Of a stretch of 64,000 nucleotides of DNA, positions 1 to 64,000 are shown in pieces. The DNA comes from Escherichia phage SDYTW1-F1-2-2_3, in sequence record OR296290.1; one strand, written 5' to 3'. How positions within the stretch are numbered: position 1 is the first letter of the stretch; the number at the start of each line of letters is the position of its first letter. The notes beneath the pieces are model-generated. The model did no database searches and had not been told where the DNA came from. It saw only the letters and a list, made by a program, of their open reading frames with translations. Position numbers and translations under genes: made by a program.

Positions 1-1981
1 TAGAACCAAGCGTACAACTTTCAGCATCGCGCCACGGAATCTGCTTAAAACACTCTGAGCAGTAGCCGAGGGTTGACCACATGGCTTTGGTGAAGTCAGT
101 GCTTCGGTTTCCGTCGAAGCTGACAACAGTTTTGCGGAGAGCTGTTCGTGATTCAGGAAACACACCTGCTTTCTCAGCAGGTTCCTCCTTTTTTGGCTTA
201 GTTGAGATTGCAAAAATACTGTTGCTACGTTTCTCAACATAAGCATCAACAACATCCTCCAGAGTGATGCCTGTCTGTTTCGCTGAGGAAGGTAATACAG
301 TCATACGACCGATCATATCTTCAGTTACACGTAAAGCAAACTCAGGACGACGGGCGTTTGTTGTATCTGTTGCTTTAATCCAGACATAACCATCTTTGAT
401 CGTAGCATTAGATACCTTCTTCTTTACATCTACAGCGCAGACTTTACAGATATCTTCACCACGAAGACGACTAAGTTCTTCATCGAACTCATTCTCCGTT
501 TTAACTTCACCGCAGATTTCACAAACACCAATAGGAGTTTCCTCCTCTTCTTCATCTTTAGGTTTAGTCAAACCTTCCAGACATTCAGGGTGCCAGTAGC
601 ATTGATATGCGAAGACTGCTTTAGGTGCATCCTTCCAATCAATGTGTTTGTCACAACCACCGCAATCACCATGAGAGTGTGCTTCCCAGAATTTACGAGT
701 GATAGTAACGCCATTCTTGTTGACGAAACTATCATTCATATCAAAAGGGATATCATCATCGAAGTCAGCAGTAGTAGACTCAGGCTCCTTTTTCTCCAGA
801 GATGGGTCAACAAAACGACCTGCTGTGATTACTAAACGAACCATAGCATTAACTTCGGAGATGCAGGATACTGTCCCACGGTAAACGATTTTAGGGTCTT
901 TCAGGGCATCCTGATAAGCCTTAATGTCTACGTTATGAACATCGCCTTCAATATACTCTTGAGACTTCTCATCGTAGATATAACCAATCATCTTACCACG
1001 AGAAGGAACAGCACCAGCTGTTGCATAAGGAACAAACTCATGTGGTGTGATTTCCACAGTCATGTCGCGGCGAATGTCAATGTTTCGATCGCTTGCGATT
1101 TTGTTTTGACTTACCACTGCGTTTCTTCGACGAACGTCTGCCGCTGTCACTCCCGGCTTCGTGTCGTAAGGATTGCTTGTACTGCTTTTTGAGGAACTTT
1201 GATAATTGCTTTGGCTGTAGTTGTTCGAGTAGTAATTGCCCCAACGATTGATTACCGTAAAAACCGGAAGCTCGTGGGCGACCTCTTCAACTAGAGTCAT
1301 ACTGTTGTTTGACATATCAAAGATATATTCTGTACCAACTTTACATTCAAAGTGCTCATCAATTCGGTTTTTGTGAGACTTAGAACGCTTCAGAATCCAC
1401 ATCAACATGTCTTCTTCAGAAGCACCAAACCAATCTCTGTTACAACGTGCGAGATGGAAAGGACGCTCTTCATTACGGATGATATGAAGGCGGTTATCAG
1501 AAGCATCATGCCAGATTAAGGTGAAAGCACCATCCAGCTTTTGAATAGTCTCTGCTGCACCAATAGTGTTAATAGAGTGGCAGATGTTCTCACTGTCTAC
1601 CTCGAAGTTTTTGCTGTCAGGTAACAGATCTTGGTCCATCAAGGTTCCGTTATGAACCAGAGTGATGTTACCATGTTGGAAAGGATGGGCGTTCTTGGCG
1701 TTAACTGCACCTTTCGTTGCATGACGGCTGTGACCAACAATCCATGAAGGCGCTACAGTGTAAGCTGTTTCACCAGTGGTGTGTTTCTTGTACTCATCTT
1801 GAAGGATGAATGCGAAAGAAGGAAGTGCCTCTTTATAAGTGAAGACTTCCTTAGTGCTCTTACGCTGACCAAAGATACCAGAGGAATGTTGCCCTCGGAA
1901 TACCCCAGCATAAAAGAGTTGGTTAAATACGTCTAAATCAGTGCTTGACAGATTACCGCCAGCTAATACGATGCCACAAAT
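1..1981 (-). CDS. class-II (Ntn-type) glutamine amidotransferase domain protein, asparagine-synthetase-like; 3' end beyond window; predicted AUU start
   Basis: Minus-strand frame open from window edge to 1981; N-terminus reads (M)CGIVLAGG... with downstream GH-R..T.G and HNG motifs typical of Gn-AT class II; AGGTGG SD-like 8 nt upstream of ATT; in-frame TAG two codons upstream leaves no ATG/GTG/TTG. Confidence 0.55.
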   Translation of the reverse strand, partial: MCGIVLAGGNLSSTDLDVFNQLFYAGVFRGQHSSGIFGQRKSTKEVFTYKEALPSFAFILQDEYKKHTTGETAYTVAPSWIVGHSRHATKGAVNAKNAHPFQHGNITLVHNGTLMDQDLLPDSKNFEVDSENICHSINTIGAAETIQKLDGAFTLIWHDASDNRLHIIRNEERPFHLARCNRDWFGASEEDMLMWILKRSKSHKNRIDEHFECKVGTEYIFDMSNNSMTLVEEVAHELPVFTVINRWGNYYSNNYSQSNYQSSSKSSTSNPYDTKPGVTAADVRRRNAVVSQNKIASDRNIDIRRDMTVEITPHEFVPYATAGAVPSRGKMIGYIYDEKSQEYIEGDVHNVDIKAYQDALKDPKIVYRGTVSCISEVNAMVRLVITAGRFVDPSLEKKEPESTTADFDDDIPFDMNDSFVNKNGVTITRKFWEAHSHGDCGGCDKHIDWKDAPKAVFAYQCYWHPECLEGLTKPKDEEEEETPIGVCEICGEVKTENEFDEELSRLRGEDICKVCAVDVKKKVSNATIKDGYVWIKATDTTNARRPEFALRVTEDMIGRMTVLPSSAKQTGITLEDVVDAYVEKRSNSIFAISTKPKKEEPAEKAGVFPESRTALRKTVVSFDGNRSTDFTKAMWSTLGYCSECFKQIPWRDAESCTLGS

Positions 1982-2060
1982 TTTCTAATCCACCTGAAGG
2001 GTAAACCCTTTCATCTAATTAACCTTTAAATTGTGCCCCTTTGCCAGAGGCACCCATTGA

Positions 2061-3164
2061 TTACAGCGCTTGCTCTAACTGATTTTCCAGATGATCTGGA
2101 ATGTACCCTGTGATGTTGTTATCACTGTGTCCTGACTCACGTAGCAAGTCAAAAATAGCACGGATACGTTGCTCTGGTGCAGATCGTACAGTAGATAGAT
2201 CGGTAGTACGAAGCATAACCAGAATCTCTTGGTACAAGTTGTTAGCGTTCCCTCGGACATATCCAAGGAATCCGTAGAAGTCTGAGATATGACGTAGGTC
2301 AACAAGAACTTCTCCGTTGGAGTTGGTTCGACGTAAACGAATACGACCAGACTGTTCTACTTCATGAGAACGACAATACAAAACATCACGGGCCATACAA
2401 TACCCTGAATGCAAGTCCGACTCGTCCAGATTGTAATCCAGAGGAAGGTAAGGAAGCATTGGGGCAAATCGTACAGTATTTAAATGCTCGATAAACTGAT
2501 CATTGCTCATCTCTGCGTTATCTAAAGCCAGCTTCTTCAACATCAAGAAGCGGTTAACCAGATTGAGAAGTTGACCACGTTTCCACTTAGGCTCACTGAT
2601 ACGGAACTCAATCGAACCATATTGGGCAAGTGGCAGAAGGTTCAGAGATGTATATTTATCCCATGAACGAACCAGACGGTTGAAGAACTCTTCATCGTCG
2701 TAGTTAAATGCGTCAGAGGCATTCATTACCTGTGCTTGTACCACTGCGAAAGCAGGGCAGAAGTTGCTACGGTAACGATGGTAGCCTGAACACTTGAACA
2801 ACATCTTTTCATAGAAGGTCCAAGCGAGAATGGTTTTCTTGAGGATATTACTATCAGCATCCCTCATATCCATATGAACGTGAGTAGAGCAACGCCAAGT
2901 CCCCTCGGCGTGCGATTCAGCTACAGCTTCACTCAGGTTGTTGATAGCGTCTAACAACTCCTGTCCGTTGTAAGGTCGTGAACATACCATTTCACAACCA
3001 TTACGCAGGGAACCATCCTCTGTACAATCCCACATATCTGCTTCGATATGATCGGAACCTTCGAGTTCAAGTTCAATACCGACACCGCACTGAAGTGCAA
3101 TTGAACTATGCGCCTCAGTTAAATGACCTTCTCGATATCCAAAAGTTTGCGCTACAGTTGTCAT
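2061..3164 (-). CDS. glutamine-synthetase-like amidoligase family protein (putative)
   Basis: 367-aa track ORF; GVGIELELEG and STHVHMDM motifs resemble the E-x-E and H-V-H signatures of amidoligase/GS-like ligases; adjacent to the amidotransferase gene. Confidence 0.45.
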   Translation of the reverse strand: MTTVAQTFGYREGHLTEAHSSIALQCGVGIELELEGSDHIEADMWDCTEDGSLRNGCEMVCSRPYNGQELLDAINNLSEAVAESHAEGTWRCSTHVHMDMRDADSNILKKTILAWTFYEKMLFKCSGYHRYRSNFCPAFAVVQAQVMNASDAFNYDDEEFFNRLVRSWDKYTSLNLLPLAQYGSIEFRISEPKWKRGQLLNLVNRFLMLKKLALDNAEMSNDQFIEHLNTVRFAPMLPYLPLDYNLDESDLHSGYCMARDVLYCRSHEVEQSGRIRLRRTNSNGEVLVDLRHISDFYGFLGYVRGNANNLYQEILVMLRTTDLSTVRSAPEQRIRAIFDLLRESGHSDNNITGYIPDHLENQLEQAL

Positions 3165-3778
3165 AATGAATCCACCAACGTAATATTGTAATTGCTAAGG
3201 TTTTCAGAAATGTGATGAAAGTGTTCCAGAAGTCGCATCGGTTGCTGACCGTAAGAGTCACGAGGCGCTTCCAGATCTACTTGTCCTACCAGTGCACCTT
3301 TATAATGCACCTTACCATCAGTAGGGTTGATGTAAATATAACGAGTGACCAATCCTTCGAATTCAGGATTGAACAGACTGTAAACCATCTCCCCGGAGAT
3401 AGCACGACCAACACCCGGAGCATTTCGAATCTTGTTACCCATCAAACCCTTTGCTCTCTGACGAACAGGGTTAATATGAGTCCAGCTTACAGTGTTACCG
3501 TTATGGAACAGATAACCAACATCAGGTGATTCAAGAATCAAGGTTGGGTCGAACACTGGAATATTCATCGTAGTATTTCGAAGATTCCCTTGCTCGTTCT
3601 TGTACCACTGCTCTACAACAAAGTACAGAGCCTGTTCTGCTTCGTGAGAGAAGTCATCACTGCGGAAGTTACCGCTCTGCTCAACACCAATCACAAAACA
3701 CGGAAGGTTGATATTACCTGCTCGTTTAGCAATCCATGTACCATTATAGTAATGAGAAAAATCAGCTACTAAGCTCAC
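3161..3778 (-). CDS. hypothetical protein in amidoligase cluster
   Basis: 205-aa ORF; 4-nt overlap with downstream gene; no motif recognised. Confidence 0.5.
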   Translation of the reverse strand: MSLVADFSHYYNGTWIAKRAGNINLPCFVIGVEQSGNFRSDDFSHEAEQALYFVVEQWYKNEQGNLRNTTMNIPVFDPTLILESPDVGYLFHNGNTVSWTHINPVRQRAKGLMGNKIRNAPGVGRAISGEMVYSLFNPEFEGLVTRYIYINPTDGKVHYKGALVGQVDLEAPRDSYGQQPMRLLEHFHHISENLSNYNITLVDSL

Positions 3779-3787
3779 GATAACCTC

Positions 3788-4597
3788 TTATGCTACCTGA
3801 AGGAGTTTGATCTGCTGGTCAGCTTCTTTAACGTTGTTGCCGTTAATGATTTCATGAAGCTTCTCAATCGGAAGGCGAGAGTGCAATGCCATCAGAGTGG
3901 ACATATCACACTGCTGAACAACCTTGTCAACCTGATCGTAAACAAACTTACGATTTTCACGATCACTAATCCAGAAATTAGACAGTGAACGATATTCAAT
4001 ACCGTAGTCTTTATAACGGATTGCAGACGCTTTACCGTAGAGTTCTTTACGGCGAGTATCTTTATCCATAATAACTGCTGGAAGAGATAGGAAGTAATCA
4101 CACAACACACCCAGCATCATCTGAGTTTGCAGAGTGATATCCAAAGCACCAACTACGCCGAGATGTACGTGACCACCGGCAGTACGAAGTCCCTTATTCT
4201 GAGAAGTCGGGGATGGGTTCTTCTGACCAGTGAAAGCGTTGAAATCAGGAGTGCATCCGAAGATGAACGCTGATTCATTGAAAGTCTTCATCTCTTCTTC
4301 AGTGAAGATGTGAGAGCTAACACCCGGAGCTGTTTCCATGTCCAGTTTGTTCAGGACATTGTTGGTGAGATCGATACCACGTTGCATGTTATCGTTAAAC
4401 GCTTCAAAGCCGCTCTGTGGGTCAATATCAAACTCAGCCAGTACGTTGTCCTCTTGAAGACGAACATCCTTAGCCAGAGTGATCTTATCGTCCTTAGAAC
4501 AACCTAACAGACCAGCTACAGAGGTGATAATACCATTGCTGGTACGAACGAACATTTCCGGGTCGCTTCCTATTAAGAATTTACGTTTAGTAGTCAT
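3788..4597 (-). CDS. COOH-NH2 ligase-like (GS/GCS-like) protein (putative)
   Basis: 269-aa ORF; FLIGSDPEMF and GGHVHLGV motifs resemble carboxylate-amine ligases; same operon as amidoligase. Confidence 0.4.
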   Translation of the reverse strand: MTTKRKFLIGSDPEMFVRTSNGIITSVAGLLGCSKDDKITLAKDVRLQEDNVLAEFDIDPQSGFEAFNDNMQRGIDLTNNVLNKLDMETAPGVSSHIFTEEEMKTFNESAFIFGCTPDFNAFTGQKNPSPTSQNKGLRTAGGHVHLGVVGALDITLQTQMMLGVLCDYFLSLPAVIMDKDTRRKELYGKASAIRYKDYGIEYRSLSNFWISDRENRKFVYDQVDKVVQQCDMSTLMALHSRLPIEKLHEIINGNNVKEADQQIKLLQVA

Positions 4598-5064
4598 GCT
4601 TTAGTCCAACCTTTATGAGATAGATAGTTTTTAAATCTGCCACTGTGCACAGCGCCCATGTGGCCTTGATGTAAGTCGTTGCTTCTACAGAAGTCTCTAA
4701 GATTGTATATTGTTACAACCTCGCCATCTGGAGATCTAAACTTCCAAAATCTAGCATTCCCTTTCACAGCGTTTTCTTCACTGGTCAGAAGTTGGAAATT
4801 ACTTGGGTGGTTATTAAGTTTATCACCATCGATGTGATCAACAGTCATACCATCCGGAATAGGTCCAATAAACAATTCATACATAAGTCTATGTAATAAA
4901 AAGTTCCTTGTTATCTTTTCAGGGGCTTGCACTGTTGTAAACTTTAGATAACCATCCTTATCAGGAAACAGTTTCCTCTGTTTCCCTGTTCTTGAATGGA
5001 ATATACTACCATCTTCGAACACTAAGAAGGTAGCAACTCCGACTACTAACTCCCTAAATTCCAT
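4594..5064 (-). CDS. HNH homing endonuclease
   Basis: 156 aa; VDHIDGDKLNNHPSNFQLLTSEEN matches the HNH His-Asn-His motif; free-standing between ligase-cluster genes. Confidence 0.65.
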   Translation of the reverse strand: MEFRELVVGVATFLVFEDGSIFHSRTGKQRKLFPDKDGYLKFTTVQAPEKITRNFLLHRLMYELFIGPIPDGMTVDHIDGDKLNNHPSNFQLLTSEENAVKGNARFWKFRSPDGEVVTIYNLRDFCRSNDLHQGHMGAVHSGRFKNYLSHKGWTKA

Positions 5065-5091
5065 AGGAAGGAGCCAATAAGGAAAGCGCGC

Positions 5092-6063
5092 TTAGTCATT
5101 GTAATACTCCACTAATTCAGAAAAGAGAGATGAGATTGTGTTACCAACTTCTTCAAGAGTAAGACCGGAATCTGCTCCAGTTCTTTGAATCAGTCGGGCT
5201 GTAAAGTTTTGTACTGTAATGTTTCCCAACTTGTCGTCTATTGCTTCACGTTTGTGACCATAACAGTTGGACCAGAGTCTTAACCACTCTGACATTGTTT
5301 CATACTCGTCCGGGTCTTGATCTTTAGCACGAGCAAATCTTCGTAAGGCATCTTGGTTATGGTTACGAACATAACCATTCTCGTTGTCGCCAACACCGAA
5401 GGGGTTTTGAACCCATACTTGCTTCGTGTATTCATCAGAGTCTACAACCAAAGGAAGGAATGCTGCTGCTGACATATTGTTATTAACAACAATAGAGGTG
5501 CTCTCGCTACTCCCATTGGCTCTTCCTCGTTGAGACCACCCACCGAAGAAGTCACGACCCAACCCAGCTAACACTAGAGCGATGCCGATGCGTTTACGCT
5601 TCAGCCACTCTTCCCTGTCTTCAATTCCTTCTGCTAGGAAATCCATTCCACGATACTGCCCTTCCAGAATACTACGGAAAAGCATAAGTCCTGTGAAGAT
5701 CTGATCTGCTGGATGCTCACGGAGGTTGACAGCAACACTATTCGCTGAAGTGATTGTAAATACGTCACGATAGCAAGACATAGAGTTCATAATGTCTGCT
5801 GTTTCAACCAAGTTCTTTTCAATATCAGATGCAACATGACCGTGAAAAGAGTGAGTCCAGTAATTCAACATCTCCAATTGCAAGTTGATATCACGGTTGA
5901 AGCGTCTATAATGCCTCTCTCCCATGATAACTTCACCATTAACATCAGTTACGCACTGGCCTTGCATGTAGTTGTGGATACCGAAGCATCCACGACCTAA
6001 GAACTTCTGTTCCCCTAAATCTTGTTGAAGACTCAGAGGTACGATCGTTGTGGAGATTGACAT
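5092..6063 (-). CDS. hypothetical protein in amidoligase cluster
   Basis: 323-aa ORF co-directional with cluster; family not recognised. Confidence 0.5.
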   Translation of the reverse strand: MSISTTIVPLSLQQDLGEQKFLGRGCFGIHNYMQGQCVTDVNGEVIMGERHYRRFNRDINLQLEMLNYWTHSFHGHVASDIEKNLVETADIMNSMSCYRDVFTITSANSVAVNLREHPADQIFTGLMLFRSILEGQYRGMDFLAEGIEDREEWLKRKRIGIALVLAGLGRDFFGGWSQRGRANGSSESTSIVVNNNMSAAAFLPLVVDSDEYTKQVWVQNPFGVGDNENGYVRNHNQDALRRFARAKDQDPDEYETMSEWLRLWSNCYGHKREAIDDKLGNITVQNFTARLIQRTGADSGLTLEEVGNTISSLFSELVEYYND

Positions 6064-6073
6064 AACTAACCTT

Positions 6074-7270
6074 TTATTTTCCTAAAAATAATCCGCTCAT
6101 AACACCATCCCACTCAGAGGACGGAATCACTGAATACTCCGAACTTTGGTCCAGAGTTCCACTACTAAATCGCTGAACAATGTTATAGATGTTGAACATA
6201 TCTTTAGTCTCAGCGCGATAAGCGTAGACTAGTCTGTCAGCCGTTCTTTCATCTTTAGATACTCGACGAGCAAAGGTAACCAGAAGGTTATCACCTTTCA
6301 GTATTTCTGACTCATCTTTTACTAAATCAGGATGCATAACTGGCAAGAACATCGAGTTATTAACTCTCAATTCTGCTGTTTCGTCATTATCATAATGAAT
6401 CCACTTAAAGTCTTCATCACGGAAGTGACCGCATCCATCTCTGTATGACTGTTGACGCCAAGGTACTTGGAATGCTTCAGCATACTTATCAGCCATGCCT
6501 ACTGTAAACAGCGACGCTGGGAAGATACAAGCATCCCAATCATTACCAACCAGAGTTGCTTTCGTTTCACCCAAGAGGTTAGTGTAAGTGCTAACCATTC
6601 GGGAATAAACGTAAGCCTGAAGGATTGTCCAACCTTCAACCAACCATTTATGAAGGAAGGTTTCAACTTGACTCTCTTCATCTTCACAATAGAAGGTTCG
6701 ATCTAACATCAAATAGAACAGACAACGATCAGCAGGAACATTCTCAGTTGCTACACCCATAAAACCTTTATCGTGCCAGCGTAAACAGGAGGGACGATCT
6801 TTGTCCACAAATGCTTCCATAGCTTCCAGTACAGCACGAGGTGTGGTTTGATGTTCAGGGTTTTTACTGTTCCAACGATCAATGTTATTCTTAGGAGGTG
6901 TGTCTTCATCTTCATACGAACACCAACTTAAAGCTTCAGCTACGTGCTTTCCATCACGCCAGCGTCTAAAACCTAACATCTTCATGTGAGTTCCGGAGTT
7001 CCAGATATGCTTGATTTTACACATATCCATTTCTCGACTTAACAGGAACTCTTCCCCATCAGCACTACGAACGTTAGCTTCTTCATGCCACACTCGAACG
7101 TGCATATTCCACCCATGAGTTGCCTCATACATGTTAGGGTCGAAGTATTCATCTTCGTCATCATCTTCATCAACGCCACCATTATAGTTGCGAAGCTGAA
7201 GGAACCCATAACAAGGAGGGTGGACCGTTAAAACATTACCTTCAGTATCTTCTAATGTTACTGGAAACAT
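6074..7270 (-). CDS. hypothetical protein with acidic tract, in amidoligase cluster
   Basis: 398-aa ORF; DEDDDEDEY acidic run near N-terminus; family not recognised. Confidence 0.5.
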   Translation of the reverse strand: MFPVTLEDTEGNVLTVHPPCYGFLQLRNYNGGVDEDDDEDEYFDPNMYEATHGWNMHVRVWHEEANVRSADGEEFLLSREMDMCKIKHIWNSGTHMKMLGFRRWRDGKHVAEALSWCSYEDEDTPPKNNIDRWNSKNPEHQTTPRAVLEAMEAFVDKDRPSCLRWHDKGFMGVATENVPADRCLFYLMLDRTFYCEDEESQVETFLHKWLVEGWTILQAYVYSRMVSTYTNLLGETKATLVGNDWDACIFPASLFTVGMADKYAEAFQVPWRQQSYRDGCGHFRDEDFKWIHYDNDETAELRVNNSMFLPVMHPDLVKDESEILKGDNLLVTFARRVSKDERTADRLVYAYRAETKDMFNIYNIVQRFSSGTLDQSSEYSVIPSSEWDGVMSGLFLGK

Positions 7271-7281
7271 TATACCAACCT

Positions 7282-7644
7282 CTATTGGTTTTTAATCAAC
7301 TCAATCGACTTACGGATATAAAGAATATCTCGGAAGTTTCGATAGTTGTTCATAAATTGGTGCTTCTGGAAAGTAGCTTCTTCCAGAGCTTTCTTTGCTT
7401 CTGTGTAGTTTTTACGGGCAAGATGTACAACCCGCTCTGGTAACACATTTGCATGACGGATGACATACTTGTGAGCTTTCATGTTGCTTTGCTCACGAGT
7501 AATCTTACCTTTAGCAACTTTGATACCATTTGCAATCCAAGCAAGTTCTTGCTCAAGCTCATCGTTGGACATTCCACCGAGATTTGATGCAACCTTGTTC
7601 AGAGTTTCAATATTAACGTTGCCCTTAATGGGACGTGTATTCAT
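7282..7644 (-). CDS. hypothetical protein
   Basis: 120-aa ORF, tight spacing with neighbours. Confidence 0.45.
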   Translation of the reverse strand: MNTRPIKGNVNIETLNKVASNLGGMSNDELEQELAWIANGIKVAKGKITREQSNMKAHKYVIRHANVLPERVVHLARKNYTEAKKALEEATFQKHQFMNNYRNFRDILYIRKSIELIKNQ

Positions 7645-7646
7645 AC

Positions 7647-7799
7647 TTACTCCTGTTGTTTACACTCGTCAATAACCCACTGATAAGTGGATTGCCCAGA
7701 AAAGAAACACTGAATAAATCCAGATGTTCTCTGCGTTACCAGTGCTAGTGCACAAATCACTACCGCTGCTGCTAGCAGTTTTAAATCTAATTTAGACAT
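7647..7799 (-). CDS. small membrane protein (putative)
   Basis: Start moved to internal ATG (7797-7799) preceded by GAGAGGAAA SD; hydrophobic LLAAAVVICALALV segment. Confidence 0.35.
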   Translation of the reverse strand: MSKLDLKLLAAAVVICALALVTQRTSGFIQCFFSGQSTYQWVIDECKQQE

Positions 7800-7995
7800 A
7801 TTTCCTCTCGTTGAATTTAAAAAAGGACTCTCCGAAAAGAGCCAAGCTTTAAATCCAAAAAAGATATCACCCAATATCTGTGGATAACCTGCTCTTAAAA
7901 TATCTATCCGACGGATGTTTGAGGATTATTCCTCGCCCTAGCATCGGCCCCATACGGGAAATATATTAAGATTAGGTTAGTTGAGTTAGAATAAC

Positions 7996-8031
7996 TCACA
8001 TAGCCCTCCGAAGAAGGCTATAGGCGTTACT
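7996..8031 (-). promoter_or_regulatory. conserved stem-loop element at gene 3' end (copy 1)
   Basis: CTCACATAGCCC...GGCTATAGG...GTTACT overlapping the stop codon; second copy at 12331-12377. Confidence 0.4.
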
Positions 8032-8260
8032 CGCCTTTCTTAGCACGATCTTTGGCAGTTTTGCCAGTGCGGATACGATGGGAAACGTTAACCAGAGTGC
8101 CACCATCAACTACGGTAACGCTCTTGTTTTTAGCCAGATCAAACACAGTCTTCTCTGTGCCACCCAAGCGAATTTGCTTAGGCTCGCTGAAGGTTTGGGT
8201 TGATTTGGATTGGAACTGGAACGGTTGACGAATTGCATCGATTGCGCTTACTTTAGACAT
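8027..8260 (-). CDS. hypothetical protein
   Basis: Track ORF 8027-8338 trimmed to internal ATG at 8258-8260 (MSKVSAID...); longer form would run across a palindrome. Confidence 0.4.
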   Translation of the reverse strand: MSKVSAIDAIRQPFQFQSKSTQTFSEPKQIRLGGTEKTVFDLAKNKSVTVVDGGTLVNVSHRIRTGKTAKDRAKKGE

Positions 8261-8287
8261 AGGGAAATTCCTTAAAAAGTCATGGCT

Positions 8288-8309
8288 GCGTAGAGGGAAT
8301 TCCCTACGC
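8288..8309. promoter_or_regulatory. 22-bp near-perfect palindrome centred on GAATTC
   Basis: GCGTAGAGGGAATTCCCTACGC about 30 nt upstream of ATG 8260. Confidence 0.35.
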
Positions 8310-8331
8310 AAATTGGGCCGCCCACAGAGAG

Positions 8332-8349
8332 GCGTCATAGTACTAAAAG
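8332..8349 (-). promoter_or_regulatory. conserved 18-nt intergenic motif GCGTCATAGTACTAAAAG (copy 1)
   Basis: Identical 18-mer with palindromic core TAGTACTA, flanked by similar purine-rich sequence; just downstream of a minus-strand stop. Confidence 0.4.
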
Positions 8350-8365
8350 GAGGAGAGAAGAGGGA

Positions 8366-8482
8366 TTATTTAGCTACCTTTTTCTGTCCGTTTACGAACC
8401 AGATAATTGAACCGTCAGGCTGTCGTTGACCGAAGCCTTTCTGATTAATCATATCGTCATAAGAATACGCTTTACGTCTCAT
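8366..8482 (-). CDS. small basic protein (38 aa)
   Basis: ATG overlaps upstream TGA stop (ATGA) suggesting translational coupling; below track length cutoff. Confidence 0.3.
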   Translation of the reverse strand: MRRKAYSYDDMINQKGFGQRQPDGSIIWFVNGQKKVAK

Positions 8483-8739
8483 TTGTTTTCCTGTGGAGTT
8501 AAGATAATTTCAACCTTACTAAACTTCTCACCAACAACCATATCACCAGAGATGACACGTAGTTCTCCCGTGCCTAAATTAACAGCTCCAGCAGGTTGAC
8601 AACCTCTGCTCTTGGCTGTCATCATGTAAATCTTTTGATTCTGGCACTCTTGGAGTGTGAACACATCAGACATGTTTAGATCTTTAACACGAAGAACTGT
8701 CTTTTCTATGAAATCAACCTTGATACTGATAGTGCTCAT
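8479..8739 (-). CDS. small protein, GDVF-family paralog (putative)
   Basis: 86 aa; shares hydrophobic-x-x-(G/S)DVF ... C ... NLGTG pattern with neighbouring small proteins. Confidence 0.45.
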   Translation of the reverse strand: MSTISIKVDFIEKTVLRVKDLNMSDVFTLQECQNQKIYMMTAKSRGCQPAGAVNLGTGELRVISGDMVVGEKFSKVEIILTPQENK

Positions 8740-8744
8740 TGGTG

Positions 8745-8990
8745 TTATTCCTGAACCACTGACATACGAATCACTTCAACTGGGGCATCACTTTTCATAA
8801 CACCTAGTACACCAGTAAGAAGATTAACTGTAGTAATCCAACCTTCTTCGACAGAGATTTTGTTGGATACATTACTAACACGGATGTAGTACTGAGGAGT
8901 TGCTGTTCCTCGCTGAACTACGAAAGGGTTTCCGGGAATAATTGTAGCCAGTGAAACAGTGTTATCTTTAATCTTTGGGATGATCTTCAT
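8745..8990 (-). CDS. hypothetical small protein
   Basis: Track ORF trimmed to ATG at 8988-8990 immediately after upstream stop (8992-8994). Confidence 0.4.
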   Translation of the reverse strand: MKIIPKIKDNTVSLATIIPGNPFVVQRGTATPQYYIRVSNVSNKISVEEGWITTVNLLTGVLGVMKSDAPVEVIRMSVVQE

Positions 8991-8991
8991 A

Positions 8992-9222
8992 TTATTTACC
9001 CTGAATAATGAGTTTCGATTCGAACAGCTCAACAGTATTGGAATGAGGGACTGGAAAGAAAATATCTTTAGAATTCCGAACACCCATTGCAGAGTGGTCC
9101 CCTGTTTTTATCCAGAATTTAGGGACTACATCGTCACCAATAAAACGGAAAACATCTCCATTCTCCAAGTCAGAGAAAGTCTTGGAGGGTTCTTTACTTT
9201 TTGGTACTTGTTCAAAGTTCAT
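8992..9222 (-). CDS. small protein, GDVF-family paralog
   Basis: 76 aa; LENGDVFRF...KFWIKTGD motif. Confidence 0.5.
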   Translation of the reverse strand: MNFEQVPKSKEPSKTFSDLENGDVFRFIGDDVVPKFWIKTGDHSAMGVRNSKDIFFPVPHSNTVELFESKLIIQGK

Positions 9223-9230
9223 CTTGATTC

Positions 9231-9542
9231 CTATTTAAGTTTGAGGCTAATGTTAAGGTGCATACATGCCCTGTTCTGTACAGCAGCATAACTTCTACCG
9301 AGCATGTCAGCCATTCTCTGAATAGACATGAACCCAGCATTACGGATAAGGAACTGGTCTTCTTCTTTAGACCACTTGACTCGGATTACAGCTCTAGAAA
9401 TACCGAACTTAGTGCAAGCTGTATTAACTGCATTCTCCGTTACATTCATAATCTGAGCAACTTCTTGAACCGAGTACTCTTTGATTAGTCTCCGAAGATT
9501 TTCAATCTGCATCGGAGTCCATATAGTTCTTCGAGCTTTCAT
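9231..9542 (-). CDS. DNA-binding protein with two helix-turn-helix (Myb/SANT-like) repeats (putative)
   Basis: W..EEDQFL and VQEVAQIMNVTENAV segments; start set to ATG at 9540-9542 with GGTGG SD. Confidence 0.45.
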   Translation of the reverse strand: MKARRTIWTPMQIENLRRLIKEYSVQEVAQIMNVTENAVNTACTKFGISRAVIRVKWSKEEDQFLIRNAGFMSIQRMADMLGRSYAAVQNRACMHLNISLKLK

Positions 9543-9543
9543 T

Positions 9544-9765
9544 TTACCACCCATGTCGACTTTTAACTAACACACCATCAATTATCAGATAATGCGAATG
9601 CCTTATCATGTCTGAAGACAGATCTCCATGAGCGCTATTCCACTGAAGGAAGTTCATATCCTTCCAATCAGTGTAGTGCTTTTTGGCTTCTTCCTCTATC
9701 TGACTAAGAGTTACCCTTCTGAAAGGATACGGACTATGTTTGATAAGTGTTTCACATTTTGTCAT
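9544..9765 (-). CDS. hypothetical protein
   Basis: 73-aa track ORF. Confidence 0.4.
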   Translation of the reverse strand: MTKCETLIKHSPYPFRRVTLSQIEEEAKKHYTDWKDMNFLQWNSAHGDLSSDMIRHSHYLIIDGVLVKSRHGW

Positions 9766-10060
9766 ATACCCTCCGATTAAATGTTTATATAAGACTTGCT
9801 TAGATAAAGATTCAATAAAATAGGGGGAGGGGACGAATCCTCCCTTATCCTATTAATTACTATTGCATGTAAGATCTAACAATCGGTTGCCTTTTTAGGA
9901 GTAAGCGTTATGCTCATCCAGCACTAAACTCCCGCCCCCTTAGTGGGCTGGGTTATTAAAGGGTAACGCCCTTATGGGCTAGTTACGTGAATGTTAGTTT
10001 GATAGGAGATCTGAAGTCCTATCTCAAAGGACTCTCGTAAGAATCCTTCACGATAAGCTC

Positions 10061-10234
10061 TTAACACGATTGGTCACACGGCTGATCACCGCATGTTTTA
10101 CAGATCACTGGTGAGTAAATACAGGCAGGATATACTGACACACCGTCAAATGTCTCACACCCACAATCAGGGCATGTACCGTTGGATTCCATGTCATAAT
10201 CATCATCCACTTCACCACCACCAAAACAGCTCAT
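10061..10234 (-). CDS. Cys-rich mini-protein (57 aa, zinc-ribbon-like)
   Basis: MSCFGGGEVDDDYDMESNGTCPDCGCETFDGVSVYPACIYSPVICKTCGDQPCDQSC; abuts stop of upstream gene; below track cutoff. Confidence 0.4.
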   Translation of the reverse strand: MSCFGGGEVDDDYDMESNGTCPDCGCETFDGVSVYPACIYSPVICKTCGDQPCDQSC

Positions 10235-10243
10235 ATGAACTCC

Positions 10244-10465
10244 TCAGTAAACTAAACCTATAGCCTTTGCATCAGGCTGAGGGACTACTTTTGCACTAGG
10301 GCGATAGCCATCCACGGAGCCATTCCAAAGATTGACACAGGTGATATACCCATCGTTCAAGTAGTCTGTTTTAATCCAGAAGTGTTTATCATGACCAAAA
10401 ATACTTCCGTTTGGCAGTGTGGACAGTTCAACAGTTTTAAGGGATTGTTTAGAATCTAATTTCAT
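10244..10465 (-). CDS. small protein, GDVF-family paralog
   Basis: 73 aa; LPNGSIFGHDKHFWIKTD...CVNLWNGSV. Confidence 0.5.
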   Translation of the reverse strand: MKLDSKQSLKTVELSTLPNGSIFGHDKHFWIKTDYLNDGYITCVNLWNGSVDGYRPSAKVVPQPDAKAIGLVY

Positions 10466-10474
10466 ATAAGTTCC

Positions 10475-10672
10475 TTAACATACCAAACCGTGTAAAAGAA
10501 ACATCCTCTTTGTAAGCTCTGCTTTAGCTCTGTAATAAGCCTTAGAACCTAATAGGCGGCTCTTAACAAAGAACTTGATGTCATTGCTAACATCTTGTAT
10601 TAAACGCTCCTGTACAGCTTCTGAGGAGCTATTAATCGAATCAATTAACACCTTTGTAGACGTGTAATTCAT
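10475..10672 (-). CDS. hypothetical small protein
   Basis: Track ORF trimmed to ATG at 10670-10672 directly after upstream stop. Confidence 0.35.
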   Translation of the reverse strand: MNYTSTKVLIDSINSSSEAVQERLIQDVSNDIKFFVKSRLLGSKAYYRAKAELTKRMFLLHGLVC

Positions 10673-10673
10673 A

Positions 10674-10973
10674 TCACCATTCCTTACCGGTTGTAGTCGT
10701 AGAGCCACCACACCACAACGCTGTATCAATCACAACATTGTCTGGCGTAGACTTCTCTTCATTAATAGAAGGGTTAGCATTAGAGCAGGTTGCTCCGTTC
10801 CAGCGCATATCAATCTCACCAGAAGGAACCTTCTCACCTTTATGCCAGCGAGATACACAAATACCATCCACTGCTACTGCACACCATCCATCAGGACGGC
10901 TCTGTACGCAGCCTGTAAGGGCCACACAGACAAGGAAGATACAGATTAAGGATATTACACCACCCCAACTCAT
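10674..10973 (-). CDS. lipoprotein (putative)
   Basis: N-terminal MSWGGVISLICIFLVCVALTGC has signal-peptide h-region and LTGC lipobox; Cys-rich mature part. Confidence 0.5.
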   Translation of the reverse strand: MSWGGVISLICIFLVCVALTGCVQSRPDGWCAVAVDGICVSRWHKGEKVPSGEIDMRWNGATCSNANPSINEEKSTPDNVVIDTALWCGGSTTTTGKEW

Positions 10974-11077
10974 AACTGCCTCCTATTTGATTTGGCGCAC
11001 CGTGTAGGACTCCAACCTACAACCCATTTCTTAGAAGGAAATTGCTCTCTGCAATTGAGCTAACGGCGCAGAATTAT

Positions 11078-11242
11078 TTAGATCATATCTCGCTTGGTGA
11101 TATGACCACATGTCTTACATTGAAGTATATAACGGGTTCCAGTATCTTCTATTTTACCGAACTCATCATACACATTTAAACGAATCTCTTTGACTGTCTC
11201 CCACTCGTGAAGATGGAAGAGATATTTAAACCACTTGAACAT
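11078..11242 (-). CDS. small protein (54 aa) with CxxC..H motif
   Basis: MFKWFKYLFHLHEWETVKEIRLNVYDEFGKIEDTGTRYILQCKTCGHITKRDMI; SD AGAGGGA; packed against neighbours. Confidence 0.35.
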   Translation of the reverse strand: MFKWFKYLFHLHEWETVKEIRLNVYDEFGKIEDTGTRYILQCKTCGHITKRDMI

Positions 11243-11243
11243 A

Positions 11244-11417
11244 TCAATCCCTCTTTTTACGGAACTCTGTCAGATTGAAGATCTTAGCGTCACTTACAGA
11301 AACCCCTTGATTTCTATGGGCGCGGTCTCTGGCTCGTCGTATCTGTTGCTTGCTTAAGAAAAGAACGAGTGAGTATTCTTCTCCATCTTCGAAAAATTTA
11401 ACCTCTTTTCTTTTCAC
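11244..11417 (-). CDS. small basic protein (GTG start, putative)
   Basis: GTG at 11415-11417 preceded by GAGG SD 5 nt upstream; avoids overlap with 11425-11676. Confidence 0.3.
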   Translation of the reverse strand: MKRKEVKFFEDGEEYSLVLFLSKQQIRRARDRAHRNQGVSVSDAKIFNLTEFRKKRD

Positions 11418-11424
11418 ATTAACC

Positions 11425-11676
11425 TCAAGCACAAGCAGGGAGAGTGATGATTTTATATCGACCCTCAAACTCTCCAAATAAACCCAAGAATGTAGGACTG
11501 TAAGTACCAGTACAAACAAACTCATCAAACAGTGCGTTATAGCTAGGCTTAATCTTCCAAGCCCATACATAACCCATCTTGTCAATTGCAATGTAACGAG
11601 TGTTCAGAGGAACAGTCATCATTACACCGTCAACTTCGATCACTTTAGTGATTGGTGCAGCTTGAAAGTTTTTCAT
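11425..11676 (-). CDS. hypothetical protein
   Basis: 83-aa track ORF; ATG overlaps stop of upstream mini-gene (ATGA). Confidence 0.45.
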   Translation of the reverse strand: MKNFQAAPITKVIEVDGVMMTVPLNTRYIAIDKMGYVWAWKIKPSYNALFDEFVCTGTYSPTFLGLFGEFEGRYKIITLPACA

Positions 11677-11849
11677 ACTTTACCTTTAATAAAGATATCA
11701 TTACCACAGACACAGCATGAACGAACAACAGTAGCGCCACGCTGAACGATACGAACCTCTTCCTTAACCAGATTAACACGAGCACCACAGCAAGGAGAGT
11801 TAACATAAGAGTAACCAGCTTGTGTATTCTTGATTGTTTGCTTAGACAT
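11673..11849 (-). CDS. Cys-rich mini-protein (58 aa, zinc-ribbon-like)
   Basis: MSKQTIKNTQAGYSYVNSPCCGARVNLVKEEVRIVQRGATVVRSCCVCGNDIFIKGKV; AAGAGGAAG SD; verified codon by codon. Confidence 0.4.
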   Translation of the reverse strand: MSKQTIKNTQAGYSYVNSPCCGARVNLVKEEVRIVQRGATVVRSCCVCGNDIFIKGKV

Positions 11850-11890
11850 TTTAGCTTCCTCTTGTTAGTTTAAGTAAGAGTTGTCCCTTA

Positions 11891-11924
11891 ATTAAAACAA
11901 CAAAGGCCACCCGATTGGGCAGCC
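11891..11924 (-). terminator. rho-independent terminator (minus strand)
   Basis: On minus strand GGCUGCCC-AAUC-GGGUGGCC (two G-U pairs) then UUUGUUGUUUU. Confidence 0.5.
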
Positions 11925-11934
11925 TTTTTATCTA

Positions 11935-12075
11935 TTAACTATTATATGTCCAACTACCTTGCTTGTTACGAATAGCTGACATTGCATGAATCCAGAAGCC
12001 TTCCAGTTTCAGAGCACCGTTAGCTACTGCATCCATACGTTCAGGGCGGTTCATACGTTTGGTTGATACTTTCAT
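11935..12075 (-). CDS. small protein (46 aa)
   Basis: MKVSTKRMNRPERMDAVANGALKLEGFWIHAMSAIRNKQGSWTYNS; followed by a minus-strand terminator. Confidence 0.3.
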   Translation of the reverse strand: MKVSTKRMNRPERMDAVANGALKLEGFWIHAMSAIRNKQGSWTYNS

Positions 12076-12330
12076 ACCTATCTCTCTTTGTTAGTGGAGG
12101 CATTATTGCCAGTTAATATAAAGGGAAGCCCTACACGTTAAGGCTTCCGCTTGTACAAACTGTCGAGAACTCTCTACCCCTAGATTGTTCTCTATCCCAA
12201 ACCGATACGTACCCCTACATATCAGAAAGTCTTTCGAAAATTAACAGGTTTTAGTCTAACACCGGATGTTCGAGCAAGCTCTCCCTAGCGGTGTGGCATA
12301 TGCCTGATTAATAAGTTAATGAGGAACACC

Positions 12331-12377
12331 CTCACATAGCCCTCTGATAAACACAAGGGCTATAGGTCGGTGTTACT
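12331..12377 (-). promoter_or_regulatory. conserved stem-loop element at gene 3' end (copy 2)
   Basis: Same arms ATAGCCC/GGGCTAT with different loop; overlaps stop codon of 12373-12591. Confidence 0.4.
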
Positions 12378-12591
12378 TTTGAGATAAACACAGATCAGGA
12401 CGTGGCATAACAGTGGTTGATAGGCCGAAGACTTCAACAGAACCACTGTTCAAGTCAGCAGCTTTACACAAACCGTCAGGAGTTTTATCTTCTAGCATCA
12501 GCCAGAAACGTCTGTCGTAAGAGAAAACATCACCACCCTTAACATCTTCTGCATTTGCATATTTAGGATAATCAACTACTTTAATGTCCAT
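12373..12591 (-). CDS. small protein, GDVF-family paralog
   Basis: VKGGDVFSYDRRFWLMLED...C..DLNSGSV. Confidence 0.5.
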   Translation of the reverse strand: MDIKVVDYPKYANAEDVKGGDVFSYDRRFWLMLEDKTPDGLCKAADLNSGSVEVFGLSTTVMPRPDLCLSQK

Positions 12592-12601
12592 CTAATTGCC
12601 C

Positions 12602-12820
12602 TTATTGATAGATAGAAAGGTGGATAAGTTTATTCACATGAGCGAAGTTAGGAAGGATTTGCATCTCATTGTTGAAGATATTAAAACAACGAACCCCGCC
12701 CTCTACAGCATAAGCAGATTTCTGAAACAAACTCCCTCCCCACACAAACACATCATGTGTTTCAAGAGATCGTAACTGAACAGCCTCGTCAACAACCTTC
12801 TTTTCAATGTTCATATTCAC
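12602..12820 (-). CDS. small protein, GDVF-family paralog
   Basis: LETHDVFVWGG...GGVRCFNIFN. Confidence 0.45.
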   Translation of the reverse strand: MNMNIEKKVVDEAVQLRSLETHDVFVWGGSLFQKSAYAVEGGVRCFNIFNNEMQILPNFAHVNKLIHLSIYQ

Positions 12821-13068
12821 TTCCGATTGGTAATTACTGCATCATGGATAACTGAAACAGGTAAGTTTGAATCCAACTTCATTACTTGATTGGTGCTTAA
12901 ACTAAGCACTACACAACCATTCCGAAGATCAGTCTCTGACACATGTGGTGTATATAACTGAACGATCATGTAATAATCAATACATGTTGCCTTAACTTGG
13001 AACACATCACCAAGTTTCAAATCACCCACACGCAATTCTTTAGCTTTAAGGTTCAGATCAATCTTCAT
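12817..13068 (-). CDS. small protein, GDVF-family paralog
   Basis: LKLGDVFQVKATC...DLRNGCVV. Confidence 0.5.
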   Translation of the reverse strand: MKIDLNLKAKELRVGDLKLGDVFQVKATCIDYYMIVQLYTPHVSETDLRNGCVVLSLSTNQVMKLDSNLPVSVIHDAVITNRK

Positions 13069-13294
13069 CTTTAGCCTCTATGTTGGTTATGTGGAGATCA
13101 CTACGCACTTGGCAGACCTCATCCCGTTTAAAAGGCATGAGCTTTCCAGTTACTACATCAACACAGTTGACATAATTGTCTGCGTACAATGTGTCGGTTC
13201 TGATGTAAAGGGACTCTTTACGCTCAAACAGAACTCCCGGCTTCATATTATTTAAGCGAAGCATTGTACGATCGGATTTAATATTAACTTTCAC
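13058..13294 (-). CDS. small protein, GDVF-family-like (GTG start predicted)
   Basis: GTG at 13292-13294 with AGGAG SD 7 nt upstream; MKPGVLFERKESLYIRTD...CVDVVTG pattern; ATG at 13264 is an alternative start. Confidence 0.35.
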   Translation of the reverse strand: MKVNIKSDRTMLRLNNMKPGVLFERKESLYIRTDTLYADNYVNCVDVVTGKLMPFKRDEVCQVRSDLHITNIEAKDED

Positions 13295-13580
13295 TGTTAA
13301 TCTCCTGCTGCTTAGCAATAGCCACTCGCAAGTCTTCATTAGCACGGGCAAGGCGCAACACTTCATGATTGAGGTTCTGAAGACGTTTATTTCTGTCTTC
13401 AACTTGCATAATAAGATCGTTGAGTGTTGCTTTAACTTTCTCATTATACATCTCATCCACTCGAACTAAAGATCTATACATTCTCTCCCAGCTTGCTGCT
13501 TTGTTTCTGAGAACAATAAACCCTATAACGCTGATAGTTAAACAGAGTACAAAAAGGAATTTATATACTTCTAAAGTCAT
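13284..13580 (-). CDS. membrane-anchored coiled-coil protein
   Basis: N-terminal hydrophobic FLFVLCLTISVIGFIVL then charged helical region. Confidence 0.5.
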   Translation of the reverse strand: MTLEVYKFLFVLCLTISVIGFIVLRNKAASWERMYRSLVRVDEMYNEKVKATLNDLIMQVEDRNKRLQNLNHEVLRLARANEDLRVAIAKQQEINSES

Positions 13581-13779
13581 ATTATTTACCCTTTATCAGA
13601 GATTAAAAGTAATATTATTTAAGTAAGTTATATTTAGTAAACTTATTTTCTAAGAAATTTTCAAAGGGTCTATATACAGAGCATTATCCATAGTCCCAGA
13701 ATACTACCATCTTTTTCAATAAATTTACTAAGTGGTTGGTTTATAAAGGAATTTAGTTTGTCAAATCTGGCACTAGTGA

Positions 13780-14169
13780 TTATTCCCTAGAGCTATTATC
13801 GAACACTAAATCACCACAATACATAGGATTGGCATACCATTTTGGCACCCCTTCGCTCTTACTCTGAAAGTAAGTCCCACTATACAGCGGAACATAATTC
13901 TTCTTAAGGGCACGTTTAGCAAGTCGCTCGCTTTCTCCAATGGCTTGCTTAGTCATCGGATTTTTATCACGAATCAGCTTTACATAACGTTTATAAGGTT
14001 TCTCCTGTTTTAATAGTACCGGAATCCACTCAAACTGGTTCTTTTGTCTTATCACCTGTTCAGCGGTCAGTTTTCGTTGAGCCATTCTATTTATTACGGT
14101 ATCCGCAACTAAAGCCTTACATGCGGTTGGCTGGTTCCCTGCCTCATAATAAATAGTCAATGTCAACAT
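13780..14169 (-). CDS. cell-wall hydrolase, SleB-like (putative)
   Basis: 129 aa; YYEAGNQ...ALVADTVINR and C-terminal PKWYANP..YCGDLVF resemble SleB-type hydrolase motifs. Confidence 0.45.
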   Translation of the reverse strand: MLTLTIYYEAGNQPTACKALVADTVINRMAQRKLTAEQVIRQKNQFEWIPVLLKQEKPYKRYVKLIRDKNPMTKQAIGESERLAKRALKKNYVPLYSGTYFQSKSEGVPKWYANPMYCGDLVFDNSSRE

Positions 14170-14217
14170 TAGCTGGGCCGTTGTTATCAGAACTTGCTAC
14201 CTCCTGTTTTACGGGCA

Positions 14218-14244
14218 TAAAAAAGCCCCAGCCGTAGCCGGGGC
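14218..14244 (-). terminator. rho-independent terminator (minus strand)
   Basis: GCCCCAGCC-GTA-GCCGGGGC (one mismatch) followed on minus strand by TTTTTT. Confidence 0.5.
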
Positions 14245-14304
14245 AAACCTGAAAGCAACACATGACCGTTGCTATAAATACACTCGCAAATGTACTTACA
14301 GCAA

Positions 14305-14330
14305 CGCAAAAAGCCGCTCAAAGGCGGCTA
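14305..14330 (-). terminator. rho-independent terminator (minus strand)
   Basis: AGCCGC-TCAAAG-GCGGCT hairpin followed on minus strand by TTTTTG. Confidence 0.5.
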
Positions 14331-14374
14331 TATGGAAGCTTCAAATGGGGAGAGGGCACGACGCGACAGAAAGA

Positions 14375-14392
14375 GCGTCATAGTACTAAAAG
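14375..14392 (-). promoter_or_regulatory. conserved 18-nt intergenic motif GCGTCATAGTACTAAAAG (copy 2)
   Basis: Identical 18-mer downstream of stop of 14410-14853 and upstream of two terminator hairpins. Confidence 0.4.
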
Positions 14393-14409
14393 AGGAGGCT
14401 GTATTCCTA

Positions 14410-14853
14410 CTACTTAACCCTTGCCTCTTTGATGGGGTCAATGTATTTCTCAACGCCCCATTTATGTTTACTGTCTGCGTAGAAAACATCAGGCGCACAC
14501 TGGCTTGTCTTAGGAAAAGCCTGAGGGTCTTTCGTGCTACCTTTAAACTTCTGTTTACCACGGGTGCGACCATTACAGAAGATTTCTAACTTCTTCTCCT
14601 CTTCTGTTTTAGCTCCCCCGCTCTTTAACAAAGAACGTTTATGATCAGCTAACAATAACGCATCAGCACGATGAACGCGATGGCCTACACGCTTTGCCAC
14701 ACTAGAAGGAATATGGGATTCAGCTTCAGCCTTTGCAGCACGACGTTTTAAACTGCGCTTACTAACGTGATTAGTTGCCTTTGGCTTCTCTTTTTCTAGT
14801 TCAGAGATAGAGAAACAGCGACCGCCCTTCATGCTGATTTTAGATTTAGCCAT
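14410..14853 (-). CDS. basic protein, hypothetical
   Basis: 147 aa, Lys/Arg-rich; ATG with AAGGAA SD. Confidence 0.5.
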   Translation of the reverse strand: MAKSKISMKGGRCFSISELEKEKPKATNHVSKRSLKRRAAKAEAESHIPSSVAKRVGHRVHRADALLLADHKRSLLKSGGAKTEEEKKLEIFCNGRTRGKQKFKGSTKDPQAFPKTSQCAPDVFYADSKHKWGVEKYIDPIKEARVK

Positions 14854-14921
14854 TGTCTTATTCCTTTAGTGATAAGTTATATCGGGCAAGCCCATCAAGG
14901 TGACAGGCTTGAACAAATAAC

Positions 14922-15131
14922 TCAATCAAGTAAACCGAATGACTTCCAACTGCGTAGCAGGATCGTACCGTCATCCATAGCCACACATAATTTTAGCAGT
15001 GTTTTGTTGGTACTACTCACCGTCGTAATTCGCCCAGTTGTACATTTACCTTTGTTGCTATAAAGATATACAACACGACGGCCTAACAAACGAGATGGCG
15101 CTTTCTTAAACTCTGAAATATTAGTGATCAT
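14922..15131 (-). CDS. hypothetical protein
   Basis: 69-aa track ORF. Confidence 0.4.
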   Translation of the reverse strand: MITNISEFKKAPSRLLGRRVVYLYSNKGKCTTGRITTVSSTNKTLLKLCVAMDDGTILLRSWKSFGLLD

Positions 15132-15349
15132 TATCCGTAAAACTCCAAATGATTAGCACGTTTATCTTTAAAGTAGGAGCATTCAATACCCCTTGCTTTT
15201 ATCTCTTCTTTACGCTGGTTAGTGTGTACAGTATCCCAGTGATTATCATCACGTTGGCGCTGTAATATCTTACTACATTTGCGATGATTTCCCGTGCTGC
15301 GATGTTTCTCACAAATAGGACACTTGCCAAAGTTATTACTGAATATCAT
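15131..15349 (-). CDS. hypothetical protein with Cys/His cluster
   Basis: GKCPICEKHRSTGNHRKC suggests zinc binding. Confidence 0.4.
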   Translation of the reverse strand: MIFSNNFGKCPICEKHRSTGNHRKCSKILQRQRDDNHWDTVHTNQRKEEIKARGIECSYFKDKRANHLEFYG

Positions 15350-15573
15350 TTTCTCAATCCCAGCTTTCTTAAGATACGGCCTAACGTTGTTTCTTGCGTG
15401 ATAATATAGCTGATCGCTTCACGTTCCAACGTTTCAATTTTCATTGGTGACGGATACCATTCACCAGTAAGCACGCATTTACATTCAACGCCATACTTTT
15501 TAGATAGGCGGTAATGTTGACCGTTGACAAGATTCCGATAAATCGTGGTATGCGTAATTAACATGATCGTCAC
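15346..15573 (-). CDS. hypothetical protein
   Basis: 75-aa track ORF overlapping downstream start by 4 nt. Confidence 0.4.
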   Translation of the reverse strand: MTIMLITHTTIYRNLVNGQHYRLSKKYGVECKCVLTGEWYPSPMKIETLEREAISYIITQETTLGRILRKLGLRK

Positions 15574-15675
15574 CTTTGATTAGATTCTTTGATTAATGCA
15601 CTAAATCAATGCACTGATAAAAGAAAAGGCGCTACCCGTTAAGATAGCGCCTTATGCTTATTTGAATTATCTTAC

Positions 15676-16575
15676 TTATGCTGCCTGACGTGCCGCCATA
15701 ATCTCAGCTGCCTTGCGCAATACTTCTTCTTCTTCTGCTTTCGCAGCTTGTTCGGTACGGGTAGCAACCGTTGAAGAGATACGACCGCGCAGACTTTCTA
15801 ACTTCTCCTGCATAGCTGCAACAACCTTTTCCATTTCATCAGCGTATGAATCAAGTGATTCTAATTCCTTGCTTGATGCGTTCATCAGATAATCGTCAGA
15901 GATCGCTACCGTTGAAGCCGTGACTTTCTTGATGAGTGAATCAAAGGACTTTTTAACTTTCCCCACTTCTTCACTCAAGGCAATAGTATTATCACTGGTA
16001 GCGCCATTACGCTCATCAGCCAACAATTTGGCTTCGATACGGATTGCATTCAAGCGTTCAACTAAAGCGTAAATATCTTGGTTAAAATCTTCCTTGTTTT
16101 TCGCCGGGATTTGCAGATGGGCAGCCACGTTGTCATTGCAACCTTTGTAAAAATTAGGGTTATCGACTTCAATTTCACGGCCTAAAGCAAAGTTTTCGAA
16201 AGCATTTGACCAGCGAGCGCGGTTTTGTTCCATTTTGGCCTTAATTTGCGCTTCTTTCGCATCTTCTTTCGCTTTCGCTTCACCTTCCAGATTAATCCAC
16301 TTCTTACGACCATTCGCCGCATCAGTGTTAAACTTGATAGGAGTTAAGAAAGTGATTGCAGTGGCGATCACATCCATATCGCGGAAACGTTCGGTTAACA
16401 GGAAATCAACCGCCGACTGCAATACATCTAACTTCTTGCCGTTGCTACGGAAGTGCTGCAAGTGCCCTAACAGAAAATTAGAAACATCTTGTTTGATCGC
16501 CGCGTTATTACTACGAATGTTGTTAGCCAGTGCGTTAAAACCAGATTCTTTTACCAGATTAAAAATTTTAGCCAT
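15676..16575 (-). CDS. hypothetical coiled-coil protein
   Basis: Track ORF begins at GTG (16584); ATG at 16573-16575 with AAAGGTG SD preferred; Ala/Glu/Lys-rich C-terminus. Confidence 0.5.
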   Translation of the reverse strand: MAKIFNLVKESGFNALANNIRSNNAAIKQDVSNFLLGHLQHFRSNGKKLDVLQSAVDFLLTERFRDMDVIATAITFLTPIKFNTDAANGRKKWINLEGEAKAKEDAKEAQIKAKMEQNRARWSNAFENFALGREIEVDNPNFYKGCNDNVAAHLQIPAKNKEDFNQDIYALVERLNAIRIEAKLLADERNGATSDNTIALSEEVGKVKKSFDSLIKKVTASTVAISDDYLMNASSKELESLDSYADEMEKVVAAMQEKLESLRGRISSTVATRTEQAAKAEEEEVLRKAAEIMAARQAA

Positions 16576-17396
16576 GATATTCACCTTTCAATTGTAAGGG
16601 CACTATGCCCCGCTCTCTATGAGCTTTTTAAGTCGCCATTGACTTATCGATAATCACTCATTGTTAAGTAATTATTGATAAGCGGGGCGGTCTTGTCAGG
16701 AGTTAACCTTGCCGCCCCCTTATCCGTGATGTTTCATCTGGTATCTTTAATTAGTCGCTATAAACGAAGCCGACCTGATAGCGATGATCAATCATCACAA
16801 TAAGGCTATGCGTCCGACTCTATTTAATTACATTACTGTAACCGTCGGCAATATCGTTTACTTTGCTTTCGCTCCCGCCTATCCTTTTATATCAGCTCTC
16901 TTTCGCTAGTCATCGCCCACTATGGGATACTATTGCGAAAGAGTCACTAACCGCCTACTATTCCGGCGTTTTATATCTTTCAGCAGGTTTACTACATAAA
17001 CCGGCTATGTACTTTCATCGTAAGACGAATCTCAAGCCGTTCACATCGTAAACGTTCGCACTAAACCTTATTGTTAAATAGCAATTTGCCATTCTTTAAC
17101 CATCCCCCACCGCCCTCAATTGGGCGTTAATTCGTCGGACTCGTCTGCCCTGATAAACTTCTTCACTGTAGCACCTTGTTAGCGATGGCTGCCGCTACCC
17201 TTAACCGTGGGCGATTAGCTTAAGCCGTTGCGTGTACTCAATGTATCCGCTTATCAGTGGCGACTTTTCCAGTTAAGGGATTGTAAAGCTGTTTACCCTG
17301 ATATTTTAGGGAGCCTTACACCGTTTTATCTGGTATGTTTTCCGATGGTTATTATCATCAAACATATGCAACCGATATATGGGAACGTTTAAATTA

Positions 17397-18155
17397 TTAA
17401 AGAGCGGTAAATCTGTCAGTGTGCTTTCTCACACTACGCAACTGTAAGCCGTTGTTTCGCTTTTCACTGAAGCGGTGATTTGCCTAGTGAGTACGCTCAT
17501 TATGGACCATGATGTTTTCGCTGTCAACCGCTTTTTTAATCTTTTTCGTCGTTCCCGCTATTGGGAGGATATATCAACCAGCTTTATTTGATTGAAGATT
17601 AAGCGGTGAGGCTTAACTCATGATTCACATTGTTAAAGAGCGTTTAGCCTTTTATAGTGTCTGCTAATCACTGCATCATTAAAGGCTTACTTATTCATTA
17701 ACGGGGCGCCTAAGCCCGAACTAATCGCCGCACTGTGTGCCACCTTTCCCGCGATACGTTGATTTGGGAACTAGTTAACGTTGTTTTGTTAACTTGTGGT
17801 TAGTATGAACTACCTTAACCACGTTTGCAACCTCTTTTTTATCATCTTCTTTTATTCTTTTCCCTTATCTCGCGTGAGTCTATGCGAAAGGGCAAGATGA
17901 TAAGTTTTTAAAGAGCGGGATGCTTTAAGTCATCGCTGACTATGCTCACTATATATCAGGCTATTTTCGGTGTCAATACTCTTTTTAAGAATATTTTCAC
18001 TTTCTAGCCTGATTTTTAAAGAGCGGGGCAATTTCTTGCCTTGTATGTTTTTCATCGTACCCGATGAATTGAAGTATACGCCAACCAGTGAGTAATGCAA
18101 TAGGGTAGGGCAAATTATTTTAAACTTTTTCACTATAGGAAGATAAAAGAGCGGG
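17397..18155 (+). repeat. five dispersed direct repeats of TTAAAGAGCGG(G) in a non-coding region
   Basis: Copies at about 17397, 17633, 17905, 18013 and 18144; inverted copy CCCGCTCTC at about 16608. Confidence 0.6.
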
Positions 18156-18254
18156 CGCACGTGATACATCAAAGGAAACGGCTTGTAAAGCGATATTTAG
18201 CGGCCTAAAACGCACTGTAGCGAGCTAAAAGGGAGTAAGGTATACAATCACCTT

Positions 18255-18284
18255 AGAAAAGAAAAAAGCCTCATAGTGAGGCTT
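18255..18284 (-). terminator. rho-independent terminator (minus strand)
   Basis: AGCCTCA-TAG-TGAGGCT hairpin; on minus strand followed by TTTTTTCTTTT. Confidence 0.6.
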
Positions 18285-18360
18285 ATAGGAAGGATTTAAA
18301 GCATCAGATAGATTATGACCATAGGCATGACCACGGCACAATAAAGGAGAAAGATTAAGC

Positions 18361-18726
18361 CTATGGATTTATACACTGACCGTTACCGGATTCCATTTCA
18401 TTCATAGACTCATCAAAGAGCGTCAACGATGAGCGCATCAAGTGATCAACCGTAATTTGTTTGCCAGTGGTTTCATTTACCAGTTGAATAGTTTTATCAT
18501 ATGATTGTACATGTTCGAAATCATTTACATGTAAAATAATAACCTTCGGTGACTTTTTACCAGTATCATAGTTTTCTACAATATAGGTGCACTGTAAACC
18601 GTCAACCGTAGCAGGGGAAAACGTTGCAGCCTTAACGCTACCCATAGCCGACAGCAGGACACCTAACAGGAGAACAACCAGAAAGAAGCCTACAAATACT
18701 TTCACTACGAATTTAATAATACCCAT
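18361..18726 (-). CDS. membrane/secreted protein (signal-anchor)
   Basis: Track start is TTG; ATG at 18724-18726 with AAAGGT SD; hydrophobic FVVKVFVGFFLVVLLLGVLL N-terminus. Confidence 0.45.
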   Translation of the reverse strand: MGIIKFVVKVFVGFFLVVLLLGVLLSAMGSVKAATFSPATVDGLQCTYIVENYDTGKKSPKVIILHVNDFEHVQSYDKTIQLVNETTGKQITVDHLMRSSLTLFDESMNEMESGNGQCINP

Positions 18727-18828
18727 GATAATCAACCTTTAGTTAGAGAACGTAAGAATAAAGCATATCAGCGACGAATAACGCCACTGTAACAACGAAT
18801 AAGCACCGCCAAAAACAATCATGAATCA

Positions 18829-19095
18829 TTAGTTGCCTTTACCTTTAAATAACGCTACTCTAAGCAGTTCGATCTCTTCCAGTGAAAGAAGAATCCGACG
18901 TTGCGCCAAATACTGACCAGCTAGAAGTGAATCCATGATGAGAGCAACAGCGGGAAAACTCACCGTTTTAATATTATCGCCGACAATAAACAAGATTAAA
19001 CACTTGTCAGAGTCATCCGTATATGAGAAATCGATCTCACCGTAATTGTGGGTTGGGATAGTAAAGCTGTATTCTTTATTCATTTTTGTCACCAC
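18829..19095 (-). CDS. hypothetical protein
   Basis: 88-aa track ORF. Confidence 0.4.
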   Translation of the reverse strand: MVTKMNKEYSFTIPTHNYGEIDFSYTDDSDKCLILFIVGDNIKTVSFPAVALIMDSLLAGQYLAQRRILLSLEEIELLRVALFKGKGN

Positions 19096-19340
19096 TTAGG
19101 CAAATCACAATCAAGAAGACCAGCAAGCGACAAATCACCGTCAATGTAGATCGACTTGAAATCATCACGGGTAATTTCAAAATTAGCAAAGGCTAACCAA
19201 TCCTTAAGAGGCTGAAATTCCATCCTGCAAAAAGTGATAACAGGCAAGATTATCTGACCGTCAAGTGTATTAAACATGATAGAGCTTCCACCAACAAAAC
19301 AAGAAAAACCGTTAGATAATTTAACTTCTTTAATAGCCAT
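19089..19340 (-). CDS. hypothetical protein
   Basis: 83-aa track ORF. Confidence 0.4.
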   Translation of the reverse strand: MAIKEVKLSNGFSCFVGGSSIMFNTLDGQIILPVITFCRMEFQPLKDWLAFANFEITRDDFKSIYIDGDLSLAGLLDCDLPKW

Positions 19341-19366
19341 TTTTTACACTCCCAAAAATAGATTAT

Positions 19367-19858
19367 TTACTTACTGGCCTTGATGCAGTTGGCTAGATTA
19401 ACGTGAACTGTATAAACAGCATTATCAGTGTTATTGTAAACCGTGGTGGCAAGTATTGATTCATTCATCGGGCCATAACTGACCAGATTCGTGACAGCTT
19501 TCGCATGGCTGTAACGTTGTACAGTGCCATACGTCACCATATCCGCATCATTATCAGTGCGCTTAAGTACCAGATCATTGTTAGGCTGATTGTCCAGTGT
19601 TTTGGTACTAACGACCAGACCATTACGAGAAACGTTACTAAATTTAACTTTTAAAACTACTTGATTAGTGTCACTATCCGCACCATTGCAAATCATCCAA
19701 CCCTTACTAACAGAATTAGCGAAGACACTAGCGGCATCAGTTGCAGGGGCAGGACTAGCAACAGCCTTATCAGAAAGAGATGTGACCAGTGCACTAACAC
19801 CGATAGCTGCAACCAGTGCATAGCTTGCCAGATTTACTACCTGCATTACCTTAGCCAT
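19367..19858 (-). CDS. secreted protein with Sec-type signal peptide (first gene of leftward block)
   Basis: MAKVMQVVNLASYALVAAIGVSALVTSLSDKAVA then mature domain; GAGGGT SD. Confidence 0.5.
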   Translation of the reverse strand: MAKVMQVVNLASYALVAAIGVSALVTSLSDKAVASPAPATDAASVFANSVSKGWMICNGADSDTNQVVLKVKFSNVSRNGLVVSTKTLDNQPNNDLVLKRTDNDADMVTYGTVQRYSHAKAVTNLVSYGPMNESILATTVYNNTDNAVYTVHVNLANCIKASK

Positions 19859-20163
19859 TTGTTAACCCTCGTTAATATGTATTTAGTTTTTATGTTTCAC
19901 AAGATAGCACATATTTCTACTTCATACGTAGGGTCATTGCTCAGTTGACCACTTCACTGACTCGATAGTGTCCCAGCTTTCACCAGTCAATCGCAGAGTC
20001 CTTATCTTTAAACATTCTCCACTACTTAGGACGATTATCCTTCATGGAGCTTACTACCATCTAGCTACTTTGCATCACTGCTTCGCTTCGATGAATACAA
20101 TTTACTACTTCTTAATAAAGAAAGCAAGTCCTACGGGTAAAATATTTCTACTATCTCTATAGG

Positions 20164-20570
20164 ACGGGGAACATACAACCGCAGAACAGACCACGGGGAA
20201 ACATAGCAAGATAGTGCGGTAATAATATACCACTTAAATAATTGTATAACTCAAACATCAAAGACCATTCGCTACGCTCATGCACGCTGAAAAAGAAAGT
20301 AATAAAAGAAATAATAACATACATCAATCATTATCCACTTAATTAATACATACATCATTATTGCACTCATAATCATCACTATTGAAACTATTTACATTCA
20401 AACTATGGGGAACGTGGGCTATTACTTATGGGTATTATATCGCCTTAAACTATTGGTACAGTGAGGGACTAGCCTTTCTCTCACTCAGTAAAGGGGAACT
20501 AAATAAACGGGTAGGTAATGAATAGGATGGTATACACGGGGAAAGAATAACGGGGAGTAGGCACGGGGAA
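20164..20570 (+). repeat. ACGGGGAA-type G-rich repeats flanking an AT-rich core with a DnaA-box-like TTATCCACT
   Basis: Copies at about 20164, 20193, 20406, 20492, 20536, 20550 and 20563; TTATCCACT at about 20331. Confidence 0.55.
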
Positions 20571-20765
20571 AGGTTGGAACGTTGATAGGGATGTAAAGGC
20601 ATTGCCAATAACCATTTTTTATTTGAGGACTCCCCCTTTTTAACAATTCGCCGCGGGGTGCCTAGCCCCACTCGGTCAAATCAGAATTTTAAACAGATAT
20701 ATACATCTTTATTTTTTATAAATCTGTATTTTAAACTCTTATATATAAGGTTAAGAGAGAACTTA

Positions 20766-20927
20766 ATGAATCTAATTAAAGTATTTAGACGGATGAAGTG
20801 TAAGCACAATTACTATCTTCTTCGTAAAGCTTACGGGGATGAAAGAATACATGGTCTCTACCTATCAACATGGAAGTGTAAGGAATGTGGTAAGTTGAGA
20901 TTCAGTACATGGGTGGATAGGCCTTAA
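20766..20927 (+). CDS. small zinc-ribbon-like protein
   Basis: Track ORF trimmed to ATG 20766; MKCKH...WKCKECGK Cys pairs. Confidence 0.35.
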   Translation: MNLIKVFRRMKCKHNYYLLRKAYGDERIHGLYLSTWKCKECGKLRFSTWVDRP

Positions 20928-20936
20928 CGTGACATG

Positions 20937-21020
20937 GCCTTTATGACATGAGGGTGCCTTTATGAAGTCCCCTTTACATCAGAGATTATGGGTAGGCCTT
21001 TAGATGATAGTGCCTTTATG
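20937..21020 (+). repeat. four direct repeats of GCCTTTATG upstream of the structural genes
   Basis: Copies at about 20937, 20956, 20996 (variant GCCTTTAGATG) and 21012. Confidence 0.5.
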
Positions 21021-21055
21021 GGTAAAACCCCTCCCTTTTCAGAGGAGATATAAAA

Positions 21056-21328
21056 ATGATTCTAGACTTTTTATCAGAGTTGATTCCTTACTTCCGCACT
21101 GAAAAATGTGCATTTAAAGTTGAAGAAGTTGGGGGCACTGAAGTAATAACTTGTTTGGGTAGATTAGTAGACCTAGACGATGATGAAGATTTTGATGTTA
21201 CAATAGACCTGAGTTCATTGGGCTGGTTGTACATGAGATGCTTTGTAACCTACAAGGCTGAGACTTATAAAGACTATCGTTATAGTGATAACACTGACAC
21301 TGACACTGAAGGAGAGAATGATGAATAA
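21056..21328 (+). CDS. acidic hypothetical protein
   Basis: 90 aa, Asp/Glu-rich C-terminus; ATG with GGAG SD. Confidence 0.45.
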   Translation: MILDFLSELIPYFRTEKCAFKVEEVGGTEVITCLGRLVDLDDDEDFDVTIDLSSLGWLYMRCFVTYKAETYKDYRYSDNTDTDTEGENDE

Positions 21329-21977
21329 CAATATGACAGGAACTAATACACTGAATGCAATCTATGAGAACATGGGATGTAAAGGCGAGGTTGTTTTCAA
21401 TGGTGGTCCTCTCCGTCCTTTATCAGAGGACATTCTCTATCTGAACCGTGTTCATGAAACTACTGGAGGTAAGTCCCAAGTTGAGATGGTAAAACAACTG
21501 GCTCATGGTTCTGTGTATGGTTATGCTCCTCCAACCCGTGAAATATGGGAAGGTTTGATTCCTCGTACAGAAGCTAAAGATGTGAAAGACTATTTCACTG
21601 TAGCAAAGGAAGTTAAACGTAAGTGTCCTTCCAATCTAGAAGTTGTTCCGTATGTATCTACTAAACATGATCATCTCCCTGACTATGCTCGTGCAATGAT
21701 TGAGATGATTGAAGAAGCTGAATATGAAATGCTCCATGATTACATTACCTCCAAAGACGAATGGCATCGTGATGTTCGAATCGAAGAGGATGGTACGGAA
21801 ACAATTACGTGGATTCACAAGAGTGAGTTAGTAGACGACGCACTGCGAGACTACGAAAAATTTTTGGTCGACGGCTCTATTCTTTTAGAGGAAGAGAAGG
21901 GTGTAGAACTTCCGTGGGAGGGTGAGATAGTTACTTTAGGTAAGATGTTTAACCTGTCCGTTGGTGATTGTAAGTAA
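21318..21977 (+). CDS. hypothetical protein
   Basis: Start at tandem ATGs 21318/21321 overlapping upstream stop. Confidence 0.45.
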   Translation: MMNNNMTGTNTLNAIYENMGCKGEVVFNGGPLRPLSEDILYLNRVHETTGGKSQVEMVKQLAHGSVYGYAPPTREIWEGLIPRTEAKDVKDYFTVAKEVKRKCPSNLEVVPYVSTKHDHLPDYARAMIEMIEEAEYEMLHDYITSKDEWHRDVRIEEDGTETITWIHKSELVDDALRDYEKFLVDGSILLEEEKGVELPWEGEIVTLGKMFNLSVGDCK

Positions 21978-22033
21978 TGTTTGCCTCCCTTGGGAGGCTT
22001 TTTGTGTTGTTGATAATGTAGAAGGAGTATAAA

Positions 22034-22507
22034 ATGTTTGGAGAAAACGGAGAACTCACACCTGCACAGGTAGCTGAGATTACAGGAAGATTACCCGGAG
22101 TAACGGAAGAACTTGAAGGCCGTGGTATGAACCCAAGCAATGGGAAGTTTCAAAAGGGAAATAAATTCGGACGACCCAGAGGTAGTAGAGGTAAACTGAC
22201 ACAATTAATGTTGGACCGTGTTGCTGCAAGTCATTTGTCTCCTGATGAAGTGTTAATTCAAATTTACGAAGATCCTAATATTCCACCTGATCTTAGATTC
22301 AAGGCTGCATCAAAAGTTGCAGATCTGGTATATCCTAAGGCGGCCTCTGTTGAAGTTAAGATTGAGGAAGAGAATGTAATTAACGAAGAATCATTGAATG
22401 CACAAATCAAGGACTTCTTGACTGGAGCACTTGGTATCGATGTTATGCCTCCAGAAGAAGACAACTCTGAGGACGCTGAAAAGGGGGAGGAAGCGGACGA
22501 GAGTTAA
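22034..22507 (+). CDS. terminase small subunit (putative)
   Basis: 157 aa directly upstream of large terminase; basic GNKFGRPRGSRG DNA-binding-like segment; acidic C-terminus. Confidence 0.4.
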   Translation: MFGENGELTPAQVAEITGRLPGVTEELEGRGMNPSNGKFQKGNKFGRPRGSRGKLTQLMLDRVAASHLSPDEVLIQIYEDPNIPPDLRFKAASKVADLVYPKAASVEVKIEEENVINEESLNAQIKDFLTGALGIDVMPPEEDNSEDAEKGEEADES

Positions 22508-22629
22508 TTAAAGGAAACAGGGAGCTGTCGAAGATCATCTGATTAACAATCTAAGGGTTGTTATAGTTTTATTGCCACGATGTTCTTTTACAGTGTACCC
22601 TTGTAGTGGAGAGGGGAGGTTCTTTGACG

Positions 22630-22654
22630 AAGGGACTTTCCCTTTTCTATTTTT
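22630..22654 (+). terminator. hairpin plus U-tract upstream of large terminase (possible attenuator)
   Basis: AAGGGA-CTT-TCCCTT followed by TTCTATTTTT, 15 nt before TerL ATG. Confidence 0.3.
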
Positions 22655-22668
22655 AAACTGGAGGAAGT

Positions 22669-24210
22669 ATGTCATTAGATAAACAAATTTATGAAGCTCT
22701 AACTGGTAACAATCTTAGTGTAGAGGAAAAGAAAGCACTATTGAATATGTTGAAAGAGCGTGACCAATGGAGGAAGTATAATAGGATTTTGTCTTTCAAG
22801 GCGTATGACTTCCAAAAGAAATTTTATGCAGCAGGATTGAAGCATCGCTTTAGATTCTTGTGTGCAGCGAACCGTGTTGGTAAATCTTATAGCGAGGCAT
22901 ACGAGTTTGCTTGTCATGTCACAGGTCGCTACCCAACTTGGTGGACAGGATATAAATTTAAAAGACCTATCTTAGCATGGGCAGTTGGTATTACAGGGGA
23001 TTCCACAAGGAAAGTATTGCAAAAGGAATTGTTTGGTACACCTATCGGAAAGGATACAAACTTATTAGGGACAGGTGTCATTCCTCGTGATGCTATCGTC
23101 ATTGATACGATAGAACGAGATGGTAACAAACTTCAAATCGTACAAATCAAACATCAAAATGAGAGAGGAGAGTTTGACGGTTTAAGTACATTAGAATTCC
23201 GTTCAACCCAACAGGGTGAACACACATTGATGGGTGCAACAGTTGACTACATTTGGTTAGACGAAGAAGACCCATACGAGTCTATGGCTATATTCGCACA
23301 GTGCGTCACACGTACACTCACAACTAAAGGTCTAGTTACAATTACAGCTACACCAGAGAACGGTTTAACTGAACTGGTAGATAAATTTATGAAAGGTGAA
23401 GGGGATGAGAACACAGGTTCTCTATATTTCCAGAATGCTTCTTGGTGGGATGCTCATGCAGACCTAGGTGGACACATCACTGACCAAGATATAAAAGATA
23501 TGACTGAAGGTATTCCAGCGTGGCAGTTAGAGATGCGTTCAAAAGGTATGCCATTGTTAGGAAGTGGTTTGATTTATGATGTATCGGATGACACAATTAA
23601 ATGTGAACCATTCGAAATTCCTGATACGTGGAAACGTGTCTGTGCAATTGATATTGGTATTGATCACCCAACTGCTGCTGTTTGGACAGCTTACGACGCA
23701 AACACGGATACTATCTATGTTTACGACTCATATAAAGAAGGTGGCTTTACTCCAGTGTATCATGCTCCAGCTATTAATGGTCGTGGTCAGTGGATTCCTG
23801 TCATCCTACCGCATGATGCGGACAATACTGAGAAAGGTAGTGGCTCATCTGTTGCTCAATTCTATAAGAATGCAGGAGTTAACGTACAGAGTGAGACCTT
23901 CTACAACAAAATTGGAATGGATGGTAAAAAGAACTTCTTTGTAGAACCGGGAATCACAGATATCCGAGAAAGAATGATGAGTGGACGCTTTAAAGTCTTT
24001 AACACAGCCGCTAACGCTAAGCTATTCGAAGAGAAAGCTAGATATCACCGTAAGGTTGGTAAGATTATTAAAGAACATGATGACTTAATGGATGCAATGC
24101 GCTATTCAGCTTGCTCTGTTACACATCGTGGTCGCTCTAAGCATGATGTTAGCTACGGAAGCGCTTCTTTGTATGAGGCAAACGTAAGCAGATGGAATCA
24201 GAGCTACTAA
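22669..24210 (+). CDS. terminase large subunit
   Basis: 513 aa; Walker-A-like AANRVGKSY; size and position before portal; strong GGAGGAAG SD. Confidence 0.8.
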   Translation: MSLDKQIYEALTGNNLSVEEKKALLNMLKERDQWRKYNRILSFKAYDFQKKFYAAGLKHRFRFLCAANRVGKSYSEAYEFACHVTGRYPTWWTGYKFKRPILAWAVGITGDSTRKVLQKELFGTPIGKDTNLLGTGVIPRDAIVIDTIERDGNKLQIVQIKHQNERGEFDGLSTLEFRSTQQGEHTLMGATVDYIWLDEEDPYESMAIFAQCVTRTLTTKGLVTITATPENGLTELVDKFMKGEGDENTGSLYFQNASWWDAHADLGGHITDQDIKDMTEGIPAWQLEMRSKGMPLLGSGLIYDVSDDTIKCEPFEIPDTWKRVCAIDIGIDHPTAAVWTAYDANTDTIYVYDSYKEGGFTPVYHAPAINGRGQWIPVILPHDADNTEKGSGSSVAQFYKNAGVNVQSETFYNKIGMDGKKNFFVEPGITDIRERMMSGRFKVFNTAANAKLFEEKARYHRKVGKIIKEHDDLMDAMRYSACSVTHRGRSKHDVSYGSASLYEANVSRWNQSY

Positions 24211-24270
24211 AGTAAGGGGAGGTTTGTCCTCCCTTCTTTTATTTAAGCTATCAACCGAGGGAGAGAATAG

Positions 24271-26514
24271 ATGGCTAAGCAAAAATATAGTGAAGAGGTG
24301 TTGGACGAGTTACGTGTTGACCTTCAACGTCGTTTTAATTACGCTCAAGGCTACGTAGACACAGCTGTTAAGGGCTATGCTCGTGAAGCTTGGGAATATT
24401 TCTATGGTAACTTACCTGCACCAGTAACTGCTGGCAGCTCTAGTTGGGTAGATCGTACTGTTTGGGAATCTGTTAATGGTACACTGCAAGATATTATTAA
24501 CGTATTCTGTTCTGGTGATGAAGCAGTTACTTTCGTAGCTGATAACCAACAGGATTCTGATGCTGCTGATGTAGCAACTAAGTTAGTTAACCAAATTCTT
24601 CTGCGTGATAATCCGGGATATAACATTATCTCTTCTGCTGCACAAGAATGTCTGGTTACTCGTAACTCTTTTATCAAATATTATTGGGATGAGCACACTT
24701 CTACTCAAACTGAAGAAGCTGAAGGTGTACCACCGGAAGCATTGGCTGCATATGTTCAGGGATTAGAAGCTGGTGGACTTAAGAATCTGGAAATCTTCAC
24801 TGAAGAAAATGAAGATGGTACAGTAGATGTTAAAGTTACTTACGAACAAACTGTTAAACGTGTGAAAGTTGAATATGTTCCTTCAGAGCAAATCTTTGTT
24901 GATGAACATGCTACCTCTTTTGCAGATGCACAATACTTTTGTCATCGTGTACGTCGCTCTAAAGAAGATCTGGTTGCTATGGGCTTCCCTAAAGATGAGA
25001 TTGAAGCATTCAACGACTGGACAGACACGATGGACACCACTCAATCTACAGTTGCTTGGTCTCGTACTGACTGGCGTCAGGACATTGATGCTGACATTGG
25101 TACAGATACTGAAGATATCGCTACTATGGTTTGGGTTTATGAGCACTATATTCGTACTGGTGTTCTAGATAAGAATAAAGAGTCTAAACTCTATCAGGTT
25201 ATTCAAGCTGGTGAGCATATCCTTCACACTGAAGAAGTAACTCACATTCCATTTGTAACCTTCTGTCCGTATCCGATTCCGGGTTCCTTCTATGGTCAAT
25301 CAGTCTATGACATTACGAAAGATATTCAGGATTTACGTACCGCGCTAGTTCGTGGTTATATTGATAACGTCAACAATGCTAACTATGGTCGATACAAAGC
25401 TCTTGTTGGTGCATACGATCGTCGCTCTCTGCTTGATAACCGTCCCGGTGGAGTGGTTGAAATGGAACGTCAGGACGCTATTGACCTGTTCCCATACCAT
25501 AACCTACCTCAAGGTATTGACGGCCTCCTAGGTATGTCTGAGGAGCTTAAAGAGACACGTACCGGTGTAACTAAACTTGGTATGGGTATCAACCCTGATG
25601 TGTTTAAGAATGATAACGCTTATGCAACCGTAGGCTTGATGATGAATGCTGCACAGAACCGTCTCCGTATGGTATGTCGTAACATTGCTCACAACGGTAT
25701 GGTTGAATTGATGCGTGGTATTTACAGCCTTATCAGAGAAAACGGTGAAGTTCCTATTGAGGTACAAACCCCTCGTGGTATGGTTCAGGTTAATCCGAAA
25801 CAATTACCAGCTCGTCATAATCTTCAAGTTGTTGTAGCTATCTCTCCTAATGAGAAAGCAGAACGTGCACAGAAACTGATTAGCTTGAAACAGCTGATTG
25901 CAGCAGATGCACAATTAGCACCTCTCTTTGGTTTGGAGCAAGACCGCTACATGACTGCACAGATCTTTGAGTTGATGGGTATTAAGGACACTCATAAATA
26001 CTTACTGCCTCTGGAACAGTATCAGCCTCCTGAGCCGTCTCCGATGGAAATCCTCCAGCTCGAGATGACTAAAGCACAGGTTGAGAACGTACAGGCTTCT
26101 TCTCAGAAGATGATTGCTGATGCATTCGACCAGCGTGAACGTACTACATTCGAACAGCAGAAAGCTGCGGATGAATTAAGTCTGCGTCAGGAAGAGTTGC
26201 AGTTCAAGCAAGAAAATGCAGCAGATGCTATGACTCTGGAAAACCGTAAAGAAGATAACAATGCAACTCTGGAACAAGCTAAGCACAAGTTAGCTCTTAT
26301 GCAACAGCAGGTCCGTCAGTATGAGTCTGTACTGAAAGAATTGCAGATGGTTATGGAACATCAGGTTGACCAAGAGAAGATTGTTCAGCAAACTCGTGTT
26401 CAGGATAAAACTTTGGAACTCCAGAAGAAAGAAGCAAATGTAACTAAGAAAGAGCAACAAGCTTCTCTCAAAGATTCACGGATTCCAGGCAAACGTCTTG
26501 GAAGTAAAAAGTAA
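24271..26514 (+). CDS. portal protein
   Basis: 747 aa immediately after terminase; long C-terminal coiled-coil. Confidence 0.75.
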   Translation: MAKQKYSEEVLDELRVDLQRRFNYAQGYVDTAVKGYAREAWEYFYGNLPAPVTAGSSSWVDRTVWESVNGTLQDIINVFCSGDEAVTFVADNQQDSDAADVATKLVNQILLRDNPGYNIISSAAQECLVTRNSFIKYYWDEHTSTQTEEAEGVPPEALAAYVQGLEAGGLKNLEIFTEENEDGTVDVKVTYEQTVKRVKVEYVPSEQIFVDEHATSFADAQYFCHRVRRSKEDLVAMGFPKDEIEAFNDWTDTMDTTQSTVAWSRTDWRQDIDADIGTDTEDIATMVWVYEHYIRTGVLDKNKESKLYQVIQAGEHILHTEEVTHIPFVTFCPYPIPGSFYGQSVYDITKDIQDLRTALVRGYIDNVNNANYGRYKALVGAYDRRSLLDNRPGGVVEMERQDAIDLFPYHNLPQGIDGLLGMSEELKETRTGVTKLGMGINPDVFKNDNAYATVGLMMNAAQNRLRMVCRNIAHNGMVELMRGIYSLIRENGEVPIEVQTPRGMVQVNPKQLPARHNLQVVVAISPNEKAERAQKLISLKQLIAADAQLAPLFGLEQDRYMTAQIFELMGIKDTHKYLLPLEQYQPPEPSPMEILQLEMTKAQVENVQASSQKMIADAFDQRERTTFEQQKAADELSLRQEELQFKQENAADAMTLENRKEDNNATLEQAKHKLALMQQQVRQYESVLKELQMVMEHQVDQEKIVQQTRVQDKTLELQKKEANVTKKEQQASLKDSRIPGKRLGSKK

Positions 26515-26523
26515 GGACGTCGA

Positions 26524-26760
26524 ATGAACATTAGGCATCAATTCAATAAAGAGCACGCCGCCGCTTTGGCGGCTCTCAATCTTAACGGCAGTCTTGACGC
26601 AGCATTAGAGGCATTGAAAGAAAGACTCATGACAGAGATAGTTCAAACTGAACCTCATGAGAATAAGAAACGCGAAGATTGTTATCAAAAGTATAAAATG
26701 GTGGGTAGCTTAAAAGAGGTCATAAAAGCTGCTATCAATAGTGCAGGAGATGTTTCATAA
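26524..26760 (+). CDS. hypothetical protein
   Basis: 78-aa ORF between portal and scaffold. Confidence 0.4.
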   Translation: MNIRHQFNKEHAAALAALNLNGSLDAALEALKERLMTEIVQTEPHENKKREDCYQKYKMVGSLKEVIKAAINSAGDVS

Positions 26761-27845
26761 TGCCACAAGATAATTATATTGACCCGAACGATTTTAAATC
26801 TTTCCTCCAACTGGATGACCTGAAAGGTTCTTTTAAAGAAGAGCTTGGTCGATTAGAATCTGAACAAGAACCAGAAGTGGACATTGACGACGAGTTCCCG
26901 GAAGATACCGGTGACAACTTCGACTTTGATACCGACCTTCTCGGTGAAAGCGATGAGCTTAAGTTCGAAGATGAAGATGGTTGGGAAGATCATGATGAGG
27001 AAGGCGAAGTCGAAGAAGATGAGGATGACTCTGATGAAGGTGATGAAAACACTGAAGTAGAAGAGGAAGACTCAAGCGATGCAGGATATGAAGATGATTC
27101 CGCTGACGGTGATGGTGAGGTCTTTGATGTAGACTACGAAACCGTTATCACCCTTCCTGATGGACGTGAGATGACTATTGAAGAACTCTCCAATGGCTAT
27201 CTTACTGGTGCTGACATGACTGAACGAGAGTCAACTCTTCAGCGTCACATGGAAGCATTTGAGGAACGTGTAGTAGGTTTGAAGGATGTATTAGAATTAG
27301 CGTCTTTAGAAGCAGACCGAGTAATTGAAGATTACAATGGTTTTGATTGGGACAAGCTTGCAGTAGAAGATCCTCAAGCATATGTTGAAAACAAACGTTT
27401 CCTAGAGAAGTACACAGCTCGTCGTAACCAGCTTGAGCAGGCTCAGATGCGTGTTAAGCAGGAAGCAGCAGCTAAAGAACAGGAAGCTTTCCAAGCCAAG
27501 AGTGTTGAGTGCGTTAATATTCTGAAACGTGAGATTCCAAATTGGGATGAAAACTTATATCAAAACTTAATGCAATATGCAATTGACTTAGGTGCTACTG
27601 AAGAAGAAGTATTGAAGGAAAACCGTCCGTCTATTTTCCTAGCTCTCCATAAAGCATACCAATTTGATAAAGGTAAGCAGCAGGTGATGGCTAAGATTAA
27701 ACGTCCCGGTGCTCCACGCAAGGTTGTGAAGTCTGATGCTGCAAAGTCTCGTACTTCCAATAAGCCAGACAACGCTAAGGTTGCCAAGGCATTCGCAGAG
27801 GGTCGCGTTAGTCACGAAGACGCATTCAAATTCCTCGTAGATTAA
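26760..27845 (+). CDS. scaffolding protein (putative)
   Basis: 361 aa, extremely acidic N-half, helical C-half; immediately upstream of capsid gene. Confidence 0.55.
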   Translation: MPQDNYIDPNDFKSFLQLDDLKGSFKEELGRLESEQEPEVDIDDEFPEDTGDNFDFDTDLLGESDELKFEDEDGWEDHDEEGEVEEDEDDSDEGDENTEVEEEDSSDAGYEDDSADGDGEVFDVDYETVITLPDGREMTIEELSNGYLTGADMTERESTLQRHMEAFEERVVGLKDVLELASLEADRVIEDYNGFDWDKLAVEDPQAYVENKRFLEKYTARRNQLEQAQMRVKQEAAAKEQEAFQAKSVECVNILKREIPNWDENLYQNLMQYAIDLGATEEEVLKENRPSIFLALHKAYQFDKGKQQVMAKIKRPGAPRKVVKSDAAKSRTSNKPDNAKVAKAFAEGRVSHEDAFKFLVD

Positions 27846-27886
27846 TCGACAAATTAATTATTTAATAGTATAGGAGCTAACATAAC

Positions 27887-28948
27887 ATGGCTAATCCAAC
27901 TTTATTTGTATCGTATGACCAGAATGGTAAAAAACTTTCTTTTGCTAACTGGATTTCTGTTCTGTCCCCTCAGGATACTCCGTTCGTATCTATGACCGGT
28001 AAAGAGTCTATCAACCAGACTATCTTTAGCTGGCAGACCGATGCACTGGCAAGCGTTGATGGTAATAACGCACACGTCGAAGGCTCTCGTGCTGAAGACG
28101 GCGAAATGAAACCGACTGTTATCAAGTCTAACGTTACTCAGATTCTGCGTAAGGTTGTTCGTGTTTCTGACACTGCTAACACCACCGCTAACTACGGTCG
28201 TGGTCGTGAACTGATGTATCAGCTGGAGAAGAAAGGTAAAGAGATCAAGCGTGACCTCGAGAAAATCCTTCTGTCCGGTCAGGCTCGTACCGACGTTTTG
28301 GCTGACCAGTATCTGACTAACTCCGCAGCCGATCCGACTCAGATTGGTAAGAACGACACCCATGCAGCTCGTAAGACTGGTGCATTCCAGTTCCTGTGTG
28401 CTCACGGCGGTCTGACTGGTGGCGTTGTTGACAAAACCAAGAATGGTCCTGCTGACCCAGATACCGGTGCTGTAACTGTTAAAGTTGCACAGAACGCTTC
28501 TAACCCGGCTACTAACATCGGCTTCGATGAAGCAGATATCTTTGATATGACTCTGCAACTGTACACCGCTGGTTCTGAAGCAGATATCATCATGATTAAC
28601 CCGGCTCATGCTAAGATCTTCGCTGGCCTGCAAGAAAATACTCAGGGTTCACGTAAGCGTATCTTTGAGAACACCAAGCAGTTCATCTACGAAGTTAACA
28701 GCATCACTGACCCGCTGGGCCAGAGCTACAAAATCATCGTTAACCGTTGGATGCCTACTGATGCAGTTTACTTCTTCCGTAGCGCTGACTGGACCCAGAT
28801 GGTTCTGCGTGCTCCGAAACGTACTGAACTGGCAAAAGATGGTTCTTACGAGAAGTGGATGATTGAGATGGAAGTTGGTCTGCGTCACCGCAACCCGTAT
28901 GCTTCCGGTGTTCTGTTCACTGCTGCGGGAAAGGCAGTAGCGGCGTAA
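27887..28948 (+). CDS. major capsid protein
   Basis: 353 aa after scaffold; followed by strong terminator; carries frameshift site at its 3' end. Confidence 0.7.
   Translation: MANPTLFVSYDQNGKKLSFANWISVLSPQDTPFVSMTGKESINQTIFSWQTDALASVDGNNAHVEGSRAEDGEMKPTVIKSNVTQILRKVVRVSDTANTTANYGRGRELMYQLEKKGKEIKRDLEKILLSGQARTDVLADQYLTNSAADPTQIGKNDTHAARKTGAFQFLCAHGGLTGGVVDKTKNGPADPDTGAVTVKVAQNASNPATNIGFDEADIFDMTLQLYTAGSEADIIMINPAHAKIFAGLQENTQGSRKRIFENTKQFIYEVNSITDPLGQSYKIIVNRWMPTDAVYFFRSADWTQMVLRAPKRTELAKDGSYEKWMIEMEVGLRHRNPYASGVLFTAAGKAVAA
28927..28933 (+). other. programmed -1 ribosomal frameshift slippery heptamer G_GGA_AAG
   Basis: Canonical X_XXY_YYZ heptamer in zero frame four codons before capsid stop; -1 frame open from 28867 to 29475. 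Confidence 0.55.
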
Positions 28949-29475
28949 CAGTAGATACCATAACTGTTAGTCCTTCGTCGGTTGCAAGCCTTCCGACGGG
29001 GGCTACTCAGCAGTTTACAGCTACAGCACAAATGAGTGATAGCTCCACATCAACAACTGGATTTGTTTGGTCCGTTGAGGGTGGTGGGGCTATTTCTGTT
29101 TCTGGACTGTACACTGCACCGAGTGCGTCGCAAGAAACCCCGATTACAGTGAAAGCTACTAAAGGTGGTAAATCCGGTACATCTACGATCTCAGCTATTG
29201 CTGACCCTGAACCTACCCTTGTTAGCCGAGGTCCGATTTCAGGGAAGGTGGGTGGATCAACAACCGCATTCTCTACTATGTTTACAGCAACAAACTCTAC
29301 CGGAAGTGACTATACTTTTGAGGTAACTCCTCCGGAAGCGGGAACTGTTAGTGCAGCTGGTCTTTTGACTCTTGCTGATACTGCTATGGGTGCAGTCTCT
29401 GTTGCAGCTACACACGAGACTAAACCTCTTGTAACAGCCACTTGTGAATTCACAGGTGTAACACCTGCTGCTTAA
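28927..29475 (+). CDS. Ig-like (Big_2-type) C-terminal extension of major capsid protein made by -1 frameshift
   Basis: -1 frame reads GKGSSGVTVDTITVSPSSVASLPTGATQQFTATAQ..., a Big_2-like beta-strand pattern that starts upstream of the only in-frame ATG (29032), which lacks an SD. Confidence 0.55.
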   Translation, partial: GKGSSGVTVDTITVSPSSVASLPTGATQQFTATAQMSDSSTSTTGFVWSVEGGGAISVSGLYTAPSASQETPITVKATKGGKSGTSTISAIADPEPTLVSRGPISGKVGGSTTAFSTMFTATNSTGSDYTFEVTPPEAGTVSAAGLLTLADTAMGAVSVAATHETKPLVTATCEFTGVTPAA

Positions 29476-29482
29476 AATTAGA

Positions 29483-29507
29483 CCCTGCCTTCGGGCGGGG
29501 TTTTTTT
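29483..29507 (+). terminator. rho-independent terminator after capsid/Ig-extension gene
   Basis: CCCTGCC-TTCG-GGCGGGG stem with UUCG tetraloop followed by seven T. Confidence 0.7.
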
Positions 29508-29535
29508 CGTTTTAAGACCTATACAAGCTAGTGTG

Positions 29536-29544
29536 TAATGTATA
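29536..29544 (+). promoter_or_regulatory. TAATGTATA promoter-like motif (candidate phage-sigma-dependent late promoter)
   Basis: Exact TAATGTATA 33 nt upstream of ATG 29578, just after capsid terminator. Confidence 0.4.
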
Positions 29545-29577
29545 TTCTTTGTCTACATATAACAAGGAGGACAACCT

Positions 29578-30330
29578 ATGGCGATGCCTGAAGTGCAAAA
29601 CCCGACTAACACGTATGGCTGGCTTAAGAAAGCTGTTGCCTTGTGGGCCGATCGAGACGATGATGAATTTGTTAATCAAATTCCAAACTTTATTAACTTT
29701 GCAGAGAAAGAGATTTATCGTAACTTACGTATCCCTCCTCTGGAAAAAGAAGTGTATTTAGATATTAAAGATGGAGTAGCTTATATTCCTCCTGATTACT
29801 TAGAAGCTCAATGGATGATGAGAGCCAAAGACGGAACAATCTTCCAAGTAACATCTCCTGAGGAGATTAGCTATCGTAGACAGCATGGAACAATTAACCC
29901 ATCTCACTGGAACAACCAACCTGTTAACTTTGCTCGTTTCGGTAGTCGTTTCATTTTCTACCCTAGAATCGAAGCAGACACTCCTGTTTACCCTGATGAT
30001 GGAAGTCCTTTGATTCCAGCAGAAAACTCAGTAATTCTTAGCTATTATGCAGATCCACCGGAATTTCATGAAGATGAAGATACTAGTGCAATCCTCACTA
30101 TCGCACCAGAGCTTCTTCTGTATTTTACTCTACGTCATGCTTGCTTGTTTGTTCAAGATGATAACGGAGTTCAGAAATGGTCAGCATTAGGAAAAGCTAT
30201 CCTTGATGAAATGGTAGAGCAGAATAAGAAGCAAGAGTACTCAGGTTCACCTATCGCAATTCCGAATAACATGACTCGACTTCAGAGCAGCTTGCCTGAT
30301 ATTTATGGTATTCGTACTTCTCGTGTATAA
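29578..30330 (+). CDS. virion structural protein (possible head-tail adaptor)
   Basis: 250 aa; first gene after capsid terminator; AAGGAGG SD. Confidence 0.35.
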   Translation: MAMPEVQNPTNTYGWLKKAVALWADRDDDEFVNQIPNFINFAEKEIYRNLRIPPLEKEVYLDIKDGVAYIPPDYLEAQWMMRAKDGTIFQVTSPEEISYRRQHGTINPSHWNNQPVNFARFGSRFIFYPRIEADTPVYPDDGSPLIPAENSVILSYYADPPEFHEDEDTSAILTIAPELLLYFTLRHACLFVQDDNGVQKWSALGKAILDEMVEQNKKQEYSGSPIAIPNNMTRLQSSLPDIYGIRTSRV

Positions 30331-30339
30331 GGAGATAAT

Positions 30340-33300
30340 ATGATCGTTTATAATAACCAAGCACCTGATGCAGTGAATAACGTTGGGCAGTTTGGTGCTA
30401 CAGAAGGCTCTATCGGAGCTTACAAGCAAGCAGCAGAATATGCAGCTGATTCTAAGTATTGGGCATTACTGGCTGAGTCTAAGTTTGGCACAATCGATGA
30501 TCTGATTGCTGAAGTAGAACGTCTATATCAACAGGGTGTTCTGATGCAGCAAGACATTGAGGCTTTGAAGCAGGATTTTAGAGACCAAGATGCTCATTTA
30601 ATGCAACTTATCGCTCAGACTAACGCAGCTGTTTCTGATGCACAGAACGCTCTGGCTCTTATGGACCAGAAGCTGATTGAAGTTCAGGAACGACTGGATA
30701 TTCTGTTAGGTATGTCTGTTGACGTCACTACACTTCCTCCGGGAAATGAAGCTTCTGGGCATTTTGACCCTAACACTGGTGTTATCTCTTTGGGTATCCC
30801 TCAAGGTGTTCCGGGTAAAGATGGTACAGTAACAGATTTGAATAACGCACCAACCGGTGTTCCTGTTCTTGGTGATGTAGGTTTCTATGTTGATAAAGAT
30901 GACAACACTGTTCACAAAACGTCTTTAGAGAATATTGCAAACCTTATCCCATCTGTTCGTTCTATCTCTGTAAACGGCGGTCCTGCTGAGAGTGGTGAAG
31001 TTGCTCTAACTCTTGACAAAAGTACTGTTGGGTTAAGTAATGTAGAGAACGTGGCTTCTTATAGTAAAGAGGTTGTTGATAACAAAGTTGATGGTTTTAT
31101 TAAAACATACAGCTCTAAAGCTGAAGCGGATGCAGATGCTGTTAATCGTGAGGCTGGAGAAACTGTTTTAGTGTGGGAAAACACTCAGTATGTTTTCTAC
31201 AAAGTGGCTGCTGATAAGATTCTAGATTTAAGTAAAACAGAACCTCGGGTTATTACTGTCAACTCTCGTATTCCTGACTCTAGCGGTAACATTGATATTA
31301 CAATCCCTACAGGGAACCCATCCTTGTATCTAGGTGAATTATTGATGTTCCCTTATGACCCATCTCGCCCTATTTCTTATCCTGGGATTTTACCTGCTGA
31401 CGGTCGTTTGGTGTCCAAGGATTTGGCTAGCGATTTAGGTGCTTCTTTAGTTAGTGGTCAGCTTCCGGTTGTGTCTGAGACAGAATGGCAAGCAGGTGCT
31501 AAGCAGTATTATTCTTGGGGTAAACTGGCTGATGGGCTGACTGATGCAGACTCTACCAACTACATCAACATCCGTCTTCCTGATTGGACTGGTGGTGAAG
31601 CTATTAGATCTCCTAACCTAACTGGCGATGCTTCTTATGACGGTAAGCCATTAGATCAGAAACCTTACATCGTTACTGTTAACGGAATTGCTCCTAACGA
31701 TATCACAGGAAACGTCAACATAACAGCTGCAAATATAGGCGCTTTGGCTAAGTCTGGTGGTATCATGGACGGAAACTTAGTCCTTAACAAAGCTGTATCT
31801 TTACGCAGAATAAAGGATAATGACACTCAAGTTAACATGGTATCGAGAAGTGACTCTGATGCTTCTGTACTTGGTGACCACTTAGCTAAGACTGTAATAG
31901 CTTCTTCCGAGACACCAATCTTCTCTAAACCGGAAGGGGATTATAAGTTTTATACAGAGGATAACAAACCTACGAACGTTGATGTTGGTGCTGCTGGTAT
32001 TGATGTTAATGGTGTAAACTCTGACATAAAAACTTTCACTCAAAAGGTTACGTTCCAGCAACCTGTTACTGTGGCAGATGCTGTTGGAGACTATGATGCT
32101 GTTACCTTACGTCAACTAAGAAACCAAGGTGGTGGAGGTGGCGGTTCTACGATGAATGGTATCTCCAACTTCAATATTGGTGATTTCCGACTAGTAGATA
32201 GTCGAGCTTTTATCCAAGCAAATGATGTTGTGTCTGATGGTCAACTTTTGAACAGGGCCGAGTATCCTGAGCTTTGGGCGTATGCTCAGATGCTCACCCC
32301 TATAGAGGATTCTGAGTGGATTTCAACCCCTTCCAAGAGATCTCAATATTCACTAGGAGATGGCTCTACTACATTCCGTGTCCCTGATAGGAATGGTGTT
32401 CAGAGTGGCTCTGTTAAGGCTTTATATGGAAGAGGTGACGGTGGAGGTTCTTACGGAGGTATTTATGATAGTGGGATTCCTGACATAACTGGTCAGTTCA
32501 GAGCTTATGGATACAATGCAGGTGAACCTACAGGTGCATTTGGTTCCTATAATAGTGGTAGCGCTGAGTTTGAATTAAAATCTACATCTGCTAATTTTAC
32601 TAGGTACAACACATTCACCATAAGTGCCGGAAGGGTTAACTCTGTTTATGGAAGAGCAGACGAGGTCAGGCCTAGATCTTTCGTCGGTGTATGGGTGATT
32701 CGTGCTAAAGGGGCTTTCATCGCTGCCAATACAACATGGTCAGTAATTAATAGTGACACCTCTCGTCCTTCTGACGGAACCACTGTGACTGGTGGTAATG
32801 TAATATCTGAATATAAAGTAGGGGCAGAATCTGAAGGTTCAGCCGAGTTCCGAATGGTTGGAACGATTGGAAGCTCTTATTCTGCTAGAATTGGTGTTTA
32901 CAACAAAACATCAAGTAAAGGAACTACTTTTGATTTTACTGAGGCCGGTAATATAGAGACTCCCAAAGGTCGTGTTTTGGTGAAAGGGGATTACGGTGTT
33001 GGTGCTCAGGGAAGTGTTGTATTACCTGAAACTAACTATAACCAGCTCATAACAGATTCAGATGGTGCCTCATCGTGGGCAGCTGCTAATGGAGGGGGTA
33101 TACAAACTTCCTATGCCGTAAATAGAATCTGTCAATTTTGGGTAAGTCTGAGTGGTTCGGCTTATATCAGATCTAATACACTGAACAACAACCCAAAAGA
33201 ACTCAAATCCAATCTTCCGTGGACAACTCTCCAGAATGCTGGAACCTCTGACGCAAATGTCAAGGATATTGGAGATGATTTAGATTTAAATGTCGCTCTA

Positions 33301-33540
33301 AGTAATATTAAATCTCTTGAATTTAAAAACTTTACTTACAAGAACGATGAGAAGAAATCACCACGTAGAGGGGTAATTGCGCAACAAGCAGAACAGGTGG
33401 ACCCTCAGTATGTCCATAGTGCAGAAAAAAGTGGAGTCATGACTCTTGACACTAACCCGCTTTTATTAGATGCCCTTGCTGCTATCAAGCTTTTGTCTGC
33501 TAAAGTAGAAGAGTTGGAAAAGCAGTTAGCTGCTAAATGA
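30340..33540 (+). CDS. tail fibre/tail spike protein with C-terminal intramolecular-chaperone-like domain
   Basis: 1066 aa; Gly-rich linker, collar-like module (LLNRAEYPELWAYAQ...FRVPDRNG) and C-terminal ...GVIAQQAEQVDPQYV... segment typical of auto-cleaving fibre chaperone domains. Confidence 0.65.
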   Translation: MIVYNNQAPDAVNNVGQFGATEGSIGAYKQAAEYAADSKYWALLAESKFGTIDDLIAEVERLYQQGVLMQQDIEALKQDFRDQDAHLMQLIAQTNAAVSDAQNALALMDQKLIEVQERLDILLGMSVDVTTLPPGNEASGHFDPNTGVISLGIPQGVPGKDGTVTDLNNAPTGVPVLGDVGFYVDKDDNTVHKTSLENIANLIPSVRSISVNGGPAESGEVALTLDKSTVGLSNVENVASYSKEVVDNKVDGFIKTYSSKAEADADAVNREAGETVLVWENTQYVFYKVAADKILDLSKTEPRVITVNSRIPDSSGNIDITIPTGNPSLYLGELLMFPYDPSRPISYPGILPADGRLVSKDLASDLGASLVSGQLPVVSETEWQAGAKQYYSWGKLADGLTDADSTNYINIRLPDWTGGEAIRSPNLTGDASYDGKPLDQKPYIVTVNGIAPNDITGNVNITAANIGALAKSGGIMDGNLVLNKAVSLRRIKDNDTQVNMVSRSDSDASVLGDHLAKTVIASSETPIFSKPEGDYKFYTEDNKPTNVDVGAAGIDVNGVNSDIKTFTQKVTFQQPVTVADAVGDYDAVTLRQLRNQGGGGGGSTMNGISNFNIGDFRLVDSRAFIQANDVVSDGQLLNRAEYPELWAYAQMLTPIEDSEWISTPSKRSQYSLGDGSTTFRVPDRNGVQSGSVKALYGRGDGGGSYGGIYDSGIPDITGQFRAYGYNAGEPTGAFGSYNSGSAEFELKSTSANFTRYNTFTISAGRVNSVYGRADEVRPRSFVGVWVIRAKGAFIAANTTWSVINSDTSRPSDGTTVTGGNVISEYKVGAESEGSAEFRMVGTIGSSYSARIGVYNKTSSKGTTFDFTEAGNIETPKGRVLVKGDYGVGAQGSVVLPETNYNQLITDSDGASSWAAANGGGIQTSYAVNRICQFWVSLSGSAYIRSNTLNNNPKELKSNLPWTTLQNAGTSDANVKDIGDDLDLNVALSNIKSLEFKNFTYKNDEKKSPRRGVIAQQAEQVDPQYVHSAEKSGVMTLDTNPLLLDALAAIKLLSAKVEELEKQLAAK

Positions 33541-33548
33541 TTAACAAC

Positions 33549-33568
33549 GCTCCCTTCGGGGAGCTTTT
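33549..33568 (+). terminator. terminator/attenuator hairpin between tail fibre genes
   Basis: GCTCCC-TTCG-GGGAGC plus TTTT; sits just before SD of next gene. Confidence 0.45.
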
Positions 33569-33579
33569 AGGAGGATTTA

Positions 33580-35733
33580 ATGTCTAGAGAATTAATGCCC
33601 AAATCCGGTATAATGATGCCTCATGTAGTAATCAACAGAGATGCTGCGGTAGTTGGTGTCTCTACTGTAGATGGAGTTGCTGGTGCAGTTGATCTTACTG
33701 GTAAGTACCTACAGAAAACAGATGCGGCAGATACCTATCAAACAAAAACTGAAGGTGCTTCTAAGACTTATGTTTTAGATTCTATTCAACCTATCATGGA
33801 AGGTGCTTTGTTTAAAGCTGACCCTTTCGTAGATAACAATATCCCTTTCCGTTCTGCTGGTGCTAATGGTGTAGAATCCATAGATATGATTAAGGTCACT
33901 CCAGAGAACTCTATTAAACTTGGAAGTTACGAGTCTTCTGTTCAAGGAGTAGAGATTCACTCTGCTGGTCGTGTTGTGGTTGTTGATAAGAACGACTCTG
34001 GTGTGGAAACCAAGTATCCTGTTTACTCCAAACGCTTCCGTCCTGAGATTGAAGATTTACCATTTGCAGCCATAGGCTCTTATGTTAAAGACTCCAAAGG
34101 CCGCACGATCGGTGTGAACCGTACAGGTATTAACTCTGATATTAAACAGTTTACTCAGAAAGTCACCTTCCAGCAGCCTGTAACAATCGCAGATGGTGTG
34201 GGTGATTATGATGCTGTAACAATGAGGCAGTTACGTAACAGTGGTGGTGGTTCTGGTGGTCCTACAATGAGCGGTATCTCTAACTTCGGTATTGGTGATT
34301 TCCACTTACGAGATAGTCGCGCTTTTATTCCAGCTTTTGAGGTTACATCAGATGGGCAGCTTCTTAATCGTGCTGACTATCCTGATTTATGGGCTTATGC
34401 TCAATTATTGACTCCTATTCCTGACTCTCAATGGCTAGGAGATGTTAGGGAACGTGGTAAATATTCAGTGGGTGATGGTTCTACTACTTTCCGAGTTCCT
34501 GACCGAAATGGTGTCCAAGCTGACTCTATTAAAGCATTATTTGCTAGAGGTGATGCTGGTGTTTCATCTATAAATGGAACAATACAACAAGCTCACGTAC
34601 CTAATATTTCTGCCAAAATGGACCTCCATGCAGGTGGTTCAGCCAACATAATAAGTGGGGCCATTGGAGCTTTTGTAGGCGGTGGTGGCTCAACAACGAC
34701 TTATAGAACCCCTGGTACGTTAACAGTAAACTCCGGTGCAAGCTCTTTTGGCACAATGACTTTAGATGCTAGTAAATCTAGCTCTGTGTATGGTTCTATT
34801 CCTTCCAACACGGATGAAGTCTTACCTCGTAACTTTACAGGTGTCTGGACTATTCGTGCCCATGGTGGGTTTGTAGCTGCTAATACCTCTTGGGCTGTTA
34901 TTAATAGTGATGCGTCTGCCACACCCGGCGCTTATGTATCTGGCGGGCAGGTTATATCTAAATATCAGGTTAACGGTGTAGACCGCGCCATTGCCCGCAT
35001 GAGCGCTGATTGGCGGGTTGGGGATGCCTACCAATCAACAATCCATTTTTATAATAACTCAACCAATAGCGGCGGAACTGCGATCACTGATTCTCACTAC
35101 TATTTGAGTGGACCATCTGGACAGATTCTAACTGATTCAAAAACAGGGATAGGTGATGCGGGGGGCATGTTTGCGACACCGAATGCAAACGACTTTACTA
35201 CTAACGGTATTTATGCAGGTGCTGGGGCTAATGGGGTTAACTGGGGGGACGCGTATTCGGCACTGCTGCACATGTCTCGCTATAATGCCTCCTCGCAGCG
35301 CGCTCAGCTTCAGATCAGTCCCACAGGTTTGTTGAAGGTTCGTGGTGCCTCCCCTACAACTTGGTCCGACTGGTTCACAATGCAGGCGCAGGGAACTTCT
35401 GGACGTGACTTTAAGCGCGACATAACCCCAGCAGACCCGAAAGAAGCATTTGACCGGATTGCTTCACAAGATCTTGTCACGTTTATCTATAAGGATGACG
35501 AACAGGAGCGCGTTCGTTTCGGTATTATCGCGGAGGATGCGGAGAAGATTGCGCCGCAATACATCAAGCACGGCGAGGAGACGGTAGAGGTTGATGGTGA
35601 GGTGATCACTCGTGATCATCCGAGAGTCGACGTTAACCCTATTGTCATGGATTTAATTGGCGCTGTTCACTATCTCCGTGATGAAGTTGATCAGCTAAAA
35701 GCAGAACTGGCTGAGTTGAAAGATAGTAAATAA
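33580..35733 (+). CDS. second tail fibre protein with C-terminal intramolecular-chaperone-like domain
   Basis: 717 aa; shares ~150-aa collar-like module and C-terminal chaperone-like domain with 30340-33540. Confidence 0.65.
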   Translation: MSRELMPKSGIMMPHVVINRDAAVVGVSTVDGVAGAVDLTGKYLQKTDAADTYQTKTEGASKTYVLDSIQPIMEGALFKADPFVDNNIPFRSAGANGVESIDMIKVTPENSIKLGSYESSVQGVEIHSAGRVVVVDKNDSGVETKYPVYSKRFRPEIEDLPFAAIGSYVKDSKGRTIGVNRTGINSDIKQFTQKVTFQQPVTIADGVGDYDAVTMRQLRNSGGGSGGPTMSGISNFGIGDFHLRDSRAFIPAFEVTSDGQLLNRADYPDLWAYAQLLTPIPDSQWLGDVRERGKYSVGDGSTTFRVPDRNGVQADSIKALFARGDAGVSSINGTIQQAHVPNISAKMDLHAGGSANIISGAIGAFVGGGGSTTTYRTPGTLTVNSGASSFGTMTLDASKSSSVYGSIPSNTDEVLPRNFTGVWTIRAHGGFVAANTSWAVINSDASATPGAYVSGGQVISKYQVNGVDRAIARMSADWRVGDAYQSTIHFYNNSTNSGGTAITDSHYYLSGPSGQILTDSKTGIGDAGGMFATPNANDFTTNGIYAGAGANGVNWGDAYSALLHMSRYNASSQRAQLQISPTGLLKVRGASPTTWSDWFTMQAQGTSGRDFKRDITPADPKEAFDRIASQDLVTFIYKDDEQERVRFGIIAEDAEKIAPQYIKHGEETVEVDGEVITRDHPRVDVNPIVMDLIGAVHYLRDEVDQLKAELAELKDSK

Positions 35734-35739
35734 TCTATT

Positions 35740-35757
35740 GCCCCTTCGGGGGCTTTA
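35740..35757 (+). terminator. terminator-like hairpin after second tail fibre gene
   Basis: GCCCC-TTCG-GGGGC followed by TTTAG; weak U-tract. Confidence 0.4.
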
Positions 35758-35826
35758 GTAGTAACTAGAGCTAGTAGGTAATGAAACTAATATATCCCAA
35801 GAGGTTAATACATAGGAGATACGTAA

Positions 35827-36045
35827 ATGAAAATGATGAAACAAGCTGTTTACGGTTTAGTCTGTTTAGGTGCAGGGGTTGTGGTTTCTACAGCAGTTCC
35901 TGTTAACGCAGTACATCCATTAGTCACAGCACCAGCTCCTGTTGAGAAACTTAGTTCTCAATGCAAGCAGCGAACTATTCAAAATAACTTGGTTGTTATT
36001 TGTCCTGATGCTGAATCTAACGCCCTGAGAAAGATACTACCTTAA
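35827..36045 (+). CDS. small secreted/membrane protein upstream of endolysin (possible holin-like role)
   Basis: 72 aa; N-terminal MKMMKQAVYGLVCLGAGVVVSTAVPVNA looks like a signal peptide or single TM. Confidence 0.35.
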   Translation: MKMMKQAVYGLVCLGAGVVVSTAVPVNAVHPLVTAPAPVEKLSSQCKQRTIQNNLVVICPDAESNALRKILP

Positions 36046-36074
36046 TTTAAAGGGATCACAAAAGGAGGTTAGAA

Positions 36075-36566
36075 ATGGATAACGTCGCATTGCCACCTGT
36101 ACAGTTAAACTTAAGCCCAGCTGGAATGGAATTCATCATGAAGCATGAGGGTATGAGAACCAAGGCTTATAAAGATTCCGCAGGTATCTGGACAATATGT
36201 GTAGGGGCTACGCGCGATATGAATGGTTATCCGGTTAGGCAAGGATTAACATATTCTATAGAGGATTGTCTAGCTCTGCTAGATAGAGACACACAAGACT
36301 CTGTTCGTGCTACTCAGAAAAACATAAAGGTTCCTTTGCTCGTTCATGAGTTCGATGCACTCACCTCTTTCAACTTCAACGTTGGTAGTGGGGCACTGAG
36401 CACATCTAAGTTAAGGAAGGTTATCAATGGAGATGTCAAAGGTGATGTATACTCAGAGTTTCTTCGTTGGGATAAAATTACGGTGAAGGGAGAGAAGCAG
36501 AGGAGTCAGGGTCTTCATAACAGAAGGGTTGCAGAAGCTGATCTTTATACCGAAGGTAAATATTAA
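36075..36566 (+). CDS. endolysin, lysozyme-type (phage lysozyme family)
   Basis: 163 aa; HEGMRTKAYKDSAGIWTICVGAT matches the catalytic Glu/Asp-Thr region of T4/lambda-type lysozymes. Confidence 0.65.
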   Translation: MDNVALPPVQLNLSPAGMEFIMKHEGMRTKAYKDSAGIWTICVGATRDMNGYPVRQGLTYSIEDCLALLDRDTQDSVRATQKNIKVPLLVHEFDALTSFNFNVGSGALSTSKLRKVINGDVKGDVYSEFLRWDKITVKGEKQRSQGLHNRRVAEADLYTEGKY

Positions 36567-36578
36567 TGGAGGTGCCTT

Positions 36579-37382
36579 TTGGCTATCGAAAATAATGCGG
36601 TAGTAGTTACCGACTTGAATCCACTCTATCCTCGTGATAGGGATTATATCTACGAAGGGGCGGCTCAAATCCGCCTCATCAAACAAACACTACAAAACAC
36701 ATTCCCCAATATCACTGAACCAGTTAATGTTGATTCTGATACTTTTAAGATTATATCAGAGAAGCTCAAGTTTACTGGTGATTCAATGGATGTTGGTGGG
36801 CTTATGATTAAGAACGCTACTCCGGGAACTGGTGATAAAGATGTTGTCACTAAGGGTCAGATGGAAGCATTCATGAAGAATTGGATGGAGAATAAACTTT
36901 ATCGTATTGGTTCTTATTACATCACTGAGGAAGATATTAATCCGGGTGATTCTATCTCTCTTGGGTTTGGTTCTTGGGCTAAGGTTACTGGTGTTATCAT
37001 GGGTACTGGTGTAGTTAACCCTGATGGTTCGGTTCCTAATGCTCAGCGTGTTGAATTCCAAGCAGGTGGTACAGGTGGTCGTGTATTTAATACCATTCGC
37101 ACTGAGAACGTACCTCTTATGACGATTGACGGTTCTAGTTTTAAAGTTTCAAGTAACACCCACTCACATAACATGGTCTTTGGTCGTGGAGATGCAAGTG
37201 GACACAACAGCTCTCCAAACTGGTATAACCCAGGAACTGGATACAGTAAGAGAACTGAAGCAGACACTCACACTCACACCATTTCTGGTTCTGTTAGTTT
37301 TGGTCGTGATGACATCTCACGTCAACCTATTAACACTTTGCCACCATTCAGAGCGGCTCACATTTGGAGACGTATTAGCTAA
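36579..37382 (+). CDS. tail fibre-like/receptor-binding protein (putative); TTG start
   Basis: 267 aa; first in-frame start after upstream stop is TTG with GGAGGTG SD; Gly/Thr/Ser-rich beta-type sequence. Confidence 0.4.
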   Translation: MAIENNAVVVTDLNPLYPRDRDYIYEGAAQIRLIKQTLQNTFPNITEPVNVDSDTFKIISEKLKFTGDSMDVGGLMIKNATPGTGDKDVVTKGQMEAFMKNWMENKLYRIGSYYITEEDINPGDSISLGFGSWAKVTGVIMGTGVVNPDGSVPNAQRVEFQAGGTGGRVFNTIRTENVPLMTIDGSSFKVSSNTHSHNMVFGRGDASGHNSSPNWYNPGTGYSKRTEADTHTHTISGSVSFGRDDISRQPINTLPPFRAAHIWRRIS

Positions 37383-37391
37383 GGAGGAATT

Positions 37392-40391
37392 ATGGCGCTG
37401 TATCCAATCAAGTCTTTAGGTGCTATAGGCGTAATTGCTGATCAGGCTCCAACGGACTTAGCTCCTAATGCTTTCACTAATGCTATAAACGCTCGCTTTG
37501 TTGAGCAGAGGGTTTTTAAGACGGGGGGCAATGCCCCTCTTTCTTACGTAGATGAAGATAAAGATTTAACACCTCTGTCTTTTGTATCTATGCCTTTTGA
37601 CTACTATAGCGCAGGCAATAGCTTTCTTGTTGTGGGAACCGATAAGAAGTTATATAAGCTGACAGATGAAAGCTTGACTGATATAAGCCGTAAGGTTGCT
37701 ACAGTCACTAAGAGGGCTTCTGCCTCTATTAAGATTTATCCAGTTGTTTCTAGAATTATTCCTAAAGAGACTGCAATCTCTATGAACTTTAACCAGACTA
37801 AAGCTCTCGAAGTTTCTGTTCTTCCAGAGGATGCTAACAATGCTGAACTGGTCTGGAGTTTAAGTAATTCTTCTTATGGTCAGATAACAGTAGACCCGAC
37901 AGATTCTAAGAAAGCTTCTCTAAAATCTCTGAGTAAGGAAGGTAATCTAGTTGTTACCGTGAAGACTAAAGATGAGACAGTATCTGCTCAGATTGCTGTT
38001 AATATCATTGATGGTGATTCAGGTATCTTCTTAAGCCAAGACACGGTGACTGTCCGTAAAGGAAGCAATACTACGATTACAGCTGTTACTGGAAAAACTC
38101 CTGTGAGCTGGTCTACTAACAACGGAGCTATTGTATCAGTTGTTCCTAACACAAATACCCTAACTGCTGTTATCACAGCTAACGGCACAGGAACTGCAAC
38201 CATTACAGCAGACAATGGAACGAAGACTGCTACTTGTACTGTTAACGCAATACCTCAGATTGATAGTGTTTCTTTAAGTCAGACTGATGTTACTGTTAAC
38301 AGAGGTACTCAGTATATTCTCACAGCTACAGTATCTCCAGCTAATGCTCCTAATAAGAACATTACTTGGACCTCCTCTAATCCAAACATTGCTACAGTAT
38401 CTGGCACAGGAACAGAAGCTACCATCACTGCAATTACAGCTGGGTTTACAGAGATTACTGCTACTACTCAAGAAGGTAATAGAACTGCTGTTTGTACTGT
38501 CCGTGTTGAGCTTGCTGGTAGAATGTTAAGATCTTCCTTTATGGCAACAGCAGAACCAGAACCAGTTTCTGAAGAAGTTGTAGTTCCTGAATCAGAGGAT
38601 GTTGTTTATTTTGCAGCACCTACATCTGGAATAGACACAACAGGGATGGCTGAAGGTAATAGCTTCTACGACTACTCTAACGTAAACGATATGGAAGGTT
38701 TTGCAAGAGCTTCTCTCTTTGCCACTCCTCTTGATTCTGTAACATTAGATGTTGTCAGTGCTTCTCTTGATGTTGGAGAAGAGATTGTTATTACAGCTAC
38801 TGCTTCCCCTGAAGGAGAGTATTCATACCTTTGGTCTGTAGATAAAACTGGTTATGTTTCTACAACATCTGTAACAGGGAAAACACTTAAACTTACCGCT
38901 CTTCGTAAAGGTGAGATTAATGTAACTTGTACAGTAAGCCAGATGACTCAGAGAGACTATGATGCATTTGATGATTATCCTTGGTATCATGCAGTAATCT
39001 CCAACTGTGCAGTAGCAACCACTCATTATGAAACACCTCAGGTTAAAGAGTTTGAATCTGAATATTTTGTAGATCTTCCGGGATGGGGTGAACAGACAGT
39101 AGTGGATAATGATGGGAACCCTTCGGTTAAGAAATTCAACTGGAAGTGTGAGAGAGTAAGATCTTTCAACAACAGATTGTTTGCTCTGAATATGAGGGAG
39201 TCTAATGCATCTGGTGTTACCACTAACTACCCGCTTCGTCTTCGTTGGTCTAACTTTGCCAATGAGAACAAAGCTCCTACGTTATGGGATGACTTCGCTT
39301 ATGATCGAGTTGTGTCTTCGGACCTAGCTTCTAATATCGTAGGTCAGACTCAGGCGCTAGAGAATGGCTACGCTGGTTACATAGACTTGGCTGACTCTAA
39401 CGGTAGCTTGATTGATATTCTTCCTCTTAAAGATTACTTGTTCGTTTATACAGAGTTTGAAACGTACATTGGTTCTCCAACTAATAACACGTACCAGCCT
39501 CTTATGTTCAAGAAACTCTTTAACGATTCCGGTATCCTTGCCCCTGAGTGTGTAGTAGAAGTTGAAGGTAGTCATTTCGTAGTCACTCAGAACGACGTGA
39601 TCTTACACAATGGTGCAACTAAGAAGTCAATCGCTTCTAACCGTGTTAAGAATATGCTGATTAATGAGATATGTCTGGTTAACCCTTTAGCAACTCGGGT
39701 GCATTTGCATCAGGACAAGAAAGAAGTTTGGGTTCTCTATGTAGGTCCGGGAGAGCCGAAAGAAAGCTTCGCTTGTACTAAAGCTGCTGTATGGAACTAC
39801 GAGTTTGATACTTGGTCTTTCCGTACTATCCCATATGCTCAATGTATTGGTCTGGTTGATCCTCCTGTTCTTGAGAGAGGTCCAATCTGGGCTGACTTCC
39901 AAGAGATCACCTGGGATGACCCTTCAATCAAAGAGCTTGTTTGGAGAAAAGATGCAACTAACTTCCGTCAGAGGGTTACTATAGTAGGTTCGTTCTTACG
40001 AGGTTTCTATCAAGTGGATGTTGGTGCTTTGGATTACTTCTATGATAGGCTTAATGATAAGGTTATAGAAAAACCACTGGAGATGAGGTTAGAGAGAACT
40101 GGTATGGATTTTGATAACATCACTAACGAATGGAATCAGAAACATATCAACAGGTTCAGACCTCAGACGACAGGTTCCGGTACGTATACTTTTGAAGCAG
40201 GTGGTAGTCAATTCTCTAACGAGTATGGTCATCCACACACATCTAAGACGTATACGATTGGTGTTGATAGGCATGTCTCGGTGAGACTGAACCATCCATA
40301 CCTTTTCTATAATGTTATAGATAATGATGTTAACAGTAATGCTGCTATCAATGGGTTAACGATAGAGTTTGCTGTTGGCGGGCGGAGATAA
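37392..40391 (+). CDS. large virion protein with multiple Ig-like (Big_2-type) domains
   Basis: 999 aa; at least three segments with ...VTV..G....ITA.V.P..A.N..V.W.S.N..IATV... pattern. Confidence 0.55.
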   Translation: MALYPIKSLGAIGVIADQAPTDLAPNAFTNAINARFVEQRVFKTGGNAPLSYVDEDKDLTPLSFVSMPFDYYSAGNSFLVVGTDKKLYKLTDESLTDISRKVATVTKRASASIKIYPVVSRIIPKETAISMNFNQTKALEVSVLPEDANNAELVWSLSNSSYGQITVDPTDSKKASLKSLSKEGNLVVTVKTKDETVSAQIAVNIIDGDSGIFLSQDTVTVRKGSNTTITAVTGKTPVSWSTNNGAIVSVVPNTNTLTAVITANGTGTATITADNGTKTATCTVNAIPQIDSVSLSQTDVTVNRGTQYILTATVSPANAPNKNITWTSSNPNIATVSGTGTEATITAITAGFTEITATTQEGNRTAVCTVRVELAGRMLRSSFMATAEPEPVSEEVVVPESEDVVYFAAPTSGIDTTGMAEGNSFYDYSNVNDMEGFARASLFATPLDSVTLDVVSASLDVGEEIVITATASPEGEYSYLWSVDKTGYVSTTSVTGKTLKLTALRKGEINVTCTVSQMTQRDYDAFDDYPWYHAVISNCAVATTHYETPQVKEFESEYFVDLPGWGEQTVVDNDGNPSVKKFNWKCERVRSFNNRLFALNMRESNASGVTTNYPLRLRWSNFANENKAPTLWDDFAYDRVVSSDLASNIVGQTQALENGYAGYIDLADSNGSLIDILPLKDYLFVYTEFETYIGSPTNNTYQPLMFKKLFNDSGILAPECVVEVEGSHFVVTQNDVILHNGATKKSIASNRVKNMLINEICLVNPLATRVHLHQDKKEVWVLYVGPGEPKESFACTKAAVWNYEFDTWSFRTIPYAQCIGLVDPPVLERGPIWADFQEITWDDPSIKELVWRKDATNFRQRVTIVGSFLRGFYQVDVGALDYFYDRLNDKVIEKPLEMRLERTGMDFDNITNEWNQKHINRFRPQTTGSGTYTFEAGGSQFSNEYGHPHTSKTYTIGVDRHVSVRLNHPYLFYNVIDNDVNSNAAINGLTIEFAVGGRR

Positions 40392-40397
40392 CAACAA

Positions 40398-40424
40398 GGG
40401 GCTTCGTGCCCCTTTTATTGTTTT
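40398..40424 (+). terminator. rho-independent terminator after 999-aa gene
   Basis: GGGGC-TTCGT-GCCCC followed by TTTTATTGTTTT. Confidence 0.55.
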
Positions 40425-40434
40425 GGAGGAACTT

Positions 40435-41448
40435 ATGGGTGCAGGTGGTTTTCGTAAGAACACTGGTCGCAATAACACCACACTCCCGTACAACGTTGGG
40501 TTTCTCAATAATGTACAGGACACAGAAACTTATAACGTAGCCGTGTATGATGAACTACAGAAAGTCAGCACAGCTACTAACCAAATGTTCCAAGCTATTG
40601 ATGAGATTCACGATGAGATTGATGTTCGTATCAAAGCTCTTAATGCGATGAACTTACAATTTGATGAGCTTGAGAACAGGATTACTACAGAGATTGAAAC
40701 AGCTATTGCAGACATCATCACACAGATGGGCAACTTATCCACTGATGACATTTGGGATAACTCAGTACAGCCTCCGGTTAAACTGGAAAGCTCTATCTCT
40801 GGTATTAAAACAAGTATCGAAGGCAATGATTTAAAGATTCAAACTGTGCAAGGGATTGTTAATGACCAAGGTGAAGAGATTGCTTTGGTTCAAACAGAAT
40901 TAACCTCTCAAGGTCAACAAATCTCTGACGTAGACGGCAGAGTTACCACTGTTCAAAACTCTCTATCCCAGTACATGAAGCTTACCTCATACGAAGCAAC
41001 TTGGGGTGTTAACTCTTCTGTTAACGGTCAGTACGCTGGAGTTAAGCTAACTAACAATGGAACAAACAGTCAATTCCAAGTAACAGCTAACAAGTTCATC
41101 GTTGGTAATGGCACGACAGGGAATACTCCTTTTGTGTTTGAGAACGGAAGAGCTAGGATGGAGTTCGCTGATATAAAGAACGTCAACATTACAACTGCTA
41201 TGATTGCTAATGCTAGGATTCAGTGGGCACAGATTGATAATGTTAGTATAACAAATGCACAAATAACGAGTTTATCTGCTAATAAAATAACAGCGGGAGC
41301 TATGAGTGGTTCAAACTGGAGACTCACTGTTGGTGGTGATTTTCAATTAGGTGCTGGTTCTGGTAGTAACCGGTTGTGGATGAATGGTAGCCGTATCGAC
41401 TTCTATGATGCAAGCGGTACGCTCCGTATTAGAATAGGGACTTGGTAA
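40435..41448 (+). CDS. tail-associated structural protein (putative)
   Basis: Track ORF trimmed to ATG 40435 with GGAGGAA SD; helical N-half, beta-rich C-half. Confidence 0.45.
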   Translation: MGAGGFRKNTGRNNTTLPYNVGFLNNVQDTETYNVAVYDELQKVSTATNQMFQAIDEIHDEIDVRIKALNAMNLQFDELENRITTEIETAIADIITQMGNLSTDDIWDNSVQPPVKLESSISGIKTSIEGNDLKIQTVQGIVNDQGEEIALVQTELTSQGQQISDVDGRVTTVQNSLSQYMKLTSYEATWGVNSSVNGQYAGVKLTNNGTNSQFQVTANKFIVGNGTTGNTPFVFENGRARMEFADIKNVNITTAMIANARIQWAQIDNVSITNAQITSLSANKITAGAMSGSNWRLTVGGDFQLGAGSGSNRLWMNGSRIDFYDASGTLRIRIGTW

Positions 41449-41449
41449 T

Positions 41450-42484
41450 ATGGCATATGGAATATGGACAACACCAGCCGGGCCGGGACCAGCTTCTCCG
41501 GCTGAGCTTTTTATCGACAGTGGTACTACTTTCCCTCAATTAAGAAACAGGGTCAGTGGTAATTTCACCTTTAATGGCAAAACATGTGATCTACCTATCA
41601 GTGGGTGGGATGGTAGTGGTCAGATAGTTATAGTACCTACAGGTTCTGTGGTTTGGGAACGATACATACCTCCTAACGTAACATCAGACGTCTACTGGCT
41701 AACTAATATATCTGTTATTAACAGGTCTACTTTCAGAGTTACTATGGATTACAATGTTAATGGTTGGATATTTGATATGGCTTTTAATGTTTATCAAATC
41801 TGGCCTAGGGCGAATAGAAACTACGGCATAACCTTTTCCAACTCAGCAGATTACTTCTCTATCTCTGATGCAGGTGTTGTTGGTCAGTGTATCTGGGCTT
41901 GGGAGGGAAATATAAATAGTTCTATGCAAATCCCAGCTATTAGCGGTTTTGATATGAATAGAGCGTCTGTTTTTGCTAACTGGAACAACGGGAGTGCTGG
42001 ACTGCTGTATAACCCTTCTAACAGGACTGTGTATGTTTATCAAAACAGATCTCATAATAACGGGAACACAAACCAAACAGGCTCTATTAGCGGCGTTAGA
42101 ATCGCAGTATTCTGTGATGGTGCGGGAGTTCCTACTCACAACGGTGGACTAAACATATATTCCCCTAATGGTTCTCAATGTGTATTTTCCACATACAGAA
42201 CACCTTTCATGGTTGATAGGTTTATGCCTATGAGTGGGGGCAATACCACATTGTCATACCCTATGATTCCTCTTTCTTATGGAGCTGGAGCCATAAGAGG
42301 AAGCGCTAGTGGATGGTATTTCCAACATGCAAGATCTCACACAATGAGTGGTTCTTCCTTTGGTACAGGTTATGGTAGGATGATCTATTCTTGGTCCAAC
42401 CAATATGACTTAGGTGGAGGTGGGGCTATTGGTTTAAACATCCCAGTCCTAGATGCTAGGAAGATTTTTAGAAGCATACAATAA
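41450..42484 (+). CDS. virion structural protein
   Basis: 344 aa; start overlaps upstream stop (TAATATG). Confidence 0.45.
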   Translation: MAYGIWTTPAGPGPASPAELFIDSGTTFPQLRNRVSGNFTFNGKTCDLPISGWDGSGQIVIVPTGSVVWERYIPPNVTSDVYWLTNISVINRSTFRVTMDYNVNGWIFDMAFNVYQIWPRANRNYGITFSNSADYFSISDAGVVGQCIWAWEGNINSSMQIPAISGFDMNRASVFANWNNGSAGLLYNPSNRTVYVYQNRSHNNGNTNQTGSISGVRIAVFCDGAGVPTHNGGLNIYSPNGSQCVFSTYRTPFMVDRFMPMSGGNTTLSYPMIPLSYGAGAIRGSASGWYFQHARSHTMSGSSFGTGYGRMIYSWSNQYDLGGGGAIGLNIPVLDARKIFRSIQ

Positions 42485-42493
42485 GGAGAGCTT

Positions 42494-43276
42494 ATGGCAA
42501 TTAGAATGGGTATAGAAGAACTAGACCCGATGGTTCAACAGGCTTCAAAGAAGTATGGAATACCAGCTGCTTTGATTCATGCTGTAATTCAAAGGGAGTC
42601 TAGTGGTCGTCCTAAAGTGGCTTCCGGAACTGGTCCTGTTGGTTTAATGCAGATCAGTAAAGGGTTAGCCAAAGACTATGGTTACAAACTAGAAGACAGA
42701 CTTGACCCAGCAAAGAATATCGATATGGGTGCTCGTTATATAAGAGATAACCTGAAAGCTTTCAACGGTGATGTTAAGAAAGCAATGGTTGGTTACTCAG
42801 AAGGAACTGGTGGTGCTAAGCAGATGTTCGCTGGTAAGAAAGGATTTACTCCTCAAGCTCTTGACTCAATGAACAACAAACACTTCCTCCCGTTTTATGG
42901 TGATGCAGCTTCTCAGATTGCTAACCCAATTGGAGCTTTGCAAGCTGTTCAACCAGTCAATCAGTTTAATCCTGACTTGTTAGACAGAGAGAAGGCTGCA
43001 CAAGCTCCCACTCAGGCAGAGATTGCTGCTTCTAAGACAGGTGCTTTAGGTGGTAATCCGGTAGAGTTTTACTCTGATGAAGTCCAAGAAGGAGAAGACC
43101 AGAAGCCTCAACAGAACTTTGGTAATGCAGTATTAGGAGTAGCTGCTATGCTTGCTGGTAAACCTCCTACATCTCAAACAGTTCAGAGAGCGAGTGCACC
43201 ACATGCGGCAGGTTCTCAGTACAGCCCACAAACACAAGCAGTGCTTAGACGTTTGGCTAGCATTGGTGTTAAGTAA
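42494..43276 (+). CDS. virion-associated lytic transglycosylase (SLT domain)
   Basis: 260 aa; QRESSGRP...GPVGLMQI matches the SLT catalytic-Glu motif. Confidence 0.65.
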   Translation: MAIRMGIEELDPMVQQASKKYGIPAALIHAVIQRESSGRPKVASGTGPVGLMQISKGLAKDYGYKLEDRLDPAKNIDMGARYIRDNLKAFNGDVKKAMVGYSEGTGGAKQMFAGKKGFTPQALDSMNNKHFLPFYGDAASQIANPIGALQAVQPVNQFNPDLLDREKAAQAPTQAEIAASKTGALGGNPVEFYSDEVQEGEDQKPQQNFGNAVLGVAAMLAGKPPTSQTVQRASAPHAAGSQYSPQTQAVLRRLASIGVK

Positions 43277-43295
43277 TAATCGTTAAGGAGGACTT

Positions 43296-44348
43296 ATGTC
43301 TTTATTTGGAAAATCAGCTTCTAGCAAAACCACAGTGGCTCCTTCCTCTCAGGTTGATGCCCTGCTGAAGCAGATTGTTGCTAATGCTCAGAATATGCAG
43401 AACAACGATCAGGGATTTATTTCCCAACAGCTGGCTGGGTTTAATGGCAACCAACAAGGTGCTCTGAATAACTTAGCAGCTTCTACAACTCAAAAGCAAT
43501 TGGCTGATATGTACACACCTCGTACACAGCAAGGTTTGGACCAACTGAACTCTCTTGCCAAACAGTATCAGAATATTGTTAATGGTGGCGGTTTAACTGC
43601 TGATGGTGTTAACAACTTTAGTAAAGGATTAAATAGCTCAGCTCTTGCTCAGGCTACTAGCAAAGCAGCTTCTAATGTTTCTCTTGGCAATGGCTCTGAT
43701 TCAGGCTCTCTCCGTAGGGCTGCGGCTCAAGGGGCGGCTTTGAATGGTGCTAATACAAATCTATCTCGTACCATCAATGGTAAGAACATGGGAATCAGTG
43801 CTCTTCAACAAGACCAGAACTTCCAGAGAGGTTTGCTTGGTGCTCAGTCTGGTTTAGCTGGACAGAATCTCAATCTTGGTGCTCAAGGTGTTCAGTCAAC
43901 TCAGCAAGCTATCCAGAATCAACTTATGGCTGGTAATCTACAACAGCAACAAGCTCAAGCTCAAGCAGATATCAATTGGCAAAACGCTATTGGTTCTCAG
44001 CAGTATGGATGGAATCAGCTTAACAACCAGCTTAATGTATTAAACAGTGTAAGCCCAATGGCTGGATACACAATTAAGAATGCTGCTCCGGGGGTTAATA
44101 CTGGACAACAGCTCCTAGGTGCTGGTATCACTGGTTTAGGTATTGCAGGTCGTATGGGAGCTTTCTCTCCTAACCAACAGACTCAGAATGCTTGGAGTTC
44201 CTATAACAACTCAGGTGGGCAGTCTGGTATGGCTGGTCCTATGATTGGAGGTTCTAATCTTTCTCAACAGAAAGGTCAGTCTAACTGGTTATCCACAACG
44301 GGTAATAATATCTTAGGCGGTGTCTTAGGGGCATTCGGAGCAAACTAA
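43296..44348 (+). CDS. Q/N/G-rich internal virion protein
   Basis: 350 aa, low-complexity Gln/Asn/Gly/Ala; paralogous to next gene. Confidence 0.5.
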   Translation: MSLFGKSASSKTTVAPSSQVDALLKQIVANAQNMQNNDQGFISQQLAGFNGNQQGALNNLAASTTQKQLADMYTPRTQQGLDQLNSLAKQYQNIVNGGGLTADGVNNFSKGLNSSALAQATSKAASNVSLGNGSDSGSLRRAAAQGAALNGANTNLSRTINGKNMGISALQQDQNFQRGLLGAQSGLAGQNLNLGAQGVQSTQQAIQNQLMAGNLQQQQAQAQADINWQNAIGSQQYGWNQLNNQLNVLNSVSPMAGYTIKNAAPGVNTGQQLLGAGITGLGIAGRMGAFSPNQQTQNAWSSYNNSGGQSGMAGPMIGGSNLSQQKGQSNWLSTTGNNILGGVLGAFGAN

Positions 44349-44360
44349 AGGAGATTTGAT

Positions 44361-45329
44361 ATGGCTTTATTTGGAGGAGGGAATAGTAAAACTACTTCCC
44401 AAATGATTCGCCCTGAATACATTCAACAGTATATTGACCAGCTTAACCAACAGATTGGTAATACTAGTTCAGGGGATTATGTTTATCGTGACAATGTAGG
44501 ATTTAATAACAACCAGACAGAAGCTCTTAACAACTTGGCACAATCTGGCGCTCTAGGGACTCTCTCGCAGCAATATATGGATGCAGCAGGTCAAGGGTTA
44601 GGTTATCTGGATAATGCCTATAAAGGCTACCAGAGCCTCTCTGGACAAGGTGGGATTACTGGAGAACAGATTGGTGCTCTTGCTGGTCAACTGTATGATG
44701 ACGATGCTGTGCAAGCAGCTATTACAGCTAATAATGAACAAGTTCAACAGAACCTAGCACGTAATGCTCTTCCTCAGCTAGCTCAACAGTATGCTGGTCA
44801 GCAGGGTTCAGGTGCTCGTATGGCTAAGTCTTTTGCTCAAGGTGATGCTCTGAATCAGATGCAAAGCCAAGCAACAGATATTACTAACAGTGCTTATAAC
44901 TCGGCTATCAACCAAGCTGAAAGCATTCTCTCTGGTAATAGACAGAATCAGGCAGCTGCTCTCTCAGGTCTTTCTACTATTGGTTCTAACCTTTCCAATT
45001 TAGGTCAACAAGGTGCTGATCTATCTCAACAACAAATATTAAACCAATGGAAGGCTGGGTTGCAGCAACAACAGCAACAACAGAATGAATATGATAATGC
45101 CTACCAGAATGCTCAGAACGCAGCTAATTGGGGATGGCAAGATATCAACAACCAACTCGGTGCAGCAGGTGTACTTAACGGCGCTCTCGGACAAACTACA
45201 ACTACTAAAACATCTGGTGGGGGTGGTGGCTTCTTAGGTGGAGCTATGAGTGGTGCAGCAGCTGGCTCTTCTTTTGGTCCTTGGGGTGCCTTGGCTGGAG
45301 GGGTGATTGGCGGGATGGCTAGTTCTTAA
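44361..45329 (+). CDS. Q/N/G-rich internal virion protein (paralog)
   Basis: 322 aa; shares FN.NQ..ALNNLA... segment with 43296-44348. Confidence 0.5.
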   Translation: MALFGGGNSKTTSQMIRPEYIQQYIDQLNQQIGNTSSGDYVYRDNVGFNNNQTEALNNLAQSGALGTLSQQYMDAAGQGLGYLDNAYKGYQSLSGQGGITGEQIGALAGQLYDDDAVQAAITANNEQVQQNLARNALPQLAQQYAGQQGSGARMAKSFAQGDALNQMQSQATDITNSAYNSAINQAESILSGNRQNQAAALSGLSTIGSNLSNLGQQGADLSQQQILNQWKAGLQQQQQQQNEYDNAYQNAQNAANWGWQDINNQLGAAGVLNGALGQTTTTKTSGGGGGFLGGAMSGAAAGSSFGPWGALAGGVIGGMASS

Positions 45330-45342
45330 TTAGGAGATAAAT

Positions 45343-47022
45343 ATGCAACAGACAACTTACGCTCAGGTCAGAAGTCGTGACCCGAGAAATACTTTCTATG
45401 GTGTTAATCCGGGAGCGGCTTCGGCCTCTCCTTATATGGCTAGACCTACTCAGACAGCGGATGTTTCTATGTACCAGCGTCCTGCTGTACCTTCATCTCT
45501 CGCAGGTCTTGTCTCTCAGGCAGAAGAAGATCAGAATGCTATGGTGAATCCGGGATTCCAGCAACGTCTTATGGAACAACAGAATCAAGGAACCCCAACA
45601 AGTCTTCAGGGTATTGACATTGGAGCACCAGCCCCTGTAGCAGCTAATCCTAATTTATCTACTGATCAAGGTTTGCAGGATGCTGGACTTATGCCTAGTG
45701 ACCCTCTTCCGGTGACACCTCCTGCCAAGCCACTAGAAACTGGTCCTATGGAGTTTACTCCTTCTCAGGTTGAACAAGCACAAGGTGTTGTTAATACTCT
45801 TGCTCAAGGACAAGACACCGGTGACGGAATGGCTGCTGCTACTCGTACTAAAGATCAAGAGCGTGTTAACAATGATATCTTGCAAGTTGCAAAAGCTAAA
45901 GATCCTTCAGAAGCTTGGAAGAAGTTACAGAAAGAACCTTTCTATCAGAACTCTAGTTTCTATACAGGTTTAATGGGTGTAGGTCTTTCTATCATGTCAG
46001 GTAAATCTCCTATCGAAGCATTCCAGATTGGTCAGGGGATGGCTAATCAAGATGAGACTAAAAAGCAACTGGAAGCTAACCGTGATGCTCTGATTGAACA
46101 AGGTTTCTCTCAAGACTCAATTGCAGCTGCTATAGCTCAGGGTGATCCTTCTCTTCTGAAGATGAAAGCTAAAGACCCTCTTCAACAGGAAGCTCTGTAT
46201 GCTGCTCGTGAAGAACGTCAGAATGCTGAGTGGGATAGACGTCAAGCTATCAATGAAGAATCTGCTGAGAGAAACCGTAAGGCTACTTTGGAAAATCAGT
46301 TAGCTCTGGCGGAAGCGCGTGGTGAGATTACTCGCGACAACCTTTTGTTCAAGAAGGATCACAATGTTCGTAGAACATCTCCCAAGTGGGAAAAAACAGA
46401 GGAGCTTGGTGGTATTACTCCTAACTTGCGAGATAAATTACAGCAATCTTATCGTCCTGTTATTAATGTCCTAGCTTCTCGAAACAAGTGGATGGCTCCT
46501 ACAGAGGCTGCTATTTCTAAACTAGGAACTGGTGCAAATTCTCAAGAGAACTCAGCTCAGCAACGTGCTGCTATTGAGAACTTGACTAAACTTATTCAGG
46601 GTGGTTTAGCTTCTATTAACGGAGAAGTTATGAATGAGCTTACAGGTGATCCAGATTGGGTTAACAACAAGTTGAATAAGATTCAGATGATGGCAGGTCA
46701 AGGTCCGACCGAAGCAAATATCAAGTGGCTTAAAGCACTCGGTACAGAGATTCAAGAGATTGATAAAGAGGCAACTAAGTACCAAGTAGCCCCTCTAGTG
46801 GAATCTTTGATTCTTGATAGTGGTTTGGCTCCTGAAAATGCTATCAGAGCTGCTAACTCTATTTTTGCTCCTGGCTCTGTTCGACTCACTACTGAGGAGT
46901 TTAAAGAATGGTCTCGTGGACATAGTAAAGTTCACGATAAAACATTCCCTGATGACAAGCCTTCTAAATTGAAGGGTGGTGCTTTATCTGGTTCTTCAGA
47001 TACTAGCTGGTTCACTCAATAA
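45343..47022 (+). CDS. virion structural/internal protein
   Basis: 559-aa ORF in structural block. Confidence 0.45.
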   Translation: MQQTTYAQVRSRDPRNTFYGVNPGAASASPYMARPTQTADVSMYQRPAVPSSLAGLVSQAEEDQNAMVNPGFQQRLMEQQNQGTPTSLQGIDIGAPAPVAANPNLSTDQGLQDAGLMPSDPLPVTPPAKPLETGPMEFTPSQVEQAQGVVNTLAQGQDTGDGMAAATRTKDQERVNNDILQVAKAKDPSEAWKKLQKEPFYQNSSFYTGLMGVGLSIMSGKSPIEAFQIGQGMANQDETKKQLEANRDALIEQGFSQDSIAAAIAQGDPSLLKMKAKDPLQQEALYAAREERQNAEWDRRQAINEESAERNRKATLENQLALAEARGEITRDNLLFKKDHNVRRTSPKWEKTEELGGITPNLRDKLQQSYRPVINVLASRNKWMAPTEAAISKLGTGANSQENSAQQRAAIENLTKLIQGGLASINGEVMNELTGDPDWVNNKLNKIQMMAGQGPTEANIKWLKALGTEIQEIDKEATKYQVAPLVESLILDSGLAPENAIRAANSIFAPGSVRLTTEEFKEWSRGHSKVHDKTFPDDKPSKLKGGALSGSSDTSWFTQ

Positions 47023-47042
47023 GACCTAAGTCCTGCCTTCTA

Positions 47043-47051
47043 TAATGTATA
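47043..47051 (+). promoter_or_regulatory. TAATGTATA promoter-like motif
   Basis: Exact TAATGTATATA 38 nt upstream of ATG 47090. Confidence 0.4.
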
Positions 47052-47089
47052 TAGGGGGTAGGACATTTTTATTTATAAAAGGAGACGTT

Positions 47090-50000
47090 ATGGCTAACAT
47101 TAAACCGTGGGAAGAAGCTTCCAAAGCTCCTGCGTATCTGAATGCCTCTCCGGAGCGTCAAGCTCAAATGAGAGAACAATATAAGGCAGCAGGTGGCTCT
47201 ATTCCTGAGGAACGACCAGTGGCACAACCACAACAAGAAGAACGTGGTGTTATTGGTGAGTTTGCTCAAGGTGTGTCAAATGCTCTTCAATCTGGTGGTG
47301 CAAACATCGCAGCTAGTACTGCTAGAGGTGTTGGTGGTTTGGTTGAGCTTGGTGAAAACCTAGCTGGAGCACAAACTAGTTATGGTAAGCGTATCCAAGA
47401 GAATGCTCAAAACCTCTTGAAAGAACGTATGGATAAGATTGAGGATGGGATTGGTAAAACTGCCGGTCAGTACGCTGGAGTGGCTGCCGATATCGGTTTG
47501 ACAGTTGCTAGCCCATTAACTGCCGCTGCTGTCATCGCAGGTCGTGAGACAGGTCGTGCATATGCAGACCAAACCCCTGAAGAGGGAGAAGATAAGTCTG
47601 TTCTGGATGCAGCTCTAGTCGGTGGTGCTAACTATGCAGCTATGAGAATCCTTCCGGGTGCTGTTGGTACAGCTGAGTCCACACTTGGACGTATTGGTCA
47701 GAACGTTGCTTCTAACGCAGTGGCTGGTGCTAAAGGTGGTGCTCTTATTGGTGCTGCTGAAGCTCAGAACAAATATGGTGATGACAATGATCTAGCTAAG
47801 ACACTAGAAGGTGTTATCACAGAAGGGGCTATGGGTGCTGCATTTGGTGGTGCAGTTGGTGGGGTTCATGGTTTGATTAGTCGTCCGGATTCTGCTGTCT
47901 TTAGGAACACTCCAGAGTATGCGAAGACTGATATTGCTGCTGATGATGAGTTGATTCGTAGTGCTAAGAATATTGATGAACTGAAAGAAGCCTACTCTAA
48001 AGCTGAAACTGCTAATGCTGCTTCTGCCCTTAATCTTCTGGATGAGAATGGATTCCGTATCACAGATGCTGTTGCTGTAGATTCTCCTGCTGCTCAGCGT
48101 ATTCTTAATACAGACCAAGCTCGTGCTGAGAAAGCTGCTTCTGCTCAGAAAGACCACTCTAACATCCCGGGCCTTAATCCTTTGGCTGCCCCTGCTAAGA
48201 CTCGTGGTAAAGCTTTCGCTGATAATGAGCACAACCAGAAACAGGCTGTTGCTATGAAAGATGCAATGGCTGATTACACCAAGGATAACACTAAAACTCT
48301 TACAGATGTTCTAGATAATCTAGATCGTGAATTAACCTCTCTCCGAGCTTCTGGTGACTTTACTGGCAGCCCGATTGATATTAAGAATCGCACACAAGCT
48401 GACCGTGATTTCATTGATGCTTACAAGACTTTCTATAATGAAGCAAACCGATTCAAAGCTCGTGATGGTGAAGACTTTAACAACTTTGTAGAGAAAGCTA
48501 CTGAGCTACAGAAGATGGCTGATAACGTTTCTCCAGAGATGAAGAAAGCTATTGGTGGGTTGAAAAAACTGAAGGGTATGCCTGAAGGTTTTAATCCTAT
48601 CCAAGACGCTTACACTCTGAACAACACAGCTAAGTTTATGAGCAACCAAGATCGTGGTTGGACTTCCCTAACTGACGACGGCTTCCGTGAGGCTTCTTCT
48701 CCTAGTCTGGTTATGAACACCCTTGGTGCTGCTAAGTATGCTCTGAATCGCTTCTCTTCTCAGCGTGCTCGCTCTCAACGTGTTAAACAACAAGAATCTA
48801 ACAGTGAAGCTATCCGCTCTCTGGCTCGTGGTGATTTGGAAGTTGCTCGTGCTAAATCTACTGCTGATGAAGCTCGTGCTAAAATGGAAGAAGAACCAGT
48901 TGTTGATGACATTAATTTTAAGACGCAAAATGACGTAGAAACCGAACCGGTTCGGGAGCCTTCTTCTAGTACTGTGACGGAAGAAAATCTTCCTTCTTCT
49001 GCTCTTCAAGATTCCCCTCTTACAGCTCGTGATTTAGTTGCGCAAAGACGTGCTATCCGTCAGGCTGAACAGCGTCGTGCTGAAGAAGAGGCGGCGGCAG
49101 CTCGAGAAGCTCCGGTTGAACAGGCTCCACAGGCTGAACCTCTCCCTGCTCGTAATCCTTTAGAGGAGCGTCGTGCAATAGAGCAGCAACGTGCTCAAGA
49201 AGAGGGCCAAAAGGCTTCATCAGAGGATGCATCTTCTGTTACTAAAGAATCCCTCTCTCACTATGCTGAAGATGGGATACTTTCTCAAGACTTAAATGGC
49301 AACATTGCTCTTCGCCTAAACCAGTTCACCCCAGCTGAGCAACAGTTTTTGCGTAACCATAATTTGGTTGACTCAAACGATATGGTCAAAGCTAGTTCTC
49401 TAAGACAAGCTGATCCATTACCTGCTCGTGCTCCTAAAGCTCCTAAGGAAGCTGTACAGGACGTTAAACCGGCAAGTGGTGTAGAACGCTTAGCTGCTAT
49501 GTCTAGTGCTGCTCGTCAGGCTACTAAAGATCGTGCAGAACGTTTTGCTCGTTCTCTGTATTCTAAGGCTGCTAAGGCTAAAGCTACTGCTGAAAACTTC
49601 TTGGCTTACAAGGGTGATCCTAAGGAATTGATGCGTCGTATTCGTCAGGAAGATAATGCTATCAACACTGAACGTCATGAAGAGATGGCTCGTAATCAGC
49701 TAGCTTCTCAGCAAGGTATTGCTACTGCTAAGAACAACACTGTACGAACTAACTTTGCTGAATGGGTTAAGGAACGTGGTCTGCCAGAAGACATTGCTAC
49801 TAAGGCATTACGTGCTGAAGAGAAAGGTTTAGGTGGGAACGTAACTAACTTGGATAGTCTTAAACGTCGTGCTGAAAGGTTGTATCAGAAGCAGCGTGAG
49901 GATGAGTTTGATAGACTGTATCAACAAGCTCTAGAAGAGAATAAAGCTTTCGACAAGAAAGATGCTCCTAAACTGGTTGACCAGAAGAAAGAGCTTCAAT

Positions 50001-51670
50001 CTGAGATTGATACTTTGGTTGATTCAGAACCTTTACGTCCTGCTCAGAAAGATGCTATGCGTAAGCTGATGAATGATTATGTAGATGGGAAGTTTAAATC
50101 TTCAGAGAAAGCTGGTAGGGAAGAGGCTTTGGAAGTTGGTCAGATGAAGGATGTTTGGGATGGGTTTATTAACACCTATAACAGAGAAGTGAATGCCTTC
50201 AACAAAGCTAACAAGAACTCTCAATATGAAGCTGCTGCTAAACACTTGCAGGCTCGTGAAGAACGTCTTGCTACTCTGAAAAATAAGGCACAGGCTCGTT
50301 CAGATGCTAAAGCTGCTGTTGAGAATGAACGTAAGACTCTAGAGGCTATTGCAGCTCAGAAGAGTGAGATTGAGAAGATGATGGAAGGTTTACCTAAGCC
50401 TGTTCGTGAAGCTCAGGAATCTCGTACATTGAAACAGTTGGCTGCTCACCATGATAAGAACTCTCCAGTTCCTCCAGAGAAGTTCCGTAGTTACATTGAA
50501 CGTATCCATAACGCCGAGTCAGATTACCTTGACCGTCAGCGTCGTTTAACTGATGCAGAGGAAGATGCTCGTCAGGATAAGTGGAACAAGATGTATGAGC
50601 AAGCGGAAGAGATGGACCGTAAGTTTGATATAGACAAAAGAGTTAAGCGCAGTGAAGAGCTTAAAGCTGCTCAGAAGCGTGAGAATGACCTTATGGCAGT
50701 ACAACGTCAACGTGATGACATTCATCGCCGCCTGATGCATACTATGGAAGATAAGGGCATATCTAGAGAGGATGCTGAAGCATTTGCTGGTTCCTACATG
50801 GATAACCGTTATGCACTTCTTGAGAAGCCTATGACTCCTACTGAACATCAGAATGCTCGTTCTCGTATCGAGGCTGATGTTGAGAAGTTTGCTAAGAAGT
50901 ACGAATCAATGACCCCTATCGAGAAAGAGATTGTTAAGATTACTGGAGATACTGAAGGTAAGCTTGATAACTTGGATGCGGATACTAGGAAGGCTGTTGA
51001 GGAGGCTCAGAAGGTTGACTCTGATATTAAGAAACTGCAAGAGGAAGAGTTGGAGATGGAGAAGATTCGTTCTGCTCTGCCTGACGATGAAAAATCTCAA
51101 GCAAATTCTGATATCTTGGAAAGTATTAAGCAGCAGGAAGAAGTCTTTGCTGATAAAGTAGAGAAAGCTTTCTTGAGTGGGAAGAGCTTGGATGAGTTAG
51201 CTAGTGTGGCTGAAGTTTTAGACAGGGTTCATGGTGCAGACAAGGCTGGTAACAACCGTCGCTTTGTACGTGCATTGCAGACTGCTGCTGAAAACAAGAA
51301 GAAGTATGGTGATAATCCGGTAGCTTGGTTTAGTGCTGATGATTATTCTGCTATTGCTAAACTTGGTGCTTCTTCCGCAGGTGGTAACAAATCTAGAGCA
51401 CTGGAGAAGATCTTTGGTTCTACAGCTGAACAAGCTAAGAGTAAGTTGCTTGGCAGGGATGATGTAGCTAAGATGAGACGTGTGATTGAAGAGAACCCTG
51501 ATGTTAAGATTCCTTCTTACAAGACAACGAATCGTACTGAGTACTTGCAGTTCTTGGAGAAGTTTAATGACGAAGGGAAGCCGAAGATTAAACGTGGCTC
51601 ATTGTCAGAGAAGCTTGAACGCAGTAAGCGTCAATCGAGACTCCGTGTAAGAGTTCGACCTAAGGAGTGA
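47090..51670 (+). CDS. giant internal virion (ejection/core) protein
   Basis: Track ORF trimmed to ATG 47090 with AAAGGAGA SD; ~1526 aa; Gly/Ala-rich N-part then very long charged coiled-coil-like region. Confidence 0.55.
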   Translation: MANIKPWEEASKAPAYLNASPERQAQMREQYKAAGGSIPEERPVAQPQQEERGVIGEFAQGVSNALQSGGANIAASTARGVGGLVELGENLAGAQTSYGKRIQENAQNLLKERMDKIEDGIGKTAGQYAGVAADIGLTVASPLTAAAVIAGRETGRAYADQTPEEGEDKSVLDAALVGGANYAAMRILPGAVGTAESTLGRIGQNVASNAVAGAKGGALIGAAEAQNKYGDDNDLAKTLEGVITEGAMGAAFGGAVGGVHGLISRPDSAVFRNTPEYAKTDIAADDELIRSAKNIDELKEAYSKAETANAASALNLLDENGFRITDAVAVDSPAAQRILNTDQARAEKAASAQKDHSNIPGLNPLAAPAKTRGKAFADNEHNQKQAVAMKDAMADYTKDNTKTLTDVLDNLDRELTSLRASGDFTGSPIDIKNRTQADRDFIDAYKTFYNEANRFKARDGEDFNNFVEKATELQKMADNVSPEMKKAIGGLKKLKGMPEGFNPIQDAYTLNNTAKFMSNQDRGWTSLTDDGFREASSPSLVMNTLGAAKYALNRFSSQRARSQRVKQQESNSEAIRSLARGDLEVARAKSTADEARAKMEEEPVVDDINFKTQNDVETEPVREPSSSTVTEENLPSSALQDSPLTARDLVAQRRAIRQAEQRRAEEEAAAAREAPVEQAPQAEPLPARNPLEERRAIEQQRAQEEGQKASSEDASSVTKESLSHYAEDGILSQDLNGNIALRLNQFTPAEQQFLRNHNLVDSNDMVKASSLRQADPLPARAPKAPKEAVQDVKPASGVERLAAMSSAARQATKDRAERFARSLYSKAAKAKATAENFLAYKGDPKELMRRIRQEDNAINTERHEEMARNQLASQQGIATAKNNTVRTNFAEWVKERGLPEDIATKALRAEEKGLGGNVTNLDSLKRRAERLYQKQREDEFDRLYQQALEENKAFDKKDAPKLVDQKKELQSEIDTLVDSEPLRPAQKDAMRKLMNDYVDGKFKSSEKAGREEALEVGQMKDVWDGFINTYNREVNAFNKANKNSQYEAAAKHLQAREERLATLKNKAQARSDAKAAVENERKTLEAIAAQKSEIEKMMEGLPKPVREAQESRTLKQLAAHHDKNSPVPPEKFRSYIERIHNAESDYLDRQRRLTDAEEDARQDKWNKMYEQAEEMDRKFDIDKRVKRSEELKAAQKRENDLMAVQRQRDDIHRRLMHTMEDKGISREDAEAFAGSYMDNRYALLEKPMTPTEHQNARSRIEADVEKFAKKYESMTPIEKEIVKITGDTEGKLDNLDADTRKAVEEAQKVDSDIKKLQEEELEMEKIRSALPDDEKSQANSDILESIKQQEEVFADKVEKAFLSGKSLDELASVAEVLDRVHGADKAGNNRRFVRALQTAAENKKKYGDNPVAWFSADDYSAIAKLGASSAGGNKSRALEKIFGSTAEQAKSKLLGRDDVAKMRRVIEENPDVKIPSYKTTNRTEYLQFLEKFNDEGKPKIKRGSLSEKLERSKRQSRLRVRVRPKE

Positions 51671-51679
51671 TAAAAGAAA

Positions 51680-51717
51680 AGCCCTCAAGGAGAAATCCAA
51701 GAGGGCTTTATTTGTTT
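51680..51717. terminator. bidirectional terminator at convergence of late and replication blocks
   Basis: AGCCCTC...GAGGGCT stem with inner GGA-GAAA-TCC tetraloop hairpin; A-run 5' and T-run 3'. Confidence 0.6.
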
Positions 51718-51956
51718 CTAGATTTTCTTGTAAGTGATAGTTCCTTCTTTAACAGCTTTATCATAAGCCGCTTTGAACTTTTTCATCATATTAATTTTGC
51801 TCTGTTTTATCTTTTCAAAATCCATCAAATTCATCCTCATACATCCCAATTCTCTTCAGAAATCTGGATGTTCATCTTCAAAGCATCCTGAGATGCCTCC
51901 GTAGAACCAATCTGATTTACTGCCAAGAATAACAACCTCTTCATTCATATACCCTC

Positions 51957-52118
51957 CTAGATTGTGTTTATAAAATCAGCAAGTTTCTCTTCACTCTCAT
52001 CAAAAGCTTTTCCAGCTGCTTCCATCTCCCAAGTCTCGGCATTGTCAATAAAGCTCTGAGCTTCTAGTAGATCGTGGATTAAGTCGAAGAGTTTATTTTT
52101 ATCTGCTTGTGTGATCAT
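51957..52118 (-). CDS. small acidic protein (53 aa)
   Basis: AGGAA SD; open 53 codons verified; begins right after stop of 52127-52384. Confidence 0.3.
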   Translation of the reverse strand: MITQADKNKLFDLIHDLLEAQSFIDNAETWEMEAAGKAFDESEEKLADFINTI

Positions 52119-52126
52119 GTCAGTTC

Positions 52127-52384
52127 CTAGATTAAATCGTAATACTGAATAATGTCAGAGAGTTTGAACTCTCGAATCTCATCTTTCTCTACATCTATCG
52201 CTGTCATAATCCAACAAGGTTTGCCACCGTTATGAAAACGGGAGCTAGCAACGGAGGTTCGGAGTGGAATAACGGACCGGTCAGCAACCTCGCCTCTCCA
52301 ATTGCGATAGCGAAAGCGAAGAACTTGTTGCGTAGATTTTTGATCATCACTCGTTTCCTTTTTTGAATTGTTTTCTTGCATCAT
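52127..52384 (-). CDS. hypothetical protein
   Basis: 85-aa track ORF. Confidence 0.45.
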   Translation of the reverse strand: MMQENNSKKETSDDQKSTQQVLRFRYRNWRGEVADRSVIPLRTSVASSRFHNGGKPCWIMTAIDVEKDEIREFKLSDIIQYYDLI

Positions 52385-52748
52385 TTTCCATCTTAGTTTT
52401 TAGTTTATGACAAGGGTCTTTACACAGAACCTGAAAACCTTCTTTCTCGCACAGAGCACGAGAGATGATTTCATCCCAAGTTGCTTCGTGGTCAAGAGGA
52501 ACTATAGGCTCTATGTGGTCAATAGCCATATCCTTTACAGGGTGGTCAGAACCACACATGGCACACTTAAAGTGCATTGCCAGTCTTCCTGTCTTTGGAT
52601 TAATTTTCTGCTCTGTCTTGGCGTCTGCTAGTGCATCGAACATAGGCTTCCACTTTCTAGTCAGAGAACGAATCCCTGACTTGATGAAAGAATTGTAACG
52701 AGCTTCAGTCCACATTCCAGAGCATCTGGTCTTCTCAGCCTTCGCCAT
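52347..52748 (-). CDS. HNH endonuclease
   Basis: 133 aa; CAMCG...HIDHIEP...CHKLK Cys/His arrangement typical of HNH nucleases. Confidence 0.5.
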   Translation of the reverse strand: MAKAEKTRCSGMWTEARYNSFIKSGIRSLTRKWKPMFDALADAKTEQKINPKTGRLAMHFKCAMCGSDHPVKDMAIDHIEPIVPLDHEATWDEIISRALCEKEGFQVLCKDPCHKLKTKMENDARKQFKKGNE

Positions 52749-52926
52749 AACCTACACTCATATCATCTTCTTCCCATACACGTTTATCCACTCGATGTGA
52801 TACTTTTTCACGCTTTTCTTTAATATAGCGATTGCCTAATTCATGACTATATTTAATACGCTGCTCTTTTCGAGATTCGCGATTGGAGGAGTTTTCATCA
52901 TATGAACGATAGTCAAATTTACCCAT
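52735..52926 (-). CDS. hypothetical small basic protein
   Basis: Track ORF trimmed to internal ATG downstream of exonuclease stop. Confidence 0.35.
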   Translation of the reverse strand: MGKFDYRSYDENSSNRESRKEQRIKYSHELGNRYIKEKREKVSHRVDKRVWEEDDMSVGYGEG

Positions 52927-52936
52927 TATAATATCC

Positions 52937-53744
52937 TTATTCCCAAGTTTTTTCGAGCCACGACCAATCAAATAGGTCTTCCGGAGTCTGACCAACAAAG
53001 AGCAGCTGAGCATTCTCAAGCATCTTCTCTTCATCTTCAGTATCGAACTTCTTATAATATTCCATTCGTACTATATGATACATGGTCCACTTGTCTGTAA
53101 CACCAGCCAATAACTTAGCTGCTGCTTTCTTCCCTATTCCTTGACGTCGAAGCTGAAGCTTACCGCCCCACATAACTTCTTTACGTTCTCCACATCCGGG
53201 GATATTATCTGTACCATCTCCAACCAACATCTGATAGAAGAAGTTTTGCCATGAAACTAAATCAGATACATAGTGAGGAGGAACCTCTTTCTGTCTTTCT
53301 CCACAAGCCCAACGGTAGTGCCATCCGGGAGTTATCAACAAATCTTTGTCTCTAGTACAAATGATAGTGTTCTTGTCCCTACGCTGCCTTTCAGCTAGTG
53401 CATCATCAGCCTCTCTCCCAAATACATCTATGTATTCATATTTACCTTTAATATAATCACCAACATTTTGCCAGTGAAAAGGTCTCTCTCCGGGAGGTCT
53501 ATTTGCTTTGTAGTCTTGCTGCTTAGCAACATCAAAGCGGAAGTTACCACCTTCGCTGAAGTAGAACACAACCTTACTACAACCAGAGCGAGCTATGATT
53601 GTATCAATCTTATACTGAAGTCGTTCAATCATGAAATTGTAATCAACTGGAACACGTCCTGTGTCAAGAAAGGGATGCTCCTGAGTAAGAGCACCCACTT
53701 CATATCGAAGAACGTCAGCATCCACTATAGCCACTTCAGGGAGC

Positions 53745-53767
<23 letters not shown>
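52937..53767 (-). CDS. 5'-3' exonuclease / flap endonuclease
   Basis: 276 aa; FGREADDALA matches the G-x-EADD motif of the 5'-nuclease family. Confidence 0.6.
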
Positions 53768-55281
<1,514 letters not shown>

Positions 55282-55583
55282 AATGCATCTCTTTATAAAT
55301 AGTTTCCGTGTTCTTCTTCCAGTTAGATAAACTGGTAAGAACTCTCTGAGCAACTTCATCAGCTGCCTTACTTCTTTCAATCTCTAACTCTTGTTGATGC
55401 TTTTCTTTATCCAGATTGTTACTATCTGTTCTGTACTCATTAAACTTCATACCACCAAAGAACACAAGAGCTGAGAAAACGATAAACCCTAAGTTATCAC
55501 TTAACGTGTTTTGCATAATGACTCTCCTATTAAAGTATGTAAGAAGAGTTCATTATATAACCTACTTTGTGACTGTCTCCAAT

Positions 55584-55605
55584 GAAAAAAGCCACCCGAA
55601 GGTGG
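55584..55605 (-). terminator. rho-independent terminator after SSB-like gene (minus strand)
   Basis: On minus strand GCCACC-UUCG-GGUGGC then UUUUUU. Confidence 0.65.
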
Positions 55606-55628
55606 CTAAGCTATAACAAGGAGAGTTA

Positions 55629-56375
55629 TTAGAATGGGCTATCGTTGTCGTCTTCGTAAGTAGAAGCAGGCTCTTTATCAATCGTAGGGATTGAAGGAGT
55701 AGCTTCTTTCTGTTCTGTTTCAGAAGCACGAGTAATTTCACGACCAGCCAGAGGCATGTTCTTAGCGTCATTAGCTTGGGTAAGCAGATTGCGCTGGAAC
55801 GGGAACATCAGTTGATAGGATGCTACGTTCTCGTCGGTTTCCGCATACGGTTCGAAGAATACCAGAGGACTACGAGCTTCACCAACTGCTGCACGATATT
55901 TGGTTGGGATTGGAGAAATTGTCTTGATGGAGTTTTTAACTTCACCAGCTTTGTTAGTGTAAGAGTTAACCAGAATGTTAACAGGCTGACCTAACAGTAC
56001 ACCCTTAAACCAAGACAGATCACCTTTCAGTGCTTGAATGCTTGGGTCAATCATCTTGCAGAGATCAAGAATACCAGAGTTCTTAGCTCGTGGGTTTACA
56101 TCATAGCTCTTGAACTGGCAAGCCGGACGTGGTTCTAATGCCTTACCATCGGAATCTTTACCAGTAGCATCAACACCAATCAGCTCAAAAGCCAAATCCA
56201 TACGGAAAGCTGGATTCTTAGGAGTTACTGCTTTGGTCTTCGGGTCAACCCAAGGGTCACGATTGTGAACACCCAAACCTACTACACGAACAATACGTGC
56301 TTCATACTCACCATCAGGGATTACGTCGTAGTTGGATTTACGGGAAGAAGTTGCGATAGTTGGAATCATGCTCAT
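55629..56375 (-). CDS. single-stranded DNA-binding protein (putative)
   Basis: 248 aa; acidic C-terminal tail ...YEDDNDSPF resembles the SSB acidic tip ending in Phe. Confidence 0.45.
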   Translation of the reverse strand: MSMIPTIATSSRKSNYDVIPDGEYEARIVRVVGLGVHNRDPWVDPKTKAVTPKNPAFRMDLAFELIGVDATGKDSDGKALEPRPACQFKSYDVNPRAKNSGILDLCKMIDPSIQALKGDLSWFKGVLLGQPVNILVNSYTNKAGEVKNSIKTISPIPTKYRAAVGEARSPLVFFEPYAETDENVASYQLMFPFQRNLLTQANDAKNMPLAGREITRASETEQKEATPSIPTIDKEPASTYEDDNDSPF

Positions 56376-56433
56376 TATTAATTTCCTTATTTAATTTGAA
56401 AGATTGTTGCTCTCTTTGAGCGGTTATGTATAG

Positions 56434-56442
56434 TATACATTA
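56434..56442 (-). promoter_or_regulatory. TAATGTATA promoter-like motif (minus strand) upstream of SSB-like gene
   Basis: Plus strand TATACATTA = minus-strand TAATGTATA about 58 nt upstream of ATG 56375. Confidence 0.35.
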
Positions 56443-56625
56443 CAGATGTATTGTAGGAACTACCGAAGGGTGGTAGGTTTTGTCCAAACAAAAGTCTCTT
56501 TAGAGTTGTTTGTTGGGGATTGTCTCTTATAAACCCGAGACTGCCTAGCAGTTACATAAGCTCTAGCTTTTTCTGTAGCTGCATACTTATGATTAAATTT
56601 CATGGTAGTATATCTCTAAGGGCTA

Positions 56626-56634
56626 TAATGTATA
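56626..56634 (+). promoter_or_regulatory. orphan TAATGTATA promoter-like motif facing a gene-free plus-strand region
   Basis: Exact TAATGTATATA on plus strand; no plus-strand ORF in the next ~300 nt. Confidence 0.3.
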
Positions 56635-56936
56635 TAAGTTATAGCTGATAAAGTTATTGCACGGGACTGACGACGATAAGGCGCAGACGACAATCTCTCA
56701 TAAGTTTGTAAGAAATTGAGAGACTACCGGAAGGGCAGGAGCCACCTGCGAGATAAAAATAGAGAATTAAGGAATCCTTGATTTAGGTTGTAGGGACTCC
56801 TAGGGACTTTGATTCTCTATTTAAAAGAATATTAATTACTTACTACCTAAATAATTAACTAACTTACTTAAACCAAATTCAAGAATAATAGATAAAAAGA
56901 TTATTCCTAAGAAAGCTAAGAAGTAAAGGATATAAG

Positions 56937-57101
56937 TTACCATTCAAGTAAACTTTTAAAGTTAGTTTGTTCTACTATTCGCTGATAAAGAAGATTAGAA
57001 TCAGCTTGTTTCTTTAACATCTCATTATATTTATCTCTGATAGAGTCTTTATAAACTACAGGTTCTTTAAATAACGAGATCTTGTTCTTTTCTTCTTTCA
57101 T
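56937..57101 (-). CDS. hypothetical small protein
   Basis: Track ORF trimmed to ATG 57099-57101 with AGGAAGG SD. Confidence 0.3.
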   Translation of the reverse strand: MKEEKNKISLFKEPVVYKDSIRDKYNEMLKKQADSNLLYQRIVEQTNFKSLLEW

Positions 57102-57570
57102 CGAAAACCTTCCTAATCTCTTGCAGAGAAACAGCTTTATAATCAATTTGCTCCATTGATGTACAGAAGTATCTCCAATCATCAATCACATGGTTATGAG
57201 TATGAGCATAAATATTAAACTTCCCTCTCATTTCATCAGTGTGAATAGGAATATGAGTTACCCAAAACTCTTTATATTTAAAATCACCAGAGATTCTACG
57301 AAAGATTTTCATCATATCAGGGAGAAGTTCTAACCTATCATGATTCCCCAAGACCAGATGCTTCTCTCCTTTTACTTCAGCGATAATATCAAGGGCATAC
57401 TTTTCAAATACCCAATCACCGGTAAAGAAGACTTTATCACGTTTGGTTACATGATCAAAAGCAGCCAGAATTGCTTTGTCATGTTCTTCGATGTTTTTAA
57501 ATTGCTTACGAAAACTACAGATGTTGCGATGGCCTAAGTGACCATCTCCTGCAAAATAAACTTCAGCCAT
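57067..57570 (-). CDS. metallophosphoesterase (calcineurin-like)
   Basis: 167 aa; AGDGHLGH, FTGDWV and LVLGNHD motifs. Confidence 0.6.
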   Translation of the reverse strand: MAEVYFAGDGHLGHRNICSFRKQFKNIEEHDKAILAAFDHVTKRDKVFFTGDWVFEKYALDIIAEVKGEKHLVLGNHDRLELLPDMMKIFRRISGDFKYKEFWVTHIPIHTDEMRGKFNIYAHTHNHVIDDWRYFCTSMEQIDYKAVSLQEIRKVFDERRKEQDLVI

Positions 57571-57579
57571 AAAGACCTC

Positions 57580-57795
57580 TTAAATCAGACATCCATCACA
57601 GGTTAAGTCACCTAGAAGGGACAGGGAAAGTAGTCTGGATTGTTCGTCACTGTATAATTGATCAATCTCTTCTTTAAGCTTTGCCAATTCCATAAAGTTA
57701 ATAAGCTGTCCATGTTCTAGACAGTCAGTTTTTAGTATGAACAAAACTTCAGCGTCGGTTGAGTCTTCACTTGAATATTTATCAATGTATTCCAT
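57580..57795 (-). CDS. hypothetical acidic protein
   Basis: 71-aa track ORF. Confidence 0.4.
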   Translation of the reverse strand: MEYIDKYSSEDSTDAEVLFILKTDCLEHGQLINFMELAKLKEEIDQLYSDEQSRLLSLSLLGDLTCDGCLI

Positions 57796-57810
57796 TTTTA
57801 CCCCTATTAA

Positions 57811-57954
57811 TTATGACCAAGATTTAGCTTTTACTTCAACATATGTTTTAACTTCACCTTTCAAGACTTCCTGAGAAGCAATTACACTTTCCTCAGAGTG
57901 GTGTACAACGGTGATCTCTTTCTTTCCAATTCTGTAAGTGTGAATCCAAATCAT
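57811..57954 (-). CDS. small protein (47 aa)
   Basis: ATG overlaps upstream TGA (ATGA); open frame verified. Confidence 0.3.
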   Translation of the reverse strand: MIWIHTYRIGKKEITVVHHSEESVIASQEVLKGEVKTYVEVKAKSWS

Positions 57955-58118
57955 ACTTCTTCCTTATATTCCCAATTTCTTTCATAATATCCAGAGTTGT
58001 AGTTTAGGGCGCATTTCTCAGCCTCTTCTACGTCATCAGTGTTTAGGATATTAACCCATCCACCAACTTCATCAAAACCCTCTTCCTCTTCGTTAAACCA
58101 TACGCTATATTTTTTCAT
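57951..58118 (-). CDS. small acidic protein (55 aa)
   Basis: ATG overlaps stop of 58115-58513 (ATGA); open frame verified. Confidence 0.3.
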   Translation of the reverse strand: MKKYSVWFNEEEEGFDEVGGWVNILNTDDVEEAEKCALNYNSGYYERNWEYKEEV

Positions 58119-58507
58119 CGAATCACCAGAGGCTCTTCAGAGTACACAGGAGCGGCTATTTCTACAGGAGGTGCTGCCCTAAGGTCATTAAGTCTTACAC
58201 CCTTCAGCATCCCATCTAGGTGGTCTTTCTTAGGGATTCCAACAGGGAAGTCGTCAATCCAGATATCTACAAAGAAACCTAACTGGCGACATACGTCATC
58301 TTTCTGAACACCATTGCAAAAGATGATAGGAATCTGCAAACACTCTGCATCAATCTTAATGTCGTGATTATCATATCCATTAGGCTCTGCAAAGCGGTAA
58401 GTTACAAAACGTACGTCATAACCTTCGGCTTGCATTAATGCCACCACAGAGCGCCACAGCTTCTTATTTGAGGTGTAAGTATCATCGTAATCTAAACCAA
58501 TATTCAT
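58115..58507 (-). CDS. HAD-superfamily phosphatase (putative nucleotidase)
   Basis: Track start is TTG; ATG at 58505-58507 preferred; N-terminal IGLDYDDTYT matches HAD motif I. Confidence 0.5.
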   Translation of the reverse strand: MNIGLDYDDTYTSNKKLWRSVVALMQAEGYDVRFVTYRFAEPNGYDNHDIKIDAECLQIPIIFCNGVQKDDVCRQLGFFVDIWIDDFPVGIPKKDHLDGMLKGVRLNDLRAAPPVEIAAPVYSEEPLVIR

Positions 58508-58524
58508 ATCCAAATCCTTTAGAC

Positions 58525-58547
58525 AAGAAAAGCCGCCCTAAGGCAGC
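58525..58547 (-). terminator. terminator/attenuator hairpin (minus strand)
   Basis: On minus strand GCUGCC-UUAG-GGCGGC then UUUUCUU. Confidence 0.45.
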
Positions 58548-58554
58548 TCTTTAT

Positions 58555-58731
58555 TTAGTCGGTCACTTTAGCTTCAAGTGCTTCATTTTCGATACTCAAG
58601 TCAATCACTACACCAGTAAGCTCAACAACTGCTTGGCGAAGGGCATCTTTACCCATAGAGTGTACTTGAGTTAGGAAGAAAGCTTTACCTTCTTCGGTGG
58701 ACAGGGTTTCTTTTAATTCAGAAGCAGTCAT
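58555..58731 (-). CDS. small protein (58 aa)
   Basis: AAGGAA SD; followed by a terminator hairpin. Confidence 0.3.
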   Translation of the reverse strand: MTASELKETLSTEEGKAFFLTQVHSMGKDALRQAVVELTGVVIDLSIENEALEAKVTD

Positions 58732-58740
58732 TGATATTCC

Positions 58741-58908
58741 TTATGTTATGTTATAAATTCGCATGATTGTACCGCCATTGGCTTCAATAGCAGCAACCAT
58801 TTGGTTTCGTTCTTCATCCGTGTAAACTAACACACTTCTAAACTCACCAGTTGCATCAGTGTAAAGGATGTTATACTTCGGAGGTGGCTTACGGTAGATA
58901 CCTTCCAT
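58741..58908 (-). CDS. small protein
   Basis: Track ORF starts at GTG; ATG at 58908 with GAGGAG SD preferred. Confidence 0.35.
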   Translation of the reverse strand: MEGIYRKPPPKYNILYTDATGEFRSVLVYTDEERNQMVAAIEANGGTIMRIYNIT

Positions 58909-59105
58909 CACTCTTTCTCCTCTCGTTCTTTCCACAGTTCAGCAAGTTCTAAATAAAACTCAGCTTCATCAGGACGTCCTTGTTCATTGCAGATGGCGCT
59001 CTGACGATAACACCAATCCGATGGCATCTCTTCCACTTCAATCTCCTTATTATGAACTAATCAATAAGACTAGTTCATTTGTATTTCAATCTTTCAGTTC
59101 TGGAT

Positions 59106-60950
59106 TTAGTGGGTTTGCATCCAATTCAATCCGATTTTGCAATCAGAGGCTAGCTCGCAGTGCATATTTAGGTATTCTCCAGCCTTCTTAACACATTCCT
59201 CAGCGATGGTCTTCATTTTATGAACATCATTACGGTTAACAGACCACTGAGCTTCATCATGGTAGTCAATTACTTTGTTACCTCTGATATTCTGTTGATC
59301 TACCCACTTGTTTGTGAAGAGGATAGAATACTTCATGACAATAGCACCCGCACTCTGAAGTAAAGTATTTAGTGCTTTATGAACCATAACTTTACCAGTG
59401 GCATCCCGTCTCATGGTCAACTTACGACCGTCCACACCTTCAAGAGTGCCTGTTTCTGCACGGGCTTGTACTCTCTCCAAGACAATTGGGATACAAGGGC
59501 ATTCTGCTAAGAAACGTTCTCTGAGAATTTCACCCTCTTGAGCGCCTCCTCCAACAATCTCTCCAATCTTAGCTGCGCCTGCCCCATATAGAAATCCATA
59601 GATAAAAGTTTTTGCATTATCTCTAGTTGGTAGGCCAGCTAGTTTCTGGTTGTGGGAATGGATATCACCTGAGAGAAGAATCTCTCGATAAGTATAAGCA
59701 GCCTCTAAGCCTTTCTCAGCCCTCAGATACTTAATTTTATCATTCTCTGCTTTGGCTTCTTCCATCATGTCAAGGCACTCTTTCACAAGATAGTGCACTA
59801 ACATACGCAACTCTAATCCAGAACCATCATACCCTAAGAATACTTCTTTACCAGCGGGTATGTAATATTTGTAAGCACCTACAGGTTTATCTTTCTTCCC
59901 CGGCTTACCTTTCTCATAAATTACGTTAGTACCTTTTCGTATATAACAACCATCAGGAACAACGTTAGTAATAACGAAAGGACGAGAGTGATCATCATCT
60001 GAGTTATAGTCAGACTCAAACAAACTGCGACACTCGTGACCAAACAAACCACGGGAGGGAATATTAACCACGATACGATGTTTGAATCGAAAAGTCGGCG
60101 TAGCGCAGCTGTTAGCTTCTGCCGAAAGTTTACCATCTTCGCGTTCCTTTGCTATGAGTCCACTGATAAGACCTAGCCTGTGAGCCGCTACAACGCGTCT
60201 CTTAAGCAAACTCCCGACACTCCCTAGCTCACCCCCTAACCCTTCTTCAAGAGTCTCCTCGAGGTTTGTAGGAGCTGTAGGCCACTTGTTTGAGGTAGCT
60301 AGTGCTATCTTAATCTCATCAAAAGTGATAGGTCTACGTCGGTTAGGGTTTAAACCTAAACCAAATACATAAGCCTTCATATAGTTCTTAGTCTTAAACC
60401 TAAAATGCTTCTCTAAGAACTTCCTAATATCAGCGTCAACCATCTCGGCTGTCTGCTTCTGTTTAGCATTACCTCGCATCCAAGCTGAATACCATGCTTG
60501 GTATGTTCCATACTTTCGCATATCTTTCTTGATTTCAAAAGTATTCCAAGGCTTCTTAGATACGTTAAACTCTGGAGGAAGAAAGCCCTCATCCATAAGG
60601 GCTTCTTTAACTCGTGCATCTTTCGATGGGTCAAAGTCCACGTATTCAACACAGGTGAATGCTCCACCAATGTCTTCTCTCTTAAGACCAACTCTATCAC
60701 AATAGGCTTGAGGCCACTTCTGTAAAGCTCCAGACTTCTTAAATGGCTTCATATAAGTAGAGCCATCTAATCTCATCTTAGGTAAGAGAGGAATCAATTC
60801 TTTGTCAATATTAACAATAATCTCTTTAAGGAGGTGAACATACCACCGAGCATTTCTTCGGTTGAAACTCACTCCGTGCTTCGCTTGCTTAGAGATTATA
60901 TCAGCGACAGTCATCTCTGTCAAAAATGGGAGAGCGTCCGGGTTGCTCAC
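59106..60950 (-). CDS. DNA polymerase, family A (polymerase domain only); GTG start
   Basis: 614 aa; motif A (DGSGLELRM), motif B (RDNAKTFIYGFLYGAG) and motif C (VIDYHDEAQ); GTG start with AAAGGAG SD; no 3'-5' exonuclease motifs seen. Confidence 0.75.
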   Translation of the reverse strand: MSNPDALPFLTEMTVADIISKQAKHGVSFNRRNARWYVHLLKEIIVNIDKELIPLLPKMRLDGSTYMKPFKKSGALQKWPQAYCDRVGLKREDIGGAFTCVEYVDFDPSKDARVKEALMDEGFLPPEFNVSKKPWNTFEIKKDMRKYGTYQAWYSAWMRGNAKQKQTAEMVDADIRKFLEKHFRFKTKNYMKAYVFGLGLNPNRRRPITFDEIKIALATSNKWPTAPTNLEETLEEGLGGELGSVGSLLKRRVVAAHRLGLISGLIAKEREDGKLSAEANSCATPTFRFKHRIVVNIPSRGLFGHECRSLFESDYNSDDDHSRPFVITNVVPDGCYIRKGTNVIYEKGKPGKKDKPVGAYKYYIPAGKEVFLGYDGSGLELRMLVHYLVKECLDMMEEAKAENDKIKYLRAEKGLEAAYTYREILLSGDIHSHNQKLAGLPTRDNAKTFIYGFLYGAGAAKIGEIVGGGAQEGEILRERFLAECPCIPIVLERVQARAETGTLEGVDGRKLTMRRDATGKVMVHKALNTLLQSAGAIVMKYSILFTNKWVDQQNIRGNKVIDYHDEAQWSVNRNDVHKMKTIAEECVKKAGEYLNMHCELASDCKIGLNWMQTH

Positions 60951-60966
60951 TTTATACTCCTTTGAA

Positions 60967-61389
60967 TTATTGGTAAATCAAATCCGTAAATGCTTGATTG
61001 TCTTCTATCACATCTAACACGGTAGCTTCATAACTGTAAGCCCTAACCGCCCCGTTAACAACTATCCGAGGAGTAGGTGGAGGTGGTTCATGGTTAGCCC
61101 TAGCTTCACGAGGTTGCTCTCGTACTAGATGAGCCACAACCCTTTGGTTGGCGACCTCTTCTCTTTCTCGGATAGCTCTCTGGATGTAAGCCAACTTCAT
61201 GCCCCAAGCTTCTTCGAACTCTTGAGGGTGCTTATCGCTGATAACTACATACTGACGATCAGGGATACCAGAGCGAATCTCTGATAATAGCTCATGGAAC
61301 AAATCCAGTTCATGTTCAGTGAGATTCATTTCGATATCATCCCACTTGAGAACTAGGAATCTGTTTTGGTGTCTAGTTGGTAGTGGCAT
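60967..61389 (-). CDS. hypothetical protein
   Basis: 140-aa track ORF upstream of polymerase. Confidence 0.45.
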   Translation of the reverse strand: MPLPTRHQNRFLVLKWDDIEMNLTEHELDLFHELLSEIRSGIPDRQYVVISDKHPQEFEEAWGMKLAYIQRAIREREEVANQRVVAHLVREQPREARANHEPPPPTPRIVVNGAVRAYSYEATVLDVIEDNQAFTDLIYQ

Positions 61390-61392
61390 AGC

Positions 61393-61668
61393 TTAACCTT
61401 TTGGGAATGGTGTTAAAGATTCCATAGCAGCTTTGATTTCACTATTGATTCGAGCATCACGATAAGAGATAAACTTACCTTTGCTGTCACGTAACATCAC
61501 ATGGGTTCTGGCTGTTTTGTGAGGGAGCAATGTGATACTGGTTGGGATAGTGTCAACCCCTGCAAGATATGTGTCAATAGTCTTGCTTTCAGTCAACAGA
61601 TAAGACCAAGTCTTATCTGGATGGTTAGGATATGTGTCTCGAATCTGAACCATAGCTAACTTATTCAT
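61393..61668 (-). CDS. small protein, paralog pair member A
   Basis: Shares KTART.V.LR...GKFISY......E...A.E.L.PFPKG with 61670-61921. Confidence 0.45.
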   Translation of the reverse strand: MNKLAMVQIRDTYPNHPDKTWSYLLTESKTIDTYLAGVDTIPTSITLLPHKTARTHVMLRDSKGKFISYRDARINSEIKAAMESLTPFPKG

Positions 61669-61669
61669 A

Positions 61670-61921
61670 TTAAACTCCTTTAGGGAATGGGATAAGGTTT
61701 TCTACTGCAACACGGAATTCTTTCTCTACATCTTTATTCTTATAAGAAATGAACTTCCCGTCAGCTCCACGTAGGATTACATTAGTACGAGCTGTTTTTG
61801 GGTTATGACTAATCTGGTTTGCAATAATATTAGCAATGCCGTGGTTATTGGTAAATTTCCATTTAACCATACGATTGTTAGACATTACATCAATGATATT
61901 TACAGATTTTACAATAGACAT
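61670..61921 (-). CDS. small protein, paralog pair member B
   Basis: Tandem paralog of 61393-61668. Confidence 0.45.
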   Translation of the reverse strand: MSIVKSVNIIDVMSNNRMVKWKFTNNHGIANIIANQISHNPKTARTNVILRGADGKFISYKNKDVEKEFRVAVENLIPFPKGV

Positions 61922-61989
61922 ATTTATTACCTAAGAAGTTTAATTTGGTTTATATAAAAGAAAAGGCCACCCATTTGGGTAGCCTCATG

Positions 61990-62313
61990 TTACGTTGAGC
62001 TTAAAGCTCCTTTTCGCTTAGCAGCACCAGCTGCCTTCCCAGCTCGATCTCCACTTTTGCCGCCAGCTGAACGATTTCCGCTGACTGTTTCAACACGTAA
62101 GTTGCTTGACGCATTAGAGCCTCCTGACTTGATGGCTCGCTTGTGTCCAACGTCTTTACCTCTGACAGCAGCTTTTCCATCGCGCTTTTCAACGATGCGA
62201 CGTGCACGGTGGCGCTGAGCATCTCCGCTCTTGCTCCCAATGCCTGTCTCACCACGGGCAATTGCGGTACGTCTTTCTTGTGCATAATCTCTCTTTCCTA
62301 CATGGTCTGCCAT
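61990..62313 (-). CDS. basic Gly/Lys/Arg-rich protein
   Basis: 107 aa; strong AAGGAG SD; preferred over overlapping alternative-frame ORF. Confidence 0.45.
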   Translation of the reverse strand: MADHVGKRDYAQERRTAIARGETGIGSKSGDAQRHRARRIVEKRDGKAAVRGKDVGHKRAIKSGGSNASSNLRVETVSGNRSAGGKSGDRAGKAAGAAKRKGALSST

Positions 62314-62369
62314 TTAGAGCTCCTTAACATATCAGTGTACACTAAGGAGTATACATTATAAGTTACTGT

Positions 62370-63107
62370 TTAAGCTTTCTTTTCCATTGCTTTAACAATC
62401 GCCTTACAGAAACCAGAACGAACAATGTCATCTGATTCACCATCTACAATCTCAGCGAACTCATACAGATCATGTTCATCAATAAAGTTAGTAGCCCAAG
62501 TAAGACCACTCTCACGACCACGCATATCATGCTGGTTAGTATCACCCATGCAGAACAGCTGAGAGGTTTCTCCTAATCGAGTCATGATTGAGAAGGCTTC
62601 ATCTTTAGTTGTGTTCTGGAACTCATCAACAATAACAATAGCATCATTGAAAGAACGACCACGGAGATATTCCAGAGGTACAAACTCAATGTTACTATTA
62701 CCGAGTTGGCATTCATAGAACCCTTTACCATATCGCTGAGTAATAACATCAATGATAGGCATCAAATATGGTTCAAACTTCTCACGCATCCCTCCCGGAA
62801 GTAACCCAAGTGAGTTACCCATTCCAACAGAAGGACGACTCAGAATGATCTTCTGAATCTTACCACTCTTCAGTGCATCAATAACTGTGGAAGTGATTAC
62901 AAAGGTCTTACCACAGCCCGCAGGAGCGTCTGTGAACACAACTTGCTTAGTCTTGATAGCATTGAGTAGCTCAGACTGAAACTGGTTCTGAGGGACTACA
63001 GGCTTTGCTAAAACCACCTCTTCAAACTCGCGCTTACCTTTACGAGTGACAAGTGCTTCCCGACGAAGGTCTTTCCGTGACTCTTTCCGTGATTGACGAC
63101 GACTCAT
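62370..63107 (-). CDS. PhoH-like ATPase
   Basis: 245 aa; Walker-A DAPAGCGKT and overall PhoH-like pattern. Confidence 0.6.
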   Translation of the reverse strand: MSRRQSRKESRKDLRREALVTRKGKREFEEVVLAKPVVPQNQFQSELLNAIKTKQVVFTDAPAGCGKTFVITSTVIDALKSGKIQKIILSRPSVGMGNSLGLLPGGMREKFEPYLMPIIDVITQRYGKGFYECQLGNSNIEFVPLEYLRGRSFNDAIVIVDEFQNTTKDEAFSIMTRLGETSQLFCMGDTNQHDMRGRESGLTWATNFIDEHDLYEFAEIVDGESDDIVRSGFCKAIVKAMEKKA

Positions 63108-63301
63108 TTACGCTCTCCAATTTCTTCGTAATGACACTCAGTAGTTAAACAATCTTTACAGATTGCTGTGTAAACCCTGACGTTAGTAAATCGTTTGTTC
63201 TTCCCTTTGGTTGGAGAGCCTTTGGCAAGCTCTCTGATAACCTTGTTACTTAAATGAAGGTTTGTTCCTTCACATCTAGAGCACTTCACCACAATGTCCA
63301 T
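63104..63301 (-). CDS. small zinc-ribbon-like protein
   Basis: CSRCEG...CKDC...C Cys pairs; 65 aa. Confidence 0.4.
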   Translation of the reverse strand: MDIVVKCSRCEGTNLHLSNKVIRELAKGSPTKGKNKRFTNVRVYTAICKDCLTTECHYEEIGERK

Positions 63302-63486
63302 TCAGTAAGAGACCACAGAGAGTCACCTATGTTGGCATTGTCATTCCTGATGAGGTCTTTGATTTTATCAACATCAGTTAAGTGAGTCACATTCAAAATA
63401 TCCTCAACATCCGGGGTATATTTAAATATGGCAACAATACTGTTGTGATCTTCAGCATATCTTTCTAGAACATAAACTACGCTCAT
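63286..63486 (-). CDS. hypothetical protein
   Basis: 66-aa track ORF. Confidence 0.4.
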   Translation of the reverse strand: MSVVYVLERYAEDHNSIVAIFKYTPDVEDILNVTHLTDVDKIKDLIRNDNANIGDSLWSLTEWTLW

Positions 63487-63806
63487 GCGACGTTAACCTC
63501 TTTATGAAGTCTGTAAACGGCTGTCGCCATACAAGCAACAGCCTCATTGTATGGGAGATGCATACCTGTAGAACCATCCCAATCTTTAAACTCGTTGTCA
63601 AAGACTCCAGTAGGCTCTGGATACAAGGCTTGCAACTCAACCAAATCGTTAGCAACTTGTTGCCATTTATCATCAGACCAGATAGGGTCATCCAACCAGT
63701 AATACAAATAGGAATGGATGATCAATTGCCTTCTGTGCCGATTAATTACTTCAGCGGGACTTATCTCACTTCCATTTGAAGTCCTAAATGTATTACTGTC
63801 AATCAT
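63483..63806 (-). CDS. hypothetical protein resembling the N-terminal Ia domain of NAD-dependent DNA ligase
   Basis: RHRRQLIIHSYLYYWLDDPIWSDDKWQQVANDLVELQALYPEP resembles the LigA domain Ia signature; no adenylation KxDG motif. Confidence 0.35.
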   Translation of the reverse strand: MIDSNTFRTSNGSEISPAEVINRHRRQLIIHSYLYYWLDDPIWSDDKWQQVANDLVELQALYPEPTGVFDNEFKDWDGSTGMHLPYNEAVACMATAVYRLHKEVNVA

Positions 63807-64000
63807 TATGAAAACTTCCGTTCTGTTAAAAAGTATTGAACTTCTTTATCTGGAGACCAAACCTTTTCTCCATCTACCAACTTCTTAGCATCTTCGTATG
63901 AAGCACAATCCAAAGCAGGGTTATCAGGCGTTGGTTTCCCTAGAAAGTATTTCCAAGTCCAACGCTCTCCGTCATCATCTTGACAGTCAAGAGTCCATAA
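63807..64000 (-). CDS. hypothetical protein, 5' end beyond window
   Basis: Open minus-strand frame running off the window end, stop at 63807-63809 just before next ATG. Confidence 0.35.

Follow-up and report, generated by a model that had tools for sequence, protein, structure and literature searches.

The five very short open reading frames m1 to m5, together with a sixth at 11244-11417, are as a whole best explained as genuine small accessory early genes of a phiEco32-like phage, and we consider this reading very likely. The five are not new, having been annotated as hypothetical proteins in relatives since 2008, and the finding of the mini-ORFs is therefore an ordinary one. The first-pass annotation of the window, i.e., the whole 64,000-nt stretch of DNA that was analysed, had described real, densely packed genes with Shine-Dalgarno (SD) sites and ATGA junctions, and in this it was right. 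It had also held that standard callers would miss them, which was mistaken: each of the five has a CDS annotation in phiEco32, MN03 and SU10 (Glimmer), in RefSeq records and in the Prokka-style SR02 record, and Glimmer, PGAP and Prokka-style pipelines each call them.

Genomic context and prior annotation

The source genome is a phiEco32-like podovirus (Kuravirus) with ~91% identity to MN03 and phiEco32. The five mini-ORFs are present at exactly the coordinates given for them in the first-pass annotation, all on the minus strand, inside the leftward early region, where genes are separated by gaps of 1-9 nt or share 4-nt ATGA overlaps. The features discussed below are as follows.

8366-8482, minus strand: m1, 38-aa basic protein (pI 10.1), phi32_94 orthologue, phrog_14557 (full-length match, E=1.7e-30)
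8479-8739, minus strand: 86-aa gene (ORF call) whose TGA overlaps the m1 ATG (ATGA at 8479-8482)
9820-10055, minus strand: structured non-coding element, candidate ncRNA, in the 295-nt gap 9766-10060, ending in a terminator-like hairpin (9844-9825)
10061-10234, minus strand: m2, 57-aa acidic Cys-rich protein (pI 4.1), phi32_103 orthologue, phrog_13157 (PHROG match and conservation)
10993-11069, minus strand: tRNA-Arg(UCU) within the gene chain (ARAGORN), annotated in relatives too
11078-11242, minus strand: m3, 54-aa protein, orthologue of phi32_107 and SU10 gp105, phrog_8294 (PHROG match and conservation)
11244-11417, minus strand: x, probable sixth mini-gene (57 aa, GTG start; SD GAGG, -6.3 kcal/mol), not in the first-pass list
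11425-11676, minus strand: 83-aa gene, start codon overlapping the stop of m4 (ATGA, 11673-11676)
11673-11849, minus strand: m4, 58-aa basic protein (pI 9.4), phi32_110 orthologue, phrog_18461 (PHROG match and conservation)
11902-11927, minus strand: terminator-like hairpin between m5 and m4, an 11-bp stem followed by a T-rich tail
11935-12075, minus strand: m5, 46-aa basic protein (pI 10.5), phi32_112 orthologue, phrog_13305 (full-length match, E=1.9e-35)
12076-12372, minus strand: gap B, conserved non-coding leader of 297 nt upstream of m5, with a terminator-like hairpin (12148-12124)
17498-17976, minus strand: two sigma-70 early promoters, differing at 1 and 3 positions from promoters listed in SU10 Table S2
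57811-58118, minus strand: mini-genes of the right block, 47 aa (57811-57954) and 55 aa (57951-58118) long, orthologues of phi32_44 and phi32_45

The sigma-70 promoters are situated 5-6 kb upstream of the mini-ORF block and share its orientation. In phiEco32 the orthologues of m1 to m5 are the hypothetical proteins gp94, gp103, gp107, gp110 and gp112 (YP_001671839, _848, _852, _855 and _857), and across phiEco32, SU10, MN03 and others amino acid identity is 59-100% with equal gene lengths, except for m3 (165 nt here, 180 nt as annotated in phiEco32). Every one of the five matches its PHROG end to end in both protein and profile (E 2e-24 to 1e-44). Their order around the tRNA-Arg gene, their strand and their early-region placement are those of the phiEco32, SU10 and MN03 orthologues, and in Gordonclarkvirinae genomes they keep their places with respect to the genes for the D5-like regulator, lipoprotein, tRNA-Arg and helicase. 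The SU10 paper likewise counts 125 CDSs with a minimum of 38 aa, with "many short CDSs" bearing ribosome-binding sites in the early region.

Relative to phiEco32, the window is without phi32_101, 102, 109, 111 and phi32_46 and contains the extra gene x; apart from these and the long form of the gene upstream of m1, which is shared with SU10, differences from the phiEco32-type orthologues are allelic only. The DNA of x is absent from every Kuravirus record, in which the flanks alone match, and from the 14 related loci, making it an insert specific to this phage. Over its full length, its product is ~30% identical to small proteins annotated in Klebsiella phage PW7 and Enterobacter phage SABI.

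The early regions of T4 and T7 are dense arrays of tiny genes with ATGA/TAATG translational coupling. The locus studied here resembles them in its many genes of less than 100 aa with no assigned function, tightly packed or overlapping and variable among relatives, in the host-type promoters that drive expression early in infection, and in its ATGA overlaps. It has the normal architecture of a lytic-phage early region, with nothing specific to the locus.

Conservation and selection

Conservation is the real test of coding here, because ORFs this short could occur by chance. Of 14 related loci (Kuravirus, Suseptimavirus and PKM.Lu.22.1), 10-13 carry each mini-ORF intact, all orthologues found are intact, and for all five the orthologues differ in length by multiples of 3 only. 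Across the orthologues pN/pS is 0.08-0.45 in frame but about 0.9-6 when the frame is shifted, and in all five the third codon positions carry more than their share of the variable sites (p 0.03 to 1e-11). The check proposed in the earlier annotation, conservation and dN/dS in related phages, thus came out in favour of the mini-ORFs. The strongest constraint of any early gene here is seen in m2 (pN/pS 0.08; third-position excess p=1e-11), and m4 gives the same pN/pS (0.08; p=6e-5). For m3, which is intact in 13/14 loci, pN/pS is 0.40 in a set that mixes orthologues with paralogues.

The suggested SD sites were also borne out, with pairing energies for the five of -4.3 to -8.7 kcal/mol against a mean of -2.5 kcal/mol over all 1080 minus-strand ATGs, just 17% of which reach -4.5. 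The site of m2 is strong (GAGGAG, -8.7 kcal/mol); m3 has GAGGG (-6.3 kcal/mol) and m1 AGGA (-4.3 kcal/mol).

One alternative is that the mini-ORFs arose by chance in the spacers that separate true genes and encode nothing. Open frames of 38-58 codons are not improbable at roughly 42% G+C, and mass spectrometry of a virion-enriched SU10 lysate detected none of the five orthologues; a search of the literature found no Ribo-seq for this phage group. However, pN/pS falls below 0.5 just in the annotated frame and the codon-aligned antisense frame, and the uninterrupted orthologues keep 43-68% amino acid identity across genera with conservative replacements. Together with the third-position excess, the SD sites and the end-to-end PHROG matches of all five, this effectively refutes the chance reading on sequence grounds, and we consider it extremely improbable. 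A subtler alternative is that some mini-ORFs, chiefly m1 and m5, are translated mainly for regulation (coupling, mRNA stabilisation or as a leader peptide), so that translation would matter more than the peptide. These two have the highest pN/pS of the five (0.41 for m1, 0.45 for m5) and thus the weakest constraint, m1 is ATGA-coupled in this phage, and m5 follows immediately on the very conserved 297-nt leader, with a terminator-like hairpin on either side. Yet in both, long peptide blocks stay invariant from genus to genus (KGFGQRQPDGS for m1, TKRMNRPERM-AVANGALK for m5), gene length is strictly fixed at 117 and 141 nt, their third-position excess is significant (p=0.014 and 0.021), and the adjacent 65-103-aa genes have comparable pN/pS (0.11-0.56). 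A mainly regulatory role is therefore quite unlikely in our judgement, and we continue with the reading that all five are small protein-coding genes. Both m1 and m5 are intact in 13/14 loci, with 66-68% amino acid identity to Suseptimavirus for m1 and 59-64% in other genera for m5, in which the N-terminus, TKRMNRPERMDAVANGALK, is conserved.

Gene junctions and translational coupling

Stop/start overlaps (ATGA) of the kind that marks coupled pairs occur at four junctions. Both overlaps reported in the mini-ORF block, at 8479-8482 and 11673-11676, are real, but only at the first is a mini-ORF the downstream partner, namely m1; at the second it is the upstream gene that is a mini-ORF, m4, and its stop overlaps the ATG of the 83-aa gene at 11425-11676. 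The other two, at 57951-57954 and 58115-58118, agree with the couplings noted earlier for the right block (57811-58118), which sits in the middle-gene region, and the WFI101126 annotation has identical 4-nt overlaps.

Upstream of m1, the 261-nt form of the gene that creates the overlap is found in the window and SU10 only. The other relatives mostly have shorter forms ending a few nucleotides before m1 and leaving 8 nt or a little more in between, as in MN03, phiEco32, EcoN5 and SR02 (249-nt gene, 8-nt spacer). The m1 ATGA is thus present in just 2/14 genomes compared (the window and 13 relatives), and therefore coupling at m1 is not a conserved requirement. By comparison, all m4 orthologues end in TGA, and in 10/10 loci with m4 its stop is joined to the next annotated gene, whichever gene that is, by a 4-nt overlap or a 1-nt spacer. 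By analogy with known bacterial and phage operons, the mini-genes would be translated from polycistronic early mRNA, and at the two ATGA junctions of the mini-ORF block the terminating ribosome may re-initiate on the next gene.

Cysteine-rich mini-proteins and metal binding

The first-pass annotation had called the Cys-rich mini-proteins zinc-ribbon-like, and Cys/His patterns of this type are indeed conserved in three of them. In m2 the motifs CPDC...CKTC are invariant and accompanied by four more conserved Cys; its reported "four Cys pairs" are roughly correct, there being nine Cys in m2 of which eight are conserved family-wide. In m3 the pattern is HxH...CKxC (H10-x-H12 ... C42-x2-C45 invariant), and in m4 it is CC...C-x2-C, where the first "knuckle" consists of two adjacent Cys and is atypical of a zinc ribbon. 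Of the "CC...CCVC" described for m4, all the residues are present (C20, C21, C45, C46 and C48), but C46 is Tyr in many relatives, leaving C20, C21 ... C45-x2-C48 as the conserved set. The m4 family is small, comprising just 8 clusters, all at least 86% identical.

Searches of Pfam, NCBIfam, PADLOC and the PDB gave no significant family match for the mini-proteins. The best PDB profile matches to zinc ribbons were weak and below significance (E=0.004-0.085), the m2 profile against ribosomal L37Ae giving E=0.004 and m4 against RPA12 E=0.085. AlphaFold models were of low confidence for m2 (pLDDT 47) and m4 (pLDDT 52); the topology of the latter is compatible with a three-stranded zinc ribbon, and its best Foldseek match, not significant, was the NrdR zinc ribbon (E about 0.75, TM 0.45). 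Judged by their sequence motifs, m2 (eight conserved Cys, CPxCG knuckle), m3 (HxH...CxxC) and m4 (CC...CxxC) may fold around structural metal ions, most likely zinc, and the zinc-ribbon idea for the Cys-rich mini-proteins is plausible. Classical zinc ribbons (L37Ae, the C-terminal ribbon of TFIIS/RPA12 and the N-terminal ribbon of NrdR) appear to share with them the CPxCG/CxxC knuckles and a spacer of beta-hairpin length, whereas m2 has C-x6-C as its second half-site plus an extra C-x4-C-x3-C, m4 opens with CC and m3 uses HxH.

The Cys-rich proteins, m2 especially, could instead hold an Fe-S cluster or another metal, or be disulfide-rich. The eight conserved Cys of m2 (seven invariant, one in at least 90%) exceed a single Zn(Cys)4 site, its C-terminal C-x2-C-x4-C-x3-C cluster could bind another cofactor, zero zinc-ribbon families reached significance and AlphaFold gave no confident fold. 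Eight Cys would nevertheless be the right number for a pair of Zn(Cys)4 sites, CPxCG knuckles are characteristic of zinc ribbons and the recurrent weak matches are all to zinc ribbons (L37Ae, Lar, YjdM and LysW). Structural disulfides are also unlikely because the E. coli cytoplasm is reducing. We regard a non-zinc solution as unlikely, and return to putative zinc-binding mini-proteins as the preferred reading.

The best-studied case of tiny phage zinc-finger proteins is the TraR/lambda Orf73/DksA type, C4 zinc-finger proteins that bind RNA polymerase (PMC9239242). Like the mini-proteins, these stand alone, are of the Cys4 type, measure about 55-75 aa and are encoded in operons of phages or plasmids, but there is no homology, and the mini-proteins are without the N-terminal coiled coil and differ in Cys spacing. 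The DksA/TraR family (PF01258), marked by a CxxC-x17-CxxC finger that follows a helical region, gave no match to m2, m3 or m4 at E<=1, and matched 1/77 members of the m2 family at E=0.005, i.e., at chance level. The haloarchaeal CPxCG zinc-finger micro-proteins (e.g., Brz; PDB 8q5b), with regulatory roles (PMC2253796), are also stand-alone, about 55-60 aa long and built on CPxCG motifs, but belong to another domain of life with no detectable homology (E=1.2).

Members of the m2 family are stand-alone mini-proteins of ~55 aa with the Cys spacing C-x~17-CPxCG-x~13-C-xYSPxxC-xTCG-xxPCDxSC. Among 77 members, none of which led to a matching Pfam family, C3, C21, C24, C38, C45, C53 and C57 are invariant and C48 is kept in at least 90%. 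The family is large, clustering at 50% identity giving at least 206 clusters. It extends over Kuravirus, T4-like phages and several further groups of enterobacterial phages, with relatives located in early or accessory parts of the genomes of unrelated phages; we found no published description of it. Going by their patterns, m2, m3 and m4 may, like other tiny phage early proteins, bind or inhibit host or phage macromolecules stoichiometrically in takeover or counter-defence, and m2 could be an effector with two metal sites directed against a highly conserved host target. In m3, tandem paralogues in five relatives combine an invariant framework with a hypervariable middle, an arrangement that would suit a diversifying binding surface.

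Non-coding elements

The gap 9766-10060 is a candidate for encoding a structured RNA of ~240 nt ending in a terminator. The element at 9820-10055 has stops in all six frames, a fold z of -4.2 and no Rfam match, and its 33 distinct copies are confined to Gordonclarkvirinae and the N4-like Gamaleyavirus. Its 26 pairs are 98.7% paired, and 6 of them show compensatory changes, compared with 0-3 in shifted controls. The element is thus shared by E. coli podoviruses of two lineages that are unrelated, and Gordonclarkvirinae and Gamaleyavirus may have exchanged its modules. We found no published description of this element either, and that at least one of the m2 family and the 9766-10060 RNA is a functional element so far undescribed is a reasonable possibility, at slightly less than an even chance.

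Gap B is found in 98/98 matching records, mostly without annotation, with a fold z of -2.8; its nucleotide identity to Suseptimavirus is 91%, compared with 61-64% at the amino acid level for the adjacent m5. The terminator-like hairpins at 12148-12124, 11927-11902 and 9844-9825 all lie inside the presumed operon, and read-through or internal promoters are therefore assumed.

The mini-genes and their setting in the early region

A megablast search with 8000-12600 of the window matched 108 phage records, almost all of them from Escherichia phages in the phiEco32 group (Kuravirus, Gordonclarkvirinae), and the top matches showed ~91% identity across 91% of the query. From 6 to 13.6 kb every gene is carried by the minus strand. 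Tight packing of small early genes is the norm in lytic phages. The following features are referred to throughout, in leftward order.

Features of the early region (m1-m5, mini-ORFs; x, an additional mini-ORF; gaps A-C, conserved non-coding spacers)
17976-17948, minus strand, counterpart of a sigma-70 early promoter listed for phage SU10, 5-6 kb upstream of the mini-gene block
17527-17498, minus strand, second counterpart of a SU10-listed sigma-70 early promoter, 5-6 kb upstream of the block
12076-12372, minus strand, gap B, upstream of m5, ending in a terminator-like hairpin (12148-12124)
11935-12075, minus strand, m5, 46 aa
11673-11849, minus strand, m4, 58 aa
11425-11676, minus strand, 83-aa gene
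11244-11417, minus strand, x, 57 aa, GTG start, Shine-Dalgarno (SD) GAGG 5 nt upstream, between m3 and the 83-aa gene
11078-11242, minus strand, m3, 54 aa
10993-11069, tRNA-Arg(UCU)
10061-10234, minus strand, m2, 57 aa
9820-10055 (compared as 9818-10055), minus strand, gap A, ~240 nt, conserved, structured and non-coding, ending in a terminator-like hairpin
8366-8482, minus strand, m1, 38 aa
7875-8026, gap C

The leftward, right-hand part of these genomes is the early expression class, transcribed by the host sigma-70 RNA polymerase, and its mostly hypothetical genes are supposed to act in host takeover (PMC8948821; PMC4281155; PMC9965538). A third SU10 early promoter, upstream of CDS125, had no match in the window at ≤ 3 mismatches.

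The first-pass annotation had described m1-m5 as a chain of very short genes joined by ATGA start/stop overlaps and preceded by plausible SD sites. All five are present with exact coordinates on the minus strand, which reads ATGA at both junctions named (8479-8482 and 11673-11676); at the latter, m4 lies upstream and supplies the stop, and the downstream 83-aa gene starts with the ATG. The remaining spacers in the block measure 1-9 nt, save three longer ones of 85, 105 and ~295 nt. In all 10 related loci that carry m4, its TGA and the start of the next gene have either a 4-nt overlap or a 1-nt spacer, whichever gene follows. The m1 overlap is found only in the window phage and SU10, because in both of them the upstream gene is 261 nt long. 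In MN03, phiEco32, EcoN5 and SR02 that gene measures 249 nt and is separated from m1 by 8 nt, and in the remaining relatives it takes other short forms. Anti-SD pairing energies (m1 -4.3, m2 -8.7, m3 -6.3, m4 -6.0 and m5 -4.9 kcal/mol) lie well beyond the mean of -2.5 kcal/mol for all 1080 minus-strand ATGs, only 17% of which reach -4.5.

Coding evidence and annotation status

An open frame of 40-60 codons is unremarkable by itself, and conservation was therefore tested, a check that the first-pass annotation had itself proposed together with dN/dS. Fourteen related loci were fetched, and the comparison took in eleven Kuravirus-type loci (one an unclassified record), three Suseptimavirus-type loci (EK010, ECBP2 and 101114BS3, the last filed as Kuravirus) and the more distant PKM.Lu.22.1. 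By tblastn each mini-protein was recovered at full length in 10-13 of the 14 loci, with identity falling to 43-68% in other genera. Every orthologue of m1-m5 retains a start codon, none has an internal stop, and lengths differ by whole codons only. Pooled pairwise pN/pS (Nei-Gojobori) was low in frame (m1 0.41, m2 0.08, m3 0.40, m4 0.08, m5 0.45) compared with ~0.9-6 in the two shifted frames, adjacent genes of 65-103 aa giving 0.11-0.56, and variable columns were in excess at third codon positions (m1 p = 0.014, m2 1e-11, m3 0.028, m4 6e-5, m5 0.021). Judged by these patterns of conservation and substitution, m1-m5 are real protein-coding genes. None of the five was detected in proteomics of a virion-enriched SU10 lysate, a negative that is uninformative for small early proteins.

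The further claim, that such genes would be missed by standard callers, is refuted, since they have been annotated by Glimmer (SU10), NCBI RefSeq annotation and Prokka-style pipelines. The 2008 phiEco32 record already holds CDSs of 117, 174, 180, 177 and 141 nt in syntenic places (phi32_94, 103, 107, 110 and 112), and the same genes are annotated in MN03, EcoN5, ES17, SU10, MN05, SR02, WFI101126 and 172-1, except that the stretch fetched from 172-1 has no 165-nt m3-type gene and no 141-nt gene. Genes of 117, 165 and 141 nt are annotated in Suseptimavirus records, and the SU10 paper reported 125 CDSs of ≥ 38 aa (PMC4281155). Each of the five proteins aligns with a PHROG family over the full length (E 2e-24 to 1e-44), and every one of these families is labelled 'unknown function'. 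The couplings proposed for a right block of mini-genes (57811-58118, minus strand) are likewise there, with ATGA at 57951-57954 and 58115-58118, and correspond to phi32_44 and phi32_45, annotated with identical 4-nt overlaps; the window does not contain phi32_46. The first-pass annotation was thus wrong on novelty, because the mini-genes had already been called and catalogued. Its observation is confirmed, its interpretation is partly right (real genes with conserved metal-ligand patterns) and the finding is ordinary: as stated it adds little, m1-m5 having been in GenBank and PHROGs for years.

Cysteine and histidine patterns of m2, m3 and m4

Zinc-ribbon-like mini-proteins had also been proposed, and here the metal-ligand patterns proved real and conserved, while membership of a zinc-ribbon family did not follow from sub-threshold profiles and poor models. 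Close relatives of m2 retain all nine Cys. A profile search of 1.84 billion representative proteins returned 206 clusters at E ≤ 0.001; almost without exception these are free-standing proteins of 50-80 aa aligned from end to end. Across an alignment of 77 members C3, C21, C24, C38, C45, C53 and C57 are invariant, C48 is ≥ 90% conserved and C26 is not conserved, giving the consensus M-x-C...G-x-CPxCG...DG...C-x-YSPxxC-x-TCG-xx-PCD-x-SC. The m2 family, at ~55 aa with eight conserved Cys, comprises at least 206 clusters at 50% identity and is without a Pfam entry. Members are carried by a T4-like contig, where the gene lies beside rnlA, pseT, cd and gene 30, by a 340-kb contig, and by Proteus, Cronobacter, Pantoea and Erwinia phages, every one being labelled hypothetical.

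In m3, H10, H12, C42 and C45 are invariant and residues ~15-35 are hypervariable. Five relatives each carry two tandem paralogues, only ~40-48% identical to m3.

Tandem m3 paralogue pairs in related loci (coordinates within each locus)
5699-6034, L003 (EcoN5)
5102-5437, L006
4546-4884, L007
5355-5675, L008
4804-5139, L013

With its invariant HxH...CKxCG framework, the m3 family looks like a fixed scaffold bearing a diversifying surface. The m4 family is narrow (8 clusters, all ≥ 86% identical, only in close Kuravirus relatives); no variation is seen at C20, C21, C45 or C48, and many relatives have Tyr in place of C46.

Scans of all six mini-proteins (m1-m5 and x) against Pfam, NCBIfam and PADLOC gave nothing above threshold, and PDB sequence searches with m1-m5 returned only sub-threshold zinc-ribbon or antibody noise (m2 profile to L37Ae E = 0.004, m2 to LysW E = 2.6, m4 to the RPA12 ribbon E = 0.085, m3 to the TnpB zinc finger E = 0.74). 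AlphaFold2 models built from shallow alignments were too poor to use (pLDDT 52 for m4, 47 for m2). In the m4 model the order of elements is knuckle, hairpin, knuckle, strand; the model's best Foldseek matches, the NrdR N-terminal zinc ribbon and ELOF1, were not significant (E ~0.75, TM ~0.45). As a description of pattern, 'zinc-ribbon-like' is a reasonable label for m2, m3 and m4.

A probable sixth mini-gene

The mini-ORF x was missing from the first-pass list; its stop lies 1 nt ahead of the m3 ATG. Its DNA was found in no Kuravirus record, where the flanks alone match, and in none of the 14 loci. Annotated small proteins of Enterobacter phages and of PW7, an N4-like Klebsiella phage, align with the whole length of its product at ~30% identity and share with it the motif RKE[LV]KF..EG..Y. 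We consider x probably a real accessory gene that was horizontally acquired.

Conserved spacers between the genes

Gaps A, B and C are better conserved than the surrounding genes. Gap A is 87.5% identical to its counterpart in PKM.Lu.22.1, its flanking genes being 41-57% identical, and 72-78% identical to copies in N4-like Gamaleyavirus phages (PhAPEC5, K57alpha1.2 and others); the PhAPEC5 copy is a largely non-coding stretch near tRNA-Ile. Scans of viral and metagenome collections with its invariant core, GTTAGRTCTTACATGCAA, yielded 33 distinct full-length copies, every one from Gordonclarkvirinae or Gamaleyavirus. None was matched in 5,426 E. coli genomes.

Two other readings of these spacers were rejected. 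Gap A has stops in every one of its six frames, indels of 1 nt and swapped hairpins, which contradict a missed coding sequence. Sigma-70 promoter regions are supported by neither the consensus scan of the transcribed strand, which was empty across the gaps, nor SU10 Table S2, which has no entries there. Gap A is instead a candidate phage ncRNA or cis-regulatory RNA, to judge from its conservation and predicted folding. It folds better than shuffled sequence (z = -4.2) and its 3' end forms a conserved hairpin, GGGAGG...CCUCCC, followed by a tail rich in U. Of the 26 pairs in the RNAalifold consensus, which are 98.7% paired, six have compensatory changes, where shifted-partner controls give 0-3; the covariation support is modest, because few independent events underlie it. 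Internal hairpins inside an invariant CUAAC/GUUAG helix occur in alternative sequence forms, both in both phage groups. Rfam searches (gathering mode for the whole window, E-value mode for two gaps) gave chance-level matches only, the SU10 promoter/terminator table has no entry at gap A, and a literature search for a phiEco32 or G7C ncRNA found nothing relevant. A gap in such a region is thus not always a missed ORF: conserved non-coding elements lie among the genes, and at least one looks like an RNA gene common to more than one phage family.

One metagenome contig (OERT01002574.1) carries a mosaic gap A whose 5' half is of Gamaleyavirus type and whose 3' end is of Kuravirus/Suseptimavirus type, a combination that suggests recombination between the two lineages inside the element.

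Gap B (12081-12372) is 91% identical to Suseptimavirus-type loci, the adjoining m5 being 61-64% at protein level; all 98 matching phage records contain it, it is almost never annotated, and it folds with z = -2.8. Most Kuravirus genomes have a ~60-nt insertion in it that the window phage and Suseptimavirus do not have. Between genera, gap C (7875-8011) is ~90% identical. A hairpin of the form cacatagccct...agggctat(a)gg recurs at the downstream end of gap C (7995-8030) and the upstream end of gap B (12331-12365) and may be a processing or termination signal. We also looked for mobile cassettes like the PeSLs of T4; only a 14-nt hairpin fragment was strictly common to the gaps.

Proposed mode of action and significance

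The mini-genes are conserved, selected and SD-preceded, and are packed in the leftward early region downstream of sigma-70 promoters. By established operon biology they would be translated off a polycistronic early mRNA, and ribosomes would terminate and reinitiate at the ATGA junctions. Ligand pattern and context are consistent with m2, m3 and m4 being metal-stabilised mini-domains, which may bind host or phage macromolecules stoichiometrically. Among analogues, the TraR/lambda Orf73 class of small zinc-finger proteins, which reprogramme RNA polymerase (PMC9239242), has been studied best, but m2, m3 and m4 are not members of that family. Each of m1, m5 and x encodes a small basic product (pI 10.1-10.5) for which relatives of known function were not detected. 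Terminator-like hairpins flank m5 on both sides (12148-12124 and 11927-11902), so that this gene may be a small, separate unit of transcription or attenuation within the early operon.

The mini-proteins are small, strongly constrained and metal-binding in appearance, and count among the 'all hypothetical' early gene products of a phage group that is now being employed in studies of therapy and biocontrol. Nothing relevant came from a literature search for screens of Kuravirus early-gene function. Given the breadth of the m2 family and the hypervariable scaffold of m3, these two are candidate effectors of host takeover or counter-defence that are tractable to study. Only the m2 family, x and the gap A RNA might merit further work by a specialist.

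Mosaicism in related records

Compared with phiEco32, 8027-12591 of the window is mosaic in gene content: phi32_92, 101, 102, 109 and 111 are absent and x is present, and the junctions frequently coincide with gene boundaries marked by 1-nt spacers or ATGA overlaps. The EcoN5 locus has an apparent tandem duplication of ~1.5 kb (31-1234 and 1549-2752) that takes in genes of 363, 153, 216 and 234 nt and gap C. Record PP350014.1 (phage PH444; 114.9 kb, no annotation, flagged UNVERIFIED_ORG) holds Kuravirus sequence in two places; it exceeds every Kuravirus genome by far and may be a chimeric or concatenated assembly.

What the first reader, a model, noticed from the sequence alone, without database searches (positions are those of the whole stretch)
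10674..10973. Early-expressed lipoprotein, candidate superinfection-exclusion or receptor-masking factor
The 99-aa protein has a clear lipoprotein signal (hydrophobic core then LTGC lipobox) and a Cys-rich mature domain, yet lies in the early leftward block rather than the lysis region. Early phage lipoproteins are known to block receptors or inhibit periplasmic steps of secondary infection.
Basis: inference. Interest (0 to 1): 0.45.

Follow-up and report, generated by a model that had tools for sequence, protein, structure and literature searches.

The report
Phage lipoprotein that likely blocks LptD
This small phage gene encodes a lipoprotein related to one solved bound to the bacterial LPS exporter LptDE, where it blocks further phage attachment; the same genome also carries a relative of the matching LptD-binding tail protein, which points to a still untested receptor for this group of therapeutic coliphages.

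Summary
The ORF at 10674..10973 (-) is real: 99 aa, strong Shine-Dalgarno, LTGC lipobox, under purifying selection, and conserved in about 90 phiEco32-like (Kuravirus) podovirus genomes.

It belongs to Pfam PF24052. It is homologous end to end to Rtp45, the superinfection-exclusion lipoprotein of siphophage Rtp. Rtp45 was solved by cryo-EM on the periplasmic face of the LPS translocon LptDE (PDB 9RPS), where it displaces loop EL4 so that the phage receptor-binding protein (RBP) cannot bind.

The same window also encodes, 30.5 kb away in the late block (41450..42484, +), a DUF6453 protein. It is homologous to the LptD-binding RBPs of small siphophages (PDB 9RPT) and lies directly after a tail needle with a J-like tip. 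In every siphovirus locus sampled the lipoprotein co-occurs with such an RBP, usually adjacent. Phages that use FhuA or YncD lack both, and so does the related podovirus 7-11.

No paper in the searchable library links Kuravirus to LptD.

Caveats:
- Nothing here is experimental.
- The RBP homologue was not detected in SU10 virions.
- The signal peptide has no charged n-region.

The parts
10674..10973 (-). Gene for a 99-aa Rtp45-family (PF24052) lipoprotein. Signal peptide 1-21, lipid Cys22. Conserved core 26-60 (RPDGWC...G.C...W..G..VPSGEID.R..G). Hypervariable loop closed by Cys63 and Cys88. C-terminal GKEW.
10979..10984 (-). Shine-Dalgarno AGGAGG, 5 nt upstream of the ATG
   Evidence: read from the sequence
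10993..11069 (-). tRNA-Arg(TCT) immediately upstream on the same strand. The arrangement is conserved in phiEco32.
10475..10672 (-). 65-aa ORF of unknown function (phrog_13462). Its ATG lies 1 nt after the lipoprotein stop, so it is probably co-transcribed and translationally coupled.
41450..42484 (+). 344-aa DUF6453 (PF20051) protein, homologue of the LptD-binding receptor-binding proteins of small siphophages (Rtp44, Oekolampad RBP) and positional homologue of SU10 CDS19. Proposed cognate RBP of the lipoprotein.
40438..41448 (+). Tail needle (SU10 gp18 homologue) with a Phage_Tail_Tip domain, homologous to the C-terminal ~280 aa of J-like central tail fibres. It ends 1 nt before the DUF6453 gene. 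Proposed carrier of the RBP.

Best explanation
The gene encodes a small lipoprotein of the Rtp45 family. It is made from the leftward early block of a phiEco32-like (Kuravirus) podovirus.

Proposed mechanism:
1. After Sec export, lipidation at Cys22 and Lol sorting, the protein sits in the inner leaflet of the outer membrane.
2. There it binds the periplasmic rim and lumen of the LPS translocon LptDE.
3. As in the Rtp45-LptDE structure, a disulfide-stapled (Cys31-Cys39) beta-hairpin would push extracellular loop EL4 of LptD outward and hold LptD in a state that DUF6453-type receptor-binding proteins cannot enter.
4. The infected cell, and later its debris, therefore stops binding phages that use LptD.

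The phage's own DUF6453 protein (41450..42484) is encoded right after a J-like tail needle. It is proposed to be the tip receptor-binding protein, which would make LptD the terminal receptor of this phage.

Shown here: the gene, its family membership, the homology to Rtp45, the conserved cysteines and hairpin motif, the RBP and needle homologies, and the co-occurrence pattern.

Taken from the literature: what Rtp45 and the Oekolampad RBP do.

Inferred: that this protein does the same, that it is expressed early, and that the DUF6453 protein is on the virion.
For: Homology of the lipoprotein to Rtp45:
- PF24052 scores 118.7 bits against a cut-off of 27. Rtp45 is in the same family at E=1.3e-37. 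PDB 9rps_D matches at E=1.2e-13 over residues 6-66.
- The alignment runs end to end. It includes the Rtp45 disulfide pair C30-C38, which equals C31-C39 and is invariant in 23 family members. It also includes the VP[SA]GE[IV]D.R[YF].G hairpin motif and the C-terminal G.KEW.
- I count 19 identities in 36 residues (53%) in the core (my count).

What the relatives do (literature):
- Rtp45 binds periplasmic LptDE and blocks RBP binding (PMC12685063).
- The LptD-type RBP family is one of four unrelated families, each specific for one receptor (preprint 10.64898/2026.04.02.716166; PMC8594841).

The cognate RBP in the same window:
- The window ORF is DUF6453 at E=1.2e-25, 90.9 bits against a cut-off of 25.
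- It matches the Oekolampad RBP, PDB 9rpt_C, at E=3.9e-12 over 280 residues.
- tblastn with Rtp44 finds it at E=3e-14.
- The preceding needle is homologous to the distal ends of J proteins (T1 gp33, E=2.7e-12; Phage_Tail_Tip, E=3e-26).

Co-occurrence:
- In 21 of 24 siphovirus loci from IMG/VR the lipoprotein gene is followed 2-6 nt later by a DUF6453 gene. In 20 of these the match covers the full-length RBP on the same strand. In one (L035) it is only a 122-aa partial match on the opposite strand.
- In 3 Webervirus loci the RBP lies about 10 kb away.
- Pfam confirmed the pair in Shfl1, mEp021 and L2P5.
- T1 (FhuA) and IsaakIselin (YncD) have neither family.
- The related C3 podovirus 7-11 keeps nozzle and short-fibre homologues but lacks needle, RBP and lipoprotein together.

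Other support:
- Purifying selection: dN/dS 0.14-0.38.
- Precedent for reading a receptor from the blocking lipoprotein: DT57C/BF23 Llp and BtuB (PMC4728585).
Against: - No experiment exists on this protein.
- The DUF6453 homologue of SU10 (CDS19) was not among 34 proteins detected by mass spectrometry of SU10 particles, although the three-copy needle gave 75% coverage. It is also not mentioned in the SU10 cryo-EM paper.
- The RBP is only about 25% identical to the siphovirus RBPs. It does not match the first 26 positions of the Pfam model, which may be the tail-docking part (my inference).
- The needle's last ~75 residues align with the FhuA-type J of T1, not with the LptD-type J proteins.
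- The signal peptide has no Lys or Arg in its n-region, unlike almost all the siphovirus family members aligned (MK...; Rtp45 itself has its first Lys at position 6).
- A 24-aa insertion (Cys63-Cys88 loop) absent from Rtp45 could change binding.
- The AF2 model was unusable (pLDDT 47.7).
Confidence: 0.65

Rival explanations
1. Same family and same fold, but retargeted. The Kuravirus lipoprotein and DUF6453 pair has diverged to act on a different outer-membrane protein, or on LptD in a different way, so exclusion works but LptD is not the target.
For: - The RBP is only about 25% identical to LptD-binding RBPs.
- The lipoprotein carries an extra hypervariable disulfide loop.
- Receptor specificity of DUF6453 proteins has been tested only in E. 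coli siphoviruses.
Against: - The lipoprotein core that forms the LptD-contacting strand and hairpin in Rtp45 is the best-conserved part. I count 53% identity there, and dN/dS in residues 23-62 is about 0.19-0.24.
- The four RBP families at the siphovirus locus are each tied to one receptor.
Confidence: 0.15
2. Heterotypic exclusion only. The lipoprotein shuts LptD to keep competing LptD-dependent siphophages out of the infected cell. The Kuravirus itself enters through O-antigen and LPS core, and its DUF6453 protein is not a virion receptor-binding protein.
For: - SU10 CDS19 was not detected in virions and is not mentioned in the cryo-EM paper.
- The lipoprotein gene is unlinked from the DUF6453 gene and lies in the early block.
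- Published models need no protein receptor.
Against: - The DUF6453 gene sits in the middle of the tail and ejection gene row, 1 nt after the needle gene.
- It is conserved in about 91 Kuravirus records.
- Needle, RBP and lipoprotein are absent together in phage 7-11.
Confidence: 0.12
3. A lysis or envelope-remodelling lipoprotein: for example an o-spanin, or a factor that throttles LPS export to change the cell surface, rather than an exclusion factor.
For: - It is a small Cys-containing outer-membrane lipoprotein.
- A weak endolysin-like ORF lies 2.8 kb upstream (13780..14169, phrog_938 E=2e-7).
- Binding LptDE could in principle affect LPS transport.
Against: - There is no i-spanin partner. 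The adjacent genes are small ORFs of unknown function.
- Homology is to Rtp45, not to spanins.
- LptM stays bound in the Rtp45 complex, and the structure paper reports no transport block.
Confidence: 0.05

Closest known systems
Rtp45 of siphophage Rtp (PDB 9RPS chain D; Pfam PF24052) and the orthologous superinfection-exclusion lipoproteins of LptD-dependent small siphophages (Bas01, Bas18 and others)
   Same: - Same Pfam family, with an end-to-end alignment.
- Lipobox Cys.
- Conserved disulfide pair.
- Hairpin motif VPSGEID.RY.G.
- C-terminal G.KEW.
- Co-occurrence with a DUF6453 RBP in the same genome.
   Different: - 39% identity overall.
- A 24-aa insertion closed by a second conserved Cys pair (C63-C88) that varies in length (18, 24 or 33 aa) among Kuraviruses.
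- Uncharged n-region (MSWGG...).
- The host virus is a podovirus.
- The gene is 30.5 kb from the RBP gene, in the early block downstream of a tRNA, instead of directly upstream of the RBP gene.
Llp of phage T5 (and BF23-type Llp)
   Same: Works like it:
- A small outer-membrane lipoprotein made early.
- It binds the periplasmic face of the phage's own receptor.
- It prevents RBP binding, giving exclusion and protecting progeny from debris (literature cited).
   Different: - No detectable sequence similarity (no Llp chain among PDB hits at E<=10).
- The target is the TonB-dependent transporter FhuA or BtuB, and the action is allosteric.
- llp lies next to the RBP gene.
Cor of T1, phi80 and N15 (FhuA-directed exclusion lipoprotein)
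   Same: A small phage lipoprotein at the RBP locus of T1-like phages that excludes phages using the same receptor.
   Different: - T1 Cor scores 17.7 bits on PF24052, below the cut-off of 27.
- Its similarity to family members is mainly the signal peptide.
- T1 has no DUF6453 protein.
Unlinked PF24052 lipoprotein of Klebsiella Weberviruses (e.g. TAH8)
   Same: The lipoprotein gene is separated by about 10 kb from the DUF6453 gene and sits among DNA-metabolism genes. The split arrangement is therefore not unique to Kuravirus.
   Different: - A siphovirus.
- A 73-aa protein without the second Cys loop.
- The gene is not annotated in several records.

Membership tests
Rtp45-type phage lipoprotein (Pfam PF24052) | Scores above the Pfam gathering threshold over the whole model | tested here: met
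   118.7 bits against 27, residues 3-99 on model positions 1-80 of 80
Rtp45-type phage lipoprotein (Pfam PF24052) | N-terminal lipoprotein signal peptide with a lipobox Cys | tested here: met
   L-T-G-C at 19-22 after an uncharged hydrophobic core. The lipid Cys is invariant in 23 sequences. Caveat: there is no K/R in the n-region, and processing was not tested.
Rtp45-type phage lipoprotein (Pfam PF24052) | Cysteine pair equivalent to the Rtp45 Cys30-Cys38 disulfide | tested here: met
   C31 and C39 align with C30 and C38 and are invariant
Rtp45-type phage lipoprotein (Pfam PF24052) | Conserved hairpin segment and C-terminal G.KEW | tested here: met
   KVPSGEIDMRWNG and TGKEW are present
Rtp45-type phage lipoprotein (Pfam PF24052) | A DUF6453 receptor-binding protein encoded in the same genome | tested here: met
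   Window ORF 41450..42484, Pfam E=1.2e-25. 24 of 24 siphovirus loci also have one.
Rtp45-type phage lipoprotein (Pfam PF24052) | Gene immediately upstream of, and co-oriented with, the RBP gene (the siphovirus module) | tested here: not met
   Here the two genes are 30.5 kb apart on opposite strands. They are adjacent in 21 of 24 siphovirus loci.
Rtp45-type phage lipoprotein (Pfam PF24052) | Binds LptDE and confers resistance to the cognate phage | not testable with these tools
   Known for Rtp45 only
T5 Llp family | Sequence homology to Llp | tested here: not met
   No Llp chain among PDB sequence hits up to E=10. Pfam gives only PF24052.
Cor family (T1, phi80, N15) | Sequence homology of the mature domain to Cor | tested here: inconclusive
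   - T1 Cor reaches only 17.7 bits on PF24052.
- The window protein has no significant tblastn hit on T1.
- Shfl1p52 against Cor gives E=4e-6, mostly over the signal peptide.
o-spanin | Encoded within, overlapping or next to an i-spanin gene in a lysis cassette | tested here: not met
   The neighbours are small ORFs of unknown function. No spanin or holin family was found.

The most novel reading that the evidence does not exclude
[quoted passage not shown] A so far unassigned DUF6453 protein (the SU10 CDS19 homologue) rides on the J-like tail needle and inserts into open LptD. An early Rtp45-like lipoprotein then closes the same door from the periplasm. The needle tip, RBP and blocking lipoprotein would be a siphovirus host-recognition module transplanted into a podovirus and split between the late and early transcription units.
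Probability: 0.5. Interest if true: 0.72.

Novelty: new variant of a known kind. Interest (0 to 1): 0.6.

Why it matters
Kuraviruses are common, broad-host-range, restriction-resistant coliphages used in therapy and biocontrol work. Their terminal receptor is not known. Current models stop at O-antigen plus a presumed LPS-core contact by the short fibres (PMC11990801, PMC9509320).

A blocking lipoprotein of the LptD-specific family, together with a homologue of the LptD-binding RBP, gives a concrete and cheaply testable candidate: the essential, conserved LptDE complex.

If confirmed:
- It would explain what the tail needle contacts.
- It would give a role to an unassigned conserved late gene.
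- It would predict cross-exclusion between Kuraviruses and LptD-dependent siphophages in cocktails.
- It would add a second virion architecture that exploits LptD in E. coli. A Pseudomonas N4-like podovirus was recently reported to use LptD (PMC12892993).

It would also show that the receptor-blocking gene can be moved to the early unit, which shuts the receptor sooner than co-expression with the tail genes.

Tried and rejected
- NCBIfam: no family.
- The search for homologous proteins: only 10 close relatives, because of the word index.
- Exhaustive profile search: 18 hits. The three long repetitive proteins (P0018, P0023, P0027) are summed weak repeats and not relatives.
- PDB hits to designed armadillo repeats (residues 64-98) have no single significant stretch and are spurious.
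- The search for related loci with the broad 23-sequence alignment failed for lack of a conserved stretch. An 8-sequence alignment worked.
- The AF2 model of the lipoprotein had pLDDT 47.7, with only the signal helix confident, so I ran no fold search on it. The structure paper likewise reports that AF3 mispredicts Rtp45.
- The promoter scan is not above chance (34 found, 40 expected), so I assign no promoter to the gene. Terminator-like sites are enriched (24 against 11).
- The original Rtp paper (Wietzorrek 2006, PMC1367250) is not held. The exclusion phenotype of Rtp45 is therefore taken from later papers that cite it.
- Spanin and lysis role rejected. Llp and Cor membership rejected or inconclusive.
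- Strict co-variation of lipoprotein and RBP variants within Kuravirus was looked for and not found: SGF2 is 99% (lipoprotein) but 64% (RBP) identical to the window.

Full report
**1. Observation**

The ORF is exactly as described: 10674..10973 on the minus strand, ATG start, 99 codons.

- The sequence shows AGGAGG five bases before the ATG.
- tRNA-Arg(TCT) ends 19 bases upstream on the same strand.
- The next ORF starts one base after the stop.

The N-terminus, MSWGGVISLICIFLVCVALTGC, is an uncharged hydrophobic stretch ending in the lipobox L-T-G-C, and a PROSITE-style lipobox pattern matches. It lacks any Lys or Arg in the n-region. The residue after the lipid Cys is Val, which by the +2 rule predicts outer-membrane sorting.

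The mature 78 residues hold four more cysteines (31, 39, 63, 88). All four are invariant in close homologues.

The ORF is a real gene:
- Pfam PF24052 'Phage lipoprotein family', E=1.1e-34.
- PHROG 4281, E=6e-34.
- Presence in 383 phage records.
- dN/dS of 0.14-0.38 between orthologues in this frame.

**2. Where the window comes from**

The region is 92-94% identical to phiEco32-like podoviruses (Kuravirus, Gordonclarkvirinae). The protein is 100% identical in phage 172-1.

It is the orthologue of phiEco32 gene 106, annotated 'putative phage lipoprotein', which has the same tRNA-Arg upstream.

In phiEco32 the leftward cluster at the right genome end is the experimentally defined early class. 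It is driven by sigma-70 promoters at its start (PMC8948821). In SU10, CDS 25-68 are taken as middle genes and the genes beyond them as early (PMC4281155). 'Early' is therefore a positional inference.

My promoter scan was not above chance. The neighbouring genes are all small ORFs of unknown function, and no lysis cassette partner is present.

**3. What the protein is related to**

A search of PDB sequences gave one real hit: 9rps chain D, 'Phage lipoprotein', E=1.2e-13. This is Rtp45 of siphophage Rtp.

Dunbar et al. (PNAS 2025, PMC12685063) solved it bound to Shigella LptDE:
- It sits on the periplasmic side, sandwiched between LptE and LptM.
- It pairs a strand (residues 30-35) with LptD.
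- It has a Cys30-Cys38 disulfide.
- It sends a hairpin up the lumen, which displaces extracellular loop EL4 by up to 20 Å so that the RBP cannot bind.

Rtp45 is itself a strong PF24052 member (E=1.3e-37).

Aligning the full Rtp45 sequence with the window protein and 21 other family members shows that the homology runs end to end. Shared features are:
- the lipid Cys;
- RPDGWC;
- the second Cys;
- the VPSGEID.RY.G hairpin motif;
- the C-terminal G.KEW.

The Kuravirus proteins differ by an insertion closed by a second conserved Cys pair (C63-C88). Its length is 18, 24 or 33 residues in different Kuraviruses, and its dN is two to four times that of the core.

T1 Cor, the FhuA-directed exclusion lipoprotein, does not reach the family threshold. 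No Llp chain appears among the PDB hits.

**4. The cognate partner**

In Rtp the lipoprotein gene rtp45 is directly followed by rtp44, the proposed LptD-binding RBP. Rtp44 is Pfam DUF6453.

A tblastn of Rtp44 against the window found a 304-residue match at 41555-42448 (E=3e-14). The ORF is 41450..42484 (+), 344 aa.
- It is DUF6453 at E=1.2e-25, 90.9 bits against a cut-off of 25.
- It matches PDB 9rpt chain C, the Oekolampad RBP solved inserted into open LptDE, at E=3.9e-12 over 280 residues.
- By my count from the alignment, Gln299 of the Oekolampad RBP aligns with Gln318 here. The paper names Gln299 as bonding LptD Ser350.

The ORF lies in the tail and ejection gene row:
- short tail fibre (36579..37382);
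- nozzle (37392..40391);
- tail needle (40438..41448);
- the DUF6453 ORF, one base later;
- the SLT ejection protein (42494..43276).

The needle carries a Phage_Tail_Tip domain (E=3e-26). It aligns with the last ~280 residues of J-like central fibres (T1 gp33, E=2.7e-12; Shfl1p50, 4e-8; Rtp43, 5e-5). That is the part of siphovirus tails thought to carry the separate RBP (PMC8594841).

**5. Is the lipoprotein-RBP link general?**

A scan of IMG/VR with a family alignment returned 29 loci. Local tblastn gave the following:
- In 21 of 24 siphovirus loci a DUF6453 gene begins 2-6 nt after the lipoprotein gene. One of these (L035) is only a partial match on the opposite strand.
- In three Webervirus loci it lies about 10 kb away.
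- In five Kuravirus loci it lies beyond the 10-kb flank.

Pfam confirmed the pair in Shfl1, mEp021 and a Dhillonvirus.

Phage groups hit by the two proteins in the phage database largely coincide.

Negative controls:
- T1 (FhuA) has no DUF6453 protein.
- The YncD-type locus of IsaakIselin has neither family.
- The related prolate podovirus 7-11 has nozzle and short-fibre homologues but lacks needle, DUF6453 and lipoprotein together.

A 2026 preprint reports that four unrelated RBP families at the siphovirus locus are each tied to one receptor (FhuA, BtuB, LptD, YncD). It cites the Rtp accessory protein as the LptD-face exclusion factor.

The association is not symmetrical. Salmonella phage Oslo has a DUF6453 gene after J with no adjacent lipoprotein gene.

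**6. Mechanism proposed**

The most economical reading is a two-part system.
- The late DUF6453 protein, carried by the needle, recognises LptD.
- The early lipoprotein occupies LptDE from the periplasm. It prevents further binding by this phage and by other LptD-dependent phages, and it spares progeny from adsorbing to debris, as for T5 Llp.

Using a blocking lipoprotein to infer the receptor has a precedent in DT57C and BF23 (PMC4728585).

**7. What speaks against it**

- SU10 CDS19, the positional homologue, was not among 34 proteins detected in SU10 particles, although the three-copy needle had 75% coverage.
- The SU10 cryo-EM paper does not mention it.
- The RBP homology is distant (about 25% identity), and the first 26 positions of the Pfam model, which may be the docking part, are not matched.
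- The needle's extreme C-terminus resembles T1's FhuA-type J rather than the LptD-type J proteins.
- The signal peptide is atypical.
- RBP and lipoprotein variants assort independently within Kuravirus.
- Published models place O-antigen and LPS core as the receptors.
- The AF2 model of the lipoprotein was not usable.

**8. Novelty**

The family is catalogued, the phiEco32 orthologue has been annotated as a lipoprotein since 2008, and the mechanism is known for Rtp45. The lipoprotein is therefore not a new kind of thing.

What is new here:
- the podovirus context;
- the split of the module between early and late units, which is also seen in Weberviruses;
- the extra variable disulfide loop;
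- above all, the implication that Kuraviruses have an LptD-type recognition module.

Full-text searches for LptD together with Kuravirus, phiEco32, SU10, Gordonclarkvirinae or DUF6453 found no paper making that link. The LptD-phage papers do not mention podoviruses of this group.

**9. Verdict**

- Observation: confirmed.
- Interpretation: supported and sharpened.
- Confidence: 0.65 that this is an LptDE-directed exclusion lipoprotein, and about 0.5 that LptD is the Kuravirus terminal receptor.
- Interest: 0.6.

Noticed in passing
window 8479-13294, minus strand: The early block around the lipoprotein gene holds a set of small (72-86 aa) paralogous ORFs (phrog_6570, 16423, 7832). Examples: 10244..10465 against 12373..12591 (E=7e-9), against 13058..13294 (2e-6), and against 8745..8990 (1e-3). 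Function unknown.
   Followed up: partly
window 13780-14169, minus strand: A 129-aa ORF in the early block with weak similarity to an endolysin PHROG (phrog_938, E=2e-7). It resembles a cell-wall hydrolase, which is unexpected away from a lysis cassette.
   Followed up: no
window 10061-10234, 11078-11242, 11673-11849, minus strand: Three mini-ORFs (54-58 aa) next to the lipoprotein gene carry paired CxxC-type cysteines, like zinc ribbons. All are in PHROGs of unknown function.
   Followed up: no
window 17499-17976, minus strand: Two near-consensus sigma-70-like promoters (TTGACA-17-TATAGT at 17976-17948 and TTGACA-17-CATAAT at 17527-17499) lie near the top of the leftward block. They are candidates for the early promoters described for phiEco32. 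The minus-strand early and plus-strand late blocks diverge around 19.9-21.3 kb, so the window is permuted relative to the phiEco32 record.
   Followed up: partly
L043 (Klebsiella phage TAH8, MH633484) 1501-1719: The PF24052 lipoprotein gene of this Webervirus is not annotated. It lies between a hypothetical gene and the Dam methylase gene, about 10 kb from the DUF6453 RBP gene. This is a second lineage with the split arrangement.
   Followed up: partly
L042 (Salmonella phage vB_SosS_Oslo) 2174-3133: Here a DUF6453 gene follows J directly on the same strand, and no lipoprotein gene is annotated next to it. DUF6453 can therefore occur without an adjacent PF24052 partner.
   Followed up: no
L002 (T1) 29623-29850 and L004 (Shfl1) 5992-6222: T1 Cor and the LptD-type lipoprotein Shfl1p52 share an almost identical signal peptide (MKKLI.II.AAFILTGC; tblastn E=4e-6 over residues 1-52), while their mature parts hardly align. 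This could be distant homology or recombination at the signal-peptide boundary.
   Followed up: no
window 40438-41448 against L002 (T1 gp33): The last ~75 residues of the Kuravirus tail needle align with the extreme C-terminus of T1's FhuA-type J protein (to residue 1166 of 1172). They do not align with the LptD-type J proteins of Rtp or Shfl1.
   Followed up: partly

Follow-up and report, generated by a model that had tools for sequence, protein, structure and literature searches.

The question raised by this locus is what occupies positions 16585-18360 of Escherichia phage SDYTW1-F1-2-2_3 (OR296290.1), a phiEco32-like coliphage, given that no conserved ORF is found there. Positions refer throughout to the window, that is, the whole 64,000-nucleotide stretch of DNA that was analyzed. 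All genes neighboring this spacer lie on the minus strand, and the spacer is unannotated in most of the ~97 related GenBank records. Our analysis indicates that it probably holds the control elements and leader of an early transcription unit that is complete in itself, is built like an rRNA operon and uses host rrn-type antitermination. The elements that frame it are as follows.

18361-18726, minus strand: 121-aa gene bordering the gap
18266..18284, minus strand: intrinsic terminator, 8-bp GC-rich stem with a T-run, annotated as a terminator in SU10 and 4E8
15676..16575, minus strand: gene for a 299-aa protein, with its ATG at 16575 (mechanical ORF 15676-16584); homologue of phiEco32 gp124, phrog_13018
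15626..15653, minus strand: intrinsic terminator, 12-bp stem with a T-run; the annotations of 4E8 and SU7 likewise show a terminator at this place

The first terminator, which a preliminary description made from the sequence had placed at 18255-18284 and which we refine to 18284-18266, is the end point of the terminal operon lying upstream, whose genes are homologues of phiEco32 gp128-gp125. The second closes a unit of promoters, boxA copies, RNA and gene.

When the window was searched for the repeat TTAAAGAGCGG with at most one mismatch, plus-strand starts were found at 17397, 17633, 17908, 18016 and 18144. The five direct copies of the preliminary description are thus all present, with start-to-start spacings of 236, 275, 108 and 128 rather than 236, 272, 108 and 131. 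The window holds six such matches compared with 0.94 expected, and 0 of 100 shuffles reached six. Read on the minus strand, the repeat becomes CGCTCTTTAA(A/C/T)A, which is the published gamma-proteobacterial boxA consensus GYTCTTTAANA (PMC5725501) and is identical to the boxA of the E. coli rrn leader and spacer, including the rrn-type extra U. Four of the five copies match this consensus perfectly (17405-17395, 17641-17631, 17916-17906 and 18024-18014 on the minus strand), and the window contains six consensus matches where 0.56 are expected. Only in this orientation, that of transcription, does the repeat make sense.

17395..17405, minus strand: boxA copy 1, GCTCTTTAATA, with the block GATAGATTTACCGCTCTTTAAYAATTTAAAC invariant in 33 genomes
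17631..17641, minus strand: boxA copy 2, GCTCTTTAACA
17906..17916, minus strand: boxA copy 3, GCTCTTTAAAA
18014..18024, minus strand: boxA copy 4, GCTCTTTAAAA, directly 3' of a GGCAA-GAAA-TTGCC hairpin
18144..18154, minus strand: degenerate boxA-like fifth copy, CGCTCTTTTAT, with no match to GYTCTTTAANA

Copies in the window are identical over 13-14 nt to the leader and spacer boxA of E. coli rrnB, with GCTCTTTAACAAT at copy 2 agreeing at 13/13 positions with the leader version and GCTCTTTAAAAATC at copy 4 agreeing at 14/14 positions with the version in the 16S-23S spacer. Among relatives this identity extends up to 18-19 nt and includes the NusA-binding spacer ACAAUUUA; at copy 1, most of them carry GCTCTTTAACAATTTA, which reproduces exactly the boxA of the rrnB leader together with the NusA-binding spacer. 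Set beside related phages, as had been proposed at the outset, the repeat is conserved in every relative but its spacing is genome-specific. Counted over this spacer in 33 related genomes, consensus matches number 128 on the transcribed strand vs. 0 on the opposite one, with a corresponding ratio of 24:0 in nine distant contigs, and every genome has 3-5 consensus copies behind several promoters. The fifth copy is present only in some relatives (ECBP2, NJ01), and copy 2 marks the start of the block over which all relatives are colinear. The distance from the last boxA to the ATG is 830-936 nt, and this holds down to a protein identity of 46%: here, copy 1 is separated from the next ATG by 830 nt devoid of coding signal, and in distant relatives the interval is 870-936 nt. 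These observations show the sequence identity of the repeat to boxA, the logic of its strand and position and its conservation, and it is best read as an RNA-level binding site for host NusB-S10 located downstream of promoters. Among the 20 top-ranked matches listed in a literature search, none joined boxA or NusB with phiEco32, Kuravirus or SU10.

An inverted copy had also been described near 16608. The sequence at 16606-16619 is indeed 93% complementary to 18017-18030, but it reads CGCTCTCTA, which is non-consensus, and it belongs to two small RNA hairpins (helices 37 and 38 of the RNA described below). Two further matches, a motif copy at 14618-14628 on the opposite strand, unconserved in relatives (CCGCTCTGTAA), and a consensus match at 24066, fall inside or antisense to ORFs and were treated as chance.

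The boxA copies are accompanied by the following promoters and hairpin.

18073..18100, minus strand: candidate promoter P1, TTGCAT-16-TATACT, with an A-rich upstream tract; putative, read from the sequence
17948..17976, minus strand: promoter P2, TTGACA-17-TATAGT, 11/12, from the promoter scan
17802..17830, minus strand: candidate promoter P3, TTGCAA-17-CATACT, 8/12, weak, with an A-tract upstream; likewise read from the sequence
17499..17527, minus strand: promoter P4, TTGACA-17-CATAAT, 11/12
17418..17435, minus strand: boxB-like hairpin AGUGUG-AGAAAG-CACACU, 11 nt upstream of boxA copy 1

Most boxA copies lie 15-200 nt downstream of the -10 element of a TTGACA-type sigma-70 promoter, and 91 of 130 have a promoter matching at least 10/12 positions within the 200 nt upstream. 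The P4 hexamers are essentially invariant, with a -10 element identical in 33/33 genomes and a transcript start predicted near 17492, while the -10 element of P2 ends 31 nt before boxA copy 3. The authors of the SU10 study independently predicted sigma-70 promoters in the spacer, P2 among them (their Table S2). P1 is a weaker match than P2 and P4 and falls below the promoter-scan thresholds; upstream of boxA copy 2, other genomes have a much stronger promoter (e.g., TTGACA-16-TAGAAT) at a distance of 15-24 nt. According to a passage in PMC12276001 which credits Pavlova et al. (2012), early phiEco32 genes are transcribed by the sigma-70 holoenzyme. The earlier suggestion of a cluster of promoters or factor-binding sites was essentially right, except that the promoters are separate sigma-70-type elements and the repeat is best read as an RNA-level boxA.

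The boxB-like hairpin forms helix 2 of the RNA and shows compensatory changes in 3/6 pairs (UA/CG/AU/GC), and the order of hairpin and then boxA at copy 1 is that of the rrn leader. In MFE folds of three cassette transcripts the boxA core GCUCUUUAA is unpaired, with a few flanking or leading bases paired in some; at copy 4 the upstream hairpin forms and the boxA is left unpaired. RNAalifold additionally places the CCGCU of boxA copy 1 in a helix with an invariant GGCGG (helix 3), for which covariation speaks neither way and which, if real, would compete with NusB-S10 binding at that copy. The terminator scan found no terminator between the promoter/boxA cassettes.

These features are best explained by a phage that recruits the host rrn-type Nus-factor complex, which would allow a long, untranslated and structured RNA to be made without Rho termination. 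After DNA entry, host sigma-70 RNA polymerase would start at up to four tandem promoters (the two strong matches P2 and P4 and the two weak candidates P1 and P3), and each nascent transcript would soon carry a boxA, which in several cassettes is preceded by a small hairpin as in the rrn leader. The boxA RNA would then bind host NusB-S10 and, together with NusA, NusG and SuhB, may yield the Rho-resistant, fast-elongating form of polymerase that the host itself uses for rRNA and CRISPR arrays. Polymerase modified in this manner would cross ~0.9-1.5 kb of untranslated RNA, produce an 858-nt RNA with 38 helices, perhaps aiding its folding, and continue through the 299-aa gene to stop at the intrinsic terminator. 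Previous work shows that boxA shields long untranslated RNAs from Rho (PMC7665894). The transcribed strand of the phage RNA is G-rich and C-poor, and so the RNA may be a poor Rho substrate anyway. The weakness of P1 and P3 and the off-consensus fifth copy also count against this reading.

A single boxA is enough in rrn operons, and the presence of 3-5 copies therefore needs an extra reason, such as one copy per promoter or titration of the factor. We consider it unlikely that the multiple boxA transcripts act mainly as a sponge for NusB-S10 (and SuhB), such that host rRNA operons lose antitermination and ribosome synthesis collapses, with protection of the phage's own transcript being secondary. 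An array of this size behind several promoters in every genome does exceed the need of one transcript, its copies are of consensus strength with the extra U giving high affinity, and competition for NusB by over-expressed boxA transcripts is reportedly an established phenomenon. However, in every lineage the last boxA holds a fixed position in an invariant context before the RNA, which fits a role in cis, and since no terminators divide the cassettes, a single read-through transcript would carry the copies, instead of a series of short decoys. One role does not exclude the other.

Only a slight probability attaches to the spacer being a transcription-primed replication origin, in which the promoters and folded RNA would provide a primer or R-loop like ColE1 RNA II or the T4/T7 origin transcripts and the repeats would be part of the origin architecture. 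The size of the non-coding region, the strength of its promoters and the extensive structure of its transcript would suit such a role, a replication origin goes unmentioned in the literature searched, and the idea comes near to the suggestion of an iteron origin in the preliminary description. Against this, the sole GC-skew turn is located at ~20.2-20.4 kb, outside the spacer; no partner initiator gene adjoins the repeats; no AT-rich unwinding element stands out (GC 0.37-0.45); and the repeats match an RNA-level signal exactly and on the transcribed strand only. Iterons in particular are unsupported, as the copies are bound to the direction of transcription and their spacing is irregular and genome-dependent (108-275 bp). 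It is very improbable, likewise, that the repeats work at the DNA level, as operators or iterons through which a DNA-binding protein of phage or host regulates the early promoters. A motif of 11-15 bp is repeated near promoters, and early promoters need to be shut off later in infection, but the known shut-off factor, gp79, does so by binding RNA polymerase and not DNA. The motif moreover lies at a variable distance downstream of the -10 element rather than over the -35/-10 region, is never inverted (128:0), is not palindromic, and equals the host boxA and NusA spacer base for base.

Downstream of the boxA array lies one long feature, followed directly at its 3' end by the RBS of the 299-aa gene.

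16597..17454, minus strand: structured non-coding RNA, 858 nt, 38 helices, from comparative structure analysis; its 5' end contains boxA copy 1 and the hairpin of that copy

The RNAalifold consensus has an energy of -246.4 kcal/mol and 76 compensatory pairs, compared with -77.5 kcal/mol and 10 compensatory pairs for a coding control. The transcribed strand folds at -246 kcal/mol, whereas the opposite strand gives -156 and column-shuffled alignments give -79+/-9. Across the set of 223 pairs, 99.6% of pair cells are canonical and 72 pairs show double changes (466 cells), whereas shuffles give 32.9 pairs and 117 cells and slid partners give 4-12 pairs; 0 of 500 shuffles reached the observed compensatory signal. 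Distant sequences, which were aligned structure-blind such that conservation is probably understated, hold 57-81% of the pairs, and a covariance model of a 120-nt sub-domain matched distant relatives at the same position with E=1e-25 to 2e-4. The inverted repeat GGGGCGG/CCGCCCC, noted initially at ~16683-16720, proved to be helix 33 (16684-16690 paired with 16712-16718), in which 5/7 pairs are compensatory. The initial guess of a template for non-coding RNA is thus borne out beyond what was envisaged: the ~860-nt product is an intricately folded and deeply conserved non-coding RNA with covariation-supported structure.

The region is at the same time free of coding signal, in agreement with its original description as gene-free. 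The ORFs listed between the 299-aa and 121-aa genes are scattered, measure 31-80 aa and are all unconserved. In the 33-genome alignment, 3-base periodicity is absent from the variable sites of the spacer, while the neighboring gene used as a positive control has 89/58/253 variable sites by codon position. The tRNA scan of the spacer returned nothing. Small genes in related genomes had been named as the finding that would overturn the initial description, and 30-60-aa ORFs are indeed listed in the records EK5, CHD5UKE1, 101114UKE3 and NJ01 ('cathepsin'), but we give almost no credence to a decayed or mis-annotated coding region with missed or pseudogenized small genes, as these mini-ORFs vary between records, occur on both strands and are unconserved and without coding signature, no frame is open across genomes, substitutions are paired across helices and ~1.07 kb is nearly free of indels.

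We also asked whether the RNA resembles any known class. None of the Rfam 15 covariance models (including GOLLD, ROOL, OLE, HEARO, group I/II introns, RNase P, 6S and tmRNA) reached its gathering score anywhere in the window, and hits at E<=10 scored only 12-20 bits against cut-offs of 34-167. IMG/VR, queried with two short stretches of the RNA (a 16-mer and a 17-mer), yielded the five known Kuravirus contigs and otherwise chance matches in unrelated coding sequence, and a 25-base conserved pattern had no match in 185,579 bacterial and archaeal genomes. In Salmonella phage 7-11, a distant relative, neither a boxA cluster in the final 30 kb nor a match to the RNA sub-domain model was found. The spacer is unmentioned in the BASEL, YF01 and svsR publications. 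As for the 299-aa protein, it gave only sub-threshold coiled-coil matches in Pfam and no sequence matches in the PDB, and its AF2 model (pLDDT 74) has fold relatives only inside its own family. RNA and protein belong to one module, with the order promoter/boxA array, RNA of ~850-930 nt, 299-aa protein gene and terminator, which is kept in metagenomic relatives whose protein is only 46-70% identical.

The RNA could serve as a cis-acting leader for the downstream gene or as a stable trans-acting RNA. A pairing of the RNA with the first codons of the 299-aa gene was considered and dropped, as it showed one-sided changes only and was unrecoverable in distant relatives. More speculatively, the 858-nt RNA may represent a new class of large, autonomously functional phage RNA rather than a mere leader, a possibility we regard as appreciable but hold only tentatively. 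Antitermination of the rRNA type and chaperoning during transcription would let such an RNA be synthesized in bulk in the first minutes of infection. Several activities are conceivable: it might provide, in trans, a scaffold or decoy to which ribosomal proteins, assembly proteins or host defence factors bind; the 299-aa protein encoded on the same transcript might join it in a ribonucleoprotein; or it might assemble with itself, as ROOL and GOLLD do.

The closest parallel to the antitermination unit is the E. coli rrn operon (tandem P1/P2, boxB hairpin, boxA and long RNA; NusA/B/E/G-SuhB-S4). Both have tandem sigma-70 promoters with A-rich upstream tracts, a hairpin before boxA, and boxA followed by a long, highly folded untranslated RNA, and the phage boxA and spacer are identical to the host leader and spacer versions. 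In contrast to the one leader and one spacer boxA of rrn, the phage has 3-5 promoter/boxA cassettes; no boxC-like GU-rich element was recognized in it, its RNA is unrelated to rRNA (boxA being the only significant sequence match), and a protein gene shares the transcript within the genome of a virulent phage. The lambda nut sites likewise combine a phage boxA RNA with host Nus factors for processive early transcription. However, the extra U is missing from the boxA of lambda (CGCUCUUA), which depends on N bound at a boxB further downstream, whereas the phage boxA is the full rrn-type consensus, its conserved hairpins lie upstream of boxA rather than after it, and an N-like protein would not be required. 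The boxA elements of CRISPR arrays and of the suhB leader (Baniulyte et al., 2017; Stringer et al., 2020) similarly provide a consensus boxA between a promoter and a long untranslated RNA, where they block Rho or otherwise act via Nus factors, but each of these is a single copy in a chromosomal locus, whereas the lytic phage has an array that leads into a structured RNA.

Large RNAs such as GOLLD, ROOL, OLE, HEARO and raiA share with the phage RNA a length of 600-900 nt, many covariation-supported helices and a similarly obscure biochemical role, and GOLLD and ROOL are also associated with phage genomes. The present RNA differs from these ornate RNAs in matching no Rfam 15 model in sequence or structure, in being carried by culturable E. 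coli podophages, and in its place within a defined early transcription unit, behind boxA and before a specific protein gene. In T7, promoters A1-A3 lie in the non-coding leader at the genome end that enters first; the phage studied here resembles it in having strong host-type promoters clustered in a non-coding stretch near a genome end, before early genes. T7 is not known to have a boxA or a large structured RNA.

If the proposed mechanism holds, boxA/Nus antitermination, familiar in rRNA operons, lambdoid phages, suhB and CRISPR arrays, would extend to a virulent phage, in which tandem copies of the host rrn-type signal are used and nothing points to a nut arrangement of the N type. How a phage can bear the cost of ~1 kb of early RNA that is not translated would then have an explanation open to testing. 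Large ornate RNAs are uncommon and what they do is mostly obscure, and the one described here has unusually strong comparative support. Phages that carry it form plaques on engineered E. coli K-12 (BASEL isolates Bas86-94), and because its promoters, signals and partner gene are defined, deletion, probing and cryo-EM should be straightforward. Were the RNA to prove autonomous, this would be the first genetically tractable E. coli system for dissecting an ornate RNA and its biogenesis. Finally, the annotation of the spacer can be corrected in ~100 deposited genomes, which at present show an empty gap or spurious mini-ORFs at this position.

The DNA between the 299-aa gene (ATG at 16575), a homologue of phiEco32 gp124, and the 121-aa gene contains only scattered ORFs of 31-80 aa, which confirms the gene-free gap reported in the preliminary description; the spacer is also unannotated in most deposited relatives. 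The five plus-strand TTAAAGAGCGG repeats reported there were recovered at 17397, 17633, 17908, 18016 and 18144 (spacings of 236, 275, 108 and 128), with 6 matches in the whole window versus 0.94 expected, as was the claimed terminator (18284-18266). The observation is thus real, and richer than was first proposed. The stretch and its flanks share 87-92% identity with ~97 Escherichia/Shigella podophages of the subfamily Gordonclarkvirinae (Kuravirus, Suseptimavirus and Nieuwekanaalvirus), whose type phage, phiEco32, carries the counterpart spacer between genes 124 and 125 (record 72787-74730), ~2.8 kb from the right genome end. All genes surrounding the spacer in the window lie on the minus strand, and it must therefore be read on that strand. 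At ~20200-20400 the GC skew turns and genes change from minus to plus orientation. The two ends of the linear genome meet at this point, which in 4E8 and YF01 has annotated terminal repeats, so that compared with the phiEco32 map the window is circularly permuted.

On the transcribed strand the repeat reads (C/A)CGCTCTTTAA(A/C/T)AA, and four copies match GYTCTTTAANA, the gamma-proteobacterial boxA consensus derived by Baniulyte et al. (PMC5725501), with 6 matches in the whole window versus 0.56 expected. In the E. coli rrnB operon sequence, boxA is cacTGCTCTTTAACAATTTATC in the leader and tttGCTCTTTAAAAATCTGG in the 16S-23S spacer; window 18024-18011 is identical to the spacer element (14/14) and 17641-17629 to the leader element (13/13), and a local comparison of the whole phage spacer with the rrnB leader, 16S and spacer matched essentially the boxA elements alone. 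In relatives this identity reaches into ACAAUUUA, the NusA-binding spacer (PMC2724277): SU7 carries GCTCTTTAACAATTTATC, identical to rrn boxA plus spacer at 18/18 positions, and one metagenomic relative holds both host boxA versions, ACTGCTCTTTAACAATTTA and ACTGCTCTTTAAAAATCTG. The phage copies have the extra U that sets the high-affinity rrn/consensus boxA apart from lambda boxA, CGCUCUUA, which lacks it (PMC2724277). Across 33 distinct genomes, 128 consensus sites in the spacer fall on the transcribed strand and 0 on the other, and the nine distant contigs show 24 versus 0. The elements, in minus-strand order, are as follows.

18154-18144, minus: degenerate fifth boxA copy
18073-18100, minus: P1, weaker candidate promoter, read from the sequence
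18024-18014, minus: boxA copy 4
17948-17976, minus: P2, predicted promoter, TTGACA-17-TATAGT, strong match in the promoter scan
17916-17906, minus: boxA copy 3
17802-17830, minus: P3, weaker candidate promoter, read from the sequence
17641-17631, minus: boxA copy 2
17499-17527, minus: P4, predicted promoter, TTGACA-17-CATAAT, strong match in the promoter scan
17454-16597, minus: core of the structured RNA, 858 nt
17405-17395, minus: boxA copy 1
16575-15676, minus: 299-aa gene
15653-15626: strong intrinsic terminator 3' of the 299-aa gene, found by scan and annotated in relatives

Each genome has 3-5 boxA copies, and a sigma-70 promoter (score >= 10/12) lies within 200 nt upstream of 91 of the 130 copies, often at 15-50 nt. 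Independent predictions by the SU10 authors place three sigma-70 promoters and a terminator in the same spacer; their account of it does not mention boxA or an RNA. In several cassettes (promoter plus boxA) a small hairpin lies shortly before boxA, the same order as in the rrn leader, and the hairpin before boxA copy 1 shows compensatory changes; in the minimum-energy folds computed for three cassette transcripts, the boxA core is unpaired. The part closest to the promoters (17650-18360) is a mosaic of gained and lost cassettes, and colinearity in all genomes runs from boxA copy 2 onward. This modularity (loci L001-L039), with 3-5 cassettes in differing combinations and insertions of ~180-480 bp in some genomes, suggests frequent recombination between cassettes; a 66-aa ORF lies within the region in SU7, PAS59 and MLP3. 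Just 3' of boxA copy 4, TAGAAAGTGAAAA (17994-18006, minus) matches the rrnB 16S-23S spacer at 13/13 positions, which, together with the 14/14 boxA match, hints at a possible origin of this cassette from host spacer sequence, or at convergence on it. Additionally, a 20-nt inverted repeat (17944-17963 with 18005-18024, 80% complementary) would, in transcripts started at P1, allow the P2 -10/start region to pair with boxA copy 4 and the flank downstream of it, and could modulate boxA availability. The boxA segments (17384-17442, 17620-17689 and 17895-18061) gave weak, far sub-threshold Rfam matches to Yersinia sRNA 197, a model that may overlap an rrn-leader-like boxA region. An exact motif copy at 14618-14628, in the opposite orientation within ORF 14410-14853, can probably be put down to chance or coding constraint, since most relatives read CCGCTCTGTAA.

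Within the colinear block (16585-17645), 33 distinct sequences share 72-93% identity and have almost no indels (1096-1111 nt), and the ~457 variable columns lack 3-base periodicity, whereas variable sites in the adjacent protein gene fall 89/58/253 by codon position. RNAalifold, applied to a structure-blind MAFFT alignment, gave -246.4 kcal/mol and 256 pairs on the transcribed strand, 76 of them with compensatory double changes, as compared to -156 kcal/mol and 49 such pairs on the opposite strand, -79+/-9 kcal/mol and 5-18 in twelve column shuffles, and -77.5 kcal/mol and 10 in the adjacent gene of the same genomes. The RNA core, which ends just 5' of the ribosome-binding site AAAGGTGAATATCATG, comprises 223 pairs in 38 helices, canonical in 99.6% of 7355 cells; double changes affect 72 pairs (466 cells), a level reached by 0/500 shuffles, and sliding partners by 1-3 columns reduces these pairs to 4-12. 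Many core pairs are split near-evenly between two Watson-Crick types (e.g., CG:17/UA:16 and AU:17/GC:16); helices such as 3, 4, 5, 8 and 31 never vary and are neither supported nor contradicted by the comparison. Decayed coding sequence is excluded by the periodicity and covariation tests. The GGGGCGG/CCGCCCC inverted repeat noted initially is present at 16684-16718 as helix 33; the "inverted copy" of the repeat near 16608 also exists, but is imperfect and belongs to helices 37 and 38. In Rfam 15 no model scored at its gathering threshold, and relaxing the cut-off to E<=10 brought up nothing meaningful; judged from covariation, this is a large, previously undescribed structured RNA. Within it, the boxA-like TGCTATTTAACAAT (17070-17083, minus), invariant in 33/33 genomes and partly in hairpin helix 18, has an A where rrn boxA has C, the same position that is changed in the defective lambda mutant boxA16, and may be a decoy or non-functional relic.

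The 299-aa gene (phrog_13018) occurs in the same 97 phage records, and a protein search added homologues from metagenomic contigs (up to 96 kb long) that share 68-70% or 46-49% identity with its product. At all nine metagenomic loci no gene is called in the 1.4-3.4 kb upstream of the homologue; the transcribed strand there carries 2-3 consensus boxA sites per locus, preceded in most cases by TTGACA-type promoters, with 870-936 nt from the last boxA to the ATG (830 nt in the window). When aligned structure-blind, sequences with 54-61% nucleotide identity retain 69-81% of the base pairs of the window (33-47% in slid controls) and differ from it by 48-63 compensatory changes (12-33 in controls); at ~50% identity, 57-63% of the pairs are retained. 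One 120-nt sub-domain (16990-16871) was used as a covariance model and matched four of the five 68-70% relatives at the same distance from the gene (E=1e-25, 6e-19, 2e-8 and 2e-4), the fifth reaching only E=0.12; no match came from the 46-49% group, the rest of the window or the final 30 kb of phage 7-11, a region that holds early genes and has no boxA cluster. These comparisons indicate conservation of the unit throughout the phage subfamily and in its uncultured relatives. In the distant contigs L069, L071, L072, L074 and L081 (15-96 kb), ~3.0-3.4 kb 5' of the 299-aa gene is free of genes; these contigs lack the window's small terminal operon, and in L071 and L072 the stretch directly adjoins divergent genes including terminase (Terminase_6N/6C).

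The terminator of the terminal operon lies ahead of the unit, and the scan found no terminator between cassettes; with the one after the gene, this delimits a unit of promoters and boxA copies, the 858-nt RNA, one protein gene and a terminator. Sequence comparison establishes the identity, position, strand logic and conservation of boxA and the structure of the RNA, and on this basis the spacer is read as part of an early unit resembling an rRNA operon, with an array of boxA elements and a large structured RNA. Host sigma-70 polymerase would initiate at the tandem promoters, and boxA in the nascent RNA would nucleate the NusB-S10/NusA/NusG/SuhB complex, which accelerates elongation and chaperones rRNA folding. 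The same complex also makes host rRNA and CRISPR-array transcription Rho-resistant (PMC7665894); the modified polymerase would thus carry on through ~0.9-1.5 kb of highly folded, untranslated RNA to the downstream gene. Inferred here are the binding of factors, resistance to Rho, the transcript ends and what the RNA does; the 299-aa protein gave no functional clue in sequence and structure comparisons. Titration of Nus factors away from host rrn operons is a plausible second role, compatible with antitermination. The iteron origin initially considered, or a primer origin, is disfavoured by the irregular and variable repeat spacing, the strict coupling of repeats to the transcription strand, a skew that turns at ~20.2-20.4 kb and not at the spacer, and the lack of an adjoining initiator gene. 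DNA operators are disfavoured by the variable position of the repeat downstream of promoters, its lack of symmetry and its base-for-base identity with an RNA signal.

Upstream of this proposed antitermination unit, the 121-aa ORF (18361-18726, minus) is labeled "terminase" in many GenBank relatives via phrog_13168; it has no Pfam terminase match and its N-terminal segment is hydrophobic, and the label looks to have been propagated in error. The likelier large terminase is the 513-aa ORF at 22669-24210 (plus). Additionally, the window encodes a single tRNA-Arg (10993-11069, minus; anticodon TCT), as reported for phiEco32-like phages.
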